A stretch of DNA of 63,958 bases, filler included, from an uncultured Myxococcia bacterium (GTDB lineage: Bacteria > CAZTWC01): the NCBI GenBank assembly GCA_964617105.1. It is 4 parts of 4 records of this genome, joined end to end, with 100 filler letters (N's around TTAATTAATTAA, not from the genome) between each part and the next. Parts side by side here need not be neighbours in the genome. Positions count along the whole stretch, not along the records: positions 1 to 18,829 come from CAZTWC010000044.1; 3 more parts are not named here. The stretch is one strand, 5' to 3'. Positions 1 through 63,958 of the stretch are shown here, piece by piece. The notes below the pieces were generated by a model, which had not been told where the DNA came from, did not search any database, and was given only the letters and a program-made list of their open reading frames with translations. The translations under genes and the position numbers were made by a program. Every line of letters starts with the position of its first letter. The first letter of the stretch is position 1.

Positions 1-62
1 GCTTTTTCGGTGATGTAGGATAGTGTAGTCAATTTCCACACAGATCAAGTCTTCTTCGCTAC

Positions 63-92
63 TTGACAAAATTGGCTTAAAATGATTATCTT
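63..92 (+). promoter_or_regulatory. Putative sigma70 promoter (TTGACA-N18-TATCTT) for the GGDEF gene
   Basis: TTGACA at 63-68, TG-a-t-TATCTT at 87-92; ATG at 101 has no obvious SD. Confidence 0.4.
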
Positions 93-100
93 TTATTGAT

Positions 101-1045
101 ATGGATAATAAAAATTGTCAATATAATAACTGCCAAGATGACTTTCCGGATGAAGATCTGTCCAATGCCTCGACTTCAACTCTGCTAAAAAAGATAAAAG
201 CGTTGGAAAAACAGTGTAATCAATACCAAAAACTGCTACACCAGGTTGACGATTACCGGAAGAAAATCAACGAAAGCCGCAAGGAGATAAGACGGGAACG
301 CAACCGTTATGAACGGTTAAATAGTGAATTGGAAACCAAAAACCAGGAACTTATCAACCTGCTAAACAAGGTGGATCAGTTCAAGGATGATATAAAGCAA
401 AAAAATATTGAACTCAGGCGGGAACGCCGTAAAATGGAACGGCTGAACATAAAATTAGAACAAAACAACAACGAACTGGAAAAGAAAAATAATGAGTTGA
501 AAGAGTTGACCGAAAAACTCACTTTGATGGCTCGAACCGATCCCCTTACCAAACTCAACAACCGGGGCTACTTCCATGATCAATTAAAAGCCCTCTTTAA
601 TATCTCCGTGCAAGATAATAGTGAAATGGCCTGTATTCTTTTCGATATCGACAAATTTAAACTTTTAAACGATAACTACGGTCATCAGCAGGGAGATGAA
701 GTACTGATAGAAATATCCTATGTTATTACCACTTATTCTATGGCCAATGCAGTTTGCGCCAGGTACGGAGGCGAAGAGTTTGTGATTCTTCTCCCCAATA
801 CCTCATTCTCTCTGGCAATAGAACAGGCCGAACAGTTAAGAAAAGCGATTAACGATTTCTCCTTTACCAATGTATTTGACCCAAAAAATCCTTTAACCGT
901 AACAGTCAGCCTGGGTGTCAGCGCCCGGCAAGAACTAGGAATTAAAACTGAAGAGGAGTTGGTTTCTCTGTCAGACAAGGCTCTCTATTGGGCAAAAGAT
1001 CATGGCCGTAACCAGGTATGTGGCTATTCAGAAGATATTTCTTAA
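101..1045 (+). CDS. Diguanylate cyclase (N-terminal coiled coil + GGDEF domain)
   Basis: TDPLT.L.NR, DIDKFK..ND.YGH..GD, RYGGEEF, SLGV, ALY.AK..GRN motifs; no RxxD I-site upstream of GGEEF. Confidence 0.93.
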   Translation: MDNKNCQYNNCQDDFPDEDLSNASTSTLLKKIKALEKQCNQYQKLLHQVDDYRKKINESRKEIRRERNRYERLNSELETKNQELINLLNKVDQFKDDIKQKNIELRRERRKMERLNIKLEQNNNELEKKNNELKELTEKLTLMARTDPLTKLNNRGYFHDQLKALFNISVQDNSEMACILFDIDKFKLLNDNYGHQQGDEVLIEISYVITTYSMANAVCARYGGEEFVILLPNTSFSLAIEQAEQLRKAINDFSFTNVFDPKNPLTVTVSLGVSARQELGIKTEEELVSLSDKALYWAKDHGRNQVCGYSEDIS

Positions 1046-1114
1046 GCAACCGGCATCCGTCTAGTCAACCCGGGTATTCTTTTCATTCTTAAAAACTGCG
1101 AACTATTCTTAACT

Positions 1115-3247
1115 ATGAAAATCAACAATTCAGAAGGAACCCTGATTATTTACCGGGATGGCCGCAAAACTGAAATTGGAATTGTGGCCGGTGAAAAAAA
1201 GGAAAAGCTGGTGGTGGTTAACTCCAAGAGTGCATCCACTGCCATAAAAATGGAACGAATAATCTTTTCCAAGGGTCACTTTTGTCAAAAGGGGACGGTT
1301 CTGGCCCGGGGAAAAGAAAGCCTGGCCCAATTACAAAAAAATGTTCAAAAGAATTCGGAAACTATTGATCTGGCCGAATTGTGGGAATTGTTGGTGGATG
1401 AAGAGGATAGTTTGTCTTTGGAGGAGATGGCCAGTTATTTGACCGATAGTCCGGCAGTAGAGGAGGTGGTTGCTCTTAATCAAACGCTGGGGGAAAACTC
1501 TACCTATTTTAAATTAAAAGGGGAGTTGTTTTCATTATGCTCCAGGGAAGCGGTGGAAGAGAGTTTAAGGCAAAAAGAGGCAATCCAAAAACGGCTGGAA
1601 TATCAAAAACTCTTTATCCAAAATGTGCTGGGTGCTCTCGGGAAAGAGGAAGGAACGCTGTCTTCGCTGGAAAACGAATTCCCTGATAGTTTAGACCTTT
1701 TACGCCAATACGCTGCCTGGCAATCATCTTTTCAACGTAAAGAAGAAGCGGATAGAATAATAGAACTCTTGCTGGAGGAAAAAAAGCGATACACTAACTC
1801 CAAAAAGCCAAATGAGCCCAGAGAAAACCAAAAAAACACTGAACTTCCTTTTCCCCTTTGGCAACAAGGCCAACCCTTTGAAATTGCCTTTAAAATTCTG
1901 GTCAATTTGGGGCTGCTAGACAAAAATGAAAACCTGGGATTAATAAAACACAACATCAGACCCGTTTTCTCCAAATCCCTGCTGCAGTACAGTGAAACCG
2001 TAATTAAACCCGGGAAAGAGAACCATCTTGTAGAAGATAATTTTTACCGCTCCCATTTAGACCTCCCCATTGTCACCATTGATGACCCTGATACCCAAGA
2101 AGTAGACGATGGTGTGAGCCTGAGTCGCCTGGAAAATGGCTGGGAGATAGGTGTACATATCGCTGATCCTGGTTTTTTAGTCCAGATAGATGACCCCCTG
2201 GACCGGGAGGCTTATGCCCGCGCCTCTACCCTCTATTTGCCTGACAGACCCATTTATATGCTTCCTAAAGATATCTCCTGCCAGGCTGCCAGCCTGGTTG
2301 CTGGCCAGAAACGCCGGGCTATATCCTTTTTTATCCATCTGAATAACTCGCCAGATGAGCCGCCACAATTGCGTATTACCCCCTCTATTATCCGGGTAAA
2401 GCAGAGAATGGATTATCAGCAAGTAGACAGAATTCTGGAAGGGGTAGAGGAGGACAATTTTCAGTTAAATAAGCTGTTTCTGCTGGCTGAAAAGTTGCGT
2501 CATAAACGGCTTCCAGATAATTTTGTTTTTTTTAACGAAAAGGAGTTGAAGATAAAATTTGACTCCGAGGAAAATCCCCTCATCCAATATATCGAGCCCA
2601 ACACCCCCTCCAGACGCCTGGTGGCGGAATTGATGATCTGGACTAACCATCTGTGCGCTCGATTTTTCATGCAAAACCAGATACCCGCGATCTACCGCCG
2701 ACAACCAGCCCCTCAAGAAACCGTCCCTTTTCAGGGCGAGGTCACATCACCTTTTCAGATCTACCGGTTGCGGAGGATGCTCAGTAAAACCGAGATAGAG
2801 TTAAAGCCAGGTTTCCACTGGGGTCTGAATCTGGAAGAGTATGCCCAGGTTACCTCACCCTTAAGGCGTTACGGCGACATGGTGGCACTACGGCAACTCA
2901 AATCCTTCCTGAAAGATGGTACTCCGGTTTATGAAGAAGAGGAGATATGGAAAATCGGGCTGGAGATGGAACGGGGGCAAATATTACTAAAAAAACTGGA
3001 GCGGGAGCGCCGTGACTTCTGGCTGTTTAAATACTTACAAAAAAATATGCTAAAAAAAGAGAGTCCAGCAATAATATTAGAGAAGGAAAAAGCCTTTTAC
3101 AAAGTTGCACTCACCGATTACCAATGCTATGTCAATTTATATGATCGGACTCACAGTTCTCCAGGAGACAATACCAGGGTAACCATCCATGCGGTTAATC
3201 CTTTTAGAAGAAAATTAGTTCTAAAGGAGATCAATTACAAAAGTTGA
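1115..3247 (+). CDS. RNB-domain exoribonuclease (RNase II/R family)
   Basis: TIDDPDTQEVDDG catalytic motif, VHIAD, STLYLP, LVAELMI, HWGL...Y.QVTSPLRRYGD. Confidence 0.9.
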   Translation: MKINNSEGTLIIYRDGRKTEIGIVAGEKKEKLVVVNSKSASTAIKMERIIFSKGHFCQKGTVLARGKESLAQLQKNVQKNSETIDLAELWELLVDEEDSLSLEEMASYLTDSPAVEEVVALNQTLGENSTYFKLKGELFSLCSREAVEESLRQKEAIQKRLEYQKLFIQNVLGALGKEEGTLSSLENEFPDSLDLLRQYAAWQSSFQRKEEADRIIELLLEEKKRYTNSKKPNEPRENQKNTELPFPLWQQGQPFEIAFKILVNLGLLDKNENLGLIKHNIRPVFSKSLLQYSETVIKPGKENHLVEDNFYRSHLDLPIVTIDDPDTQEVDDGVSLSRLENGWEIGVHIADPGFLVQIDDPLDREAYARASTLYLPDRPIYMLPKDISCQAASLVAGQKRRAISFFIHLNNSPDEPPQLRITPSIIRVKQRMDYQQVDRILEGVEEDNFQLNKLFLLAEKLRHKRLPDNFVFFNEKELKIKFDSEENPLIQYIEPNTPSRRLVAELMIWTNHLCARFFMQNQIPAIYRRQPAPQETVPFQGEVTSPFQIYRLRRMLSKTEIELKPGFHWGLNLEEYAQVTSPLRRYGDMVALRQLKSFLKDGTPVYEEEEIWKIGLEMERGQILLKKLERERRDFWLFKYLQKNMLKKESPAIILEKEKAFYKVALTDYQCYVNLYDRTHSSPGDNTRVTIHAVNPFRRKLVLKEINYKS

Positions 3248-3281
3248 TCAGTTTTACCAGTAGGTTATGAGAGGTGAAACC

Positions 3282-4697
3282 ATGAAAATATACAACACCA
3301 TGTCCCGCCAGGTGGAAAACTTTTTACCGATTGAAAAGGGTAAAATAAGGCTCTACACTTGCGGCCCCACGGTTTATAACTATGCTCATATCGGCAATTT
3401 GCGCACTTTTATGTTTGAAGATTTTCTTAAACGCTCTCTGGAATATTTGGGTTTTGAAGTGCGCCATGTGATGAATATTACCGATGTGGGCCACCTGGTG
3501 TCTGATGCTGACCAGGGAGAAGATAAAATGGAAAAAGGAGCCCGGCGGGAAAAAAAATCGGTCTGGGAGATAGCCCAGTTCTATACCGAAGAGGTGCAGA
3601 AGGATTTTGCCGCCCTGAACATCAAGCCCCCAACAGTATGGTGCAAGGCCACTGATCATATCCAGGAACAGATGGACCTGATTAATAGACTGGAAGAGGC
3701 TAATTTCACCTACAAAATTGAAGACGGTATCTACATGGATACCGATAAGTTGGCTAATTACGGCAAATTGGCCCGGCTTGACAAAAGCAACCTGAAGGCC
3801 GGCGCCCGGGTAGAAACTTCATCGGGAAAACGTAACCCGGTTACCGATTTTGCCCTCTGGAAATTCTCGCCAACCGATCAAAAACGGCAGATGGAGTGGG
3901 ACTCTCCCTGGGGTAGAGGTTTTCCCGGCTGGCATATTGAATGTTCTGCTATGGCCATAAAATACCTGGGTGATAACATCGATATCCATTGCGGTGGAGT
4001 TGACCATATCCCCATCCACCATACTAATGAAATAGCCCAGGTGGAGGCGGTTACCGGTAAAACCTGGGTCAATTACTGGATGCACGGCGAGTTTTTGGTG
4101 GTGGGCAAAGATATTAAGATGTCAAAATCACAAGATAATTTTCTATCTTTGGCAGAGTTAAAACGCCAGGGATTCGCTCCAACAGCTTACCGCCTCTTTG
4201 TGTTAGGCGCCCATTATCGTAACCCTCAGACCTTTTCCATGGAGGGGCTCAACTGCGCTCAGTTATCCTGGCGGCGACTACAAAACATAATGCGCTGCTT
4301 AAAAGAGAATTTTGAAACTGCGCCTCCTGCCCGGGAAGAGATAATCGGAAAATGGAAAGAAAAATTCAGCCAGGCAGTTGGCAACGATCTTAATATGCCC
4401 CAGGCACTGAGCATACTATGGACCGCCCTGCAAGACAATGAACTGGGATTTCGGGAGAAATGGGAATTAGCTCTGGACTTCGACCAGGTATTGGGCTTGC
4501 AACTGGAAGAGGCTGCCCACTCCTGTGCTCAGGATGAGGTGGAGATGAACGAGGAGATCGAAAAGATGATCCAAGCCCGGGAAAAAGCCAGAAAAGAAAA
4601 AAACTGGGCTGTAGCCGATTGTGTTCGCGATGAACTAAAGTCCATGGGTATAGTTTTGGAGGATACACCAGAGGGAGTTAGGTGGCGCAAGGGTTAG
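3282..4697 (+). CDS. cysS: Cysteine--tRNA ligase
   Basis: YTCGPTVY, HIGN, DFALWK, PGWHIECSAM, KMSKS; start moved to ATG 3282 after GAGGTG SD. Confidence 0.97.
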   Translation: MKIYNTMSRQVENFLPIEKGKIRLYTCGPTVYNYAHIGNLRTFMFEDFLKRSLEYLGFEVRHVMNITDVGHLVSDADQGEDKMEKGARREKKSVWEIAQFYTEEVQKDFAALNIKPPTVWCKATDHIQEQMDLINRLEEANFTYKIEDGIYMDTDKLANYGKLARLDKSNLKAGARVETSSGKRNPVTDFALWKFSPTDQKRQMEWDSPWGRGFPGWHIECSAMAIKYLGDNIDIHCGGVDHIPIHHTNEIAQVEAVTGKTWVNYWMHGEFLVVGKDIKMSKSQDNFLSLAELKRQGFAPTAYRLFVLGAHYRNPQTFSMEGLNCAQLSWRRLQNIMRCLKENFETAPPAREEIIGKWKEKFSQAVGNDLNMPQALSILWTALQDNELGFREKWELALDFDQVLGLQLEEAAHSCAQDEVEMNEEIEKMIQAREKARKEKNWAVADCVRDELKSMGIVLEDTPEGVRWRKG

Positions 4698-4815
4698 ACG
4701 AAGTGAATTTTCGGACGGTAACAAGGTAATGAAAATCTAATACCCCCTCAGTTTTTTTATATATCCAACAAAATCCACAGAGCAGTTATCTTAACAATTT
4801 CAAACTGTTATACAA

Positions 4816-4831
4816 TGGCACAGTTATTGCT
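4816..4831 (+). promoter_or_regulatory. Sigma-54 (-24/-12) promoter
   Basis: TGGCAC-AGTTA-TTGCT matches TGGCAC-N5-TTGCW consensus, about 95 nt upstream of the lipoprotein start. Confidence 0.7.
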
Positions 4832-4924
4832 ATAAATTTAAGCGGAGAGAACACTCCTCAAAGATATCAGATTTTTGTTAACTAAACTAAACATAATGAG
4901 TTCTTAACCATGATGGAGGAAAAA

Positions 4925-7900
4925 ATGGCTAACCGAAAAAAAACATTGTTTCTATTTATGACCCTGGTCGCCCTGTTCATGTTGGTGGTTTATCTGCCCG
5001 GCTGCGGCAGCACGGTGAGCAAAAAAAAAGGGGGAGATACCGGAGAGGGAATCACCGTTGACCCGGGCGACAAAGTAGATGCCGACAAAGTGGGCGATAC
5101 CGAGAATTACCATCCCGGCCAGACCGACTTTGTTTCCGGTTCTACCAGCGGACAAGGGGGGGGCGATGACGGCATGATGGAAGAGGGCGCCAGAAACGAT
5201 ACCACTTTGGGTGATGCACCACCGCAAGCCGGCGGCGGCACTAGTGAGTCGAAAAGTGCAGACGCCGGAGCGCCAGGAGCGCCCCAGGGCAGGGTTGGCG
5301 ATGTGGAGGAAGCCGATCTCTACCGCATTGATGGCAAATATATGTTTCTGCTAAATACCTACCGCGGCTTTATGACCTTTGATATCTCGGATCCCAAAAA
5401 TCCCAAAAAATTGGGCTCCCTGGGAGTTTATGGTTACCCCATTGAGATGTTCGTGGAAAACGACCAGGTATTTGCCCTGATTAGCGATGCCCTGATCCTG
5501 CGTAAAAGCGACACTGGAAAGATGGAGTTTGAAAAGTTAAACATCAGCCAGTTGGTGAGTATCGACATCTCTGACAAAGAGAAGCCCAAAACCATTCAAT
5601 CCTTTGATATTAAAGGAAAACTACAGGAAGGTAAATCGCGCAAGGTTGAAGATACTATCTATCTGGTGTCTAATCAGTACAAATCCTACTGGTGGGGATG
5701 GGACTATGAACGGGATGATCCAAATCAAAAACGGGAGGATGCAGTTTATGTCTACTCTTTTGATGTGTCGGATCCAAACAAAATTAAAGAGGTTGATAAA
5801 CTCAACCTGCTAAGTAAATTTGAAAATACCACCGAAAATGGATTGAGCATCAGTTACTACCGCTCCGATCTGCAGATATCTGCCACTGCCAATGCGCTGC
5901 TGGTGGCCCAAAATGGACGCTATAATGAAAGAACAAACTATCAAAACAACAGCCCGGAGAAAACCGAGGACTTTGATGGCGATAGAGATGATGTAGAGGA
6001 AAAAGTTGAGGGGCCAAGTTCTGGCAGCGGCAGCACTTCAGATGCAGAATACAGGTGCTCCCACTATAAAAATTTCGATGTAACTGACATCTCCATTGTG
6101 GATATCTCCGATCCTAAAGGACAAATCAGTGTGTACAGCAAATTCCGGCTGGATGGTAAAATCAACGATCAGTTTAAGATGACCTACAAGGTGGACGAAA
6201 AAAGCGGTGATGCCTATGTTTTTGCTGTCACCCGTATGAACAAGAGCGAACGGAATCAAACAGACTGCAAATACTCCAATATAAACCGCAACATGGTTTA
6301 CTCGGTGGATGTAAAAGATGGCCAGAAACCCCAGGTGGTGGATGAGTTGATCATTGGTAAAACCGAAGACAACGAGACCGTAAAAGGCTCTCTGTTCAGG
6401 AGCGATGATACCCTGTTTGCCATCACCTCCCGCCGGATAGATCCCCTGTATGTTATTAGCCTCAAAGATCCAAAAGATTTGAAGATATTGAGCATGATCG
6501 ATGGGCTGAGCGGAGATATCAACGTATTCCGCTTTATCGAAGGAGAAAAATATTTACTGGGTATCGGCCGCGATACCTCCAGCAGTTGCAAGGGTTTCTC
6601 CACCGAAGTTATCAACTCACGGGTAGCGGCCAGCATCGTGGATATCAGCGATTTGAACAATATAAAACTGGTGCAAAGAGCCTGCGTGTTAATCGAGGGC
6701 GCTAAAAACTCCCACTCTGATGTCAACTGGAACCTGGACCAGGCCCACAAGATGATCAGCCTGTATGACAGCCAGGACACCAATATCCTCACCATTCCGG
6801 TGCAGGCCTGGGTAAAGGGTGAAAAGGGAAGCGAATATCCCTGGGGTCACTATGTAACCGCCATTGGAATTATGACCTGGGATACCACTAAATACGATGA
6901 AACTAAAAAACCGGATGATCAGGAAGTTATGCAAAACCGGGGCAGTATCATTCACCCCAACGGCAAGGTTAAACGCACGGTGGTCACTGACCGTCAGGAT
7001 GTTAAAGATGAGCAGATGATCTTAAATATTTCCGACACCCACTTAAGTTTTGTGGATATCCACGACCTGGCCAAACCTTTTATCATCTCCACCCTGGAGT
7101 TGGCCGCCAACAACCGTAACATTTTCCAGTTCGGCGACTATCTGGTCAAGCAAATTGCCCATGGTGACTACACCTATGGATACGATGGCGACCGGGAGAG
7201 CAATGAGTTCAGAGTGGTAAAAAAAGATTCTCAGGCTGATGACAGTGAGGTGGTAGCCTCTTTTAGCGCCGGCGCGGTAACCCGGGCGGTAAAAGCTGGT
7301 GACAACCTGGTACTCTTTAGGGTAAAATACAACTCCAAATACGCTAATGAGAGAGATCCTAGTAAACCCTACGACTATACCCAAAATTACCATACCACAG
7401 TGACCATATGGAGCCTCAAAGACCCCATAAATCCCAAAAAACTGGGGGAGATCTCCGATAGGCGCTACCTATACTTTTCCTACGACCGGTATGGCGGTGG
7501 CGGCGGATATGGCGGTGGTGGCGGGGTTCGCGAAGGTGGAATTGCCACCGATGGCGCAGAAGTGTCCATGCCTATGGTCTGCAGCAACTGTGGATGGTGG
7601 TGGGGTCCTTACTATGCCGGCGACAACCTGGTGGTGCTGAAAGACTCCATCCACATCACTCAGCAAAAATCCTGGTCAGAGTATTACTGGGTGGACAAAG
7701 ATGGCAAAGAGGTAGAGGTAACCGAACCCACAGGTGATATGAAAAATGATGATGGAGAACGTGATGGTGAGAAAAAGAAAGAGGAAGAGGAAGATTTTTA
7801 TAATAAATATAAACGCCGTTACCGCTATCTGAGTACCACCTACATGCACACTCTGGACCTGCGCGATACTCAAAAGCCCCAATTCTACCAGCCGGTGGAA

Positions 7901-8704
7901 ATGAAAGAGAAAAATGTTATCGGACTTTTACCTTCCCCTGAAGGGAAATCCTTTTACATGAACTATCGCGAAGCTCAAGAAAGGAATAAGCCGGAAGATC
8001 CCATGTACTACAAATATTACACTATTAAATGGGATGCCTCTGACCCATCAAACCTGACTAAGGGAACCAGCATCAATGTGCCGGGCGAAGTGGAGAAAAT
8101 TTTTCTCAAAGATAAGGAAACCCGGCTGTTGAGCCTGGATTACCAGTATTACAAGTTTACCGACCCTCAGAACAGCAAACAAGAATATACCTACACCCGC
8201 CGCTCCTACAACTTGTTGCGCATAATCAACCAGGGTGGTAAAACCATGGCCGAACTTTTGCATACATACAAGCTGAACGACTGGCAGGTTAACAGCACCG
8301 CTATTTCCAAAGACAATCAGATCTCCCTGATAGTGGATCTGCCCTACTTTATTCTCAGAGCGCTGTTTGGCGATAAATATTGGCAAAATCAATATGACCG
8401 GATGATGATCCTCGACTTTTCCGGCGACCAGATTGTATCCAAGTTTAATGGAGAAACCAAGTTGCAGTATTCCAGACTGCTGGGTGCCAGCGATGACTAC
8501 CTGTTTATCTATGTTAACGGCCTGGGAATATTGACTATCGACAAAACCGATGCTGCCAAACCAGTGGCCAAATTCTTCACCCGTACCATGGGGTGGCTCA
8601 ACACCATGTTGGTGGACGACAAATACGCCTTTGTCCCCGCCGGCCTGTATGGGCTCTATGCCATTGACTTGGGAGGAATCGGAAATATCGAAATAACCAA
8701 ATAA
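4925..8704 (+). CDS. Large secreted lipoprotein with beta-propeller domain (Beta_propel-like)
   Basis: Signal peptide with LPGC lipobox; VEEAD.Y..DG, DISDP..P repeats, IDPLYVI.L.DP..LK typical of this family; GGAGG SD before ATG 4925. Confidence 0.8.
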   Translation: MANRKKTLFLFMTLVALFMLVVYLPGCGSTVSKKKGGDTGEGITVDPGDKVDADKVGDTENYHPGQTDFVSGSTSGQGGGDDGMMEEGARNDTTLGDAPPQAGGGTSESKSADAGAPGAPQGRVGDVEEADLYRIDGKYMFLLNTYRGFMTFDISDPKNPKKLGSLGVYGYPIEMFVENDQVFALISDALILRKSDTGKMEFEKLNISQLVSIDISDKEKPKTIQSFDIKGKLQEGKSRKVEDTIYLVSNQYKSYWWGWDYERDDPNQKREDAVYVYSFDVSDPNKIKEVDKLNLLSKFENTTENGLSISYYRSDLQISATANALLVAQNGRYNERTNYQNNSPEKTEDFDGDRDDVEEKVEGPSSGSGSTSDAEYRCSHYKNFDVTDISIVDISDPKGQISVYSKFRLDGKINDQFKMTYKVDEKSGDAYVFAVTRMNKSERNQTDCKYSNINRNMVYSVDVKDGQKPQVVDELIIGKTEDNETVKGSLFRSDDTLFAITSRRIDPLYVISLKDPKDLKILSMIDGLSGDINVFRFIEGEKYLLGIGRDTSSSCKGFSTEVINSRVAASIVDISDLNNIKLVQRACVLIEGAKNSHSDVNWNLDQAHKMISLYDSQDTNILTIPVQAWVKGEKGSEYPWGHYVTAIGIMTWDTTKYDETKKPDDQEVMQNRGSIIHPNGKVKRTVVTDRQDVKDEQMILNISDTHLSFVDIHDLAKPFIISTLELAANNRNIFQFGDYLVKQIAHGDYTYGYDGDRESNEFRVVKKDSQADDSEVVASFSAGAVTRAVKAGDNLVLFRVKYNSKYANERDPSKPYDYTQNYHTTVTIWSLKDPINPKKLGEISDRRYLYFSYDRYGGGGGYGGGGGVREGGIATDGAEVSMPMVCSNCGWWWGPYYAGDNLVVLKDSIHITQQKSWSEYYWVDKDGKEVEVTEPTGDMKNDDGERDGEKKKEEEEDFYNKYKRRYRYLSTTYMHTLDLRDTQKPQFYQPVEMKEKNVIGLLPSPEGKSFYMNYREAQERNKPEDPMYYKYYTIKWDASDPSNLTKGTSINVPGEVEKIFLKDKETRLLSLDYQYYKFTDPQNSKQEYTYTRRSYNLLRIINQGGKTMAELLHTYKLNDWQVNSTAISKDNQISLIVDLPYFILRALFGDKYWQNQYDRMMILDFSGDQIVSKFNGETKLQYSRLLGASDDYLFIYVNGLGILTIDKTDAAKPVAKFFTRTMGWLNTMLVDDKYAFVPAGLYGLYAIDLGGIGNIEITK

Positions 8705-8708
8705 CCAA

Positions 8709-8750
8709 TTAGATGAGCCGGGCGGTTATTCTGAACCGCTCGGCATCTAA
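8709..8750. terminator. Long GC-rich hairpin after lipoprotein gene (terminator or mRNA stabiliser)
   Basis: TTAGATG-A-GCCGGGCGGTT / AACCGCTCGGC-ATCTAA inverted repeat; no strong U-tract. Confidence 0.6.
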
Positions 8751-8931
8751 ATCCCAGGAAATCTCTCTAAGAAAAAAAAATGGATTAGTTTTGATAAAAA
8801 AAAAAGTTTGTAATTTTTTTGCTTTTCTCAATTTTTCCGATAAACTTGTTAATATCAAATTGACAAAAATATTTGGGGGGAGTTTTTAGACAAGATTTTT
8901 ACCATGTCCAAATCCAAATGGGGAAGAGAAG

Positions 8932-9348
8932 ATGAGAATCAAATCGAGAATTGTAGACAATGATATTGTGGTGATGGAACTGGCAGGAAGTTTCAATTTC
9001 GCCTCTACAACCAAATTCGCGGAGGAGAGAAAGAGATATACCGGCCTGAACTATAAATATTTCGTTATCGATTTCCACAAGGTGAATCGGGTGGAGTCAG
9101 TAGGCTTCAGAGAACTTTTAATCCTGTTGAACCACATCCGTGAACATAAGGGCGAATTCGTCTTTTGCGATATGTCCGATTTTCTCTCTTACTGCTTTGA
9201 ATCTTTGGGGATTAAAAAAATTATCAAATACTGCCTGGTTCAACAGGGAGCAATTGATTACATCCAAACCCAAAAACAGACCAAACCTGAATTGGTGACG
9301 GCAAAAGTCACAAATGCCAGGGTCTTTCAGCAGACTCACGCCTTATAA
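8932..9348 (+). CDS. STAS-domain protein (anti-sigma factor antagonist)
   Basis: VVMELAG.F, FVIDF..V..VES.G phospho-Ser motif, size 138 aa. Confidence 0.8.
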   Translation: MRIKSRIVDNDIVVMELAGSFNFASTTKFAEERKRYTGLNYKYFVIDFHKVNRVESVGFRELLILLNHIREHKGEFVFCDMSDFLSYCFESLGIKKIIKYCLVQQGAIDYIQTQKQTKPELVTAKVTNARVFQQTHAL

Positions 9349-9420
9349 CTTCAGTTGACTACAAGAGCAGCCAATCAATCCACAGTTATATTCTAGCGGC
9401 TCTCAATTATCACATCATAC

Positions 9421-10626
9421 TTACAGATGCAACGCCTTCAATTTAGTATACTTGAAAAGGTAAGCCACCACTATACCAATGCCAAAACCAACCGCTAAAT
9501 TAGTGGCTAGTGAGACTCCCAGCATCACTATTACTACAAACAGGTCCAGGCGCTCTTTGACGTCCATAATCATCATGGCCAATTGGACGCCGGCAAAGCA
9601 AAGCAGGGCTCCCAGAATCGAAAACGGTAATAATTTAAAAATACCTATAGCCATATCTCCAAACATAGTGGCAACGGCGAGAAAAATAGCACCTATGATT
9701 AAATTAGAGCCAGCAGTCCTGGCGCCGAAACGATAGTGGGCTGCCAATCCGCCGGCGCCGTGACACAACGGCATGCCGCCCAAAAAACCGGTCATAATAT
9801 TCATTAGCCCCATTGAGATGGCCAGCGCTCGCGGGGTGCAGCGCTTTGATAGGTCCGGGCCAAAATATTCGCGGGTTAAATCGGTCTGAGCCACCACTGC
9901 GTTTCCTATGGTCATGGGAATCTGCGGTAAAGCCAGGGCAGTTAATCCAATAACAATTTCTGATGCGCCTGGCCATCCAGAAAACAAGGGCTGGGGCAGA
10001 TACAGACCAAAATGAATCCCATCTAGATTACGCCAACCTCCCAGCAAAACACCTGCCATAGATCCACCAATAACTACTACCAGGGCGGCTGGGACCATCC
10101 GGTTTTCCAAAAGGACAAAAATCAAAACCACTGCCGCCAACCCCAGGATAACCCCAAGAGAAACCGGACCCAGGTAGGTAGTGGTTAGCAAATATTCAAC
10201 ACTTCCGGGACCCACCGGCAAATTGGTCTCTCCCAGTATGAGTTTGACCCCCTGGGTGAATAAAAGTATACCGGTGACTAGTTGGACACCTCGAATTGTC
10301 GACTTGGGCACTATCTTGCCTACCAAAGTTATCAAGCCGGTTATGGCCAAAAGGAGCAATAGCCCACTGATCCACAAAGCAGAAATTGATATTTGCTCTG
10401 GACTGGCAGCGCTGGCAATAGCATAGGCACCAATCACCTTCATGGGCTGAACAGGAACGGTGATTCGAAAATATAAGCCACTTAGAATGTAAAACCAACC
10501 AATACAGAAAAAAACCGCCGTGGAATCCAGGCCGTTCAAGAGGATCATCCCAAAAGCCAAAGGTAGAAGTGTCCCCAGATCACCAAGAGAACCCGCCACT
10601 TCTTGCCGATTAAAACGAAGATTCAA
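9421..10626 (-). CDS. Putative molybdate/sulfate transporter (MOT1 family)
   Basis: E.AGSLGDLGTLLP, PVQPMK, GGMPLCHGAGGLAAHYRFGART signatures; about 10 TM helices; TTG start. Confidence 0.88.
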   Translation of the reverse strand: MNLRFNRQEVAGSLGDLGTLLPLAFGMILLNGLDSTAVFFCIGWFYILSGLYFRITVPVQPMKVIGAYAIASAASPEQISISALWISGLLLLLAITGLITLVGKIVPKSTIRGVQLVTGILLFTQGVKLILGETNLPVGPGSVEYLLTTTYLGPVSLGVILGLAAVVLIFVLLENRMVPAALVVVIGGSMAGVLLGGWRNLDGIHFGLYLPQPLFSGWPGASEIVIGLTALALPQIPMTIGNAVVAQTDLTREYFGPDLSKRCTPRALAISMGLMNIMTGFLGGMPLCHGAGGLAAHYRFGARTAGSNLIIGAIFLAVATMFGDMAIGIFKLLPFSILGALLCFAGVQLAMMIMDVKERLDLFVVIVMLGVSLATNLAVGFGIGIVVAYLFKYTKLKALHL

Positions 10627-10700
10627 TTAGAAACTCCCGTCTATCAATAAAAAAATAGTAATTATTCAGATTATATCGATTTGCAGTAATACTGCCCTTA

Positions 10701-11678
10701 CTAATAAATGCTGATAAACAAAGCACCCTGCCCCATAGAGCGCTCCTTTTCTAATAACATATAAGCCGCTATACTACTGCTCAGCGCTGCCACCCCAACA
10801 ACCGACCAAAACCACCACTTATTATAGATCGGTTCCAACTTCACTATGGGCTTTTCCCCTTTGGAGGAGGGAACCACTTTTACCTGAAAGGGCTGCTTCT
10901 GGTTGCCACAAAGAGCGGGTACATTGTCCAGGTTGTCAATGGAAACAATATAATAGGAGAATAGCGGCGGGGATATTTGTTGACCAGGAATCACCGCCTG
11001 AAATAAATTATTATCCAGTTTTGCCATTATTTTTTTCTGATATTTTTGTTCCTCTTTGGTTCTGTACTTAACCATTGCCTCTTTTACGCCGCTTTTATCT
11101 CTTATTTTGGCCGATATTTTCAACTCCTCCCCTGCCTGCCCCAAAGGAACCGGTGTATGCTCTATCCGGGGAGAAAAAATATCTTCCATGGTTTCCCGGG
11201 CTTCATTAAAAGTATGGACAATCTTGGGGGAAAACATTTTTTCATCCAACACCATTTCCGGTGAAAAACGGAGAGTATTGGAGAAAGCCGCCACTGCCTG
11301 TTGGTGTTCACCCAATCCCAGGTGACACCTGCCAACTAAAAAATAGATGGCAGCAATAATCTCCCGGCCGGCTTTATCCTCTTGCGGCTCAACCGTTTCG
11401 ATCTTTTTCAACCCCACCAGAGCCTGCTGGTACTCCAACAATTCTAACAACTCCTTACCCTTATCATAAATAACCTGCAGATCCTTAAACCCCTTTGCTT
11501 TCGTATTTACACTGCCACTTTCTTTAGCAGCATCTGTTGCCACCTCCCTGAAAACCTCTTTTGGAGTTTCCCCCGGGACCTCCTCCTGAGCCAAACTCAC
11601 ATTAGCCAGTAGTAACAAAAGATAAATATAAGGAATAAAACGAATAATTTGTGGACTCATTTGTTCTTTAAAACTCAA
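10701..11678 (-). CDS. Secreted TPR protein with Ig-like domain and C-terminal membrane segment
   Basis: Signal peptide, TPR-like helices, PRIEHTPV..beta domain, PIYNKWWFW.VVG anchor typical of Myxococcota; overlaps kinase stop. Confidence 0.65.
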   Translation of the reverse strand: MSFKEQMSPQIIRFIPYIYLLLLLANVSLAQEEVPGETPKEVFREVATDAAKESGSVNTKAKGFKDLQVIYDKGKELLELLEYQQALVGLKKIETVEPQEDKAGREIIAAIYFLVGRCHLGLGEHQQAVAAFSNTLRFSPEMVLDEKMFSPKIVHTFNEARETMEDIFSPRIEHTPVPLGQAGEELKISAKIRDKSGVKEAMVKYRTKEEQKYQKKIMAKLDNNLFQAVIPGQQISPPLFSYYIVSIDNLDNVPALCGNQKQPFQVKVVPSSKGEKPIVKLEPIYNKWWFWSVVGVAALSSSIAAYMLLEKERSMGQGALFISIY

Positions 11679-13606
11679 TCTTTTTTGGCAATTATGGTAA
11701 TCAATTTCAAATTGAGTTTATACTCTTTCTTTTTAATGGGGCAATAAAAATTCAATACTTTATAAAAAGGCAACGGACCTTTCATGGTCATGGGAGTAGC
11801 CCCCAAAACCCGATCATTCTGCCGTAACTCGCTCCAGGGAGAAGTATCTACAGCCAATCTGACCAGAATCGATCTATCCTGGTTATCCTGGTTGCTAATT
11901 TTAAAACTTCCCTTTAGTCTAATAACAAAATCCCCCTCATTGTTTTTCATTGACATAAAAAAGGGTTGTCCTTTTTGAATGGTGATGGACACCGGAGTAG
12001 AGTCATGTTTTTGTCCATTGACACTTGCCGTTAGCCAGGGTTGGGCCTCTGCGATTATCTTTATGGGGTTTATCTCTGGAGGGGGTGTTACTTTGACCCT
12101 ATCTGCATTCTCTTTTTGAATTTCTTCCTTTCCCGGAGCCGCCACTTTATTTGAGGCCACTACCAGGGGCGCCTTTTTCTTTACCTTTCCGAATAGTCTT
12201 TGAGGTTTCTTTTCCTCTCTCCGGTTTACTGGTAAATTTTCCAGATTTTTATTAACGGCTTTCTCTTCCAGGCTTTTTGTCTTTTTAGTTTTATCTAATG
12301 AGCCTCCGGTTTCCACCTCCCGGGCATTCTCTTGGGGGGAGATGCTGACCACTTTGGAAGTATCCATCTTCTGAACGATCTCTTTAGGCTCCGAACGCCC
12401 TAACTCCTTATGGGGGTTTCCTTCATCCTTTTGAGTTAAAACATCAAACATTGATATCAATGAAATCATCAACACCCCTGCTAAAATGGCATAAACCTTT
12501 AATTTAGACTTTTGGGGCATTTTTTGTATGGGAGGGCTCTCAACCGGTGTATCAATCTTGCTTCTGCTTCCCTGGATAGTCGCCGGTATTGCCACCGAAG
12601 TTTCAACCGAAGAAATCCTGGTCGACACGGAGGACACCTCCCCCATCCCTATTTCCTCAATGACACTATTAGCTTCTTCTGCCTCTCTCTGTAAATCCTC
12701 GGCCAGATTATTTTTCAAAAACTGATAGAGAGAAATGGCGTTGCCCTGGATATTTTTATGGTGGCAATAGGTGTCTAACTCCTCTAAAAACTCCTGTGCA
12801 TTCTGAAATCGTTCCCAGGATGAATATTTTATGCTCTTGAGAATAATACTTTCCAATTCTGGTTCCAGGTGCTTGTTGTAGTAGCACAAGGGTTTAATCT
12901 CACCTGAACGGTTCTGTTGTAAAGTAATAAAAGAGCCGGTTTCCGAAAATAGTTTTATCCCGGTGAGCAACTCATACCCCACCACTCCCAAAGCATACAG
13001 GTCACTTCTATGGTCAACTTCCACACCGGTAAACTGCTCAGGAGACATGTAGGCTAATTTACCCTTTATGGTCCCCTCCATGGTGTGAGAGATAAAAGTG
13101 GTTGACTTAGCAATGCCAAAATCGGTAATTTTCACATCGCCCTGTGTGGAAATCAAAATATTCTGGGGGCTGATATCCCGGTGAATAAGACCAAGTTGAT
13201 TACCTTCTAAATCTTCGGTATTATAAGCATAATGAAGACCGCTACATACACTGCGCAAAATATGGATCACATCACCTACTGGTAATTGCAGACCTTGACG
13301 GCTCAGGTAATTGATCAGTTTCATAAGATCAATACCCTGGACATACTCCATAACCATATACAGAGTATCTCCCCAAAAACCGTAATCATAAACCTGAGTA
13401 ATATTACTGTGGTTGAGAAAGGCGGCTAACCGAGCCTCCCGATTGAACATCTCCCGAAACTCTTCGGATGCGGCCAAATGAGGAAGCATTTTCTTCAATA
13501 CCACCTTTTTAGCAAACCCTCCTGGTCCAGTTCGATGAGCCAGAAATATCTCCGCCATTCCACCGACAGCCAATCGATTTAATATTGTATAATCACCAAT
13601 CTGCAA
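11675..13606 (-). CDS. Membrane-anchored Hanks-type Ser/Thr protein kinase
   Basis: LAVGGMAEIF, VVLK, HRDISPQN, DFGIAK, GKLAYMSPEQ; TM helix; extracytoplasmic C-terminus; TTG start. Confidence 0.93.
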   Translation of the reverse strand: MQIGDYTILNRLAVGGMAEIFLAHRTGPGGFAKKVVLKKMLPHLAASEEFREMFNREARLAAFLNHSNITQVYDYGFWGDTLYMVMEYVQGIDLMKLINYLSRQGLQLPVGDVIHILRSVCSGLHYAYNTEDLEGNQLGLIHRDISPQNILISTQGDVKITDFGIAKSTTFISHTMEGTIKGKLAYMSPEQFTGVEVDHRSDLYALGVVGYELLTGIKLFSETGSFITLQQNRSGEIKPLCYYNKHLEPELESIILKSIKYSSWERFQNAQEFLEELDTYCHHKNIQGNAISLYQFLKNNLAEDLQREAEEANSVIEEIGMGEVSSVSTRISSVETSVAIPATIQGSRSKIDTPVESPPIQKMPQKSKLKVYAILAGVLMISLISMFDVLTQKDEGNPHKELGRSEPKEIVQKMDTSKVVSISPQENAREVETGGSLDKTKKTKSLEEKAVNKNLENLPVNRREEKKPQRLFGKVKKKAPLVVASNKVAAPGKEEIQKENADRVKVTPPPEINPIKIIAEAQPWLTASVNGQKHDSTPVSITIQKGQPFFMSMKNNEGDFVIRLKGSFKISNQDNQDRSILVRLAVDTSPWSELRQNDRVLGATPMTMKGPLPFYKVLNFYCPIKKKEYKLNLKLITIIAKKD

Positions 13607-13756
13607 TTAATTAGACCTGTTTTAAAAGAAATTTAAATATTGTATAAAAAGACCATCTTATGATATCATAACTCGCAATGAATATCTCAAAAAAAGTCGT
13701 AAATGAGACTTCCAGAAGGAGCAAACATCATAATTTAACGCAAATAAAGAGGCAGT

Positions 13757-15031
13757 ATGAAAAAGTGGCATAAAAAACTGGGGATTTTAATCAGCTGTTT
13801 TTTTATCCTAATCAACTTAAATTCCTTTTCTCTGGCCAAAGGCAAAAAAAAGAAAAGCCCAACAAAAAAACTCTGGGAATTTGACGTAGAAAATGGAGTA
13901 ATTAATCAACCGGTTTTTGACCATCGGGGAAATATTTTTCTTTCAGTGGATTCCGGCCTGGACGGCAAGTTAATATCCCTGTCTAAACATGGAAAAAAAA
14001 GATGGGAATTTGCCACCAAAGGGAGGCTTCTCGCCCCTCCGGCTATCGGCAAAAAAAACCAACTATATATTGGAGATGCTGGTGATTACTCTTTTAGTTC
14101 ACCAGAAAAATCTGGAAACAGTATCTATGCATTGAAAAAAGGGAAATTGCAGTGGACCTTTACAGTTGGAGGCAATATAAAAACCGCCCCCTTATACCTG
14201 TCCCCAGATTTAGTGGTGGTTGGAGCCATAGACGGCTACCTGTACGCCCTCACCCCGGGAAATTGTTTAAAAGGGGACAAGAATCATTCGGCAGGTACTT
14301 ACATAGAGCAAGAAACCAAATTCGGTTATGACCGGAAAAAAATCGATGACCCCCATAAGTGTCTAAAATGGCAACTCAATTTGAATGGTAAAATTACCAC
14401 CCTCAAAAAAGCGGTGGATAATTCGGTTATCTATGCACTGGAGAGTGAAACCAATAGTGTGTATGCTATAAATTTAGAGGGAAAAAAACTCTGGCAATTT
14501 AGTTTGCCTGGAAGCCATATCTACCACATTGCTAATGGTTGCGATCATAGTGTCTATCTGGCGGCAGGCAAACTAATCGCCATTGATGGAAAAGGAAAAA
14601 AACTCTGGGAGTGGGCGGCGGCAGATGTGGAGTTGGCCGGAATCTCCCAACCCTTGACTGTGGACAGTAAAGGAAACGTGCTGGTGGGGTTTGAAGATTA
14701 TTCTCTAGACAGTACCAGTTATTACCTATATGCCATTGGCAGCAAGGGAAAGTTGAGTTGGAGCCATAAAGTCACAGGGAAAATAAAATATAATTCAGCC
14801 GTGGATACAGCTGGCAATACCATTGTGGGCACAAAAAAGAATATGCTCTTTGCTACTGACCATAGGGGTAACGGTCTCTGGCAGGTGGAATTGAATAACG
14901 AGCCCATAGGCAAACCAGTGCTGACCAGCCGAGGCAAGATGCTGATTACCCTCTATAATCATAAAGTAATTATGTTCAAGTCTAACTTGAAAAAACCAGA
15001 TATTTGTAAATCCCCCGGCAAGAAAAAGTAG
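13757..15031 (+). CDS. Secreted PQQ-like beta-propeller repeat protein
   Basis: Signal peptide; repeated .YA....GK..W.F motifs. Confidence 0.8.
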   Translation: MKKWHKKLGILISCFFILINLNSFSLAKGKKKKSPTKKLWEFDVENGVINQPVFDHRGNIFLSVDSGLDGKLISLSKHGKKRWEFATKGRLLAPPAIGKKNQLYIGDAGDYSFSSPEKSGNSIYALKKGKLQWTFTVGGNIKTAPLYLSPDLVVVGAIDGYLYALTPGNCLKGDKNHSAGTYIEQETKFGYDRKKIDDPHKCLKWQLNLNGKITTLKKAVDNSVIYALESETNSVYAINLEGKKLWQFSLPGSHIYHIANGCDHSVYLAAGKLIAIDGKGKKLWEWAAADVELAGISQPLTVDSKGNVLVGFEDYSLDSTSYYLYAIGSKGKLSWSHKVTGKIKYNSAVDTAGNTIVGTKKNMLFATDHRGNGLWQVELNNEPIGKPVLTSRGKMLITLYNHKVIMFKSNLKKPDICKSPGKKK

Positions 15032-15081
15032 CAGGGGGCAAACTCTTTTTCGGAAAAAACCAAACGAAAAGGGCGTACCCA

Positions 15082-16218
15082 ATGAACTATTATAATATCC
15101 AATATTTTCCAGCCGGATCCACGATATTCAGAGAAGGCAACGAAGGAAATACCGCGTTTGTAATCAAAAAAGGCAAGGTGGAAATTTCCAAAGTGTTTGG
15201 CAGTAAAAGAGTTATTCTCGACCTATTCTCCCAGGGGTCAATATTCGGCGAAATGGCCCTCCTGGTTGACACCACCAGAACTGCCACTGCCACCGCTGTA
15301 GAAGACAGTGAACTGATAGTGATCAGCAAACGGCAACTTGACGATGTGCTAAACGAAGCACCGTCTCTTACCAAGACCCTGATTGTTTCCCTGGTGGAGC
15401 GTCTTAAAAATACCTCAAAAAAAGTTAATATTCTTAATAGCGACAACATTTTTTACAGCATCTGCCATATTTTAGCCATCTTATTTGAAAACAGTGAAAA
15501 TGAAGATCATTCGGTTAGTTTTCAAACCATCAGAGCCACTATTAAAAATATCCTCACTATCACCGAAATGGAGTTGCGCAGTATTATCGATAAACTGGTC
15601 GCTCTCAACTTGATTGAAAAAATTAAAGGCCCCAAGTCCCAGATAACCCTTCGCCTCTTAGATCAAGAAAATTTTATTACCAAAGTTCGACGTTTTCTCA
15701 AGGAGTTCTCTAGTTCAATGCCAAATTATCAAAACCAGATTACTGAAATGCTAGACCTGGTTGATATCGCCAAGTTGGTTGAAGTAGAGGAGGACAAAAT
15801 TCTAGCCAAAATTGCCAGTGGTGAATTCCCCAAAGAAATTTGCCTGTTTCCCAGGACCGCTTTCACAAAATGGATCGAAGAGGTGGGTAAAGACTCCTTT
15901 GATAAAAAATTTCGCCGGCGCAAAAAAGTGGAAGATTTTTGTGAATTAGCCGACATTATGTATGTCGACAACAACACCCTGCGGCAAGTATTGGGAACCA
16001 TTGACGTTTACAAATTATCCCGACTGATGAAAGACGCGGAAGACGAAATTGCCAAAAAAATAAAAAACTGCCTTTCCACCAAGGTAAAGGCCACTTTGGA
16101 AGAAGAGATCAAATATGTGGAAGAAGTTGACCCCCTAGAATTTGAAGATTATGAGGATGAACTGATCAATATGATTAAGGCTATTAAACTACAAAAAACT
16201 CCGCCCATTCAGGACTAG
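15082..16218 (+). CDS. cNMP-binding protein with Crp-like wHTH, HTH_17-like domain and C-terminal FliG-C-like domain
   Basis: IFREG..G, FGEMAL...RTATA phosphate-binding cassette; C-terminus DIMYVDNNTLRQVL..ID...L...MKDA..EI..KI..CLS......L.EEI resembles FliG_C. Confidence 0.75.
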   Translation: MNYYNIQYFPAGSTIFREGNEGNTAFVIKKGKVEISKVFGSKRVILDLFSQGSIFGEMALLVDTTRTATATAVEDSELIVISKRQLDDVLNEAPSLTKTLIVSLVERLKNTSKKVNILNSDNIFYSICHILAILFENSENEDHSVSFQTIRATIKNILTITEMELRSIIDKLVALNLIEKIKGPKSQITLRLLDQENFITKVRRFLKEFSSSMPNYQNQITEMLDLVDIAKLVEVEEDKILAKIASGEFPKEICLFPRTAFTKWIEEVGKDSFDKKFRRRKKVEDFCELADIMYVDNNTLRQVLGTIDVYKLSRLMKDAEDEIAKKIKNCLSTKVKATLEEEIKYVEEVDPLEFEDYEDELINMIKAIKLQKTPPIQD

Positions 16219-16246
16219 ATCCTATAGAAATGTTTCATAAAACAAT

Positions 16247-18829
16247 ATGCCCCCCACCCACAAACATACAAACCACGACCAAACTCTATCAAAAGAAAAA
16301 ACCTGCTCTTTTTGTTTAACCAAATTATACGCTAATTCTATCTTTTGCCATAAATGTGGATCGGAACTTAAAGGCCATTACCAGGAAGTTATCACTTGTC
16401 AACTGTGCCAGGAACGGTTGTTGCCCCAATCTCTTTTTTGCCATAAATGTGGTCATCGCCAGGGACAGCCTTCCATCTCCGACCAAAAAGATATCCAATG
16501 GGGGGAACGAAAAACTGTTACTGTTCTGTTTGCTGATGTGGTGGGATTTACCAAACTGACAGAACAAATGGACCCAGAAGATGTCCGGGATATGATGGAT
16601 CGGTGTTTCAAGGTAGTTTCCCGGGAAATAAAAATAAAGGGTGGTAATGTCAACAAGTATATCGGTGATGCAGTACTAGCCATCTTTGGAGCGCCGTTGG
16701 CTCACGATAATGACCCGGAAAGAGCGGTTAACGCCAGCCTAGATATTCAAAAGGCATTAAAAGATTTGAACCAGGAAATGATGACCAACCTGGGCGTTAA
16801 AATCCATATGCGTATTGGGTTAAATACCGGAAAAGTGCTGGCGGGCTATATCGGTGACGAGGAAAAACGGGAATATACCGTAATGGGAGATACGGTTAAC
16901 CTGGCATCCAGGCTGGAATCTTGTTGCCGTCCAGATCAGGTATTGATTAGCAACTCAACTTTCAGAGCCATCAGAAATCGTTTTAAATGCAAATCATTAG
17001 ACCCCATTAATCTCAAAGGTAAAAGTGAACCAGTGGCAACCTACGAGGTGCTTTATCCTCTAAGCGGTGTGCGGCACAAAAAACTGTTTAAAGTGCATGG
17101 GGTGATCACCGAACTTATCGGGCGAAAAAAAGAGTTTGATTCAATCAAAATTAATTTTAACCAAAGTATTGACCAAAAATCCTGCCAAATCGTTACTGTA
17201 ATCGGCTCCGCAGGCATGGGCAAAAGTCGGTTAGCCGAAGAGTATAGGCTCTATCTCAATTCACTCCCTTACCAGGTAAATATTGAAAAAGGGTTTTTTA
17301 CCCAGGATATGGCTCCCTCTTTAAGGGTTTCGCCGATATAATCAAGCATAAGGCTGACATACGAGAGAGTGACCAGGCAGAAAAAGCCCGGGTCAAACTG
17401 CTTAAAATGGTGGGTAATATTTTCGCTCCCGAAGACCCCCAAGAGCAACAGAAATCTAAACTGGCGAACCGTATTGGCAAACTCTTTCCTTTGGGTGCCA
17501 ATAAAATCAAACAGAAGATGGAAAACGCCATCATTGAAGAAAACACCCATTTTATCGGCCAACTAATTGGCCTCGATTTTCCAGGCAGCCCATATATTGA
17601 ACCAATTAAAGATGACCCCCGCCAAATCCTGATGCGTTCTTTTCGCATCTTAGCGGCAATGTTCAACCGCATGGCGGAGAAAGCGCCCATGGTGATATTT
17701 CTGGAAGATATCCACTGGGCTCAAAATATCGCCCTGGAATTGATAAATTTTCTCTGCACCACCATTAAAGAGCGAACGATTTTTTTCTTCTGCCTGGCCC
17801 GGCCCGAATTGTATCAGCGCAGCCACGATTGGGGTCGGGAATCTGATTTGCATACCATGCTGGATCTAAAGCCTTTGACCGAAAACGATATCCTCGAATT
17901 TGGCCGGCAAATTCTGCACAAAATGGAAACCATCCCTTCTCGGTTGCTGCAAATAATAAAAAGCCATTCAGAGGGCAATCCTTTTTTTGTGGAGGAAATA
18001 ATCAAAAACTTTATCGAAGATGGAGTGATTGAGATCTCTGAAAATGACCGTATCTGGAAGGCCAATGAAGATCTATTGGATCTTTCAGCAGTTCCCAATA
18101 CTATTGAAGGTGTAGTTCAGGCCCGGCTGGATCGGCTTCCTCCGGACGAAAAAATGATCATTCAAAAAGGGTCGGCAATTGGCCGGGTTTTCTGGATCGG
18201 AGCACTTAAGGCTATGGATGAAAGTGCTGCTGAAAAAGCCCTGGACAAACTTCAGGATAAAGAATTGGTGTTCCAAAAATCCACCTCCAGTTTTGAAGGT
18301 GATCGCGAATATATCTTCAAGCATCAACTAACCCAGATGGTGGCTTATGAAAATACTTTAAAAAATTTGCGCCGCCTCTACCATGAAATAATCGGAAAGT
18401 GGTTAATCGAAGTAAGTGGTGAACGAATAGATGAATATTACAGCATGATCGCCAACCACTTTGAGAAAGCGAAAAACTGGGAGACCGCCTTTGCTTACTA
18501 CGCCAAGGCCGGTGATCAAGCCAAAGATATCTATACCAATAAAGGAGCTATTGACCATTATAAATTGGGGCTGTCGTTACTTCAAAAGTTAGTCCATACT
18601 CCCAAAAACGCCATAATCGCCATTACTATGCACGAAGGGCTGGCCGATGTCTATCAGTTAGTGGGTGATTACGATGAAGCCATCCGGCAATATCAAAATG
18701 CCCTGGACACTCTGATTAGATACAACTCCGACCAACCGGGCTCTGGAAGAAAAGTTGACAGAAAAGAAGGCTCTCTCTCCCTGGCGGAAGCCAGAGCAGA
18801 GTTTACCCGTAAAACCGGATGGGTTTATC
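16247..18829 (+). CDS. Double zinc ribbon + class III adenylate cyclase + AAA (STAND-like) + TPR protein; frameshift near 17294-17299; 3' truncated by contig end
   Basis: CxxC pairs; ERKTVTVLFADVVGFT, NKYIGDA, YTVMGDTVNLASRLE; GSAGMGKS P-loop; the -1 frame continues YPGYGSLFKGFADII...LEDIHWA, GNPFFVEE into ORF 17407. Confidence 0.88.
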
Positions 18830-18929
18830 NNNNNNNNNNNNNNNNNNNNNNNNNNNNNNNNNNNNNNNNNNNNTTAATTAATTAANNNNNNNNNNNNNNN
18901 NNNNNNNNNNNNNNNNNNNNNNNNNNNNN
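18830..18929. other. Artificial contig linker N44-TTAATTAATTAA-N44
   Basis: 100 nt, stops in all six frames, identical at three places. Confidence 0.97.
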
Positions 18930-18995
18930 CAATAGTTGCTTCACCCCATCCAATCTTGACTTAGTTTAGCGATTTGCATTCCTTACCAGGCGGTC

Positions 18996-19028
18996 CCCGG
19001 GTTGACCTCTAGGTTGAAATTTGCCACA
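18996..19028. repeat. Dispersed 33-bp repeat, copy 1 (copy 2 at 60996-61028)
   Basis: cccgggttgacctctaggttgaaatttgccaca, 30/33 identical to 60996-61028. Confidence 0.8.
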
Positions 19029-19072
19029 AGATAGCCTCATAGATCTTATCTATGTCAATAAAATGTGTTACA

Positions 19073-19095
19073 GAGGGGCATGAACCTGGTTAATC
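19073..19095. repeat. Solo copy of the MITE-like inner inverted-repeat end
   Basis: gaggggcatgaacctggttaatc is the exact reverse complement of 36240-36262. Confidence 0.85.
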
Positions 19096-19101
19096 TACGG
19101 G

Positions 19102-19944
19102 TTACTTTGTTGACATTGCTTCGTACTCTTCTTCCAGTATATCCACAATAGTTTCTACATCCATTTTCCCGTGATATTTACGACCGTTGATAAACAGGGT
19201 GGGGGTGGATTTGACCCCGTTTCTGATCCCCTCTTTTTTACTTTGCACCAAATTCTTCCTGCTCTTTTTTTGCTTATATATGTTACTAAATCGTTTTTCA
19301 TCCAGGCCCACCTCTTTGGCCCAGTTTTTCAGTTGGTTGAGAGAAAATTGGTCATACATTACGTATAAATATCTGACATAAGGCCAGAATTTATTTTGTT
19401 CCGCCGCGGCCAGCAAGGCCAATCCCCCTTCCACTGAATGGGGATGGCTGCTAAGGGGAAAAATACGAAAATAGAGTTTTACTTTACCTTTTAATTTTCC
19501 CTTTTCAATCTCATCCATTATATTAACCGTAAGAATCCGGCAAAAGGGGCAGCGTGTACAGGCGTACATAACTAGTTGCACTGGGGCGTCAATTTGGCCA
19601 AAAGGCTTTATACTTTTAAGATCAAAAAGATATTTTTTAGGTTGGGACATCATACTCAAGCCTCTTTTATTCACTGCCCGGGTAATATATTTTGCTTGAT
19701 ACCCCTCTTTGGCCAGGCGGCAGATAAAATCGGCTAGCCGCACCGCCAATTTGCAGGGTTTTTTCACCTTTAGACAGCGGTTTATAGTTTTATCGCAACA
19801 ACGATAGGGATGCAGATTGTCCAACAATTTAAGGACCATCTCTTTTTTTTCACCGATTAATTTTTGGCATAAAGGGGTAGAGGACCAGCCATTGACAGAC
19901 CACAAAATAACCATTGCCAAACAAAACCATATCAACCGTGGCAT
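19102..19944 (-). CDS. DsbA-family thioredoxin-fold protein with Cys-rich N-terminal domain
   Basis: Signal peptide, CPFC, FPL..HP.S, Q.KFW, GV.STPTLFINGR. Confidence 0.85.
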   Translation of the reverse strand: MPRLIWFCLAMVILWSVNGWSSTPLCQKLIGEKKEMVLKLLDNLHPYRCCDKTINRCLKVKKPCKLAVRLADFICRLAKEGYQAKYITRAVNKRGLSMMSQPKKYLFDLKSIKPFGQIDAPVQLVMYACTRCPFCRILTVNIMDEIEKGKLKGKVKLYFRIFPLSSHPHSVEGGLALLAAAEQNKFWPYVRYLYVMYDQFSLNQLKNWAKEVGLDEKRFSNIYKQKKSRKNLVQSKKEGIRNGVKSTPTLFINGRKYHGKMDVETIVDILEEEYEAMSTK

Positions 19945-19967
19945 CTATTTCTCCTTTTGAGATTGGC

Positions 19968-19997
19968 TTGACAGAGCACCTTATAAATAGATATTAT
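19968..19997 (+). promoter_or_regulatory. Putative sigma70 promoter for HAD gene
   Basis: TTGACA-N18-TATTAT in divergent intergenic region. Confidence 0.4.
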
Positions 19998-20083
19998 AAC
20001 AGAAATAAAATTGCCCAGGGGGATTTTTCCAGGGCAACTCACGGGAATCCAGGCCATCCCCGGAAAATAAAGGGAGAATTTAG

Positions 20084-20779
20084 ATGAAAGTTTTACTGTT
20101 CGATATTGATGGGACTTTAGTCAACACCGCCAGGGTAGGAACCAGGGCGTTGGATAGGACTTTTAACTCTCTTTTCGGTTGGCAGGACGCCGGCCAGCAG
20201 GTGGAGATGGCCGGTCGTACCGATTTGGCTATCTGTAGAGATATTCTGAAAAAAAATGGAATTGTTAATTCTTCGGAACAAACCTCACTATTGTCTAAAA
20301 TCAAAGCAACTTATCTACAGTGTTTGGACCAGGAGATTTCAAAATCAACTACCCATTGCCTTATGCCCGGGATTTTGGAACTGTTGAAAATATTGCACAA
20401 GCAGGAGCACCTGTTGGTAGGGCTATTAACCGGCAATATCGAAGAGGGCGCCCAGCGCAAGTTATCCATGTTTGGCATAGAGAACTACTTTTCCTTTGGT
20501 GCTTTTGGCAGTGACAGTGAGTTTCGTCAGGATTTAGTTCCCCTGGCCAAAGCGCGGGCCGAAAAAATTTGTGGGCATGCTCTGGGAATGGATAGTAATA
20601 TCTGGGTCATCGGCGATACTCCCCGGGATATCCAGTGCGCCCGGGCCAACGGTGTTTTTGCGGTGGCAGTGGCAACCGGTTTTGTCCATGCTTACCATGA
20701 TTTGGAGCAGGAAAAACCGGACCTGCTGATAAAGGATTTTTCTGCTCCCCAAACTTTTCTACAAAGGCTGGTGGAATAA
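20084..20779 (+). CDS. HAD-superfamily hydrolase (phosphoglycolate phosphatase-like)
   Basis: LLFDIDGTL, LLTGN, IGDTPRD motifs. Confidence 0.92.
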   Translation: MKVLLFDIDGTLVNTARVGTRALDRTFNSLFGWQDAGQQVEMAGRTDLAICRDILKKNGIVNSSEQTSLLSKIKATYLQCLDQEISKSTTHCLMPGILELLKILHKQEHLLVGLLTGNIEEGAQRKLSMFGIENYFSFGAFGSDSEFRQDLVPLAKARAEKICGHALGMDSNIWVIGDTPRDIQCARANGVFAVAVATGFVHAYHDLEQEKPDLLIKDFSAPQTFLQRLVE

Positions 20780-20910
20780 CTATCTCTTTGTTTGAAATAA
20801 TTGATATATTATTTCCCAATTTTCTGGCCCGGTAATTATTTCTATGTTATTATATCACAGAATAGGATTTGATCTTACGCTGTTTATTATTTACCAAGAA
20901 GGAGAAAGAG

Positions 20911-21768
20911 ATGACAAATATGCGTTTAACCACTATTTTATTGGGAATTATGCTAGCCGGGTTTTGCCTGTTGACCTGTCCGGTTAATGCTGAAGAAGCC
21001 GTCCCGCCGGCAGCCGAAGCCGTCGCCCCGCCGCCCCCTCCCGCGCCTGAAACCCCTGAAGACAAGGCAAAAAAAATAGTTGCCGAGGCTATCTCCCTGG
21101 TAAAAGTCTATGCTGAAAGCCCTAAGAAAAATTTGTTCGGTGCATCAAAACTCTTGGATGAAGCAGAAAAGTTGCAGCCCAAGGATAAAAAGGTCCTCTT
21201 TGATCTCTATTATTGGAAGTCATTTATTAATTGCCGTATATCCAGCCAGAATATTGTCAAGGGAGCAGCCGCACAGATGAAGAAATATAAAATTGCAGAA
21301 AAATATGCGGACAAAATGATCAAAATCAATCCTAAAAGTGCTGAGGGTTATATGTGGAAAGGCAATTCCATTGCCCTTTGGGCTGATACCAAGGGAGTAT
21401 TGAACGCGCTTTTTGCTGTTCCAGATGTAAAGAAAAATTACAAAAAATGTATCCGTCTGGATCCTAAGCATCCGGTCTGCCTGACCTCCATGGGCGCCGT
21501 GTACCAGGCTCTTCCCTGGGTAGCAGGCGGCAGTACTTCCAAAGCCATGGATTTTTACGATAAAGCCCTGAAATTAAACGGCAAATATTCCTGGACTTAT
21601 CTCAAGAAGGCCAAACTGCTGGTCGCTGATGATGAATACAAAGATGCCCGGGAATTATTGCAAAAAGGTTTGAAATTAACTGCTAAAAACGAATACTGGC
21701 CCTGGGACTATATTGCCTACGAACGGAATAACCTGAAAAATCTTTTGAAAGAGATCAAAAATAAATAG
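20911..21768 (+). CDS. Secreted TPR protein
   Basis: Signal peptide, Pro-rich linker, TPR helices, LPWVAGG motif; AAGGAG SD before ATG 20911. Confidence 0.7.
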   Translation: MTNMRLTTILLGIMLAGFCLLTCPVNAEEAVPPAAEAVAPPPPPAPETPEDKAKKIVAEAISLVKVYAESPKKNLFGASKLLDEAEKLQPKDKKVLFDLYYWKSFINCRISSQNIVKGAAAQMKKYKIAEKYADKMIKINPKSAEGYMWKGNSIALWADTKGVLNALFAVPDVKKNYKKCIRLDPKHPVCLTSMGAVYQALPWVAGGSTSKAMDFYDKALKLNGKYSWTYLKKAKLLVADDEYKDARELLQKGLKLTAKNEYWPWDYIAYERNNLKNLLKEIKNK

Positions 21769-21832
21769 ATCCAGATAGATGAGGAAGTTGGATGGTGAAG
21801 GATTGGTCTGCCGCAACTGTGGCCAAGACGAA

Positions 21833-22294
21833 TTATTCCCGAGTCCAACTCCTCTTCACACCTTTTAAAAAGCACTTTTCCAGTATAGTTGGCGGCGAAT
21901 GGATAAATTTAATATACTGGGGGAAAAATTGTCCCTTTAGTTGAGCGTTGCCATGAAACACGCGAAACTCCATACGCGCCATTATGCTCCCCTCTAATTT
22001 TTTTGCCACTTTAGTAGGAAATCCTTGCTCCTGCAAATATGCCATGCCAAAATCGTGACGATTCAAAACCAGTTTACTGCCGGTAAAATAGCCTTTGTAT
22101 AGATGGTATCCGCCTGGAAGTTTTTGAGTGCCATGCACCAGGGGGCCCATTTGGGTTAGAGATATTTTTTCCAGTCCGTTGGGACCGGCGAATTTCCACA
22201 CCCCGCTGAGATTGCGCCCGAAGGTTCTAATCAGCAGTCCGAAAAGCACCAGAAAGAATATGATAACTACGAAGGAGAACATACCTATAACCAA
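21833..22294 (-). CDS. Hypothetical membrane-anchored protein
   Basis: N-terminal hydrophobic helix then NLSG.W beta-rich domain; start uncertain (ATG 22282 possible). Confidence 0.6.
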   Translation of the reverse strand: MVIGMFSFVVIIFFLVLFGLLIRTFGRNLSGVWKFAGPNGLEKISLTQMGPLVHGTQKLPGGYHLYKGYFTGSKLVLNRHDFGMAYLQEQGFPTKVAKKLEGSIMARMEFRVFHGNAQLKGQFFPQYIKFIHSPPTILEKCFLKGVKRSWTRE

Positions 22295-22359
22295 TATGAA
22301 ATTAACGATAAATAGCCCGAAGATTTTATTAACATCAACAATGAGGATTAAGAACGTGT

Positions 22360-23130
22360 TTAAATATTATTGCAATATTCATTCCAAAGATATTGGATTT
22401 TTGCTTCTAGTTTTGGATTGGTGAAGTTGTTCAGGTAGGGAGAAAAGGGTTTTTTCCGGGTGTGGTAGAGATCGAAAATGCCCAGTCGTTCATGTCTGAC
22501 ACCGATAATTATCCTGGCATATTGCTGATTGTATATATTATCAAACCGGGCCTCAAACCCTTTGGATATTAGGTAGAGTTCAAATTGTTTTGCCCGTTGC
22601 GCCAGGGGGGGCATTAAATCTTCACCTTGGTATTTTTGCCGATTATTGGGTTGTTTGACAGTTGGACTCGGGACAGTTTTTGAGGATGTTGGCTTTGGGC
22701 TGTCAGCACCCTCTTGGTCCTGTAATGCCCCTTGCTTGGCCAACTGGTCAACCCGGTCATTCCACTGGTCGCCACTATGGCTCTTTACCTTATGCCACAC
22801 TACTTTAACCGGGCATTCCCGCACCATTAAAGCATAGTTTTGAGTCAACTCTTTGTTGGCTTGCCATTTTCCCGTTGCCCAATGCTCAAGGCCGGTGTAA
22901 TCATAAAATAGATGCACTTTGGTTACCTGGTTGGCCTGGCACCATTTTAACGCTTCCATAACCGCGGTCAACTCTCCTCCCACCTGGCGGCTCGCCAGGG
23001 CATTTGGTTCTCTTACCGGTCCAAACATCTCCTTTTCAACCTGCCCCTCTTTCAAAATCACCGCCCCATAACCAATAGAGTCATAAATATAAGAGCCATC
23101 TACGTATATATGATAAACTGTTTCGCTCAT
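22360..23130 (-). CDS. rnhA: Ribonuclease HI with extra C-terminal domain
   Basis: YVDGS, GELTAV, YDY.G, KVKSHSGD.WND.VD.LAK catalytic motifs. Confidence 0.88.
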   Translation of the reverse strand: MSETVYHIYVDGSYIYDSIGYGAVILKEGQVEKEMFGPVREPNALASRQVGGELTAVMEALKWCQANQVTKVHLFYDYTGLEHWATGKWQANKELTQNYALMVRECPVKVVWHKVKSHSGDQWNDRVDQLAKQGALQDQEGADSPKPTSSKTVPSPTVKQPNNRQKYQGEDLMPPLAQRAKQFELYLISKGFEARFDNIYNQQYARIIIGVRHERLGIFDLYHTRKKPFSPYLNNFTNPKLEAKIQYLWNEYCNNI

Positions 23131-25481
23131 TCCTCTCCCAATACCTCTTGCCAGAAAGCCTGGAGCAAGTCCAGTTTTTCCCTTTTTAGGTTAAATACAA
23201 CCGGTTGGCCTGCTGCTTTAATTGGTAAATAGTTCTTCTGCTCTCCGTTGCCGGATGGAGCGAAAACCTGGAAACCACAGTTTTTGTCCGGACTGTGGAT
23301 GGTTACGTTATAGAGTATTTTTTTTCCCTCCGCAATTCCAGCGCCTAAGCCTTTCTTGGTGGGGCTATTCGTTTCAGAAGTCAGGCTGATTATTTGGTCA
23401 GTTTTTATGGTGGTCAAATAGGCCAGCAATTTATAGGCAACATCAATAGCCAGTGGCTGGGGATGGGGTTTTAAAATTTTCCAGTCGGTGTGCCGCTTTT
23501 GTAAAAGGATCTGCTTATCTTCTCTACGGATTTCTACCTGATCGATCTCCTCTGCTTTTAAGGAGCAGATTTTCATGGACAGCAATGATTTTCTCAACAA
23601 TTTTAACAAAGAACCTCTAAGCAAAATCAGCCTGTTCGGATTGGACAGGCGCGCCAGCAGCAAATTCTTAGGAATTTTTTGTTCTGAAAAGAGATCAAAA
23701 AAACAGGTGGACCGGTTGAAACGGTTGCACAAAGATTGGGCATCTTTGATGGTGATTAAACTGACAAATTCAATTATATGAGTGGAAATATTGGGTTCTA
23801 TACCGGTTTTGATGGTTAAACGAAAGATGGACGAGGAAAATTGGTCGGTTGGAATTTTATCCCCTTTTGGGTCCAGGAAGGCCAGGGCTCGTAAATCCGC
23901 TATTTTACCCAACACTGTATCTAGTTTTTTATTATCAGCCAGGGCAGAAATCGGCGAAGTCATCCGCCAATCCTCTAATAACTCTTTATGAAAATTACGC
24001 CTGGGAGTGGTTTGGTTATCAGGATCAATAATGGTCAGATCAAAGGCGTCATATTGGGAAAAGTCGAAAAGGCGCCTGGATTTGAAAAATTGTTTGTCAA
24101 ATTTAAAAAACCGGCTGGCCTTTTTTTCGGCCAATAATATAGCCTTATCCCCCTCTCTTTGCACTGCTGTCATCTTACCATCACACTCTGAAATCAGGGT
24201 TACTTTCTCTTTTAGTTTTCCATCCTGGTTATAGATGCTGATACTCTTCCTGTCCGCATGTGGCAAAGAAGGGCAATAGGCGGGCGCGGCCGCTTTTGTC
24301 TCTCTGGTCAAGGCAATCATCTTTAAGGCTTCCAGCAGGTTGGCCACCAATTCATCATCAACCTTCAGGAGATTATTTCCGGCAGTATTATCAGCAGAAG
24401 TTCGATTGCCAATCTTGGTATCATGGATAGCAAAGCGCCAGGAGCCTTTTTGATTTTCTAGCCGGAAATTATTGTTTTGGTGGTGAAATTCCAGAGCGCC
24501 TAACTCTTTTATGGAAAAATCGAACAGCCAGGGGTCATAAAAATACTCCAGGGACAAAGATAACATTCTTTCCAGGCTCTCTTCTATTTCCAATAATTCT
24601 TTGCCATTCTGCCGGCGAGCCAGGAGTTTATCCTTAACTTGGAAAAAAGAGATTGTTTCCAGTGATTTTCCTGCCAGGAACCCTATGGTGTATTCAGGTT
24701 TTTCTTCACGGGGTAACTCTGGTGTCAGAAACCGGTTTATCTGAAGGTTATTCAACTTGGCTAAGAAGCGAGTGACCTTGTGGCGGTCGGCCCGATTAGG
24801 CAGAAGGTGGTGATGGTTATCAAAAATCTGCCAGCTTTCCCCCTTTTTTTCCAGTTTAAAAAAAGAGCCATCTTTTTTTTGCAACCAAAGGGAGGTGAAC
24901 TGTTCTATTGGCAATCCCAACAATTTTTTAGCCCTCAATTTGGTCAGGCTCCAGTCCAGGGACTTGGCAAAACGCCCGTCAACCACCAGTATCTCCCGTA
25001 AATTATTTTGAACGGTCAGATCCCCTTTCTGTAAAAACACATTGTCGGTCAACTGTTCCTTGTTGCCGAAATGAAAATGGCTGCTTTCGTCTCCCATAGT
25101 GGTAATTTTTATGGAAAAATGGGGTGGTTTTAGACCATAAGCACTTATAGAAACATCTCCGGGTTGCTGAACCGGAACAATTTTTTCCAGATAGTTTTCT
25201 TCCTCTAATAGTTCCAGGCTGGTTTTGATCAGCGCCTGGTTGGCCAGATCCTTTAAAGGTGATTTCAATTGCCATTGACCTTGCTCTTTGGCCAATAGAA
25301 TTTCCAGATCTCCCTTTTTAAATAAAATTTCAATGATATCTTTGCTTTTAGTAAGAGATATCCGCTTTTTATAGGCCTCCAGAAGGTCTGGATCGGGGCT
25401 TTTTATCTCAAACAGCAAGATATAAACTCCCAGCAAGAGAGTCACCACAAATAAGATCAGGTTGGAACGTATACTCATCAA
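23127..25481 (-). CDS. DUF4340-domain membrane-anchored protein
   Basis: N-terminal TM, repeated W....P...AD/N...V modules, YGL..P; last gene of Gld-like ABC operon. Confidence 0.7.
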   Translation of the reverse strand: MMSIRSNLILFVVTLLLGVYILLFEIKSPDPDLLEAYKKRISLTKSKDIIEILFKKGDLEILLAKEQGQWQLKSPLKDLANQALIKTSLELLEEENYLEKIVPVQQPGDVSISAYGLKPPHFSIKITTMGDESSHFHFGNKEQLTDNVFLQKGDLTVQNNLREILVVDGRFAKSLDWSLTKLRAKKLLGLPIEQFTSLWLQKKDGSFFKLEKKGESWQIFDNHHHLLPNRADRHKVTRFLAKLNNLQINRFLTPELPREEKPEYTIGFLAGKSLETISFFQVKDKLLARRQNGKELLEIEESLERMLSLSLEYFYDPWLFDFSIKELGALEFHHQNNNFRLENQKGSWRFAIHDTKIGNRTSADNTAGNNLLKVDDELVANLLEALKMIALTRETKAAAPAYCPSLPHADRKSISIYNQDGKLKEKVTLISECDGKMTAVQREGDKAILLAEKKASRFFKFDKQFFKSRRLFDFSQYDAFDLTIIDPDNQTTPRRNFHKELLEDWRMTSPISALADNKKLDTVLGKIADLRALAFLDPKGDKIPTDQFSSSIFRLTIKTGIEPNISTHIIEFVSLITIKDAQSLCNRFNRSTCFFDLFSEQKIPKNLLLARLSNPNRLILLRGSLLKLLRKSLLSMKICSLKAEEIDQVEIRREDKQILLQKRHTDWKILKPHPQPLAIDVAYKLLAYLTTIKTDQIISLTSETNSPTKKGLGAGIAEGKKILYNVTIHSPDKNCGFQVFAPSGNGEQKNYLPIKAAGQPVVFNLKREKLDLLQAFWQEVLGEE

Positions 25482-25505
25482 TAATAACCTTTGGGCGCTA
25501 CTTTA

Positions 25506-26966
25506 TTAATATCTCCGCCTCCACCAAACCGCTACTCCGGCAATAATACTTAAAAAAGGCATAATTACCATCACCAGCAGAAAAATATAGACCATCTTTT
25601 TTTCGTTCAATACCAGGTGGACATTTTCCGGTCGTTTGGGACCCTCACCGATTAAATATCTCTGATCCAGCAGCCAGTTGATTATATTTAGAAAAAGATC
25701 CAAATTGCCGCTGCTGTCAATATGCAGATTGGAGATAAAATCGGAATCACCTACGGCTATCAACCGCATCTGGTCGCCGGCGCCCGAGGAGTCACCCACA
25801 CTCCAGGCCGCCTGTCCAAAAGATATAGGCCCCTCTAAATCCCTTTCATCTAGTTGGATATTTTCCAGGTTGTTCATGTCAGTTTCTCCCCAACCCTGGC
25901 CGGATGTTTGCAAAATATTTTCTATCTCCAGCCAATTGGGCACTTCGTCCGCCTCTTCCACTGAGCGAGCCAGAGTAAAGAGGGAGGGAATATCCTCCAT
26001 ACCCTGAGTAATAGGGTGAAAGCCGTAGTAATTTACATAGATAGTTTCCGGGCTGATATAGGGCAGGGCGCTGTCCGGATCTACCAGGATATCTTCTTGA
26101 AATTGCACGCCAAAGTCAAAAAGCATCTCCTCCAGGCCAGTTTTAAGATAGATCTTTTTATCTGGATCGTAAAGAGGGTCCAAAAGCAGCATCAGTTTTC
26201 CGCCACCGGTTATATGACGGCGCAATATGGAGATCTCTCTGACTAGCAGCGGGGTCTCCGGTCCGGCAATAATAACCAGATCACATTTTGCGGTTATTTT
26301 GTCTGCATCAATAGTATTAAAAGATCGCACTTTTAGATTTTGTTTCTGCAGGTAGGAGTTAACCTTGGCAAGTCCATCATCTTCAGACATATCCAAACGT
26401 CGCTCTCCATGGCCAATGGTGAAACAGACGGTCTTCTGTTTTTCTTGCACCAGCCGCAATATAGATGCAATAAAAGCCTGCTCTCCTTTGAAACTGGTCA
26501 TTTTGGGTGGCAGTCCCATAGACATATAGGTGCGGTCAAACTCCGCCAGATCTTTACTCTTCAGGTGTACCGTTCTTTTTTGATATTCAAATACCACCTG
26601 ATTGGGAGTTTTTATATTGTATTTGGCCAGCAGTAATTTGGCCCTGGCCGGGTCTTTCCGGGGATTAATTACTTGCACTTTTATCTTATCGCTGGTACTG
26701 ACAAACTGCTTTAATAACTCTTTTACCTCGTTAAGGGCAGGGAACTCGGCATTGATAAAAACTACTATCTGCAAGGGCGAATTCAACAGCGCCAATATTT
26801 GTTTACTCTTTTCAGAGATAGAGTAGATTCGGCTGCTGGTGGTGTCTATTCTTTGGTAATGACGGTAAAAAAGATAGTTAGTCATCAAGTAAATTGCTGT
26901 AATCAGCACTATTGAACAGCCTATATTCAGCCAGCGGGTGATATTTTTAGGTGAGACAACAACCAT
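25506..26966 (-). CDS. GldG-family ABC auxiliary component
   Basis: RID.T....YS.S, F..GHGE, IAGP, GG.L.LL.DP, VGDSDF, N.DLFLN..NWL. Confidence 0.85.
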   Translation of the reverse strand: MVVVSPKNITRWLNIGCSIVLITAIYLMTNYLFYRHYQRIDTTSSRIYSISEKSKQILALLNSPLQIVVFINAEFPALNEVKELLKQFVSTSDKIKVQVINPRKDPARAKLLLAKYNIKTPNQVVFEYQKRTVHLKSKDLAEFDRTYMSMGLPPKMTSFKGEQAFIASILRLVQEKQKTVCFTIGHGERRLDMSEDDGLAKVNSYLQKQNLKVRSFNTIDADKITAKCDLVIIAGPETPLLVREISILRRHITGGGKLMLLLDPLYDPDKKIYLKTGLEEMLFDFGVQFQEDILVDPDSALPYISPETIYVNYYGFHPITQGMEDIPSLFTLARSVEEADEVPNWLEIENILQTSGQGWGETDMNNLENIQLDERDLEGPISFGQAAWSVGDSSGAGDQMRLIAVGDSDFISNLHIDSSGNLDLFLNIINWLLDQRYLIGEGPKRPENVHLVLNEKKMVYIFLLVMVIMPFLSIIAGVAVWWRRRY

Positions 26967-27700
26967 TATCTATGACTCTTTTGCATTTTGATAGAGGACA
27001 ATATCACCAATAAAATGGTGGACAAGTAGTAAAATATGTGCCTGCTATCCAAAATTCCCCTGCTGAAATCGCGCATATGCTCCCATAGATTAAGGTAGGA
27101 AAACAGTTTTGATACCCAGCCGGAGGTGACTAGAAAAGATACCAGCCCCATGGAGAAGAGCAGGATTATGGTGGCAAAAGTGATAATAGCAGCCACTATC
27201 TGATTTTTACTTATAGATGAGAAAAATAATCCCACGGCTATAAAAACAGCTCCCAGCAGAAAGGTTCCTAAATAACCGGTCAAGATCGGTCCCAGATCGA
27301 TTTTGGTCTGTAGAGTTAATATTGCTACGTACACGCCGGAGGGAAGCCAAAGGCAGCAAAAAAACAGCAAGGCAGCCAGATATTTACCCAGAATTATTTC
27401 AGTTGCTGTTGTGGGCGCTGTGACCAGTAACTCTATAGTGCCGCTCCTTTTTTCCTCCGCCAGGAGCCGCATGGTAATGGTGGGGCAGATTATGAACATA
27501 AACAGCCAATAATAGAGGGTGCCGCCGAAAAACATCTGCAAAGCAGCTCCATGCGGAGTGAAGGGGTTATTCAACACCTGGATAATCATCCAGAATATGT
27601 AACCATTGATCATCAGGCAGGCGGTGAGCATAATGTAGGCGATGGGGGAAAAAAAATAGGCGTTCATCTCCCGCCGGATTATGGTGATGATATTATTCAT
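26966..27700 (-). CDS. GldF-like ABC-2 permease
   Basis: RRE..AYF.SP.AY, TMRL.AEE.RSGT.ELL.T.P, KNQIVA. Confidence 0.88.
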   Translation of the reverse strand: MNNIITIIRREMNAYFFSPIAYIMLTACLMINGYIFWMIIQVLNNPFTPHGAALQMFFGGTLYYWLFMFIICPTITMRLLAEEKRSGTIELLVTAPTTATEIILGKYLAALLFFCCLWLPSGVYVAILTLQTKIDLGPILTGYLGTFLLGAVFIAVGLFFSSISKNQIVAAIITFATIILLFSMGLVSFLVTSGWVSKLFSYLNLWEHMRDFSRGILDSRHIFYYLSTILLVILSSIKMQKSHR

Positions 27701-27741
27701 AATTAATTTTTCAATCTGCTTTACTAGTTGCTGTCTAAGAT

Positions 27742-28719
27742 TTAACTTTGTGGCAAATTATTCTTTTCAGTAATCTGAACAAAGAGATCCTCCAGACCTC
27801 CTTTTTCCCTTTTCATCTCTCTTATTACCCAATTGTTGCTTACCGCCAGGTGAAAAAGTTTTTCTCCCCAATGGCTATCGTCTAAAAAACCCTCTTGCTT
27901 TTTCAATAAAAATAGATACAAGTTATCCGGCTGATCATGGGTTTTCAGGGGAATGACCTCTTTAACACTTTTCGGTCCCAATATGTTGCGTAACTCGGTG
28001 GTAGCGCTTTTGGGCTCACATCGCATCTCCAACCGTATTTGCGAGCCGAGTTTTAAGGTTTGCCGTAATTTTTTCGCCTGTTCCTGAACAATAATTCTAC
28101 CCTGGTTGATAATCAGTATCCTCTGGCAGATGGCCTCTGCTTCCGGCAGGATATGGGTAGACAAGATAATAGTTTTATTCTGGGCCAAATTTTTTAGCAG
28201 GTTGCGGACTTTTATGATCTGGTTAGGATCCAAGCCTACAGAGGGCTCATCTAAAATAAGTACCGATGGATCAGCCAACAGGGTGTCAGCCAACACCACC
28301 CGCTGCCTATAACCCCGGGATAGTTGACCGCAAATTCGGTTTATCACTGGAGTTAGATCACAATTTTCCACTACTCTTTCGATGGCGCTGGTTAAGAATT
28401 TTCCCCTAATACTTTTTAGACCGCCTTTAAATTTAAGATATTCATCTACTCTCATCTCTGGATAGAGCGGAGCGTTTTCCGGCATATATCCGATTTTACG
28501 TTTTACTTCCAGGGGATCTTGGCAGACATCCACGCCGTTTACTTCTACTTTTCCGGAAGAGGGAGGGAAATAGCAGGAGAGAATCCGCATAGTAGTGGTC
28601 TTACCAGCGCCATTGGGGCCTAAAAATCCCAATATTTCACCCTGGTTGACCTTAAAGGAGATTTCTTTCAGCGCCTGGGTGTTGCCATAGAATTTGCTGA
28701 GATTTTCAACCTTGATCAT
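27742..28719 (-). CDS. GldA-like ABC ATP-binding protein
   Basis: GPNGAGKTT, LSRGYRQRV, ILDEP..GLDP, STH. Confidence 0.92.
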   Translation of the reverse strand: MIKVENLSKFYGNTQALKEISFKVNQGEILGFLGPNGAGKTTTMRILSCYFPPSSGKVEVNGVDVCQDPLEVKRKIGYMPENAPLYPEMRVDEYLKFKGGLKSIRGKFLTSAIERVVENCDLTPVINRICGQLSRGYRQRVVLADTLLADPSVLILDEPSVGLDPNQIIKVRNLLKNLAQNKTIILSTHILPEAEAICQRILIINQGRIIVQEQAKKLRQTLKLGSQIRLEMRCEPKSATTELRNILGPKSVKEVIPLKTHDQPDNLYLFLLKKQEGFLDDSHWGEKLFHLAVSNNWVIREMKREKGGLEDLFVQITEKNNLPQS

Positions 28720-28889
28720 TAGTATTTCCTGCTTTAGAAACCAATTTCGATATACTACAGTTATTTGAATTTATAATCAATAACTTGTTGAGTTGATTTC
28801 GATTGGTAAACTTTTTTGTTTCATATTTTGAAGAATAATGGTAATAATAAAATTTATAACAATAAATTTTTGGTGATTTGAGGATAAAT

Positions 28890-29696
28890 ATGAAAAACTT
28901 TTTTGTTTTTTACCGTGGAAAAGAGATTCAATTTTCTGGCCGAATCAACGAATTTACCGATTTCAAGGGGGTTTTGGCCACCCTTGACCATCAAGAAAAA
29001 GAGAGGGTGTTAAATTTAGAAAAAATCACTTATATAAACTCTTTTGGCGTTCGCTCCTGGGTCAAATTTATATCTCAGATAAAAATTCCACCCGTGTTAA
29101 TAAAATGTTCTCCTGTTATGGTGGAGCAATTTAGTTGTATTCCGGAAACCCTTGCTAACTGCAAGTTGCAGTCTTTTATCTGTGAATATTCCTGCCTGTA
29201 TTGCAAACAGGAATTTTACCACGAACTGTTTTGTGATGATTTTTCACAGCAGGGACCCTGGAATCCGCCTCAGGTTAATTGTCCAAGTTGTAGAAAGCCC
29301 GCCATCTTTCCCGGAGAGGAAAACTATTTCTATTTTTTAGAGGATGTTTTTTCCACAAAAAAACTTAAAACCGAAAACCCAGATGATTTAAGATGCGAGA
29401 TGAAACCGATTGATATAACTGTGGAAATCAACAATTTAACCACCGGAGAAAATATTCAAGGACAGGCAAAAACTATTTGCCAGAAGGGGATGTTTCTCTA
29501 TTGCCGGGATAAAATAGTAAAGGGTCAAAATCTTATCATTCAATTTAATTTGCCCGAATCTTCTTTTAAGCATAAGGTAAACTCTATTGTTCACCGGGTT
29601 GACCAGCGAGGTGGGGGATTAGAAATTAAATTTATCAATCCACATTCATCTATGCAAAAAGAGATCCAAGAGTATATTCAAAAATTTTATTCCTAA
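28890..29696 (+). CDS. STAS-like + Zn-ribbon + degenerate PilZ domain protein
   Basis: G.INE, I.YINS.GVR.W, CxxC...CxxC, C-terminal PilZ-like beta barrel (GMFL...G.EIKF). Confidence 0.7.
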   Translation: MKNFFVFYRGKEIQFSGRINEFTDFKGVLATLDHQEKERVLNLEKITYINSFGVRSWVKFISQIKIPPVLIKCSPVMVEQFSCIPETLANCKLQSFICEYSCLYCKQEFYHELFCDDFSQQGPWNPPQVNCPSCRKPAIFPGEENYFYFLEDVFSTKKLKTENPDDLRCEMKPIDITVEINNLTTGENIQGQAKTICQKGMFLYCRDKIVKGQNLIIQFNLPESSFKHKVNSIVHRVDQRGGGLEIKFINPHSSMQKEIQEYIQKFYS

Positions 29697-29735
29697 TCCT
29701 CTGTTACTACCTATTCCTGATCCTCTATTACTACC
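29688..29735 (+). repeat. 24-bp tandem duplication
   Basis: tattcctaatcctctgttactacc / tattcctgatcctctattactacc (2 mismatches). Confidence 0.9.
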
Positions 29736-30785
29736 ATGGATATGAAACGCCACTATTACGAAGATATCCAGTTCCTAAAGAACAAAGAGATCCTGGTTTG
29801 GTTTGTTCTGTTGCTGGCTTTCCTGGTGGCTTATCCCTTTATTTTTGATGACTATCATGTATACATGGCCAATTATATGGTTATCAACGTAATTGTTGCC
29901 ATTGGTCTCAATTTGCTGGTAGGTTTTACCGGTCAAATTTCTTTAGGGCATGCCGGTTTTTTTGCCATTGGCGCTTACGGAGTGGTGGTATTGATGGCCC
30001 AGGCGGGTCTACCTTTTTTGTTGGCCTTGCCTTTGGCCGGTCTGATAGCCGCCCTGGCAGGATTTCTGCTGGGATTGCCGGCGCTTCGTTTGGAAGGACC
30101 ATATCTCTCTATCGCCACTTTAGGATTTGGTGTTACCATCACCCAGGTGATTGGAAAAATCGATATATTAGGAGGTAGGCAGGGGTTGCATACTCCAACC
30201 CTGGCCATTGGTTCTCTGCAAATAGACACCGATAGAAAGTTTTACTTTCTACTGATCTGTGTGGCTCTTATATTGGCTCTGGCCGCCCGCAATCTGGTCA
30301 AGACCAAGGTGGGGCGGGCACTGGTGGCTATTCGAGATGCCGAGGTGGCAGCCCAGACTATGGGCGTAAACCTGATGTTCTATAAAACCCTGGCCTTTGC
30401 CATCAGCGCTTTTTATACTGCGGTGGCAGGAGGGTTATACGCCTTTGTGCTACGTTTTATTGAACCGGAGATGTTTAGTTTGATGTTGTCCATCATGTTT
30501 TTATCCATGGTGGTGGTGGGCGGCCTGGGTTCTATCCCCGGAGCCATAGCCGGCGCTCTACTCCTCTCCTGGTTGGATTTGGAATTAAGAGATATTCTCA
30601 ATATTCCCTATCTGGGAAAATGGCTAGAGCAACTTTCTCAAAGTTATTTTTCCATAACCGGAGTTTCCAATATCCAGTTTATTGTTTTCGGACTGATAAT
30701 GGTGCTCATAATGCTCTATGAGCCCCGGGGTTTATATGGTATTTGGTTGAGGATTAAGAAGTATTTTTTAACCTGGCCTTTTTGA
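29736..30785 (+). CDS. livM: Branched-chain amino acid-type ABC permease
   Basis: GLNLL.GFTGQISLGHA.FFAIGAY, LRL.G.YL.IATL, GRAL.AIRD. Confidence 0.88.
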   Translation: MDMKRHYYEDIQFLKNKEILVWFVLLLAFLVAYPFIFDDYHVYMANYMVINVIVAIGLNLLVGFTGQISLGHAGFFAIGAYGVVVLMAQAGLPFLLALPLAGLIAALAGFLLGLPALRLEGPYLSIATLGFGVTITQVIGKIDILGGRQGLHTPTLAIGSLQIDTDRKFYFLLICVALILALAARNLVKTKVGRALVAIRDAEVAAQTMGVNLMFYKTLAFAISAFYTAVAGGLYAFVLRFIEPEMFSLMLSIMFLSMVVVGGLGSIPGAIAGALLLSWLDLELRDILNIPYLGKWLEQLSQSYFSITGVSNIQFIVFGLIMVLIMLYEPRGLYGIWLRIKKYFLTWPF

Positions 30786-30850
30786 GAATCCGTATGCATC
30801 TTTGTCATAACCTATTCTCAATATTGATAAATTAAGGAACGAATAACAAT

Positions 30851-31726
30851 ATGGCCGATTTTTTGCAAATGCTGGTTGGCGGTATGGTTACTGGCTCTTC
30901 TTACGCCCTGATCGGATTGGCCATGGTGATTATCTATAAAACCTCCCAGGTGCTGAATTTTGCCCAGGGAGAGATGGCTCTGGCCACTGTTTTTTTCACT
31001 TACATGATCCTGGCTACCCACAATTTCCCTTTTTATCTCGCTTTTCCGGCAGCCTTGATTTTCGCCCTGATTTTAGGTTTTTTTCTAGAGTTCGCCATTT
31101 TAAGGCGCACCCAGAATCCTACTATTTTAGGGATGATCATCATCACTCTGGGGATGGAGATGATACTAATGGGCTTTGTCTCCTGGAAATTTGGGGCTGA
31201 ACCAAAGACCTTGCCTTTTCCCTTTTTACCTTATGATAGTTTTGCTTTGGGACCGGTTTATATCAGTTACCTGGAACTTTTAAATTTTTTGGCCGCATTG
31301 CTGGTAATGACCATCCTGTTTTTGTTCTTTCGCTACTCCAAACTGGGTTTGGCCATGAAGGCTACTCAACAGAACCGGGAAGTGGCCCGCCTGATGGGGA
31401 TCAACACCAATCGGATATTGATGGTCACCTGGGGTCTGTCATCCCTGGTGGGCTGTATTGCCGGGCTGTTTATGGCTCCAGTTACCATGCATCCCTACAT
31501 GATGTGGGACCCAATGCTAAAGGGGTTCGCAGCCGCTGTTTTGGGCGGGATGACCTCGCTGCCGGGCGCGGTAGTGGGCGCCTATATATTGGGAATAATC
31601 GAAAACCTATTTGGCGGTTATATATCTATCGAGTTTAAGTCAGTAGTGACTTTTGCCATTATTGTTTTGGTGCTTTGCCTAAAGCCATCCGGACTTTTTG
31701 CCAGGCATTACATTAAGAAAGTATAA
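30851..31726 (+). CDS. livH: Branched-chain amino acid-type ABC permease
   Basis: GS.YAL, LNFAQGE, GLAMKA, F.AAVLGG. Confidence 0.88.
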   Translation: MADFLQMLVGGMVTGSSYALIGLAMVIIYKTSQVLNFAQGEMALATVFFTYMILATHNFPFYLAFPAALIFALILGFFLEFAILRRTQNPTILGMIIITLGMEMILMGFVSWKFGAEPKTLPFPFLPYDSFALGPVYISYLELLNFLAALLVMTILFLFFRYSKLGLAMKATQQNREVARLMGINTNRILMVTWGLSSLVGCIAGLFMAPVTMHPYMMWDPMLKGFAAAVLGGMTSLPGAVVGAYILGIIENLFGGYISIEFKSVVTFAIIVLVLCLKPSGLFARHYIKKV

Positions 31727-31753
31727 GAAGAAACTATTAAGAAAGGAGTTTTC

Positions 31754-32953
31754 ATGAATCTTAAGAAAGTATTTACCTTGCTAAGTTGTTTCCTGCTGGT
31801 TTCACTATTAACCCTGGGCGTACAGGCGGGTGAGAAAAAAGTGAAAATTGGGGTTACCGACAAAGAGATCCACATCGGTCAGTGGGGTCCTCAGACCGGT
31901 CCTGCTGCTCCCTGGGGAGCAGTGTCCCGTGGTACGGCCGCCTATTTCAAAATGCTCAATGACAATGGTGGACTCCATGGAAGAAAAATTGTTTATCATA
32001 TGTTTGATGATTCCTACAATCCGGCCAAAACCAAGGCTGGCGTAAAGAAATTGCAGGAGAGCGTAGGGATCTTTGCCTGGGTAGGCGGCGTGGGTACCGC
32101 TACCGGTATGGCAGTAAAAGATTACTTGATGGAGCGGAATATCCCCTGGGTAAGTCCGGCCGCTGGTTCCTCCCACTGGACTAACCCTCCAAAGAAATAT
32201 CTGTTCTCAACTTATCCGGTTTACCAGGCGGAAGCCAAAGCCATTTGCCAGTATGCCGTTGAAACCATGAAGAAAAAACGGGTGGCCATTGTCTATCAAA
32301 ACGATGATTATGGAAAATTCGGCATGCAAGGAGCTCAAGAGACCCTGGCCAAATTCAATTTGAAATTGGTGGCAGCAGTGCCGGCTGAAAAAGCGGACAT
32401 GGACATGAGACCCCATGTGATGCGCCTCAGAAAGGCTAGAGCCGATGCAGTACTGCTATGGGTCAGCCCGGTGCAGGCGGTCAAAATAGTGGGCATTGGC
32501 AAAGCCATGAGATTTAAAGCTCAATGGTTTACCTCTAGCACTCTGTCCGATTTTGATATGATGGATGATATTAGCAAAGGTAACTGGGACGGGGTTATTG
32601 CCGCTGCTTTTGCCCAAACTCCGGATGCCAAGATTGAACTGATGAAAAAATACCGGGCAGCCCATAAAAAATACGCTGCCAAAGACGAGCGTTGGAGTGT
32701 GTTTTATTACGCTGGCATGGGTCTGGCTGAACCACTGGTAGAAGCCATCAAAAGGGTAGGCAAAGAGTTGACTCGGGAGAAAGTGGTAAAAGAGTTAGAA
32801 GGGTTCAAGGATTTTCAGGGAATCATGGGCAAAATATCTTTCAAACCTTATAATCCCAAAGATCCCAGTTGCCGGCAGGGACAAAAGCATATCTTTTTGG
32901 TGCAGTATAAAGACAACAAGTTTGTAAAATTAACCGATTGGGTTGCTCCGTAA
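31754..32953 (+). CDS. Liv-type ABC substrate-binding protein
   Basis: Signal peptide, GVTD.EI.IG...P.TGPAA, N..GG.HGRKI, YQNDDYG. Confidence 0.9.
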   Translation: MNLKKVFTLLSCFLLVSLLTLGVQAGEKKVKIGVTDKEIHIGQWGPQTGPAAPWGAVSRGTAAYFKMLNDNGGLHGRKIVYHMFDDSYNPAKTKAGVKKLQESVGIFAWVGGVGTATGMAVKDYLMERNIPWVSPAAGSSHWTNPPKKYLFSTYPVYQAEAKAICQYAVETMKKKRVAIVYQNDDYGKFGMQGAQETLAKFNLKLVAAVPAEKADMDMRPHVMRLRKARADAVLLWVSPVQAVKIVGIGKAMRFKAQWFTSSTLSDFDMMDDISKGNWDGVIAAAFAQTPDAKIELMKKYRAAHKKYAAKDERWSVFYYAGMGLAEPLVEAIKRVGKELTREKVVKELEGFKDFQGIMGKISFKPYNPKDPSCRQGQKHIFLVQYKDNKFVKLTDWVAP

Positions 32954-32994
32954 TAACGAGAGTTAAGAACAAAAAGAATTCCCGGCATTTTAAT

Positions 32995-33039
32995 CCGGTG
33001 AAATAGTTTTGCTCTGGACAAAGGTCCGAATTTCACCGG
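32995..33039. promoter_or_regulatory. Intercistronic stem-loop after SBP gene
   Basis: CCGGTGAAAT / ATTTCACCGG 10-bp arms enclosing GGAC-aaag-GTCC. Confidence 0.55.
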
Positions 33040-33067
33040 GTGAATGTTGAGTTGAAGGAGTAATAAT

Positions 33068-33848
33068 TTGTCCTTTCCATTTTTTATGGTCGAAGATCTC
33101 TCCATCTCTTTTGGAGGGGTAAAAGCGCTAGAGGGGATCTCTTTTCAGGTGGAACCTGGCAGTATTACCTCTATCATTGGCCCAAACGGGGCGGGCAAAA
33201 CCACTCTCTTTAACTGTATCAGCGGTATCTATCATCCGGATAGAGGCCAGATTATCTATAATGGCGAACAGATCCAGGGAAAAAGACCTGATCAGGTGGC
33301 TGTCCTGGGAGTAGCCCGCACTTTCCAAAACATCGAACTTTTCTCCATGATGACCGCCATGGAAAATCTGATGTTGGGACGGCATATCTATATGCAGACC
33401 GGACTTCTGCGAGGAGCCCTGATGTGGGGAAAGCGCTCATTTGCCGGTCGCGAAGAGACCGCCAACCGTCGCCGGGTGGAAGAGATAATAGATTTTTTAG
33501 ATCTACACAGTGCCAGGAATCAATATGTGCTCAATCTTCCTTACGGAACCCGTAAAACCGTAGAATTGGGCCGGGCTCTGGCCCTGGAACCCAAACTTCT
33601 TTTGCTGGATGAGCCCACGGCGGGTATGAATATGGAGGAGAAGCAGGATATGATCACCTGGATGCAGGAGATCAGAGACCATCTTATTGATAGAGCACGA
33701 CATGAACATGATCATGGACATTTCCGACAGTATCGTGGTTCTCAATTTCGGTCACAAGATTGCTGCCGGCCCACCTGGGGAGGTTCAACGACACCCAGAG
33801 GTCTTGAGCGCTTACCTGGGGGAGGAGGATACTCCTTGCTGTCAGTAA
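33068..33848 (+). pseudogene. livG: LivG-type ATP-binding protein, frameshifted at about 33677
   Basis: N-part GPNGAGKT..RTFQN..LLDEP; C-part TILLIEHDM...AYLGEEDTPCCQ* lies in another frame from 33678. Confidence 0.85.
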
Positions 33849-34606
33849 ATAATATCGAAACCATCTATTATGGCCTACTCCATGCTTTGCGTGGAGTTTC
33901 TCTCAATGTGAAGGAAGGACAGATAGTTACCATCCTGGGCGCCAATGGAGCGGGCAAATCCACTTTGCTCAAAACCATTATGGGGCTTTTGGAGGATCAG
34001 CCCGATAAGGGCACTATCAAGTTTCAAGGAGAATTGATTAACGGATTGGACACCGAGAGGATAGTCCGCCAGGGGATCTCTTACGTACCTGAGGACCGGG
34101 AGGTATTTGAGGAGTTGACTGTCAAGGAAAATCTCTTACTGGGTGCGTACACGGTATCTAATAGTAGTCAGGTGGCCCAAGACCTGGAAAAGATTTTTAA
34201 CCATTTTCCTGTTCTGCAAGAGCGGCAAAAACAGTGGGCAGGCACCCTATCCGGTGGTGAGCAGCAAACGTTGGCCATTAGCCGGGCTATGATGAGCCGG
34301 CCTAAACTTCTTCTCCTGGATGAACCGTCACTGGGGCTTTCTCCCCTGTTGGTCAAGGAGATGTTTAAGATCATAAAACAGATAAATGACCTGGGAACCA
34401 CCATCGTGTTGGTGGAACAAAATGCCCGGATGGCTTTGGCTTTAGCAGACTTTGTCATGATTTTGGAAAATGGCCGCTTTGTGTTGGAGGGCAGCCCTGA
34501 AGAACTAGCTCAGGATGAAGATGTCAAAGAGTTCTATTTAGGAGTGGAAAAGCAAGATTCTATCAAAGGATACAAACGTTACAAACGAAAGAAACGGTGG
34601 CGGTAA
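33836..34606 (+). CDS. livF: LivF-type ATP-binding protein
   Basis: TTG start after GGAGG; GANGAGKS, LSGGEQQ, LDEPSLGL.P, VEQNA. Confidence 0.9.
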   Translation: MLSVNNIETIYYGLLHALRGVSLNVKEGQIVTILGANGAGKSTLLKTIMGLLEDQPDKGTIKFQGELINGLDTERIVRQGISYVPEDREVFEELTVKENLLLGAYTVSNSSQVAQDLEKIFNHFPVLQERQKQWAGTLSGGEQQTLAISRAMMSRPKLLLLDEPSLGLSPLLVKEMFKIIKQINDLGTTIVLVEQNARMALALADFVMILENGRFVLEGSPEELAQDEDVKEFYLGVEKQDSIKGYKRYKRKKRWR

Positions 34607-34677
34607 AATCCTTGAAATCTCTCCTGAACCGTCTAGATCTCCGCAGGAAAAGTTTTCGGACGGACACTGCTATATAA

Positions 34678-35856
34678 TCATAGATCGTCTTTACGGTCGG
34701 TTACCTGCAAATAGTTATCCTGGTCAAGAGTTCCAATATCACCGCTGGCAAACCAGCCATTAGCGTCAAAGGGATCTACCAGGGAATCATATTCAAGGTA
34801 TCCCTTTAGCAGGGTTGGACCTTTGAGCATGATTTCGCCATCTGGAGCTATTTTAATCTGGCGCCAGGGCAAGGGTTTTCCGGCGGTGGTCAAGTGTTGA
34901 GCAGTATCATCCTGGGCTGTAGTGGTAACCTGAGAGGATGCTTCTGTGGAACCATAACTGTTAAAAATTGGCAAACCAGCGTCCTGGGCCTGTTCAACTA
35001 ACTCCGGTGGTATAGGCCCGTCTTCTATCAGAATAGCTTGCAGACTTTTTTGGGCCTTGGATAAGTTGTTGCTGTCTGCCAGCAGGTGAGATAATTGAGT
35101 GGGCGACATAGAAACATGGGTTATATTGTGTTTGCCGATGCTATCTGCCAGTTTTTCCCCAGCAGTTGGGAAAACAAGGCTGCCGCCTCCTAAAGCAGCC
35201 CGCATTAAAATAGCCAGCCCGTCAACCCGATAAAAGGGCAGGGAAGCCAGCCAACGGTTGCCTGGGCAAAAGGGGATGTTTTGGTTAAAACCTGCAGCAC
35301 TGTAATAATGAGCGGAATAGGTGTGAAGCACCGCCTTGCCAGAGTCGGAATTCTCAGAGGTAAGCAAAATGGAGGCATCTTGTTCACTATGAAAATCAGT
35401 TGAAGATGGAGATCTCCCCCACTCTATTTGATGGAGGTAGATAGTTTCTATTGGAACTGCGTCCCTATGTTCATTAGTGTCTGTGATTAAGGTTTTGCAG
35501 TCCAGGCGCAACAGAGTGTTGGCCAAATCATTATTGGGCAAAAGGTTACTGATGGGAACAGTGATTACTCCTAGTTTTAGAGCGGCAAAAAAGGTCACCG
35601 CATATTTGGGAGAATTGGGCAGATAAACCGCCAGTCTATCCCCCTTTTTCAGCCCCCGTTGTTGTAGATAACCGGCCATACGGAAGGCGGTATAATTAAC
35701 CTGACGCCAGATGATATCGTCGCCCTTTGAACTAATAATGGCTGTTTGGTTAGCAAAACGGTGGGCAGCCAAGGTCAAGGGATATTGTTCCAGGTCAGTG
35801 TTCAATTCATCCTGAAGGGGTGGTATTTGATCACAATCAGAAGGACAGGTGCTCAT
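34678..35856 (-). pseudogene. menE: Degenerate, C-terminally truncated o-succinylbenzoate-CoA ligase-like ANL enzyme
   Basis: AMP-binding fold (SYGSTE, F.SGDIG, RKDD) but P-loop reads TSENSDSGK; stops at RKDDL with no C-terminal subdomain. Confidence 0.65.
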
Positions 35857-36200
35857 AGTATCTCCATTTTTTTTATCAGAGCCTAAGGTCAAAAAATATA
35901 TTATTAACCATAACACAAAAACCTAATATTTTACTAGTCTATCCATGCAGATTTATTGTTCTCCGGTTTTTCAATAACCATTGACCAAGATTATTATCTT
36001 TGATAATCTTGGTCAGAGTCAGATTTCGTCCGAGAATTCATGTGGTTGTGAGAATTCAATTACCCAAATTTAGCCTTTCTGTGCAACAAATATGCTCAAT
36101 GATTTTTTTCCAGGTATTATTCATGCAAATCATTATGAACAATATAACCATTGAGATTAACGGGCAAACTATTTTAAAAGAGTTTACCTGCAGGTAGATA

Positions 36201-36370
36201 TAGCAACGATTAAATGAAATTAGCGATCAGTAGCCCTTTGATTAACCAGGTTCATGCCCCTCAGTCATTGTCATTTTAGGCGCAAACCTGCCTTCGCGGC
36301 ATGAACCTGGTTAATTCGTCACGAGTTAATACTTTTTGCTGACATCGATAAAATCTATTAAGATTTGCTA
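36201..36370. mobile_element. 170-bp MITE with TAGCAA...TTGCTA ends and TA target duplication
   Basis: Imperfect terminal inverted repeats, TA at 36199-36200 and 36371-36372; interrupts ABC gene. Confidence 0.72.
36241..36315. repeat. Perfect 18-bp inverted repeat pair (possible nested MITE)
   Basis: attaaccaggttcatgcc (36241-36258) / ggcatgaacctggttaat (36298-36315). Confidence 0.88.
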
Positions 36371-36652
36371 TAAAGGTGAGCATCTGGTGCTTACCGGGAA
36401 ATCCGGGGTTGGCAAATCTACAATTTTACAGGCCATATTGGGATTTGTTATTCCCACTGAGGGTTGTATAACCGTGAATGAGACCGAACTGAACAGTAAA
36501 ACAGTCTGGCAGGTTAGACAAAAAATCGCCTATGTTCCCCAGGAGCCGGAATTGGGGGAAGGCAGTGTTAAAGATGTGGTCTATTTTCCTTTTTCCCTGA
36601 AGGCCAACCAGGAGCATAGTGTTTATTGATGAATTTTCAGGAGATCTCTTTT

Positions 36653-37342
36653 ATGGATAATTATATCGACAACCTGGTCAAAATTTTCAGGAGCAACGCC
36701 AACCGCCAGGATGCCATCCAATTTGAGCGTTATATGCGCAATCAGTTCCAGTTTATCGGCATCAGGTCTCCCCGACGCAAAGAGATCTCTCGTCCTTTTT
36801 TAAGGCGGGAGAATTTGCCAGACCTGGATAATACAGATCAGATTGTCCGGCAATTATGGGATTTACCAGAGCGGGAGTTCCAGTATTTTGCCATGGATCT
36901 GGTGGGTAAATATGTAAAAAAGGCGGAAATTGACATTATTACTTTGCTGGAGCATATGGTGATTAACAAGTCCTGGTGGGATACAGTTGATCTAATTGCT
37001 GGAACCCAGGTGGGAAACTACTTTAAAAAATATCCCCAACAGATAATCCCTTGCACCGAAAAATGGATGGCTGTCGATAATTTCTGGCTGCAGAGAACCG
37101 CCTTGCTTTTTCAGTTGAAATATAAACAGAGCACAGATGAAGACCTTCTATACACCTACATCAAGCGATTATGCCATTTAAAAGAGTTTTTTATTCAAAA
37201 AGCAATTGGTTGGTCCCTTAGAGAATACTCAAAGACCAATCCCCTCTCTGTGGAGCAGTTTGTCAAGGCCAATCAGGCTGAATTAGCCCCATTAAGCAAG
37301 CGGGAGGCTTTAAAAATTATTGTTAAAAATCAAAAAGCATAG
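36653..37342 (+). CDS. DNA alkylation repair protein (AlkD family)
   Basis: YMRNQF.F.GI..P.R, LW..PEREFQY, SWWDTVD, EFFIQKAIGW.LREYSK. Confidence 0.9.
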   Translation: MDNYIDNLVKIFRSNANRQDAIQFERYMRNQFQFIGIRSPRRKEISRPFLRRENLPDLDNTDQIVRQLWDLPEREFQYFAMDLVGKYVKKAEIDIITLLEHMVINKSWWDTVDLIAGTQVGNYFKKYPQQIIPCTEKWMAVDNFWLQRTALLFQLKYKQSTDEDLLYTYIKRLCHLKEFFIQKAIGWSLREYSKTNPLSVEQFVKANQAELAPLSKREALKIIVKNQKA

Positions 37343-37405
37343 TAACATTTATAGAGTAAGGGCCATCTATATAAAATGGGCATTACTTTATTGAACTTAT
37401 CTAAA

Positions 37406-37712
37406 GGGGGCGTAACGGTTTCGACGGGGGTAGATGAAGTTCGGATCGCATGCCGAGGGCCGTCGGCCTCGTTAAAAAGGCGGAATATTTAATTGCCAAC
37501 GATGAAATGGCACTCGCTGCATAACAAAAATGTAGCCGTCCTTTGTTGATTTGCCTGTAGGTTCTCAAAGGGCGGAATTTAATACAGGATGCTCCTCTAT
37601 CCTCCCGGCCAGAGGCGGAGGAAAAGACTTTTGGCATCGCCCAATAAAGATCCTGTCGTTTGGAGCTTTAAAGGGTTAAAATATAAAAAAACGACTAAGC
37701 ATGTAGTGCTCC
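37406..37712 (+). ncRNA. ssrA: tmRNA (3' end cut by contig end); tag peptide ANDEMALAA
   Basis: GGGGGCG..GGTTTCGACGGG 5' end, GCATGCCGAGG, tag ORF 37495-37524 ending ALAA-stop, TAAGCATGTAG near 3' end. Confidence 0.95.
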
Positions 37713-37812
37713 NNNNNNNNNNNNNNNNNNNNNNNNNNNNNNNNNNNNNNNNNNNNTTAATTAATTAANNNNNNNNNNNNNNNNNNNNNNNNNNNNNNNN
37801 NNNNNNNNNNNN
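37713..37812. other. Artificial contig linker
   Basis: N44-TTAATTAATTAA-N44. Confidence 0.97.
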
Positions 37813-37813
37813 T

Positions 37814-38119
37814 GATCCAAAGATTCGTTTACCCAATACTCTAAATATCTCTTTCCGTTTTATCGAGGGTGAAGGCATCTTGCTTCTTTTAGATATGAAG
37901 GGAATTGCTGCCTCTTCCGGTTCTGCCTGTACTTCCGGCACTCTTGATCCCTCTCATGTTTTGCTGGCTATGGCGGTAAAACATGAAGATGCTCACGGTT
38001 CAGTTCGTTTTTCCCTGGGCAGTGGTAATAGCCAGGAGGATATCGAACATGTCTTAGATACTCTTCCGGCTGTCATAGAAAAATTGCGGGTCTTGTCGCC
38101 CCTTTGGAACCATAAATAA
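37814..38119 (+). CDS. iscS: Cysteine desulfurase (NifS/IscS), C-terminal part; 5' truncated by contig start
   Basis: RLPNTLNISF..IEGE, SSGSACTS, PSHVL.AM, GSVRFSLG. Confidence 0.92.
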   Translation, partial: DPKIRLPNTLNISFRFIEGEGILLLLDMKGIAASSGSACTSGTLDPSHVLLAMAVKHEDAHGSVRFSLGSGNSQEDIEHVLDTLPAVIEKLRVLSPLWNHK

Positions 38120-38151
38120 TCAAAAATGTCATTATATAAGGAGATTCTTAA

Positions 38152-38355
38152 ATGACTGATAAATGCCAAAAGGCCAAGGACCCTCAGATGTGTTACCGCT
38201 GTATTTCTCTTTGTCGCCAGTTGCTGCAGGTGGATATTATTACTCCAGAAGACCAGGAAAAAGTAAAACAGATAATGCAGAAAATTGAACAGGGATGTGA
38301 GATATCTTCAGTTGAAGTAACTTCTCTTCAGGAGTTGAAACATTACTATTTTTAA
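38152..38355 (+). CDS. Small Cys-containing hypothetical protein
   Basis: AAGGAG SD; C-x8-C-x2-C-x3-C pattern; 67 aa. Confidence 0.6.
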   Translation: MTDKCQKAKDPQMCYRCISLCRQLLQVDIITPEDQEKVKQIMQKIEQGCEISSVEVTSLQELKHYYF

Positions 38356-38388
38356 GTAATTACCCCTCTGTTTTCTTCGGATATTTTA

Positions 38389-38715
38389 ATGGCAACGATT
38401 TTTAGGCGGATTTTTCAAATACTAAAAAGTAATTTGGAAAAATACCCAGAGGAAATAAGTAGTAGAGAAAATCAGGATAATTACAGTTTGGCAAACCAAA
38501 ACCACAAAATTTGTCAACACTACGCCAATCTGGAGTTGCCCTTTGGCGCTCCCCTGGAGGAAGTGGAACGACAATGGAAAAAATTGATGAAAAAGTATCA
38601 CCCAGACCTTTTTGCCAATGCTCCAGAAAAATTGCCGGATGCCCAGAAATTGAGCCAAAGTTTGACCGAGGCTTTTCAAGCGATAAAAGATTACCATTTA
38701 AAGGGAGGTAAATAA
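38389..38715 (+). CDS. Small J-domain (DnaJ-like) co-chaperone
   Basis: Y..LEL..GA..EEV...WKKLMKKYHPD. Confidence 0.88.
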   Translation: MATIFRRIFQILKSNLEKYPEEISSRENQDNYSLANQNHKICQHYANLELPFGAPLEEVERQWKKLMKKYHPDLFANAPEKLPDAQKLSQSLTEAFQAIKDYHLKGGK

Positions 38716-39110
38716 TGAGTCAATATTTCGATACCGTAAAAGAATATTTGTTGGAGATGGGTTTTTATTTTGACCAAGAAGATGAAAGTGAAGAACTGGT
38801 AGTTATCAATGACGAGGAAAAGGGGATAAAAAATTGTGTAATAGACTGCGAAGACCCCATTGTTATAATTGAGCAGATGATTATGACGGTGCCGAAGGAC
38901 GACAAGAAGTTATATAAACGGCTTTTACAGATCAATCGTAATATTGTTTGTGGCGCTTTTGTGCTGGATGAAGATGGTAAGTGGATTATTTTCAGAGATA
39001 CTCTGCAATTAGCCAATTTAGATAAAAACGAGTTGGAAGGTTCGATAAACTCCCTTTCGCTGGCATTGGCTGAACATGCCGGAGAACTTCTCTCTTTTGC
39101 TAAGAAGTGA
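38715..39110 (+). CDS. YbjN/CesT (Tir-chaperone-fold) protein
   Basis: LY.RLLQ.NR....GAF.LD..G..IIFRDTL...NLD..E; 1-nt overlap with J-domain stop, GGAGG SD. Confidence 0.8.
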   Translation: MSQYFDTVKEYLLEMGFYFDQEDESEELVVINDEEKGIKNCVIDCEDPIVIIEQMIMTVPKDDKKLYKRLLQINRNIVCGAFVLDEDGKWIIFRDTLQLANLDKNELEGSINSLSLALAEHAGELLSFAKK

Positions 39111-39193
39111 ATTCTTGGACTGGCGCTGGGTAGTTGGCGACAATGATATAGAAATTAAATAATTATAGATAGATAATAACTTAGGAGGAGAAA

Positions 39194-39934
39194 ATGGCCA
39201 GTATATTTAGTAGGTTATTTAAAATGGGGCAATCAGAGGCCCATGCTGCAGTCGATAAATTTGAAGATCCTATAAAAATGACCGAACAGGGGATAAGGGA
39301 TTTGAAGGGTGATTTGCAAAAAGCGGTAACCAGCCTGGCCCAGGTTAAAGGTATTGCCATAAAACTAAAGAGACAAAAAGATGAGCAGGTAAAACTGGCC
39401 GCAGAATACGAAAGGAAGGCTGTGCTTTTACTGCAAAAAGGGCAAAGCGGCGGATTAAATATAAATGAGGCTGAGAGGTTGGCCAGAGAATCCCTGGCCA
39501 AGAAAGAGGATGCTGCCCAAGAGGCGTTGACTCTTTCCAAACAGTGGCAGCAGCAAGATAGTGCGGCCGAAAAATTGCAGTCAAATATTGGCAAATTACG
39601 CTCAACAGTTTCCTCTTATGAAAATGATCTGATTACCTTAAAAGCCAGAGCCAAGACTGCCCAGGCTACCAAAAAGATCAATCAGCAGTTGGCGAATGTG
39701 GATTCTTCCGGCACCATAGCCATGTTGGAAAAGATGAAAGCCCGGGTGGAAGATGATGAAGTAATGGCCGAAGCCTATGGCGGGATGTTGGAAGACAGCC
39801 AGTCTGATATCGATGATCAGATTAACCGGGCCCTGACCAGCGGAACCGATCTATCTCTTTTGGAGAGTGGTTCCAAAGAAGATAATAAACTAGATGATCA
39901 ACTAGCCCAACTTAAAGCCAAAATAGGAGCCTAA
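39194..39934 (+). CDS. pspA: PspA/IM30 (bacterial ESCRT-III-like) family protein
   Basis: MASIFSRL amphipathic N-terminus, D.FEDP..M.EQ.IRD, LKARA..A.A, E.M...V...E..A.A, LA.LKA. Confidence 0.9.
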   Translation: MASIFSRLFKMGQSEAHAAVDKFEDPIKMTEQGIRDLKGDLQKAVTSLAQVKGIAIKLKRQKDEQVKLAAEYERKAVLLLQKGQSGGLNINEAERLARESLAKKEDAAQEALTLSKQWQQQDSAAEKLQSNIGKLRSTVSSYENDLITLKARAKTAQATKKINQQLANVDSSGTIAMLEKMKARVEDDEVMAEAYGGMLEDSQSDIDDQINRALTSGTDLSLLESGSKEDNKLDDQLAQLKAKIGA

Positions 39935-39936
39935 TT

Positions 39937-40899
39937 TCAAATCTTTATAGTTTGGCGCTCATAGGCTCCGAGTATGTTCATCTGACTGTTTGCATTGATG
40001 GTTTTTAAATATTCGCGAGCCTTGTAAATCAGGTCGTTAATAAATTTATCACTGGATTCGGGGTCGTAGTGGAATAGTACTAGATTTTTTACCTGGGCAT
40101 CGTGGACAGCATCGATAAAGGCGAAAATTGAGGAGTGGCCCCAACATAATTTGTTATAGGTTTCGATAAAATCGTATTGGCTGTCTACAATGGCAACATT
40201 GGAGTTCTGTATAAAATCGGAATATTTATTTAACTCACTTTTTTTGGCTTCGGTCAACTCAGTATCGGTGCAATAAGTTACAATTTTGTCCTGATGCTGA
40301 ATTTTGTATCCATAAGCAGTGTTAGGGTGGTTTAATTTCATCACCTTTATATCAACATCAGCCAAATCCCATTCTGAAAAACCGTGAAAACTTATTTTAG
40401 CGCCCAGTTTGTCAAACTGTACTGGAAAAAAAGGCGCCTTTTGTTGATTAGTTAAGAATTTGTCTGGATTTTTTAACTTATCATAAGCGGGATGGAAAAT
40501 TTTGATCTCGAAATTTGGGAAAAAAGCGGGAGCAAAAAATGGAAAACCACAAATATGGTCCCAATGGTGGTGGGAGAGTATTATATAAATTTTGCCGCCT
40601 TGATTTTGGTTGGCAAGTATCTGGTTGCCAAGTTTCTTCAGTCCAGACCCGGCATCAATAATAATCCGGTCCGTACCGGTTTTCAATTCCACGCATGAAG
40701 TGCTGCCACCATAGGTTACAGGTTGTTCGCGGTATTGATCATGCAAATGCTGGGTTAAAGATTCCAGGGAATTGGCGTGGCCATCATTTTGCAGTTTTTG
40801 CATTAAGGACGGTAAAACTTCCTCTATTTTTTTTAATATATCGTAGTGGTTGAGTGGGGAAGGCAGGGAGCCTCGAACTCCCCAAAAAGTGAGTTCCAT
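39937..40899 (-). CDS. MBL-fold metallo-hydrolase
   Basis: FWGVRGS.P, GG.TSCV, DAGSG, SHHHWDH, TDTE, WGHS, LFHYDP. Confidence 0.9.
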   Translation of the reverse strand: MELTFWGVRGSLPSPLNHYDILKKIEEVLPSLMQKLQNDGHANSLESLTQHLHDQYREQPVTYGGSTSCVELKTGTDRIIIDAGSGLKKLGNQILANQNQGGKIYIILSHHHWDHICGFPFFAPAFFPNFEIKIFHPAYDKLKNPDKFLTNQQKAPFFPVQFDKLGAKISFHGFSEWDLADVDIKVMKLNHPNTAYGYKIQHQDKIVTYCTDTELTEAKKSELNKYSDFIQNSNVAIVDSQYDFIETYNKLCWGHSSIFAFIDAVHDAQVKNLVLFHYDPESSDKFINDLIYKAREYLKTINANSQMNILGAYERQTIKI

Positions 40900-40941
40900 C
40901 AAGTTAGGTCTCCTGTTTAAGGCTGTTGCTATGGTTCTCTT

Positions 40942-41256
40942 TCATTCATTATACTCTGGTTCTTTGTCGGGATAGATTTCGTAAATGGTGTCAGGAGGAA
41001 TTTTGACTTTGGTAGTTTTAGAAAAAATTATCAAGGCGACGGAATCAAAATCGGTTTTTACCAATTCTCCTTGGTATAACGGCTGTCCGTTTTCAGCATA
41101 AACCCAATCCAAATATTCCCTGGTAAATACAGCCACTTTGCCCTGGATAATTTTTAAAGTCCCAATAGGTTTTAACTCATCGGCCTGGGGAGCAGACGTC
41201 ATCGCTGTAAAGGTAACTGCCAGCAGTAATAGGGTAAAAATGATTATTTTTTTCAT
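40942..41256 (-). CDS. Small secreted FecR-N-like protein
   Basis: Signal peptide; G.V.V......W..A..G..L..G..VKT..DS.A.I.F pattern. Confidence 0.55.
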   Translation of the reverse strand: MKKIIIFTLLLLAVTFTAMTSAPQADELKPIGTLKIIQGKVAVFTREYLDWVYAENGQPLYQGELVKTDFDSVALIIFSKTTKVKIPPDTIYEIYPDKEPEYNE

Positions 41257-41417
41257 CTATCTAATCCGAGTAAAAATCCAACTATAATAATTTCTAAATC
41301 TATAATGAAAAGTATGAATTGTCAAATAACAAATTAAATTTATCTTTTTAATAGGCAGTTTTTTTGCTAAAATCAGTGTTGAATTATTATAGGTATAACC
41401 TGACATGGAGATCATTG

Positions 41418-44400
41418 ATGGGAATCAAAAAAAACATTTTTTTTCTTTTTATCCTTTTCACCATCTTTTCCTGCAAGTATGACTTTGATAATCCTCTTGA
41501 GCGGGAAAAGGGAGGCAGCCTGAAGGGGAAGGCTGTTTATGACCAGGGAGGCGGTAAACTTCAGGGGCTTTCCGGATGCCTTATACATCTTTTGGGCACC
41601 ACTTTAACTGTTCAAAGCGATGAACAGGGCAAATTTGCTATTGCCAATGTTCCGGCTGTTGAAAGCATGATCGATTCTCACACCCTGCATATTAAATGCA
41701 CTCACCCTGAGGAGAAGGATCGCAAATGGGGTTTGCAGATGCGGCGCCGCAGTATAGTAGTTCGTGAAGGGGATGCCGTGAATATTGGCCCGGTTACTAT
41801 GGCCAAGGCGGGTGATATTTCCGGGAGCGTGGCCCCATTTGAGAGTGGTGACAAACTGGGTATCAAGGTGGTGTTGGCCAATACCAATTGGAGTATTTTT
41901 ACCGATATGGAGGGGAAATTTTTCCTCCGGCGGGTGCCGGCCGGAGATTATGTGCTGGTAGCGGCGGCTATATCCCGCCCTCATCTTGGTCTTGGTGTTT
42001 TTAAGGGACTTAAGATGAAAGTAAATAAAGATATGGAGTTGGAAAAACCGGTAGGCATGGAGTTCAAAGAGGATGGCAAAGGCAATTTGAGTGGTCGGTT
42101 GGTGATTCCCAATATTCAAGACTATAGTGGCTTGAAGATAATCTTACTGGGCGGCAATAAGGTGGAAGGTGATGTCAGTCCGGATGGCTCTTACCAGTTG
42201 AATGATGTGCCGGAGGGGATCTATATGCTGAAGGCTTCCGGAACGGTGGAGAGGGATGAGGTTGAATCTAAATCTTTGCTGCCATCCTGGCTGCGCAAAA
42301 GTTTGACAGTTTCTTATGAGGGCTATTTCAGCAACGTAGTGGTGCTGGATGGGGAGGATACTCAGGTGGAAAATGTATATCCTGCCCGGAAAGAGGATGA
42401 AGGGGGAGATGGAGACGGCGATGGCGAAAAGCATGTTGTTGACTGTGACGGGGATGGTAAGGCTGACCAGGTTGATCTGGACAAAGAGTGCAATGATACT
42501 GCTGCCTGCGATTTGGACAATGATAATGATGGTATTGTCAATAAAGAGGAAGATCGGGAGTGTTGGTGTAACCCCCTGGGATTTCGTTATAATAAACAAT
42601 TAGAAGCCTGTGTGGAGGCGATGGAGGTGGAGGGAAACCATCCGCCGGTGGCCAATGCTGGAGAGGATATTCTTAATAGTCAGGTGGGCAAAGAGGAGCA
42701 ATTTGACGGCAGTAAGAGTTTTGATGTGGATGAAGGTGATAAATTGATTTATCAGTGGAGTCTGTTGGAAAAGCCCAAAGGTAGTGGCACTAAAATTGAG
42801 GAAAAGGACCAGGTAAAGTGCAAGTTAATTTTAGATAAAGTGGGAAAATATCGGGTGAGTCTGATTGTCACCGATGGCAAACTTTACGGGCAACCAGACC
42901 TGGTTGATCTGTATGCTCAATCAAAAGGGGAGATTTGCGACAACTGGGATAACGATGGCGATGGTGAAACCGATGAAAAGATGGTAGCACCGGAGCCCGT
43001 TTTGACCAAAGGGGTTTGCAAAGGAAGTAAGCAAGAGTGTGATGGTAAAGGTTGGGTAGAGCCCGATTACACCAAAATTCAAGGCTATGAAAAGGCCGAA
43101 ATTCTATGCGATGGTAAGGATAACGATTGCGATGGTGACATTGATGAGGGGTTGACCGCCAATGATGCTAAGAATATAAAAGGGGTATGTCTGGGCCAGA
43201 AGTTGGTGTGCGATGGTGCCAAAGGTTGGGTTGAGCCTGATTACACCAAAATTAAAGATTATGAGCAGACTGAAACTCTATGTGACGGTTTGGATAATGA
43301 TTGCGATGGTAAAATAGACGAAGAGTTGAAGGCGCCGGCAGCCACTAAGACCGCTGGAGTGTGTGCCGGTCAAACTAAAGTATGTGGCGGCACTAAAGGT
43401 TGGCAAGATCCTGATTACACCAAAATTAAAGATTATGAAAAGGTCGAAACTCTGTGTGACGGCCTGGATAACGATTGTTACGGTGATATTGACGAGGGAC
43501 TGGAGATCCTGCCGCTGCCAGAGGGGCAAAATGATTGCCTGGGCCAGGGGGTTTGTGCAGATTTGGCCCAGAAGGTGTGTAAAGGGCAGGGGGGCTGGCA
43601 GTGTGACTATAGCGGGTTGAGAAATTGGGAGGCGGAGGAGATAAGTTGCGATGAAAAGGACAATGACTGCGATGGTCAAACTGATGAAGGGCTTACCAAT
43701 GCTTGCGGAGGCTGCGCAGCTCTGGCTAACCAGGTGGGCGTAACCTGTGACAGTCCTCAGGACAGCGATTTTTGCCCAGACTACTATTCTGAAGGAGGTT
43801 ATGCCGCTGAATCTGATGCCACTGAAGATTGTCCAGAGGGAGGATGTGACCAACATTCGGTCTGGACCTGTGATCCCCAAAATCCCAATGTTGTTTACTG
43901 CAAGGCCAATGAATTTACCAATTATACTGAGAGTTGCACTGGCCAGGATGATGACTGCGACGGTAAAACTGATGAGAATGACCCCGATCTGATCGTCCCC
44001 ACCGCTCAGAAGTATCAGGGAGTCTGCCAGGATAGTAAAAAGGTGTGTGAATCATATGAAGGGGGAAAGAATTGGCAGGAGCCTGATTACAGCCAAATTA
44101 CCGGTTACCAGGAATATGAAACTCTCTGCGATGGCCTGGACAACGACTGTGATGGCAAAACCGATGCTGATGACAATAATTTCGAGATAATACCGTTGGC
44201 CAGCAAAAACCGGGGTGTTTGTCAGGGACAATATAAAGTATGCAGCGCCAGCGGATGGCAAGATCCTGATTACACCACCATCGAAGGCTATGAGCAGACC
44301 GAAACTCTGTGCGACGGCATTGACAACGACTGTGATGGGCAAATCGACGAAGAACTGCAGGCCCAGCCGGCTGATAACTGTATAAAAAATGGTGTGTGTG

Positions 44401-46013
44401 CTCAATTGCTTTACAAGTCCTGCCTGGGAACCAGCGGCTGGCAGTGTGACTATACTATCTTGAGCGATTATCTGGAAAATGAGAACAGTTGCGGCAACCT
44501 GGATTCTCTGGACAATGATTGCGATGGAGAGGTAGATGAGGGCGATGCTATCAATGCTTGCGGCGGCTGCGGCAGTTTAGTCGGCACCCCGGGTCAGCTT
44601 TGCGACAGTCCTGATGATACTGACAGTTGTGTTGACAATTACTATGACGGCAACACTGAAGAGCCCTCTATGTGGACCTGCAGCCAGGACAAAACTGCAG
44701 TTACCTGCCCCACCACCACTCTGAGCAACAAGAGTGAAACCTGTAATGGCCAGGATGATGACTGTGATGGCAAGACCGATGAAGATTTCCTGTATGATGA
44801 TTCCGGAGCGTCTAAAAAAATTGCCGTACTTTGCCAGGGTAAAGGCCAGTGTCCCGATGGAGTAGTGGAGTGTTCCACCGATGGCCTCAAAGCAGTGTGC
44901 TCCACCTTGCCCGGCGGTTCCAGTTATTATGCTGAGGGAGAGTGGTGCGATAGCCAGGACAATGACTGTGATGGCCTAACGGATGCCGATGACCCAGATC
45001 TATCGGCTAACCTTTCAGAACGGCAGCAAGGGGTTTGTCAGGGATCAAAAATGGTCTGTAACGGTGGTCAGGAGCAGGATCCTGATTATACTAAAATAAC
45101 CGGGTATGAGGCAACTGAAACTCTCTGTGATGGCCTGGATAACGATTGCGATGGTAAAACCGATGCTCAAGATACACATCTGCAGGCGGTTCGGCCCGAG
45201 GCCGACAAGATCGTTGGTGTGTGCCAGGGGGCCAAAAAAGAGTGTGTCAACAGCCAGTGGCAGGAACCGGATTACACCCAGCACTCAACCGATTATGATG
45301 TCAATGAAGATTACCATTGCAATGATCGGAAAGATAATGACTGCGATGGAGAGGTGGATAATAGTGATCAGGACTGCATCGATTGCCCCGGCCACCCGGG
45401 GATGGTGCGTAACGCACCGGGTGAACATGAGTGCATAGACATTTATGAATCCTCGGTTTGGGAAAAGCCCTGTACTGGCGCTCAACAGACCCAATACGGG
45501 GTGAGTAGCGATGATTATCCGGCTGGTTTTCCTGACAATGTGGGGAGCGAGGGAGGCGGCACCCAAACCACCAAACTCTATGCCTGCTCTATAAAAGATG
45601 TTTACCCATCCACCTATTTGACCTATTACCAGGCTTATCAGGCTTGCCAGAACTCCCAGAAAGAGTTGTGCTACAAGTACACCTGGCCCTGGGCCTGTAA
45701 AAATGGCGACACTGCCACCACCTATCCTTACGGCAGCACCTATGGCGCCAACATCTGTTACGACAGCCAGGCCAATGGTCCGGCCAAAACCGGCAGCCAT
45801 AGCCAGTGTAAGAACCAAATGGGGGCCATGGATATGAGTGGCAATGTTAGAGAGTACACCTATATTTATACGGACAAAACAGTATATGGCGGTCACTGGG
45901 AAGATGGCAGCGCCAATGTTCAGTGTGAATCCAGCCAGGTTAGAGACCCGCTCATTGTTGATAAATACACTGGTTTTCGCTGTTGTTTTACTGGAGAGGT
46001 ATCCCAGGATTAG
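41418..46013 (+). CDS. Giant Cys/Asp-rich lipoprotein: carboxypeptidase-regulatory-like domains, PKD, 13 MopE-like metal-binding repeats, C-terminal FGE-sulfatase (CLec-fold) domain
   Basis: IFSC lipobox; N.PPVANAG PKD; CDG.DNDCDG..DE repeats; CIDIYE, YPYG, DMSGNV.E, GFRCC. Confidence 0.82.
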   Translation: MGIKKNIFFLFILFTIFSCKYDFDNPLEREKGGSLKGKAVYDQGGGKLQGLSGCLIHLLGTTLTVQSDEQGKFAIANVPAVESMIDSHTLHIKCTHPEEKDRKWGLQMRRRSIVVREGDAVNIGPVTMAKAGDISGSVAPFESGDKLGIKVVLANTNWSIFTDMEGKFFLRRVPAGDYVLVAAAISRPHLGLGVFKGLKMKVNKDMELEKPVGMEFKEDGKGNLSGRLVIPNIQDYSGLKIILLGGNKVEGDVSPDGSYQLNDVPEGIYMLKASGTVERDEVESKSLLPSWLRKSLTVSYEGYFSNVVVLDGEDTQVENVYPARKEDEGGDGDGDGEKHVVDCDGDGKADQVDLDKECNDTAACDLDNDNDGIVNKEEDRECWCNPLGFRYNKQLEACVEAMEVEGNHPPVANAGEDILNSQVGKEEQFDGSKSFDVDEGDKLIYQWSLLEKPKGSGTKIEEKDQVKCKLILDKVGKYRVSLIVTDGKLYGQPDLVDLYAQSKGEICDNWDNDGDGETDEKMVAPEPVLTKGVCKGSKQECDGKGWVEPDYTKIQGYEKAEILCDGKDNDCDGDIDEGLTANDAKNIKGVCLGQKLVCDGAKGWVEPDYTKIKDYEQTETLCDGLDNDCDGKIDEELKAPAATKTAGVCAGQTKVCGGTKGWQDPDYTKIKDYEKVETLCDGLDNDCYGDIDEGLEILPLPEGQNDCLGQGVCADLAQKVCKGQGGWQCDYSGLRNWEAEEISCDEKDNDCDGQTDEGLTNACGGCAALANQVGVTCDSPQDSDFCPDYYSEGGYAAESDATEDCPEGGCDQHSVWTCDPQNPNVVYCKANEFTNYTESCTGQDDDCDGKTDENDPDLIVPTAQKYQGVCQDSKKVCESYEGGKNWQEPDYSQITGYQEYETLCDGLDNDCDGKTDADDNNFEIIPLASKNRGVCQGQYKVCSASGWQDPDYTTIEGYEQTETLCDGIDNDCDGQIDEELQAQPADNCIKNGVCAQLLYKSCLGTSGWQCDYTILSDYLENENSCGNLDSLDNDCDGEVDEGDAINACGGCGSLVGTPGQLCDSPDDTDSCVDNYYDGNTEEPSMWTCSQDKTAVTCPTTTLSNKSETCNGQDDDCDGKTDEDFLYDDSGASKKIAVLCQGKGQCPDGVVECSTDGLKAVCSTLPGGSSYYAEGEWCDSQDNDCDGLTDADDPDLSANLSERQQGVCQGSKMVCNGGQEQDPDYTKITGYEATETLCDGLDNDCDGKTDAQDTHLQAVRPEADKIVGVCQGAKKECVNSQWQEPDYTQHSTDYDVNEDYHCNDRKDNDCDGEVDNSDQDCIDCPGHPGMVRNAPGEHECIDIYESSVWEKPCTGAQQTQYGVSSDDYPAGFPDNVGSEGGGTQTTKLYACSIKDVYPSTYLTYYQAYQACQNSQKELCYKYTWPWACKNGDTATTYPYGSTYGANICYDSQANGPAKTGSHSQCKNQMGAMDMSGNVREYTYIYTDKTVYGGHWEDGSANVQCESSQVRDPLIVDKYTGFRCCFTGEVSQD

Positions 46014-46035
46014 CCCAGGGTTGGTGAACTCTGGG
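46014..46035. terminator. Hairpin between convergent genes
   Basis: CCCAGGGTT-ggtg-AACTCTGGG (one G-U). Confidence 0.45.
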
Positions 46036-46053
46036 AGGGTAACAAGTTGGGCA

Positions 46054-47914
46054 TTAAACCAACTGTTCTGAGTAGAGGCGGCGATACTCGCCATGTTGGG
46101 AGAGAAGTTCCTGGTGAGTTCCCTGTTGGACGATTTTGCCATCTGCCAACACCACAATTCTATTGGCCCAGCGGACCGTGCTTTGGCGATGGGCGATGAT
46201 CAGCAGGGTGCCTTCTTTGGCCAAAATATCCATACTTTTTTGCAGCAGGCGCTCATTTTCCAGATCCAGGTTGGCGGTGGCCTCGTCAAAAATCATCACG
46301 GCGGTTTTTTTTAGGATTATCCGGGCGATGCAGAGCCTCTGCCTTTCACCCCCCGACAGATTGGAGCCGTTTTCATCCAGCCGGGTCTGGTATCCTTGAG
46401 GCAGCGCCTGGATAAAATCGTGGGCCCCTGCCAATTTTGCCGCGGTCTCTACCTGGCTGCTGTTTTCGCACCAGGAGCCGTAGTTGATGTTGTTATATAC
46501 GGTATCTTCAAACAAAATAGGGTTCTGGGTGACCACCGAAAATAAAGAGCGCAGTTTTTTAAGGCTGGTTTGCCGGATATCGGTGCCGTCTATTAAAATG
46601 CTGCCACAGGTCAGATCGTAAAACCGGGGCAGCAGGTCAGCCACGGTACTTTTGCCAGCGCCGCTTTTTCCCACCAGAGCCAGGGATTCACCCTTTTTTA
46701 TAGTTAGATTAAGATTTTGTAAAACCGGTTTTTCCTGGTAGGCAAAGGTGGCGTCCCGCAACTCTATCTGTTGCCTAAACTCGACTGGCTGAGGTTCTTG
46801 GGGTTCGGGTAGATTTTTAGTCTCTTTGAGCAGAGAAAACAGGCGTCCGGCAGCCGCCATTCCAGGCTGGATAAAGTTGTTTAGTCTTCCCAGGGTTTTA
46901 ATTGGTTGGTAGAGCATCATCACAGTGGCGAAAAAAGAGATAAAGTTCTCTGGTGACAACTCTCCGTTTCTGATGCGGGCGCCGGCATACCAGATAGTGC
47001 CTGCCAACCCCAGGGCGCCGATGATCNNNNNNNNNNGCGTCGCTTGCGCTCACGATGTTCGGATGGTCCAGGGCGCCGATGATCTCCATCAAAGGGGAGA
47101 TGGCGGCCCGTAGGAAAAAGGAGCGCAGCATTATAGACAGGTATTGTTTGTTCAGGCGGTCAAAACGTTTTTCTTCATAAAGGTAAGTGCCAAACAATTG
47201 CACTAGTTTAATGCCGGCGAAGACCTCTCTGACCCGGTTGGCTATTTGCGCCAGTTGTTCCTGGCCGCTGGATGAGACCCGCTTGAGTCGGGAAGCGTGT
47301 TTGACTAGAGGGACAGCCGCCAGGGGTAATAGAAAAAAGGAGATTAGCGAGAGATAAAAATCAAGATAAAAAGCCACCCCGAGAAGTACCGCAATCTGTA
47401 AAACATCCCTGAACAGGGTGGCAGCAGCATAAGTGACTGCTTGCTCTACCTGGGTTATATCGTTGGTAAAACGGGAAACCAGTTCTCCACCCGGGTGGCG
47501 GCTGAAAAAAGCCAGGGGTTTTAAAAGTAGTTTGGCAAAGAAAAATCGGCGTAAGTCCACCACCACTTTTTGACCGATTAAGCCCATTATAAAAAATTGG
47601 CCAAAATAGGAGAGCCCTTTGATAATAGAAATCACCAGAATAAATAGGGGCAATAGGACTATCAAATCGAGATTTTGCAAACTATCTAAAAATGGAAGTT
47701 TTATCGCCGAGCCTATTATTGGAAAAGCGGTCACCAGGTTTTTTCCCGAAAAGAGGAATTTAATCATGGGACCTACCAGGTAAGCGTAAATCCCAGTGGT
47801 TACTGCCAATACCAACATGCATAGCAAAGCAGCGGAAAAATGGCCCCAATAGGGGGTTAAAAATGGGGTCAATTGTTTGAATTTGAACTCTGTTTCTAAG
47901 GAAATTTTTTGCAT
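46054..47914 (-). CDS. msbA: MsbA-type lipid A/ABC exporter (split by assembly gap)
   Basis: TM domain + GKSGAGKS, LSGGERQR, DEAT, IAHR; collapsing the duplicated 17-mer at the gap gives one 600-aa ORF. Confidence 0.85.
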
Positions 47915-47977
47915 TTTATTATTATTGTGTTATAATATGTCTTTTTTTTAATAAATTTTAACTGATCGGGTAATTTT

Positions 47978-49483
47978 ATGGAAATAACAATAATTTCAGG
48001 TAAGTTGGATAAATTAAAAACTGAATTATTTCTTGTACCGGTATTTTCTGGAAAAGTCAAGACCGCTCTGTTTATAAAAGAGATGGATACAATGCTTAAT
48101 AAAACTCTGCTAAAAGAGATGGCTCGGCAGGATTTTAAGGGAAAAAAAGGGCAGCAAGTTTATTTAAATATTCCGGGAAACAAGCGTATCAGCCATCTAT
48201 TGCTGGTGGGTATGGGGAAGAAAAAAAGAGAATATTTAGATGATTGGCGGCAATTTGCTGCGGTTGGTGCCCGTTTTGCCAATAAATTAAAATGTAAGAA
48301 AATGGCTGTACCTTTGCTGCCGGTTGAGAGCAATAAAGCCTTGCAGCGCCAGTGCCGCCAGGTGTGCGAAGGCCTAAACCTGGCCCTTTACAAGTTTAAC
48401 AAATACAAATCTAACCAAGATGATGATGTTAAACTAAAAAGTGTTACTTTACTTCCCCCGCTACCGATAAGAAGAAAGGTAAAACATGGCTTGATAAAAG
48501 AGGTTCAAAAGGCTCAGGATGTTTCCAGGGCAGTTTGCCTGGCCAGGGACCTGATTAATGAGCCGCCTAATGTGCTGAATCCACCCGCCATGGCAGAAAT
48601 TGCTCAGAAAATGGCGGAGGAGACCGATAACCTGACATGTCAGATCCTTACCCCCAAAGAGATGCAAGAAAAAAATATGAATCTTTTGTTGGCGGTCTCA
48701 TCTGGTAGTCCTATTGAACCCCGGTTGATACATCTTCATTACCAGCCGCCGAAAAATCAGAGTAATAACCAGGTGGTGGCTCTGGTAGGTAAAGGATTGA
48801 CCTTTGATGCTGGTGGTCTTTGCCTCAAACCCGCCCAACATATGGCTCACATGAAAGGAGATATGGGTGGTGGCGCGGTGGTCATCGGTGCTATGTATGC
48901 CATTAGTAAACTCAAGCCCAACATGGAGGTGCACGGTCTGGTGCCAGCATCTGAGAATATGCCGGGCGGCAAAGCTTTTAAAATGGACGATGTAATTACC
49001 GGGATGGGTAAAAAAAGTGTGGAGATTTGCAATACTGATGCTGAAGGCCGGCTAATTTTAGCCGATGCCTTAAGTTATGCTCTCTCTCTGGACTGCAATG
49101 AGATTATTGATTTCGCCACTCTCACCGGTGCTTGCATGGTGGCTCTGGGCGATTATACTGCCGGGGTTTTTGGCAACAACGACCGGATGGTTCACCGTTT
49201 TATGCGGGCAGGCCAAGAGGCAGGAGAAGATTTGTGGAGGCTGCCTTTGACTGAGGCTCTCAAGGAGTCCATGAAGAGCGAGGTGGCGGACACCAAAAAT
49301 ATCGGTAGCCGCATGGGGGGCGCCATTGGAGCCGCCCTGTTCTTGCAGGAATTTGTAGAAAATAAACCCTGGATTCACGTTGATATCGCCGGACCGGCCT
49401 TTAGTGAGGCTGATAGCGGATATAAGACTAAGGGGGGGACGGGGTTTGGTATTATGACCGCCCTGGAATACCTCCTGGTATAG
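47978..49483 (+). CDS. pepA: Leucyl aminopeptidase (M17)
   Basis: VGKGLTFDAGG..LKP, MK.DMGG, NTDAEGRL.LAD, ATLTGA. Confidence 0.96.
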   Translation: MEITIISGKLDKLKTELFLVPVFSGKVKTALFIKEMDTMLNKTLLKEMARQDFKGKKGQQVYLNIPGNKRISHLLLVGMGKKKREYLDDWRQFAAVGARFANKLKCKKMAVPLLPVESNKALQRQCRQVCEGLNLALYKFNKYKSNQDDDVKLKSVTLLPPLPIRRKVKHGLIKEVQKAQDVSRAVCLARDLINEPPNVLNPPAMAEIAQKMAEETDNLTCQILTPKEMQEKNMNLLLAVSSGSPIEPRLIHLHYQPPKNQSNNQVVALVGKGLTFDAGGLCLKPAQHMAHMKGDMGGGAVVIGAMYAISKLKPNMEVHGLVPASENMPGGKAFKMDDVITGMGKKSVEICNTDAEGRLILADALSYALSLDCNEIIDFATLTGACMVALGDYTAGVFGNNDRMVHRFMRAGQEAGEDLWRLPLTEALKESMKSEVADTKNIGSRMGGAIGAALFLQEFVENKPWIHVDIAGPAFSEADSGYKTKGGTGFGIMTALEYLLV

Positions 49484-49571
49484 AAAATTTGGATGCATCT
49501 TCATTAGTTTTGTTGCCGGTGTCAAAATCGTCCTCGACGTAGAAGAACGATAGCCTCTAACCAAAGTTTAC

Positions 49572-49601
49572 TTGACCGTGGCATAGATTATGGCATATAA
49601 T
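49572..49601 (+). promoter_or_regulatory. TA operon promoter with TGGCATA direct repeats
   Basis: TTGACC-N18-TATAAT; TGGCATA at 49579 and 49591. Confidence 0.55.
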
Positions 49602-49620
49602 AATGGCAGGAGGTTATGCC

Positions 49621-49884
49621 ATGAGCCAAAGGACAGTTCACAATTTTCATGTGCCTTTACCACATGAGATCTACAATTTGATCCGTGCAGAAGCCAACCG
49701 TTCAAAAAAACCAGCCACAGTGTTAGTGCGCGAGGCTATAATCGAGTGGCTAAAAAAGCGAGAAAAAAAAAGTCTTCATTCTGAGATTACAGATTTTGCT
49801 ACTCGATATGCTGGCAGCCAATACGATCTTGATGATGATTTGGAAAATACATCGATAAATCACTTAGAGGAAGATAAATATTGA
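49621..49884 (+). CDS. Putative ribbon-helix-helix antitoxin
   Basis: FHVPLP..IY..I...A....P...LVREAI..WL; AGGAGG SD; 4-nt overlap with toxin. Confidence 0.75.
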   Translation: MSQRTVHNFHVPLPHEIYNLIRAEANRSKKPATVLVREAIIEWLKKREKKSLHSEITDFATRYAGSQYDLDDDLENTSINHLEEDKY

Positions 49885-50231
49885 AACGAGGTGATGTGTA
49901 TGTGGCAGATCTTATACCCAGATCTGGATCTGAGCAGAAAGGCAAGCGTCCAGTTGTTTTAGTGTCACATGATGGTTTTAATCAGACACCAGGATGGCGC
50001 TCCATAATTATTGTTCCGATTTCAACTTCAAAAAAACAGGCCATGAGGGGACCAACCATAGTAAATTTGCCAAAGGGAACCGGCGGGCTTAAAAAATCGA
50101 GCGTAGCATTGTGCCACCAGGTAACCACACTAGATAAAAGAAAACTTACCCAACATTTAGGAGAATTACCGGTGGAATATTTAAAGCAGATCGAAAATGG
50201 TATTAAAATCGCAATTGATATTTTTCTCTAA
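49881..50231 (+). CDS. mazF: PemK/MazF family endoribonuclease toxin
   Basis: KRGDVY..DL.P..GSEQ.G.RP.V.VS.D.FN, VPIST, S.ALC.QV.TLDK. Confidence 0.92.
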   Translation: MKRGDVYVADLIPRSGSEQKGKRPVVLVSHDGFNQTPGWRSIIIVPISTSKKQAMRGPTIVNLPKGTGGLKKSSVALCHQVTTLDKRKLTQHLGELPVEYLKQIENGIKIAIDIFL

Positions 50232-50236
50232 ATCAC

Positions 50237-50656
50237 TTACTCGCTGGATATCTGAGTTCTTAACCGTTTGGATAGAACCTTGATGACGCCCTGGGCAATC
50301 TCATCTTTTTCTGACATCAGGGCATAGAAATCTTCCCGCTCGATTTTCAACAGCAATACGTTTTCCAGAGCGGTTACTGAGGCAGAACGGGGTTCATTAT
50401 CTAAAATGGCCATATCTCCAAAACATTCCCGCTCTGTTATTACTGCTATTTCCCGACTGCCAATATGAATTCTCACGCTGCCTTCAATGGTCAAGTATAG
50501 GGAATCTCCCACATCCCCCTCTTGAAAAACGACCTCATTTTTGTTGAAGGTGATTTCTGTGGTAATTTCGGCTACCTTGGCTAAATCGTCTCCCGGTATT
50601 TGGGAAAAGAGATCGATACTTTTTAAAAATAGAACCTTTTCCAGGGTGGAGATCAT
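50237..50656 (-). CDS. Stand-alone cyclic nucleotide-binding domain protein
   Basis: LEKVLFLKS..LF, F.EGD.GD.LY, FGDMA.LD..PRSAS; own AGGAG SD. Confidence 0.9.
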   Translation of the reverse strand: MISTLEKVLFLKSIDLFSQIPGDDLAKVAEITTEITFNKNEVVFQEGDVGDSLYLTIEGSVRIHIGSREIAVITERECFGDMAILDNEPRSASVTALENVLLLKIEREDFYALMSEKDEIAQGVIKVLSKRLRTQISSE

Positions 50657-50696
50657 TTTTATTACTCCTATTCAGGTCGATCCGTATTCATTGATT

Positions 50697-53552
50697 TTAA
50701 TATTCTTGCTGTTCTACTAAAAACGCAGCATAATTTTTCACCAAAGGATGAGGATCTTTTAATGCTTCCTGGGCTATCCGCTTAAATTCATCCCTGCAGG
50801 TTAATTGTTGGAGAGTAAAAAGTGTAGTTTCCCGGACAATCGGATCTTTGGCTTTTAATTCGATAATCAGGCGATTTTTAAACTGGCCGAATTTTTTATA
50901 GGCAATATAATTAATGGTGCAGCAAGTGATCCAGGGGCTAGATTCGGTTAGCAGAAGTTTAATCCAATCGGGTTGGCTTTTGTGGACCAGTTTAATGTAG
51001 GAGGAAACCCGTCTTATTTGGTCGTCATCAGACAATTTTTCCAGAATGGGGAGAAGCAAACGTTTTTTCTCGTTGTCCAACAGGTTGTCTATCACTTCGA
51101 TAGCATTGGCTCTAACATTGACTACCGTACTTTTCAGGCCGTAATACACCAGTTCGATATTTTTTCTGGGATAGATAACTGCCAGGATGGTGAATAGTTC
51201 ATCGATAATTTTATTTTGTTTTTCTATCAGAGCTTGCTTTAAAAGTAGGCTGTCCGTTTCCTCGTTCAGTCCCATCTCCTTAATAATTACCAATTGCTGA
51301 TAGTAACGGGTCAATTCCTTGTAAATAAAATTGGTCAATTTTTTGTGGTTGAATTTTAAATTTGGATGGCGGTAGATTATTTGGTTGATCCCTTTGACCA
51401 CATTCATTCTCAACTCATCATCCATCTCATCCATATGCAACTGTAAAATTTTTAGCGCTGCAGGAGAGGCGATTTTGGCCAATATTTTGGCTATATTGCG
51501 TTTTTTGTAAAGGTCTTCCTTGGGAGAAGTCAACACTTTGGTCAACTGCTCTTCTATATTATTAAATTTTGCCAGGGCGGTAATAGATACTTTTACGGTG
51601 TCTTTTTTACCCAGGTGGTCCAGCAAAATAGGCAGTAATTCAGGACTGGTCAATTTGCCAGCTGCCATTATGGCTTCAATTTTTACTTCCAGGGAGGAAT
51701 CGTTCAATAAACTTATTAAGGGATGGTAGAAGTTTTTTACCCCAATTTCTCCCAAGACTTGAGCACCATGTTGACGTGATTTTTGGGCTTCATTGTGCAG
51801 GAGTCCCTTTAATTCATCGGCGGCATGCAGGATACCGTCTAATCCTCCGTATTTGATTAATCCCACCAGGCAGGCTTTTTTCAGTTGCGGAGATTTGGAG
51901 TTGAGATAGGGCAGCACATCATCAATGGCTTTCTCTTTACCCAGACAACAATAGGTCAAACAGGCGGCAGCCTTAACTACTGATGGGGAATCATCATCTA
52001 ATATTATTTCTCTGATCCAGCAGGCGTAATCTTCACCTCCGGCTCTACCCAGGTATTGAATAGCCTTGATTCTCACTTCTGAGGTGCGGTGAAAAATAAG
52101 TTCTCCCAATTCGGGCCGCCAGTCGAAGTTGGTAACATGGGGCAGCAACTCCAGGGCATGCAATATTTCCCGATCACTGGAGTCACTGTGAAGGGTTCTG
52201 CAAAGGATCTCTTTGGTGATGTCATCGGAAATATTTATAGAGGAATCGGAAAAGTTTAATTTTCGGCTCTTGAGAGTATCAAGTAAAGAAGATACATACT
52301 CTTTTTTGATCCGAATAGTAAGTACCAGCCAAATTACTAAAAGCACCAGAGTCATTATTCCGATCCAGAAAAGCCCGGCGGTTTTTGAAAGACCATAGAT
52401 AATGGCGCCTGAAACTCCAATAGAGAGAGGTTTTAATATGCCATCGATAAAAGCCTTAGCCCGTCCCCTGACATGACCGGGAACCGGAATGTAGAGCAGT
52501 TGAGTGGAGGCATCGTTGATAGTGTAGCGGAAAACATTTTCACTACCCTTGGCTAAAATTGCCGGGATGATCAAGGGCCAGAATGTCATGGCGGCAGAGC
52601 CTCCCAGAAGGGCTATAGGCAAAATCAGCATGGCGCTCATAATACCGTATCGCTCCAGCAGGCGAGAAGTGATAAGGAACTGGATAACTCCGGCTATAAC
52701 TCCAGTATATAAGTAGAAATCAGCAAAAAAGGTGGCCATATCGTGGGCTTCTTTAAAAGATTCTTTGGCAATGTATTTAAACTGATAATCCACAAATGTA
52801 GTGGCTAAGAAAGTGCAGGCCACAATGCCGGCAATGATTTTTAGATGGTTTGATGAAAGCACCCGCAGGCTGTCGGAGGAGAAGGCTATTCCACTTTTTC
52901 CGGTTTTTTTAACTGGAGAAAGGTGGGAGGTAATTAGTTGGTTGCGGCAAAGTTTACCCAGGACATAGACAATAATAATTATAAATAAAAAATTGACGGC
53001 GCAGAGAAACATTAAATTTTCCGGACCATAATCTTTAGCCATAGATCTAATGGTTAGGCCGGCGATAATATTGGCCAAAACCCCCCCGCCGCCGATAAGG
53101 CCAAATAATCGTTTACCTTCACGGGGGTTAAAAATGTCGTTGGCAAAAGTCCAGAATTGGATAATGATCAGAGAACCAAAGACCTCTACCCAAACATAAA
53201 AGACAGGGTAAAAAGTGTTGCCTATTTGATCCACCAGCCAGCGGCTTATCAATATTGAGCAAAAGATCAGACTGGTTATGATTAAAATAAGTCGATCCCG
53301 CCGTACCTGGTCAGCGAACTTAGAGTAAATATAGGAGATAATACTTACCGTAATAGCGACCGCGATATACATCAGGGGCAAATAGGAAATATCCCACCTC
53401 TTTAAAAAGAGGGTATCGCGGATTACCCGGCCGGTAATAAAAGCGCTCACCACGTTGGTGAGATAAAAGAACATCAACAGGGTCCTGGCGAATTCACCCT
53501 GCCTGATATGGAAAAGGTCGTCCAGGATATTGTAGAACACCGTTTTTTGCAT
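50697..53552 (-). CDS. Npt1/Npt2 (TLC/NTT-like) MFS transporter fused to HEAT repeats
   Basis: RD.LFL, QFW.FAN..F..RE.KRLF..I..GG, VDYQFK, LYIP.P...R..AK.FID; C-terminal HEAT repeats. Confidence 0.85.
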   Translation of the reverse strand: MQKTVFYNILDDLFHIRQGEFARTLLMFFYLTNVVSAFITGRVIRDTLFLKRWDISYLPLMYIAVAITVSIISYIYSKFADQVRRDRLILIITSLIFCSILISRWLVDQIGNTFYPVFYVWVEVFGSLIIIQFWTFANDIFNPREGKRLFGLIGGGGVLANIIAGLTIRSMAKDYGPENLMFLCAVNFLFIIIIVYVLGKLCRNQLITSHLSPVKKTGKSGIAFSSDSLRVLSSNHLKIIAGIVACTFLATTFVDYQFKYIAKESFKEAHDMATFFADFYLYTGVIAGVIQFLITSRLLERYGIMSAMLILPIALLGGSAAMTFWPLIIPAILAKGSENVFRYTINDASTQLLYIPVPGHVRGRAKAFIDGILKPLSIGVSGAIIYGLSKTAGLFWIGIMTLVLLVIWLVLTIRIKKEYVSSLLDTLKSRKLNFSDSSINISDDITKEILCRTLHSDSSDREILHALELLPHVTNFDWRPELGELIFHRTSEVRIKAIQYLGRAGGEDYACWIREIILDDDSPSVVKAAACLTYCCLGKEKAIDDVLPYLNSKSPQLKKACLVGLIKYGGLDGILHAADELKGLLHNEAQKSRQHGAQVLGEIGVKNFYHPLISLLNDSSLEVKIEAIMAAGKLTSPELLPILLDHLGKKDTVKVSITALAKFNNIEEQLTKVLTSPKEDLYKKRNIAKILAKIASPAALKILQLHMDEMDDELRMNVVKGINQIIYRHPNLKFNHKKLTNFIYKELTRYYQQLVIIKEMGLNEETDSLLLKQALIEKQNKIIDELFTILAVIYPRKNIELVYYGLKSTVVNVRANAIEVIDNLLDNEKKRLLLPILEKLSDDDQIRRVSSYIKLVHKSQPDWIKLLLTESSPWITCCTINYIAYKKFGQFKNRLIIELKAKDPIVRETTLFTLQQLTCRDEFKRIAQEALKDPHPLVKNYAAFLVEQQEY

Positions 53553-53651
53553 AGATTAAATCATAGCATATTAACCTCTTTTTCTTCAAGCAATTAGATG
53601 ATATAGTGGACGAAAAGATTTTTAGATCTATACCGGGAAATTACCGTAAAA

Positions 53652-54449
53652 ATGGTTAGTTTATTTTTGATAGAACTTTTAAAATATAGGTGGCCGGGGA
53701 AAGGTTATTTTCCTACTGTTTTGGCAAGAACAATTTGTTTTTGGGCAATTTTGCTGCTCTGTTGTCCATCGATACAAGCCGGGTACACCGACAAGGTTAC
53801 TCTGGCCCAGTTGAAATACCAGGGCGGGAACTGGAATCCCAGGAATAATGCTTTAAAACGGCTGGCCTGGGAAATGGTTAAACGGACTAGTATGGATATG
53901 GAATTGGAGCCCAAGATCCTATCTTTGGATGATCCAGAATTGGCCTATTACCCTTTTCTCTACATGGTGGGAGAGGAGGATTTTGAAGATTTTTCAGACC
54001 TTCAGATTAAAATATTACGCAATTATTTGATCAGAGGTGGGATGTTGTTGGTTGATTCCGTGGCTGATAGCCCCCGGTTCGATGCTCGGTTGAGAAAAAT
54101 GTTGGCATTGGTTTTACCGGGGGCAAAAATAGGGCCGGTATCTTCTGACCATGTGCTCTACCAGAGTTTCTATATGGTAAATTATCCAGCCGGCAGAATA
54201 CTTAACAAATCCTATATGGAGGCTATGGAGTATGATGGCAGGCTGGTGGTGCTCTATTCTCATAATGACATGGCTGGCGCCTGGGAGCGTGATAGTTTTG
54301 GTAGTTATCTTTTTGATGTTGTCCCTGGCGGCGCCGGTCAAAGGGAGATGGTGTTCAGGTTGGGGGCCAATATCCTCATGTATGCTCTGTGTCAGGATTA
54401 CAAGAAAGACCAGGTTCACATCCCCTTTATTTTAAAGCGAAGACGCTAA
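53652..54449 (+). CDS. DUF4159-domain protein
   Basis: YPFLY..G, LR.YL..GG.L.VD, S.ND..GAW, R.G.NI..YAL..DYK.DQVH. Confidence 0.82.
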   Translation: MVSLFLIELLKYRWPGKGYFPTVLARTICFWAILLLCCPSIQAGYTDKVTLAQLKYQGGNWNPRNNALKRLAWEMVKRTSMDMELEPKILSLDDPELAYYPFLYMVGEEDFEDFSDLQIKILRNYLIRGGMLLVDSVADSPRFDARLRKMLALVLPGAKIGPVSSDHVLYQSFYMVNYPAGRILNKSYMEAMEYDGRLVVLYSHNDMAGAWERDSFGSYLFDVVPGGAGQREMVFRLGANILMYALCQDYKKDQVHIPFILKRRR

Positions 54450-56334
54450 ATGTTTGACCTGTTAAGTAAAATCCCCGCCCAATACGATCTGGTGGAGATG
54501 GGAATCTCTTTTCCTTTTAACCAGTGGTTTTTAGTTTTTTTGGTGCTTTTAGTGCCGGGTCTGATTTTTCTCTCCTATTGGGGTATAAAGTCCTGCCGCC
54601 GCCGATGGCAAAAAGTGGCTTTACTCTTTTTACGCTCCATGGCAATCATAATGATTTTGGGGTTAATTCTGCAGCCTCACCTTAAATTTGCCGATTTAAG
54701 CCGGGAGAAAAATATTTTAGCCCTGTTGGTGGATACCTCCAGTTCCATGAATTTACCAGCCGGAGCCGACTTTGATGGGAGTAGATTGCAGAGAGTGCAG
54801 AAATACCTCACTGCTCACCAAAGAGAGATAGAGAAATTATCTGAGATTTTTACAATTAAATTTTACCAGTTCCATGCTTCTCTACAAGAGAGTTCTTTGG
54901 ATGCCATCTTGAAGTTAAAAAAAGGAATTGGAATCAGAACTGATCTTTATCGGGCGTTAAGCAGCCTGAAAAACCATAGTAGCAGAGAAACTGTCGCTGC
55001 GGTGGTGTTCAGTGATGGAGCAGATACCGAACTGTTTTCCCGGGCATCGGTTCCGACCAAAGGGGGAAATCAGGAGAATCAAAGCCTGCGATCACTGTTG
55101 GACCACATATTGGCAGGCACCAAAGTATATACCCTTTCTCCGCAATTTCCATCCAGAATGAAAGATTTAAGCATATTGAGGGTAAAATATGATCTGTTTG
55201 CCTTTGTTCACAATACTATCGAAGTGGAGGTGGAGGTGGAGGCTGCCGGGATATCAGCCTCCCAGGTGCCGGTTACGCTAAAAAGGGGAGAGCAGGTGAT
55301 AACCTCCAGGATGGTCAGTCTGAAAACAGATGGGAAAGAGGGCAGCCGGGGCAAGGTAGTTTTTTCTTTTGCGCCAGCCAGCACCGGAAAATATATCTAC
55401 AGCGTTTCCGTGCCGGTGCAGCCCGGAGAAATTATGGCCGATAACAACCAGCGCAGTTTTATTATCAAGGTTATCAGGGATAAAATCAGAATTTTACAGG
55501 TGGCGGGAAAACCCACCTGGGACGTAAAATTTTTGCGCTCTTTTTTAAAGAATAATCCCAATATAGACCTGATCTCTTTTTTTATTTTGCGCACTTTAAG
55601 TGATGTGCAGACTGTGCCAAATCGAGAGCTTTCTCTGATCCCCTTTCCCACCCATGAATTGTTCACCAAGCAGATAAACAGTTTTGATCTGGTGATATTT
55701 CAAAATTTTAACTATGCACCTTACAATATGCAGATATATTTGAAAAATATCCGTGATTTTGTCATCAACCAGGGAGGTGGTTTTGTGATGGTAGGCGGAG
55801 ATCTCTCTTTTAACCGCGGGCGTTATGCCAGTACCTATATTGAAGAGATCTTGCCGGTTACTTTGGCCGAGTCCGGGGAACATTTCGGTTGGGGCGATGG
55901 AAAGTTGGGCTTTGAGGGCCAATATAAGAGTAAATATTCACCCCGCTTGACCGAAATCGGCCGTTGGCATCCTGTCACTATGTTGGCGGAATTGTATGAA
56001 GATAATCGGGCAGTATGGCAAAAAATGCCGCTTCTGGAGGGGATCAACAATGTAACCGGCGTTAAACCGGGCAGCAGTGCCCTGTTAGTCCACCCTTTTA
56101 TCAGCCACAACGGGAATAATATCCCGGTAATTGCGGCGGGCGAGTTTGGCAGGGGTCGCAGTTTGGCGATAAGCACCGATTCTTTATGGTTTTATCAACG
56201 GCTTGGTCCAATTTCTAAAAATTATTATACCAGGTTTTGGAAAAATGCTATCCATTGGCTGATAAAAGATCCGAAACTTTCGCGAATCAAGGCCAGCACC
56301 ACCAGGGAATACTTTTTCCCATCCGAACCGGTAC
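54450..56334 (+). CDS. Membrane protein with vWA-like and glutamine amidotransferase-like (DUF1355-like) domains; 3' truncated
   Basis: LVD.S.SM, FSDG.D, SFFILRT, EL.LIPFP..ELF, GGGF.MVGG..SF, G.GR; runs into linker. Confidence 0.72.
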
Positions 56335-56434
56335 NNNNNNNNNNNNNNNNNNNNNNNNNNNNNNNNNNNNNNNNNNNNTTAATTAATTAANNNNNNNNNN
56401 NNNNNNNNNNNNNNNNNNNNNNNNNNNNNNNNNN
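56335..56434. other. Artificial contig linker
   Basis: N44-TTAATTAATTAA-N44. Confidence 0.97.
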
Positions 56435-56569
56435 GGGCTTATTTTGGGGGTTGTGCCGGAAAAAATCACGGCCGTGTTGGCAGATTTGAGATCAACTGGT
56501 ATTGATAATAGCGTTATTATTGGAGAAGTAGTGAGCAGTTGTCTTGCGGGGCAATTGGAGGTGGTGTAA
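56435..56569 (+). CDS. selD: C-terminal fragment of AIRS_C-family enzyme, probably selenide,water dikinase
   Basis: GLILGVVPEKITAVLADLRSTGIDNSVIIGEVV...LEVV* resembles the SelD C-terminus; not in ORF track. Confidence 0.6.
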   Translation, partial: GLILGVVPEKITAVLADLRSTGIDNSVIIGEVVSSCLAGQLEVV

Positions 56570-56578
56570 TAAAGTTTA

Positions 56579-56607
56579 TTGACAGCAATGGAGATGTGGG
56601 GTATAAA
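56579..56607 (+). promoter_or_regulatory. Sigma70 promoter of tRNA-Val
   Basis: TTGACA-N17-TATAAA, 12 nt upstream of tRNA. Confidence 0.75.
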
Positions 56608-56619
56608 AATAAGCTATAG

Positions 56620-56694
<75 letters not shown>

Positions 56695-56857
56695 AGTTAG
56701 TCCATCCAAACCCCCATATTCCGGATGGAAAAGATATAAATGGAGTTGGTTGTACCAAATAGCCGCAAAAGGGATTAGTAATCCCCAAAAAAACAGGCGG
56801 GTACATTCCACTCCATTTTTTTTGGAACCAGGGTAAAAAGTCTATTTAAGGCTTTTT

Positions 56858-59749
56858 ATGAGATCATCACAAGTGGCAGATAATAATCAAAAAAAACATG
56901 TTTTGCTAGAACGATTCAGGCTAGGTATTAGGGGTAGAATACTGTTAATTAGCAGTATTTTAATCGTCATGATGCTGATGATGACCCTCTATCTGCTGGA
57001 TAAATTATCCAACAGTTTGGAAAATAACATGGAATTCCATGTTAAAAGTACCAGAGACAACATATTTCGCAACTTGGCCAGCATCCAATCTCAATCCTTG
57101 GCCTATGCCAGGATGCTGAGTTCAATTGATCTAATTAAAAGCAGTATAGACAACCGTTTTATCGGTGAGTTACAGAAACAGATTAAACCGGTAATCAAAG
57201 ATTTGCATGTGGATTTAATAGCGGTGTACGACCGCGATGGGCAGGAGTTGGTAAAGGTAGAATCAGATGAGGCCCAGGAGGTTTCTTTCCAAGTTGAAAG
57301 TGTAGATAAAAAGGGAAATAAATTGCCAGCCTTGAACTTTGGGGTTACCCCGGGTGATTTTCAGGCTGACTACAGAAAAGATTTTCTCAATTTTTTAAAA
57401 TATTTGCAGCAAAATGTGGGCTACCAGTTCAGGCTGATAGTTTCTCAAGACTATTTTTCCCTGGCCCGAGATATTGCCAGGGGATATATCCATGTTGGAT
57501 GGATGCCGCCTGCTGCTTATGTGACCGCCAGAGAGGCCTTTAAGGACAACGTGGTTTACCTGGCTAGCGCCCGGGGAAAAGAGGAAAAATATTATCGTGG
57601 ATACATAGCGGTCAGGGCTGATTCTAAAATAACCAGCCTGTCTCAGTTGAAGGGCAAAATTTTTGCTTTTGTAGATCCAGAATCGTCCTCTGGATACAAA
57701 TTCCCATATATTACCCTGTTTGAAAATGGTATAGACCCCAGCCTGGATTTTTCCCAGGTATATTTCATGGGAACCCATGAGAATGTAGTAAGGGCAATAA
57801 TTGAAGGCAAAGTTGATGCTGGGGCGATTTTTAAGGATGTATTCAATCTGCTTGAAGATTCTCTAAGCCTGGATAATTTTAGAATTTTGAAATCCACCGA
57901 TCCTATTCCGCAAAATGCGGTAGTGGCTTCTGCAACTGTTGATATCCAAACCCGGCGAAAACTACGCCAGGCCCTGGTTAGTCTGGATGAAAAGGAGGGT
58001 CAGGCCTCAACACTATTGAAAGCATATGAATTGAGTGGTTTTCAGGTATTTGATGATAGTTTTTATGATCCGATAAAAAAGGTCAATCGTTTACTAAGCA
58101 AGATAAAACAACCGATTTTTAATCGCCGTTCACTTCAAGCGGTGGAAAAGACGGCGAAAACCAAGAAAAAGAGGGTGATTAGCAACCAGAGCCGGCTTAA
58201 TTTTTACAAGATGGACAATGACTATCTAATGGCGGCTATCTCTCCGGTACACCATATTAGCGGAGAGATTATCGGTGATATATTGGTGGGGTACAAACTG
58301 GATCGCTCTTTTTATCAGAGAGTTGTAGGAGATAAAACCCCGTTGGTCAATATGGCCTTTTTTGATGATACCAAAATTATTTTCAACACTTTTCTTCCTG
58401 GCCAACTTCCTCTGGAGTTTTTTGAACAGTCTGACCAACCAATAAACCAGATAAAAACTATTCAGGGAGAAAACTATCAATTTACCGTTGGCAATCCTTT
58501 TCGCCTATTATCACCAGATAAAGGCGCTTCAATGGCAGAAGCTGCAGAAAAAACAAAAACAAAAACTAAAACCAGGATGGTTCTGGGTATCAACAATTCT
58601 GAATTGTCTCGTAATTTGATCCACACTCGGGTGAGTTTATTGCTGGGCACTTTGATAATTGTCATTATTACCATTTTCATGGCTCAATTATTGGCCAGTC
58701 AACTCTATCGTCCTATCGCCCAACTGATGGACAAAGCCGAGTTGATTGGGGCGGGTGCTTTGAATAAAACTTTGGAAGATGGCCAGAGCGATACTGCAGT
58801 TAGAGAAATTCGGGTTTTAGGAAAAATATTTGAAAAGATGCGTATCTCCTTAAAAGAGAGGATCGAGGAGATTGGTGAGTTGAACCGGCAATTGGAAAGC
58901 AAGGTAAAAAAACGCACCCAGGCTTTGGAAAAGAGCAAAAATGCTATTGAGAAACAAGCCAAGCGGTTAAAAAAATATAAGCAGAAGATCCGTGAAGATT
59001 TAAAATTAGCCAGAAAAGTACAAAAAACTTTTTTGCCAAAATCTTTGCCTAAATTTAAGGGCCTTAATATTCAAGCCCTCTATATCCCTTCAGAAGAGTT
59101 GTCGGGAGATTTTTATCAGGTGTTGCCTTTAGATGACAAAAGACTTTTATTTTGCACTGCCGATGTATCTGGTCACGGCATATCTTCTGCCTTTGTCACC
59201 ACCCTGGTGATGGATTGTTTTGAGATTCAGTTTAACCAACTTTTTCAGAATTTTTCCCACGCCAAAAAATATTCTCTGGCCAATATGCTGGAGAATATTC
59301 ACCGAGAACTCTATCCCAAAATAGAGGGACTCCATTTTGTTACCATGTTTTTAGGTATTATAGATTTGCAGGCCATGGAGTTGCGGTACTCCAATTCCGG
59401 GGCTCCAGGTCCAGTTCTCTACAATCCAAAATCAGAAAACCTGCGGAAAATCTTTCTGCCCAGTCTTCCTCTGGGCGCAATTGAAGAAGTTTTATATGAG
59501 GATAAAACCGAAATTATCCTACCCAATGATCGTATCTCCATTGTCAGTGATGGAGTTATCGAGTGCTCACATCAGGATGGAAATTTCTTTGGTTTTAATG
59601 ATTATGTAAGATATGTAAGTCAGTTTGACGGCAATGATGAAGAATTTATCTCTGGTTTGATAAATAATTTGCGCCAGTTCAACGGTAAGAAGAATTTTTA
59701 TGATGATATTACCGCTATCTATTTTTCGGTCAGCACCCCGGGTGCCTAA
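56858..59749 (+). CDS. Membrane sensor phosphatase: Cache domain with inserted PhnD-type binding domain, HAMP, SpoIIE/PP2C
   Basis: Two TMs; LKGK.FAFVDP.SSSGY..P, G.HE.V...I..GKVDAGA (PhnD); A..VQ..FLP, SGDFY, ADVSGHG, SDG, DDIT (PP2C). Confidence 0.85.
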   Translation: MRSSQVADNNQKKHVLLERFRLGIRGRILLISSILIVMMLMMTLYLLDKLSNSLENNMEFHVKSTRDNIFRNLASIQSQSLAYARMLSSIDLIKSSIDNRFIGELQKQIKPVIKDLHVDLIAVYDRDGQELVKVESDEAQEVSFQVESVDKKGNKLPALNFGVTPGDFQADYRKDFLNFLKYLQQNVGYQFRLIVSQDYFSLARDIARGYIHVGWMPPAAYVTAREAFKDNVVYLASARGKEEKYYRGYIAVRADSKITSLSQLKGKIFAFVDPESSSGYKFPYITLFENGIDPSLDFSQVYFMGTHENVVRAIIEGKVDAGAIFKDVFNLLEDSLSLDNFRILKSTDPIPQNAVVASATVDIQTRRKLRQALVSLDEKEGQASTLLKAYELSGFQVFDDSFYDPIKKVNRLLSKIKQPIFNRRSLQAVEKTAKTKKKRVISNQSRLNFYKMDNDYLMAAISPVHHISGEIIGDILVGYKLDRSFYQRVVGDKTPLVNMAFFDDTKIIFNTFLPGQLPLEFFEQSDQPINQIKTIQGENYQFTVGNPFRLLSPDKGASMAEAAEKTKTKTKTRMVLGINNSELSRNLIHTRVSLLLGTLIIVIITIFMAQLLASQLYRPIAQLMDKAELIGAGALNKTLEDGQSDTAVREIRVLGKIFEKMRISLKERIEEIGELNRQLESKVKKRTQALEKSKNAIEKQAKRLKKYKQKIREDLKLARKVQKTFLPKSLPKFKGLNIQALYIPSEELSGDFYQVLPLDDKRLLFCTADVSGHGISSAFVTTLVMDCFEIQFNQLFQNFSHAKKYSLANMLENIHRELYPKIEGLHFVTMFLGIIDLQAMELRYSNSGAPGPVLYNPKSENLRKIFLPSLPLGAIEEVLYEDKTEIILPNDRISIVSDGVIECSHQDGNFFGFNDYVRYVSQFDGNDEEFISGLINNLRQFNGKKNFYDDITAIYFSVSTPGA

Positions 59750-59755
59750 ATTCAC

Positions 59756-60832
59756 ATGAATTCTCTGATCATTCCTCTATTTTTGTCTTCCCCCATTTCC
59801 TGCCAATTCAACTGTCTTTACTGTAACCGCTATATTTTAAACCAACAGAGGATGGAGACCGGTTTTCTCGCCCTGGATCCCGATTCTCCTAAAGAGGAGA
59901 TTGCAACTTATATCGGTTCTCTGGTAAAACATTACCTGGGCTCTACTAAACGCCGTTATAAGACCAGGGTTTTAGCCTTTTACGGCTCCAATTTTACCGG
60001 TTTACCGGTTCAGATGCAAAAGAGATTGTTGTCCTCAGCCCAGGAACTAATCAAATCAGGAGCAATAGATACCCTACGCCTATCTACCAGGCCCGATTTT
60101 ATTGACACCTCCATAGTTGAAATGTTGAAAGTTTATCGGGTAACCCAGGTGGAGATGGGAGTGCAGTCTATGGAACCGAAGGTGCTGGAGGTGATTCAAA
60201 GGGGGCATGGCCGGGAACCGGTTATCCAGGCTGTCAAACTGCTAAAACGGGCTGGAATTATGTTAGGAATGCACCAAATGCTGGGATTACCCGGCGCAAC
60301 AGCAGAATCAGATCAAGAGAGCGCCAGGAGCATCGCCGCCTTGGCCCCAGGGTTTGTCCGGCTTTCCCCCACTCTGGTACTGGCTGGCACTGGTTTGGAA
60401 AAAATGATGAAAAAAGGTGAGTATATCCCTTTGTCTTTAGAAGAGGCGGTGGATAGGGCCAGTCATTGTCTGGATATTTATGACCAGGCCGGGATCCGGG
60501 TGGCCAGGTTAGGGCTGGACCCAATTTTTAAACAGGGTATCAGAGAGGATGCTGGCCAACCGGCTTTCTCAGGCCCTTTCCATCCATCCTTCAGGCAGAT
60601 GGTGGAGGGGAAACTGTTATTAGATAAAATCATAAACCAGTTAAAATATTTTATAACCTCCAACCCATCAAAAACTCGGGTAAATATCAAATACAATCCC
60701 AAAATGGAAACCTCTATGAGAGGTAAAGGTAATTGCAACTTATCAAAACTTACGCAAATATTTCCATCGGTTGTAATCGAGTTGGTTCAAGACAAAAAAT
60801 CACCACACTACCAGGTTCAGATTGGGATATAA
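59756..60832 (+). CDS. Radical SAM protein (Elp3/YhcC-like)
   Basis: CQFNCLYC, AFYG..FT, LSTRPD, E.GVQS, M.GLPG, GPFHPSFR..VE. Confidence 0.88.
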   Translation: MNSLIIPLFLSSPISCQFNCLYCNRYILNQQRMETGFLALDPDSPKEEIATYIGSLVKHYLGSTKRRYKTRVLAFYGSNFTGLPVQMQKRLLSSAQELIKSGAIDTLRLSTRPDFIDTSIVEMLKVYRVTQVEMGVQSMEPKVLEVIQRGHGREPVIQAVKLLKRAGIMLGMHQMLGLPGATAESDQESARSIAALAPGFVRLSPTLVLAGTGLEKMMKKGEYIPLSLEEAVDRASHCLDIYDQAGIRVARLGLDPIFKQGIREDAGQPAFSGPFHPSFRQMVEGKLLLDKIINQLKYFITSNPSKTRVNIKYNPKMETSMRGKGNCNLSKLTQIFPSVVIELVQDKKSPHYQVQIGI

Positions 60833-60849
60833 AAACCACCTATTTCTCT

Positions 60850-60960
60850 TTACGGCCGTAAACACCGAATATAGTTGCCATTGCCTTTTCCGTCAGAATA
60901 GACATATCCGCTGTCTAAATTCACATACCAGGCATCAAAAGAATCAGACCTATCAGACAA
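60850..60960 (-). pseudogene. Orphan 3' fragment of a DUF1566 (Lcl C-terminal, CLec-fold) gene
   Basis: Translates LSDRSDSFDAWYVNLDSGYVYSDGKGNGNYIRCLRP*, matching the AW.V.F..G.V....K....YVRCVR terminus. Confidence 0.65.
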
Positions 60961-60995
60961 CCCCAGGCACTTCCTTCGGGCGCACCCCAAGGGCA

Positions 60996-61028
60996 CCCGG
61001 GTTGACCTCGAGATCGAAATTTGCCACA
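60996..61028. repeat. Dispersed 33-bp repeat, copy 2
   Basis: cccgggttgacctcgagatcgaaatttgccaca, 30/33 identical to 18996-19028. Confidence 0.8.
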
Positions 61029-61181
61029 TGTCGAAATGCTCACCTCGAATAATACTTGCATAGTTCTGATAAAATATATAAAATAATATTTTTATTGTTT
61101 TGTTAGTAAAAAAGCCCCGGAACCATTCTTCATTCTTGGGGCAGACCCACGGCAGTTGCTTAAAAGTTTGATATCGAGGTT

Positions 61182-63863
61182 ATGATGAATAATTGCCCCA
61201 TTTGCCATTTAGATAATCCGGACCATCATATTTACTGTTCCAAGTGTGGAACTTCCTTATCGTCATTAAACTGTTCCCATTGCCAGGCGCCTCTCTCGGT
61301 TTTATATAACCACTGTCCCGGATGTGGTAAAAAAAATATTATTGAAAATCGAGAAGAGTTCTTATTCTGTCCAACCTGTTCAAATCGGAATTTATCCATC
61401 AATAAACACTGTATCAATTGTGGCGTTAGTTTGACCGGAGATGATACCAGTATCAATGATGTTTGCCCTCCAGGAATCCAGGCTATGTGGAAAAATATAC
61501 CGGTGGTAACGGTGGACATTACCTCTTTAAAGGAGTTAGCCAAACATAAGTCCGAAGAGATGGCAGAGGAGATAAAAAAGAGATGTTTTCAGATTTTTAC
61601 CCTGGAAGTTGAGAATTATCGAGGCCGGGTAATTGGATCAGGGAAAGAATCCTGGGTGGCGGTTTTCGGTTTGGCTGCCGGGAATAGTAATAGTGCTGAA
61701 TTGGCTATCCGGGCAGGACTTGCCATTAAAGCCGGTATAAGAAAATATAGTGATAAACTGACCGACCAGGGAAGGGGAGAAATACAAGGAAAAATCGGCA
61801 TAGATAGTCAAAAAGCATCCCTGGAACTTTTAAATAAATCTACGGCAGAACAACTTCAACCTCAGGATTTCGAGAGTTTGACTTTTATCAGTCAAAAATT
61901 GGTTCAAATTTCTGACCATGGAGCTATTTTAATCAGTGAAAATATATATCGACAGGTTATGGGGATTTTCGATATTGAAACTTTACCACCGTTTTGGCTG
62001 GACCAAAATACCAAAGTTACCGCCTTCCAGGTTATGGGTGAAAAGGCGTTTAACTTTCATGTAGAATACCAGGGTTCCTTCAGCGGCCAATCCGATTTTG
62101 TCAACCGGGAGGAGGAGTTTCAGATATTAAAATCGCTACACGAAAAAGTTAAGGCTGAGAAAACCCCCCACCTGGTTACTATTTCCGGCAAAAAAGGGAT
62201 TGGGAAAAGTCGGTTAATGGCAGAGTTTTATAACTATTTAGAGATTAGCCCTGATATCGAAATATTATTTGCCGGTCGGGCGGTGGAAGATGAGAGTAAA
62301 GTCCCATTTTCCCTTTTAAAGAATATGGCGGTAAACAGGTTCCAACTGGACCTGGATGATCCCCGAAAATCTATGGATTTGCTCCTCCAGGGGATGGCCA
62401 GATTTTGTGATCCCAATTTGTCTTTAGAAGAGAACATTGCGGCAACAGAAAAGAATTTAAAGGGGAAGTTATCCCTGAAGATGGTGGAGATGGCCCGTTA
62501 CCTGGCTTTTTTAAGCGGTCTTGATTCCACCGGAGAAACGGTTTCGTCAGAAAATCAATCAGCAGACAACCGAATAGTATTGCAAAATGCTTTTGAATCT
62601 CTAAAAGAGTTTTTCAATCATTGCGGCCGGAATTATCCAATTATTGTAATTTGCGAGGATGCCCACTGGGCTGATCGTCCCAGCCTGGAGTTACTGGAAT
62701 ATTTGCTTAACAATATCGAGGACAGGGCTATTTTAATGGTGCTGGTAGCCCGGGATGAGTTTTACTATAAATATCCTGGTTGGGGAAAGAGCACCAAACT
62801 TCACTATAGGGTTGACTTAAAACCTCTGTCTGCTGAATACTCCAAACAGGTTCAACAGAATTGCTTTAATAGTTGCACCGGTGTCCCTTCCAGGTTTGCT
62901 GAAGATGTAATAAAAGAGTCAAAGGGGAATCCCGCCTATATTTATGAATATATAAGAATGTTGGCTAATAGCAATGTCATCACCATGGACAACAACCGTA
63001 ACTATTGTATTTTTCCTTCTCCCGCTACCTTAGATAAATTTGAAAAGCCAAGTAGTTATAGTGATCTATTTCAGATGCAATTGGATACTTTGAGCAAGAG
63101 CGAAGAACTGGTGCTAGAAGTGGCGTCAGTGATGGGCCAGGTATTTTGGTTGGGCTTTGTGGAATATGTCTTCTCTCAAGAGTTGGATGGCAATTTTTGC
63201 CTGCCCAGGGCGGTAATTCAACAGGTTTTGGACAACTTGGAGGTCAAGCAGTTTATCAATTTAAAGAGTAAAAGTTCGTTGAAAGGGCAAATGGAGTATT
63301 CTTTCCGGGATGATTTGCTTCAGCCCATGGTATACGCGAAAATAGAGAAAAATAGGATCTCTCAATATCATTTATTGGCAGCCCAGTGGCTAAATGAGCA
63401 ATCAAAATATGCTGAACGGTGCCCATGGCTGCTGGCAGAGCATTATTTTCTTGCCGGTAATTATGCTCGGGCACTCAACTATTACATTAACGGTGGAGAG
63501 GTGGCTAAAAAATATTGCGCCAATCAAGAAACTATTTATTTTTTGAGCAAAGCGGTATCAATAATTGAAAGGGCCAGAGGACCGGAATATTGTCTAGAAA
63601 TGATGAAAATTGCCGCCCAGGAGGATATTCGGGTGGCTAACTGGCAAAGGAGAATAGATATTTATCTGGATTTAGCCTCTGCACATCAAGAGGATTGCTC
63701 TTTTGATAAAGCGATATGGATGTTAGACAAGGCCGCACTACAATTTCCAGGGAAGGAACTCAGGCAAGAAGGTTCTTTTGGAGATTTTGAGATATTGAAG
63801 TATAAAGATAAAATTGCTCGAAAACGGGAACTTATTAGTAGAAAGATTTCCTCACCTACTTGA
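61182..63863 (+). CDS. Zinc ribbons + degenerate class III cyclase + AAA + TPR protein
   Basis: Six CxxC; VFG....AE.AIRAG; GKKGIGKS; CEDAHWAD; GNP.Y; Y.FRD.L...VY; TPRs. Confidence 0.85.
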   Translation: MMNNCPICHLDNPDHHIYCSKCGTSLSSLNCSHCQAPLSVLYNHCPGCGKKNIIENREEFLFCPTCSNRNLSINKHCINCGVSLTGDDTSINDVCPPGIQAMWKNIPVVTVDITSLKELAKHKSEEMAEEIKKRCFQIFTLEVENYRGRVIGSGKESWVAVFGLAAGNSNSAELAIRAGLAIKAGIRKYSDKLTDQGRGEIQGKIGIDSQKASLELLNKSTAEQLQPQDFESLTFISQKLVQISDHGAILISENIYRQVMGIFDIETLPPFWLDQNTKVTAFQVMGEKAFNFHVEYQGSFSGQSDFVNREEEFQILKSLHEKVKAEKTPHLVTISGKKGIGKSRLMAEFYNYLEISPDIEILFAGRAVEDESKVPFSLLKNMAVNRFQLDLDDPRKSMDLLLQGMARFCDPNLSLEENIAATEKNLKGKLSLKMVEMARYLAFLSGLDSTGETVSSENQSADNRIVLQNAFESLKEFFNHCGRNYPIIVICEDAHWADRPSLELLEYLLNNIEDRAILMVLVARDEFYYKYPGWGKSTKLHYRVDLKPLSAEYSKQVQQNCFNSCTGVPSRFAEDVIKESKGNPAYIYEYIRMLANSNVITMDNNRNYCIFPSPATLDKFEKPSSYSDLFQMQLDTLSKSEELVLEVASVMGQVFWLGFVEYVFSQELDGNFCLPRAVIQQVLDNLEVKQFINLKSKSSLKGQMEYSFRDDLLQPMVYAKIEKNRISQYHLLAAQWLNEQSKYAERCPWLLAEHYFLAGNYARALNYYINGGEVAKKYCANQETIYFLSKAVSIIERARGPEYCLEMMKIAAQEDIRVANWQRRIDIYLDLASAHQEDCSFDKAIWMLDKAALQFPGKELRQEGSFGDFEILKYKDKIARKRELISRKISSPT

Positions 63864-63958
63864 TTATCTTTTTTAGGGACACTGCTATTTAGCGTCTGCC
63901 GGCCCCTTTTCCGGAGGAGAAATTTTACTAATTTTGACCCGTCTAACCCGGCGTTGAT

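Follow-up and report, generated by a model that had tools for sequence, protein, structure and literature searches.

The open reading frame (ORF) at positions 15082–16218 (+ strand) of the window, the 63,958-nucleotide stretch of DNA from an uncultured Myxococcia bacterium that was analyzed here, is real, and its 378-residue product, P0001, joins a cyclic nucleotide-binding (CNB) sensor to a homolog of the torque domain of the flagellar rotor protein FliG. The protein is not an orphan; it is a member of a conserved, uncharacterized family with the domain order CNB, winged helix (wH), helix-turn-helix (HTH), FliG_C. The conserved gene partner of this family is the stator gene pair motAB, and not the nucleotide cyclase that neighbors the family gene in the window. 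The FliG torque domain is the part of the rotor that is pushed by the stator protein MotA, and the explanation we favor, to which we give about an even chance, is that the family protein is a cyclic nucleotide-gated regulator that would bind the stator by rotor mimicry.

Domain architecture and fold of P0001

The sensor is a cyclic nucleotide-binding beta-barrel at residues 7–91 (15100–15354, + strand), identified by Pfam (cNMP_binding, PF00027; E = 1.8e-23, 82.7 bits against a cut-off of 27.5), by conservation and by fold. The intact phosphate-binding cassette of the original prediction is present and reads FGEMAL...RTAT, with G56, E57, R66, T67 and A68 at the positions of what we take to be the cassette motif (Gly-Glu plus Arg-Ser/Thr-Ala). 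The glycine, glutamate and arginine are kept in 84, 76 and 68 of the 86 family members described below, respectively, and judged by these residues the cyclic nucleotide site of P0001 is intact. We modeled the protein with AlphaFold2 (pLDDT 91.1), and in structural comparison the sensor is matched best by the CNB domain of Bd1971 (Z = 17.2, root-mean-square deviation (RMSD) of 1.6 Å, 30% identity). Bd1971 differs from P0001 in its output, which is an EAL phosphodiesterase domain. Because the Bd1971 CNB has been solved with both cAMP and cGMP (PDB 6hq4/6hq5/6hq7), either nucleotide is, by analogy, a plausible ligand.

The barrel is followed in the model by a long C-helix (residues 95–113; 15364–15420, + strand), expected to act in dimerization and signal transmission by comparison with CRP, Bd1971 and Bd2879, the last as described in its report (PMC12750041). 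A CRP-like winged helix, as had been proposed from the sequence, occupies residues 123–192 of the model (15448–15657, + strand); matches to CRP-family structures span residues 1–205, and the sensor half superimposes on Thermus thermophilus CAP (4ev0_D) with a Z-score of 14.5 over 191 aligned residues. A second small HTH (residues 219–273; 15736–15900, + strand) is delimited by model secondary structure, which runs strand, two helices, loop, helix, and by family conservation, with the motif K243, E248, P250, G269 and F273. This segment had been likened to an excisionase-type HTH_17 helix. The modeled secondary structure fits a small excisionase-like HTH, but HTH_17 (PF12728) gives no Pfam match in P0001 at E ≤ 1, and among the 86 family members it falls below E = 0.01 in only two (best 3.5e-4; E = 0.06 in P0003).

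The C-terminal domain (residues 285–373; 15934–16200, + strand) consists of six helices, and here the proposed likeness to FliG_C is confirmed by Pfam, Foldseek and superposition. Pfam matches FliG_C (PF01706) to residues 288–368 (E = 4.2e-9, 37.1 bits against a cut-off of 23.3), and comparison of the family profile with FliG_C (E = 1.8e-16) shows that the homology is detectable at the sequence level. Superposition on Thermotoga maritima FliG_C (1qc7_B) aligns 88 of 89 residues at 27% identity (Z = 13.4, RMSD of 1.6 Å; Foldseek TM 0.88). The domain is a genuine homolog of the FliG torque domain with the six-helix C-alpha 1–6 fold, common to T. maritima FliG_C (1qc7/1lkv) and to the MotAB-bound FliG_C of 8ucs. 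An origin from MgtE_N was also considered and is ruled out by Z-scores of 4.5–6.4, against 12–13 for FliG.

Outside the torque domain, P0001 and FliG differ. P0001 is without FliG_N, FliG_M, ARM-C and the MFXF hinge and therefore cannot sit in the C-ring, and its score of 24.4 bits with the FliG rotor protein model (TIGR00207) is below the cut-off of 226.7. FliG_M and FliG_N are each matched in one of the 86 family members, weakly. The PilZ domain has no Pfam match in P0001 or among these 86 members.

A conserved family that joins CNB and FliG_C domains

A profile search gave 184 hits at E ≤ 1e-10 and about 86 full-length cluster representatives, in which Pfam finds cNMP_binding in 86 of 86 and FliG_C, at E ≤ 0.01, in 81. 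Their records are labeled Nitrospirae, Poribacteria, Desulfovibrionales and Gammaproteobacteria, along with the magnetotactic Magnetoovum and Magnetomoraceae, and one holder, Pseudodesulfovibrio senegalensis (WP_151150857.1), can be grown in culture; among the relatives of the source organism, 3 of 401 genomes carry the family, its own included. NCBIfam has no model for the family, and a literature search for the combination of CNB with FliG_C or for a link between cyclic nucleotides and the stator, with subscription journals outside its scope, returned nothing relevant, in agreement with the original statement that no characterized protein is built in this way. The source genome holds three family paralogs, P0001 being the copy on contig C44 (positions 1–18829 of the window). 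They sit in a fork of the family tree that a quick search left unresolved.

Family genes precede a second set of stator genes in other bacteria

We collected 14 family loci outside the source genome, from other genomes and metagenomes. Locus searches with the four-row alignment A2 gave two genome loci, and those with alignment A5, made from three Desulfobacterota-type C-termini, gave six; a search of metagenomes with A2 returned no family locus. Downstream DNA is visible in 12 of the 14 loci (and not at locus L045), and in all 12 the next gene on the same strand is motA-like, separated from the family gene by anything from a one-base overlap to about 45 nt. Wherever the visible DNA extends far enough (10 of 10), motA is followed in turn by a gene for a MotB_plug protein (motB). 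The motAB-linked loci range in GC content from 0.30 to 0.63, and in the family tree they occur to either side of the midpoint root. The MotA proteins of these operons match the NCBIfam models for MotP/PomA/MotA at E = 1e-40 to 1e-52 versus 1e-4 for TolQ, and so by profile they are of the flagellar type and do not group with TolQ/ExbB. Four of five genomes checked have a canonical stator as well, to which the operon set is additional.

The family co-occurs with flagella. A true FliG is encoded in all five holder genomes tested, and FliM, within one phylum, in 6 of 6 holders versus 18 of 170 non-holders. A contact with the motor had been listed among the possible outputs of P0001, and gene order supports this idea: with motA next in 12 of 12 loci, the likely partner is MotA rather than FliM. 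Gene order alone does not prove a contact between FliG_C and MotA.

In the source genome the arrangement is different. It was correctly noted at the outset that contig C44 carries no flagellar genes, and the genome-wide check suggested at the same time finds fliG, fliM, fliL, fliJ and two motAB sets, all on other contigs. The motAB pair on contig C170, which is orthologous to the operon type, adjoins fliJ, and the canonical MotA is encoded on contig C19. None of the three family paralogs adjoins motAB, and for this reason the C44 copy may have changed function. A 164-residue protein encoded upstream of the C170 motAB pair was examined as a possible remnant of the family and rejected (hhalign probability 0.6%).

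Comparison with CRP-type transcription factors

The sensor half of P0001 also invites a reading as a CRP-type transcription factor, in which cyclic nucleotide binding would direct the winged helix and/or the second HTH to DNA, for example to the motAB promoter in other bacteria and to other targets here, with the FliG_C-like domain as an accessory module for protein contacts or feedback. We consider this unlikely, although it has structural arguments on its side. CRP/FNR factors have the CNB domain, C-helix and winged helix in common with the family, and this part of P0001 matches CRP-family structures. The nearest solved relative is Bd2879 of Bdellovibrio bacteriovorus (PDB 9sfa, CASP16 target T1298), which like P0001 has an N-terminal CNB domain and two helix-turn-helix domains; Foldseek aligns the two over 303 columns (E = 1.6e-11), and the VIA Z-score is 15.8 over 210 residues, at an identity of only 17%. 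Its authors regard Bd2879 as a putative transcription factor and assign it two winged HTH domains; they describe the end of the protein, where P0001 has FliG_C, as disordered and bearing a zinc-finger motif (PMC12750041). The phosphate-binding cassette of Bd2879, unlike that of P0001, is without the arginine. Some family members are labeled Crp/Fnr regulators in the source databases, and a position at the head of an operon is common for regulators of their own operon.

There are also differences from this class. P0001 has about 180 residues more than CRP/FNR factors, made up of the second HTH and FliG_C, and falls below the cut-off of every curated CRP/FNR model (63 bits against 266 for NCBIfam CRP), while HTH_Crp_2 is matched in only 1 of the 86 members. 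In the family alignment, the conserved positions of the first winged helix are hydrophobic only, with no conserved polar residue, and the residues of its recognition helix are not conserved. The two HTH domains range from neutral to acidic, with net charges of −2 and −2 in P0001 and family medians of +1 and −1. The strongest conservation beyond the CNB domain lies in FliG_C, for which no DNA-binding role is known.

The cyclase locus in the source genome

In the window, the P0001 gene is preceded by a gene for a PQQ/BamB-like beta-propeller protein with an N-terminal hydrophobic segment (13757–15031, + strand; Pfam) and followed, 28 nt past the ORF and on the same strand, by a class III nucleotide cyclase (16247–18829). 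The zinc-ribbon, AAA and TPR domains ascribed to this cyclase from the sequence were all found by Pfam, which places a DZR double zinc ribbon at the N-terminus together with Guanylate_cyc (PF00211; E = 1.9e-35, 122.5 bits against a cut-off of 21.9), a STAND-type AAA_16 domain and TPR. This is the make-up of STAND-type class III adenylate cyclases (cyclase, AAA_16 and TPR), to which the neighbor gene adds the zinc ribbon. The motifs FADVVGFT, NKYIGD and YTVMGDTVNLASR are present, and we take them to supply the metal, substrate and transition-state residues of the enzyme, with two metal-binding Asp, an Asn and an Arg, and a Lys/Thr pair that is typical of class IIIb enzymes specific for ATP. The gene is incomplete in the assembly: the contig ends at 18829, which removes the C-terminus, and the N runs around ttaattaattaa (18830–18929) are a joint between contigs, beyond which the DNA is not contiguous. 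It is also split into two frames in the window (16247–17341 and 17287/17407–18829), with a 1-nt frameshift near 17319/17320. One independent contig from the public run X2 carries an extra T behind 17319, near which there is a T-run; with this base the cyclase reads as 861 codons with no stop up to the contig end. The neighbor gene is collinear with an intact 1179-residue paralog on contig C78.

The original prediction treated receptor and cyclase as one module and had set the linkage of homologs to cyclases as its test in advance. We found no such linkage in the loci sampled: a class III cyclase is the immediate neighbor of the family gene in none of the 12 loci outside the source genome and of neither of the two other paralogs within it, and the module does not survive as a property of the family. 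It could still hold at the C44 locus alone, where the cyclase and the receptor would form a dedicated two-gene cAMP module with an output unrelated to the stator; the receptor could, for instance, assemble with itself via its helical C-terminal domain or bind some other partner. The shared strand and short gap agree with this, as do the cyclase motifs, the intact frame in the independent contig and the position of this copy outside a motAB operon; no terminator-like site was found on the + strand between the beta-propeller gene and the cyclase, nor between receptor and cyclase. However, the source genome is 4.07 Mb long and encodes 14 class III cyclase domains, so that under chance alone a single adjacency is no more than mildly unlikely, and our estimate of about 0.02 expected adjacencies (14 domains, six neighbor slots, three paralogs) is suggestive, not decisive. 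Taken with the absence of cyclases at the homologous loci and the retention of stator-facing charged residues in the C44 copy (see below), this makes a stator-independent module very unlikely. The predicted link to the cyclase is local to the C44 locus and unproven.

Charged residues at the putative FliG_C–MotA interface

We compared the family with what we take to be the five charged torque-helix residues of Escherichia coli FliG: K264, R281, D288, D289 and R297 (positions checked on NC_000913). P0001 has K, K, E, E and D in these columns, so that K317, K334, E341 and E342 keep the charge at four of the five positions. In an alignment of 98 sequences, one of which is counted twice, the K264 column is basic in 42, the R281 column basic (R/K) in 81, the D288 column acidic in 55 and the D289 column acidic in 53. 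The R297 column is acidic in 83 and holds Asp, the reverse of the FliG charge, in 80. On the stator side, where the MotA loop alignment may be off by one or two residues, the column that corresponds to R90 of E. coli MotA is without Arg in all 13 operon MotAs (and in all 14 once the source organism's own C170 MotA is included), and the E98 column keeps Glu in only 7 of these 14. Because the R297, R90 and E98 columns deviate, the putative interface, if there is one, would not be a plain copy of the rotor–stator contact.

In a bolder form of the model, the family protein would have co-evolved with a motAB pair dedicated to it, and two torque domains on a cyclic nucleotide-sensing dimer would engage the MotA ring of the spare stator, either as a nucleotide-gated lock on an ion-driven rotary motor or as a free-standing stator and "mini-rotor" signaling device that links cAMP or cGMP with ion-motive force; in the source genome the module would have been rewired to the STAND adenylate cyclase. 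We regard this as quite unlikely. The reversed charge at R297 and the lost Arg at MotA R90 are the observations to which such a pairing points.

MotAB-like motors also drive non-flagellar systems (Tol, Ton, gliding and Zorya). On this precedent, and with charge patterns that differ on both sides of the interface and a stator that is extra to the canonical set, the operon MotAB might turn or pull a soluble "mini-rotor" in a self-contained device off the flagellum that ties cyclic nucleotide signaling or gene control to ion-motive force or to the state of the envelope, but every tested holder is flagellated, the operon MotA groups with MotP/PomA/MotA and the orthologous motAB of the source genome adjoins fliJ, and we think such a device highly improbable.

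A proposed stator-binding rotor mimic

In the model that we favor, stator binding by rotor mimicry, the family protein would be a soluble cyclic nucleotide receptor in which a CRP-like sensor half is joined through the second small HTH to the FliG torque-domain homolog, and whose gene, in other bacteria, is the first of an operon that also encodes a second motAB stator of the flagellar type. The FliG_C-like domain would bind the cytoplasmic face of MotA in the manner of the rotor, and cAMP or cGMP on the probably dimeric CNB domains would switch this contact on or off. Through this switch the protein might park, lock or release the stator set, serving as a brake, clutch or chaperone under second-messenger control. 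The three copies in the source genome have left the motAB operon, and for the C44 copy the STAND-type class III cyclase 28 nt downstream may supply the ligand locally.

This proposal has counterparts among the second-messenger effectors of the motor. YcgR, MotI/DgrA and FlgZ are PilZ proteins that respond to c-di-GMP, and to our knowledge c-di-GMP, by way of PilZ proteins, is almost the only second messenger known to control the flagellar motor post-translationally. FlgX of Campylobacter jejuni is reported to be a stator-stabilizing PilZ tetramer (PMC11725899). As far as these accounts go, YcgR, MotI/DgrA, FlgZ and FlgX share the logic that we propose, a small cytoplasmic receptor on the cytoplasmic face of the stator that alters motor output. 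By analogy, the family may work like the PilZ effectors without being a member of their family; the sensor is a CNB domain, the messenger would be cAMP or cGMP, and the binding module copies the torque domain of the rotor itself.

The position of the family gene directly before spare stator genes suggests that cAMP or cGMP may control swimming by a new route. What emerges is a widespread, unstudied family in which a cAMP/cGMP sensor is fused to the stator-contact domain of the rotor and encoded with a second stator, and a direct cyclic nucleotide input to stator engagement becomes testable by simple experiments. The family would also provide a natural, putative soluble FliG_C–MotA pair for structural study of torque generation, and it might explain the retention of spare stators in many bacteria.

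Domain architecture and fold of P0001

An AlphaFold2 model of the 378-aa protein P0001 (15082–16218, + strand), built with 86 homologues as input, has a mean pLDDT of 91.1. It comprises a beta-barrel with a long C-helix (residues 1–113), a winged helix (residues 123–192) leading into a linker helix, a small unit of one strand followed by three helices (residues 219–273), and a six-helix C-terminal domain (residues 289–372). Pfam places cNMP_binding at residues 7–91 (E = 1.8e-23) and FliG_C at residues 288–368, where the score of 37.1 bits (E = 4.2e-9) clears the cut-off of 23.3. The sensor half is like that of the CRP family (T. thermophilus CAP, Z 14.5 over 191 residues), and for the CNB domain the closest match is Bdellovibrio Bd1971 (Z 17.2, rmsd 1.6 Å, 30% identity), for which structures with cAMP and with cGMP have both been solved.

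The assignment of the C-terminal domain as a FliG_C homologue is solid, as in a second model, of residues 196–378 alone (pLDDT 92.2), it superposes on T. maritima FliG_C with a Z of 13.4 and an rmsd of 1.6 Å over 88 of 89 residues (27% identity), whereas MgtE N domains reach just Z 4.5–6.4; Foldseek concurs on the fold (TM 0.88). Other FliG structures score Z 12–13. The receptor architecture of the original prediction is therefore real, with the CNB domain seen by Pfam, the winged helix in the model, and FliG_C by both Pfam and fold. Its HTH_17 segment held up in part: the model does contain the small helical unit at residues 219–273, but P0001 has no Pfam match to HTH_17 and only 2 of 86 relatives match it at E < 0.01, leaving that name only a lead.

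A rare and uncharacterized family

Among 5.8 billion proteins, a word-based search returned only two full-length relatives. With the non-CNB part of four relatives as the query, a full HMMER run over 1.84 billion cluster representatives gave 184 matches at E ≤ 1e-10, 56 of them reaching E ≤ 1e-30. From the 150 matches listed we chose 85 proteins of 358–478 aa that cover most of the profile, excluding shorter fragments and proteins matching the FliG_C part alone, and added P0001. In this set of 86, all carry cNMP_binding and 81 carry FliG_C, and the ligand site is conserved (G56 in 84, E57 in 76, and R66 in 68). Holders include Candidatus Magnetoovum chiemensis, Candidatus Magnetomoraceae, Pseudodesulfovibrio senegalensis and a Gammaproteobacteria MAG, with further members from MAGs titled Poribacteria and Nitrospirae. 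In existing annotation all of these are simply Crp/Fnr or cNMP-binding proteins, and NCBIfam holds no model for the family. It is present in 3 of 401 genomes sampled across the bacterial domain, that of P0001 included, and in 6 of 176 genomes of the phylum we surveyed.

The P0001 genome, the only one from its phylum in the species genomes searched, has three paralogues, on contigs C44 (P0001), C127 and C389. The C127 paralogue (C127:2820–4286, − strand) is 488 aa as read, with a tail of ~75 aa beyond the FliG_C domain and a 10-N gap near the C-terminus that makes its true end uncertain. The same genome encodes a fourth FliG_C protein outside the rotor, a lone 182-aa protein just upstream of a phosphofructokinase-like gene (C37:15324–15872; L003:1279–1827, + strand). 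It is barely more than the domain itself (Pfam E = 1.5e-10; MgtE_N weak).

A conserved motAB neighbor

We examined 14 loci outside the P0001 genome (8 genomes and 6 metagenome contigs), scoring the downstream side in 12, as the family gene reaches the contig end in L007 and L045. In all 12, the next same-strand gene encodes a MotA/ExbB-family protein of 255–281 aa, spaced from a one-base overlap to ~45 nt; the shorter L048 copy, a 151-aa fragment at a contig end, was called by its 47% identity to the MotA of contig C170 of the P0001 genome and not by Pfam. A MotB_plug protein, with or without an OmpA domain, follows motA in 10 of the 10 loci that extend further. The loci range from 30 to 63% GC, and in a quick maximum-likelihood tree of 97 members, where L045 carries a motAB label in error, they lie on either side of the midpoint root. 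By profile scores the operon MotA belongs to the flagellar type (MotP, PomA and MotA models at E = 1e-40 to 1e-52 versus 1e-4 for TolQ), and it is a distinct type of MotA: all 13 operon MotAs are nearer the C170 MotA (38–55% identity) than the MotA of contig C19 of the P0001 genome (31–38%). Four of five holder genomes checked have, besides the extra stator of the operon, a more canonical set.

Other genes also lie near these operons. In L008, the operon lies between genes for a cNMP-gated ion channel (4798–6381, − strand) and a SulP-STAS-cNMP transporter (9452–11668, + strand); the SulP gene recurs in a related genome (L022). A bactofilin gene is divergent upstream of the family gene on two metagenome contigs (L043:4562–5005 and L044:4526–5050, both − strand), and a class-V aminotransferase gene is found repeatedly (L030, L032, L034, L046).

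The P0001 genome as an exception

None of the three paralogues in the P0001 genome is followed by motA; downstream lie a cyclase gene (C44), a 428-aa membrane protein without a family match (C127), and a small HEAT-repeat ORF (C389). An operon-type motAB is present on C170, directly preceded by a 164-aa membrane-anchored protein (L040:3089–3580, − strand) with weak DUF2802/DUF6115 similarity, in the position held elsewhere by the family gene. This protein is unrelated to the family; fliJ sits beside it on the opposite strand. Contig C19 (L041:5605–9575) carries a canonical motA-motB-motB-fliL-fliM cluster, with one motA and two motB.

Contig C44 is window 1–18829 in its entirety, from a 4.07 Mb draft of 489 contigs (96.5% complete). 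At the joint (18830–18929), runs of N surround the linker ttaattaattaa, and the contig beyond is unrelated; pairs of 44-N runs flank ttaattaattaa here and at 37713–37812 and 56335–56434. As the window joins several draft contigs by such linkers, genes across a joint are not neighbors. Upstream of P0001 on the same strand lies a gene for a PQQ/BamB-like beta-propeller (13757–15031), and the cyclase gene begins 28 nt downstream; a simple scan shows no terminator-like site on the + strand between the three genes. A GGDEF diguanylate cyclase (101–1045) and a Ser/Thr protein kinase carrying a long C-terminal extension (11675–13606) also lie on C44.

In the neighboring gene, Pfam matches a class III cyclase domain (E = 1.9e-35) together with a double zinc ribbon, AAA_16 and TPR; the gene extends past the contig end. 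Compared with an intact 1179-aa paralogue (contig C78), its frame shifts between 17245 and 17311. Among contigs from four public metagenome runs, those of three stop at 17302–17347 within the gene; the sole crossing contig (run X2, depth 2.3) has one additional T behind 17319, which restores an open frame of 861 codons to the contig end, so an assembly error or a minor variant probably accounts for the frameshift. Class III cyclase domains number 14 in the genome, on 14 contigs, several of them in cyclase-AAA-TPR ORFs of 1000–1300 aa; with its many cNMP-binding proteins as well, the genome has a cNMP-rich signaling repertoire. The chance expectation of such an adjacency is about 0.02, an estimate from 14 cyclases, ~3700 genes (itself estimated) and six neighbor slots. 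The STAND cyclase is a plausible local ligand source for P0001, adjacency being the sole basis. As a family trait, the proposed cyclase-receptor module does not stand, as no class III cyclase is an immediate neighbor in any of the 12 outside loci, and for P0001 itself this reading is local and weak.

Flagella and the torque interface

True FliG was found in all five holder genomes tested (ORFs of 333–373 aa, 83–129 bits). FliM occurs in 24 of 176 genomes of the surveyed phylum, namely in 6/6 family holders versus 18/170 non-holders, although these are related genomes and not independent. The P0001 genome carries fliG (140.8 bits), fliM, fliL and fliJ, as well as the motA genes on C170 and C19.

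Taking E. coli FliG and MotA from NC_000913 as references, we verified the positions of FliG K264, R281, D288, D289 and R297 and MotA R90 and E98, charged residues that Zhou, Lloyd and Blair reportedly found in 1998 to act in rotor-stator electrostatics. At the five FliG positions P0001 has K317, K334, E341, E342 and D350; the true FliG of the genome retains every one of the five charges. Over 98 family sequences (the 86 plus 12 from loci, one sequence counted twice), R/K occupies the R281 column in 81 and the K264 column in 42, D/E the D288 column in 55 and the D289 column in 53, and the R297 column is Asp in 80. Arg is absent from the MotA R90 column in all 13 operon MotAs and in the C170 MotA, most operon-type MotAs having a basic residue one or two places past it, and Glu is at the E98 column in 7 of 14 (the C170 MotA and 6 of the 13). 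The canonical C19 MotA, in contrast, keeps both. The picture suggested by these columns is of a surface re-tuned rather than degenerate.

A candidate receptor for a dedicated stator

The main rival explanation is that the family are CRP-like transcription factors. They share their architecture with Bdellovibrio Bd2879 (Foldseek E = 1.6e-11 over 303 columns), for whose structure the sole description found is the CASP16 target paper (PMC12750041); however, their two HTH domains range from neutral to acidic, and no polar residue is conserved in the first. A full-text literature search, with most subscription journals outside its scope, returned no publication that describes a CNB-FliG_C protein or stator control by a cNMP receptor.

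The findings on domains, synteny and flagella point to a soluble cNMP receptor that would make its FliG torque domain available to a dedicated stator, a case made entirely from gene order, homology and co-occurrence. The motor link raised in the original prediction is much better supported than could then be known, through motAB synteny and flagella co-occurrence, and the stator is its likely point of contact. Analogy with CRP, Bd1971 and Bd2879 (PMC12750041) leads one to expect a C-helix dimer, which would carry two FliG_C domains. Nucleotide binding may alter the exposure of these domains, and the receptor would thereby hold, lock or free the MotA units of the second stator, following the same logic as PilZ proteins that brake, declutch or stabilize stators on c-di-GMP.
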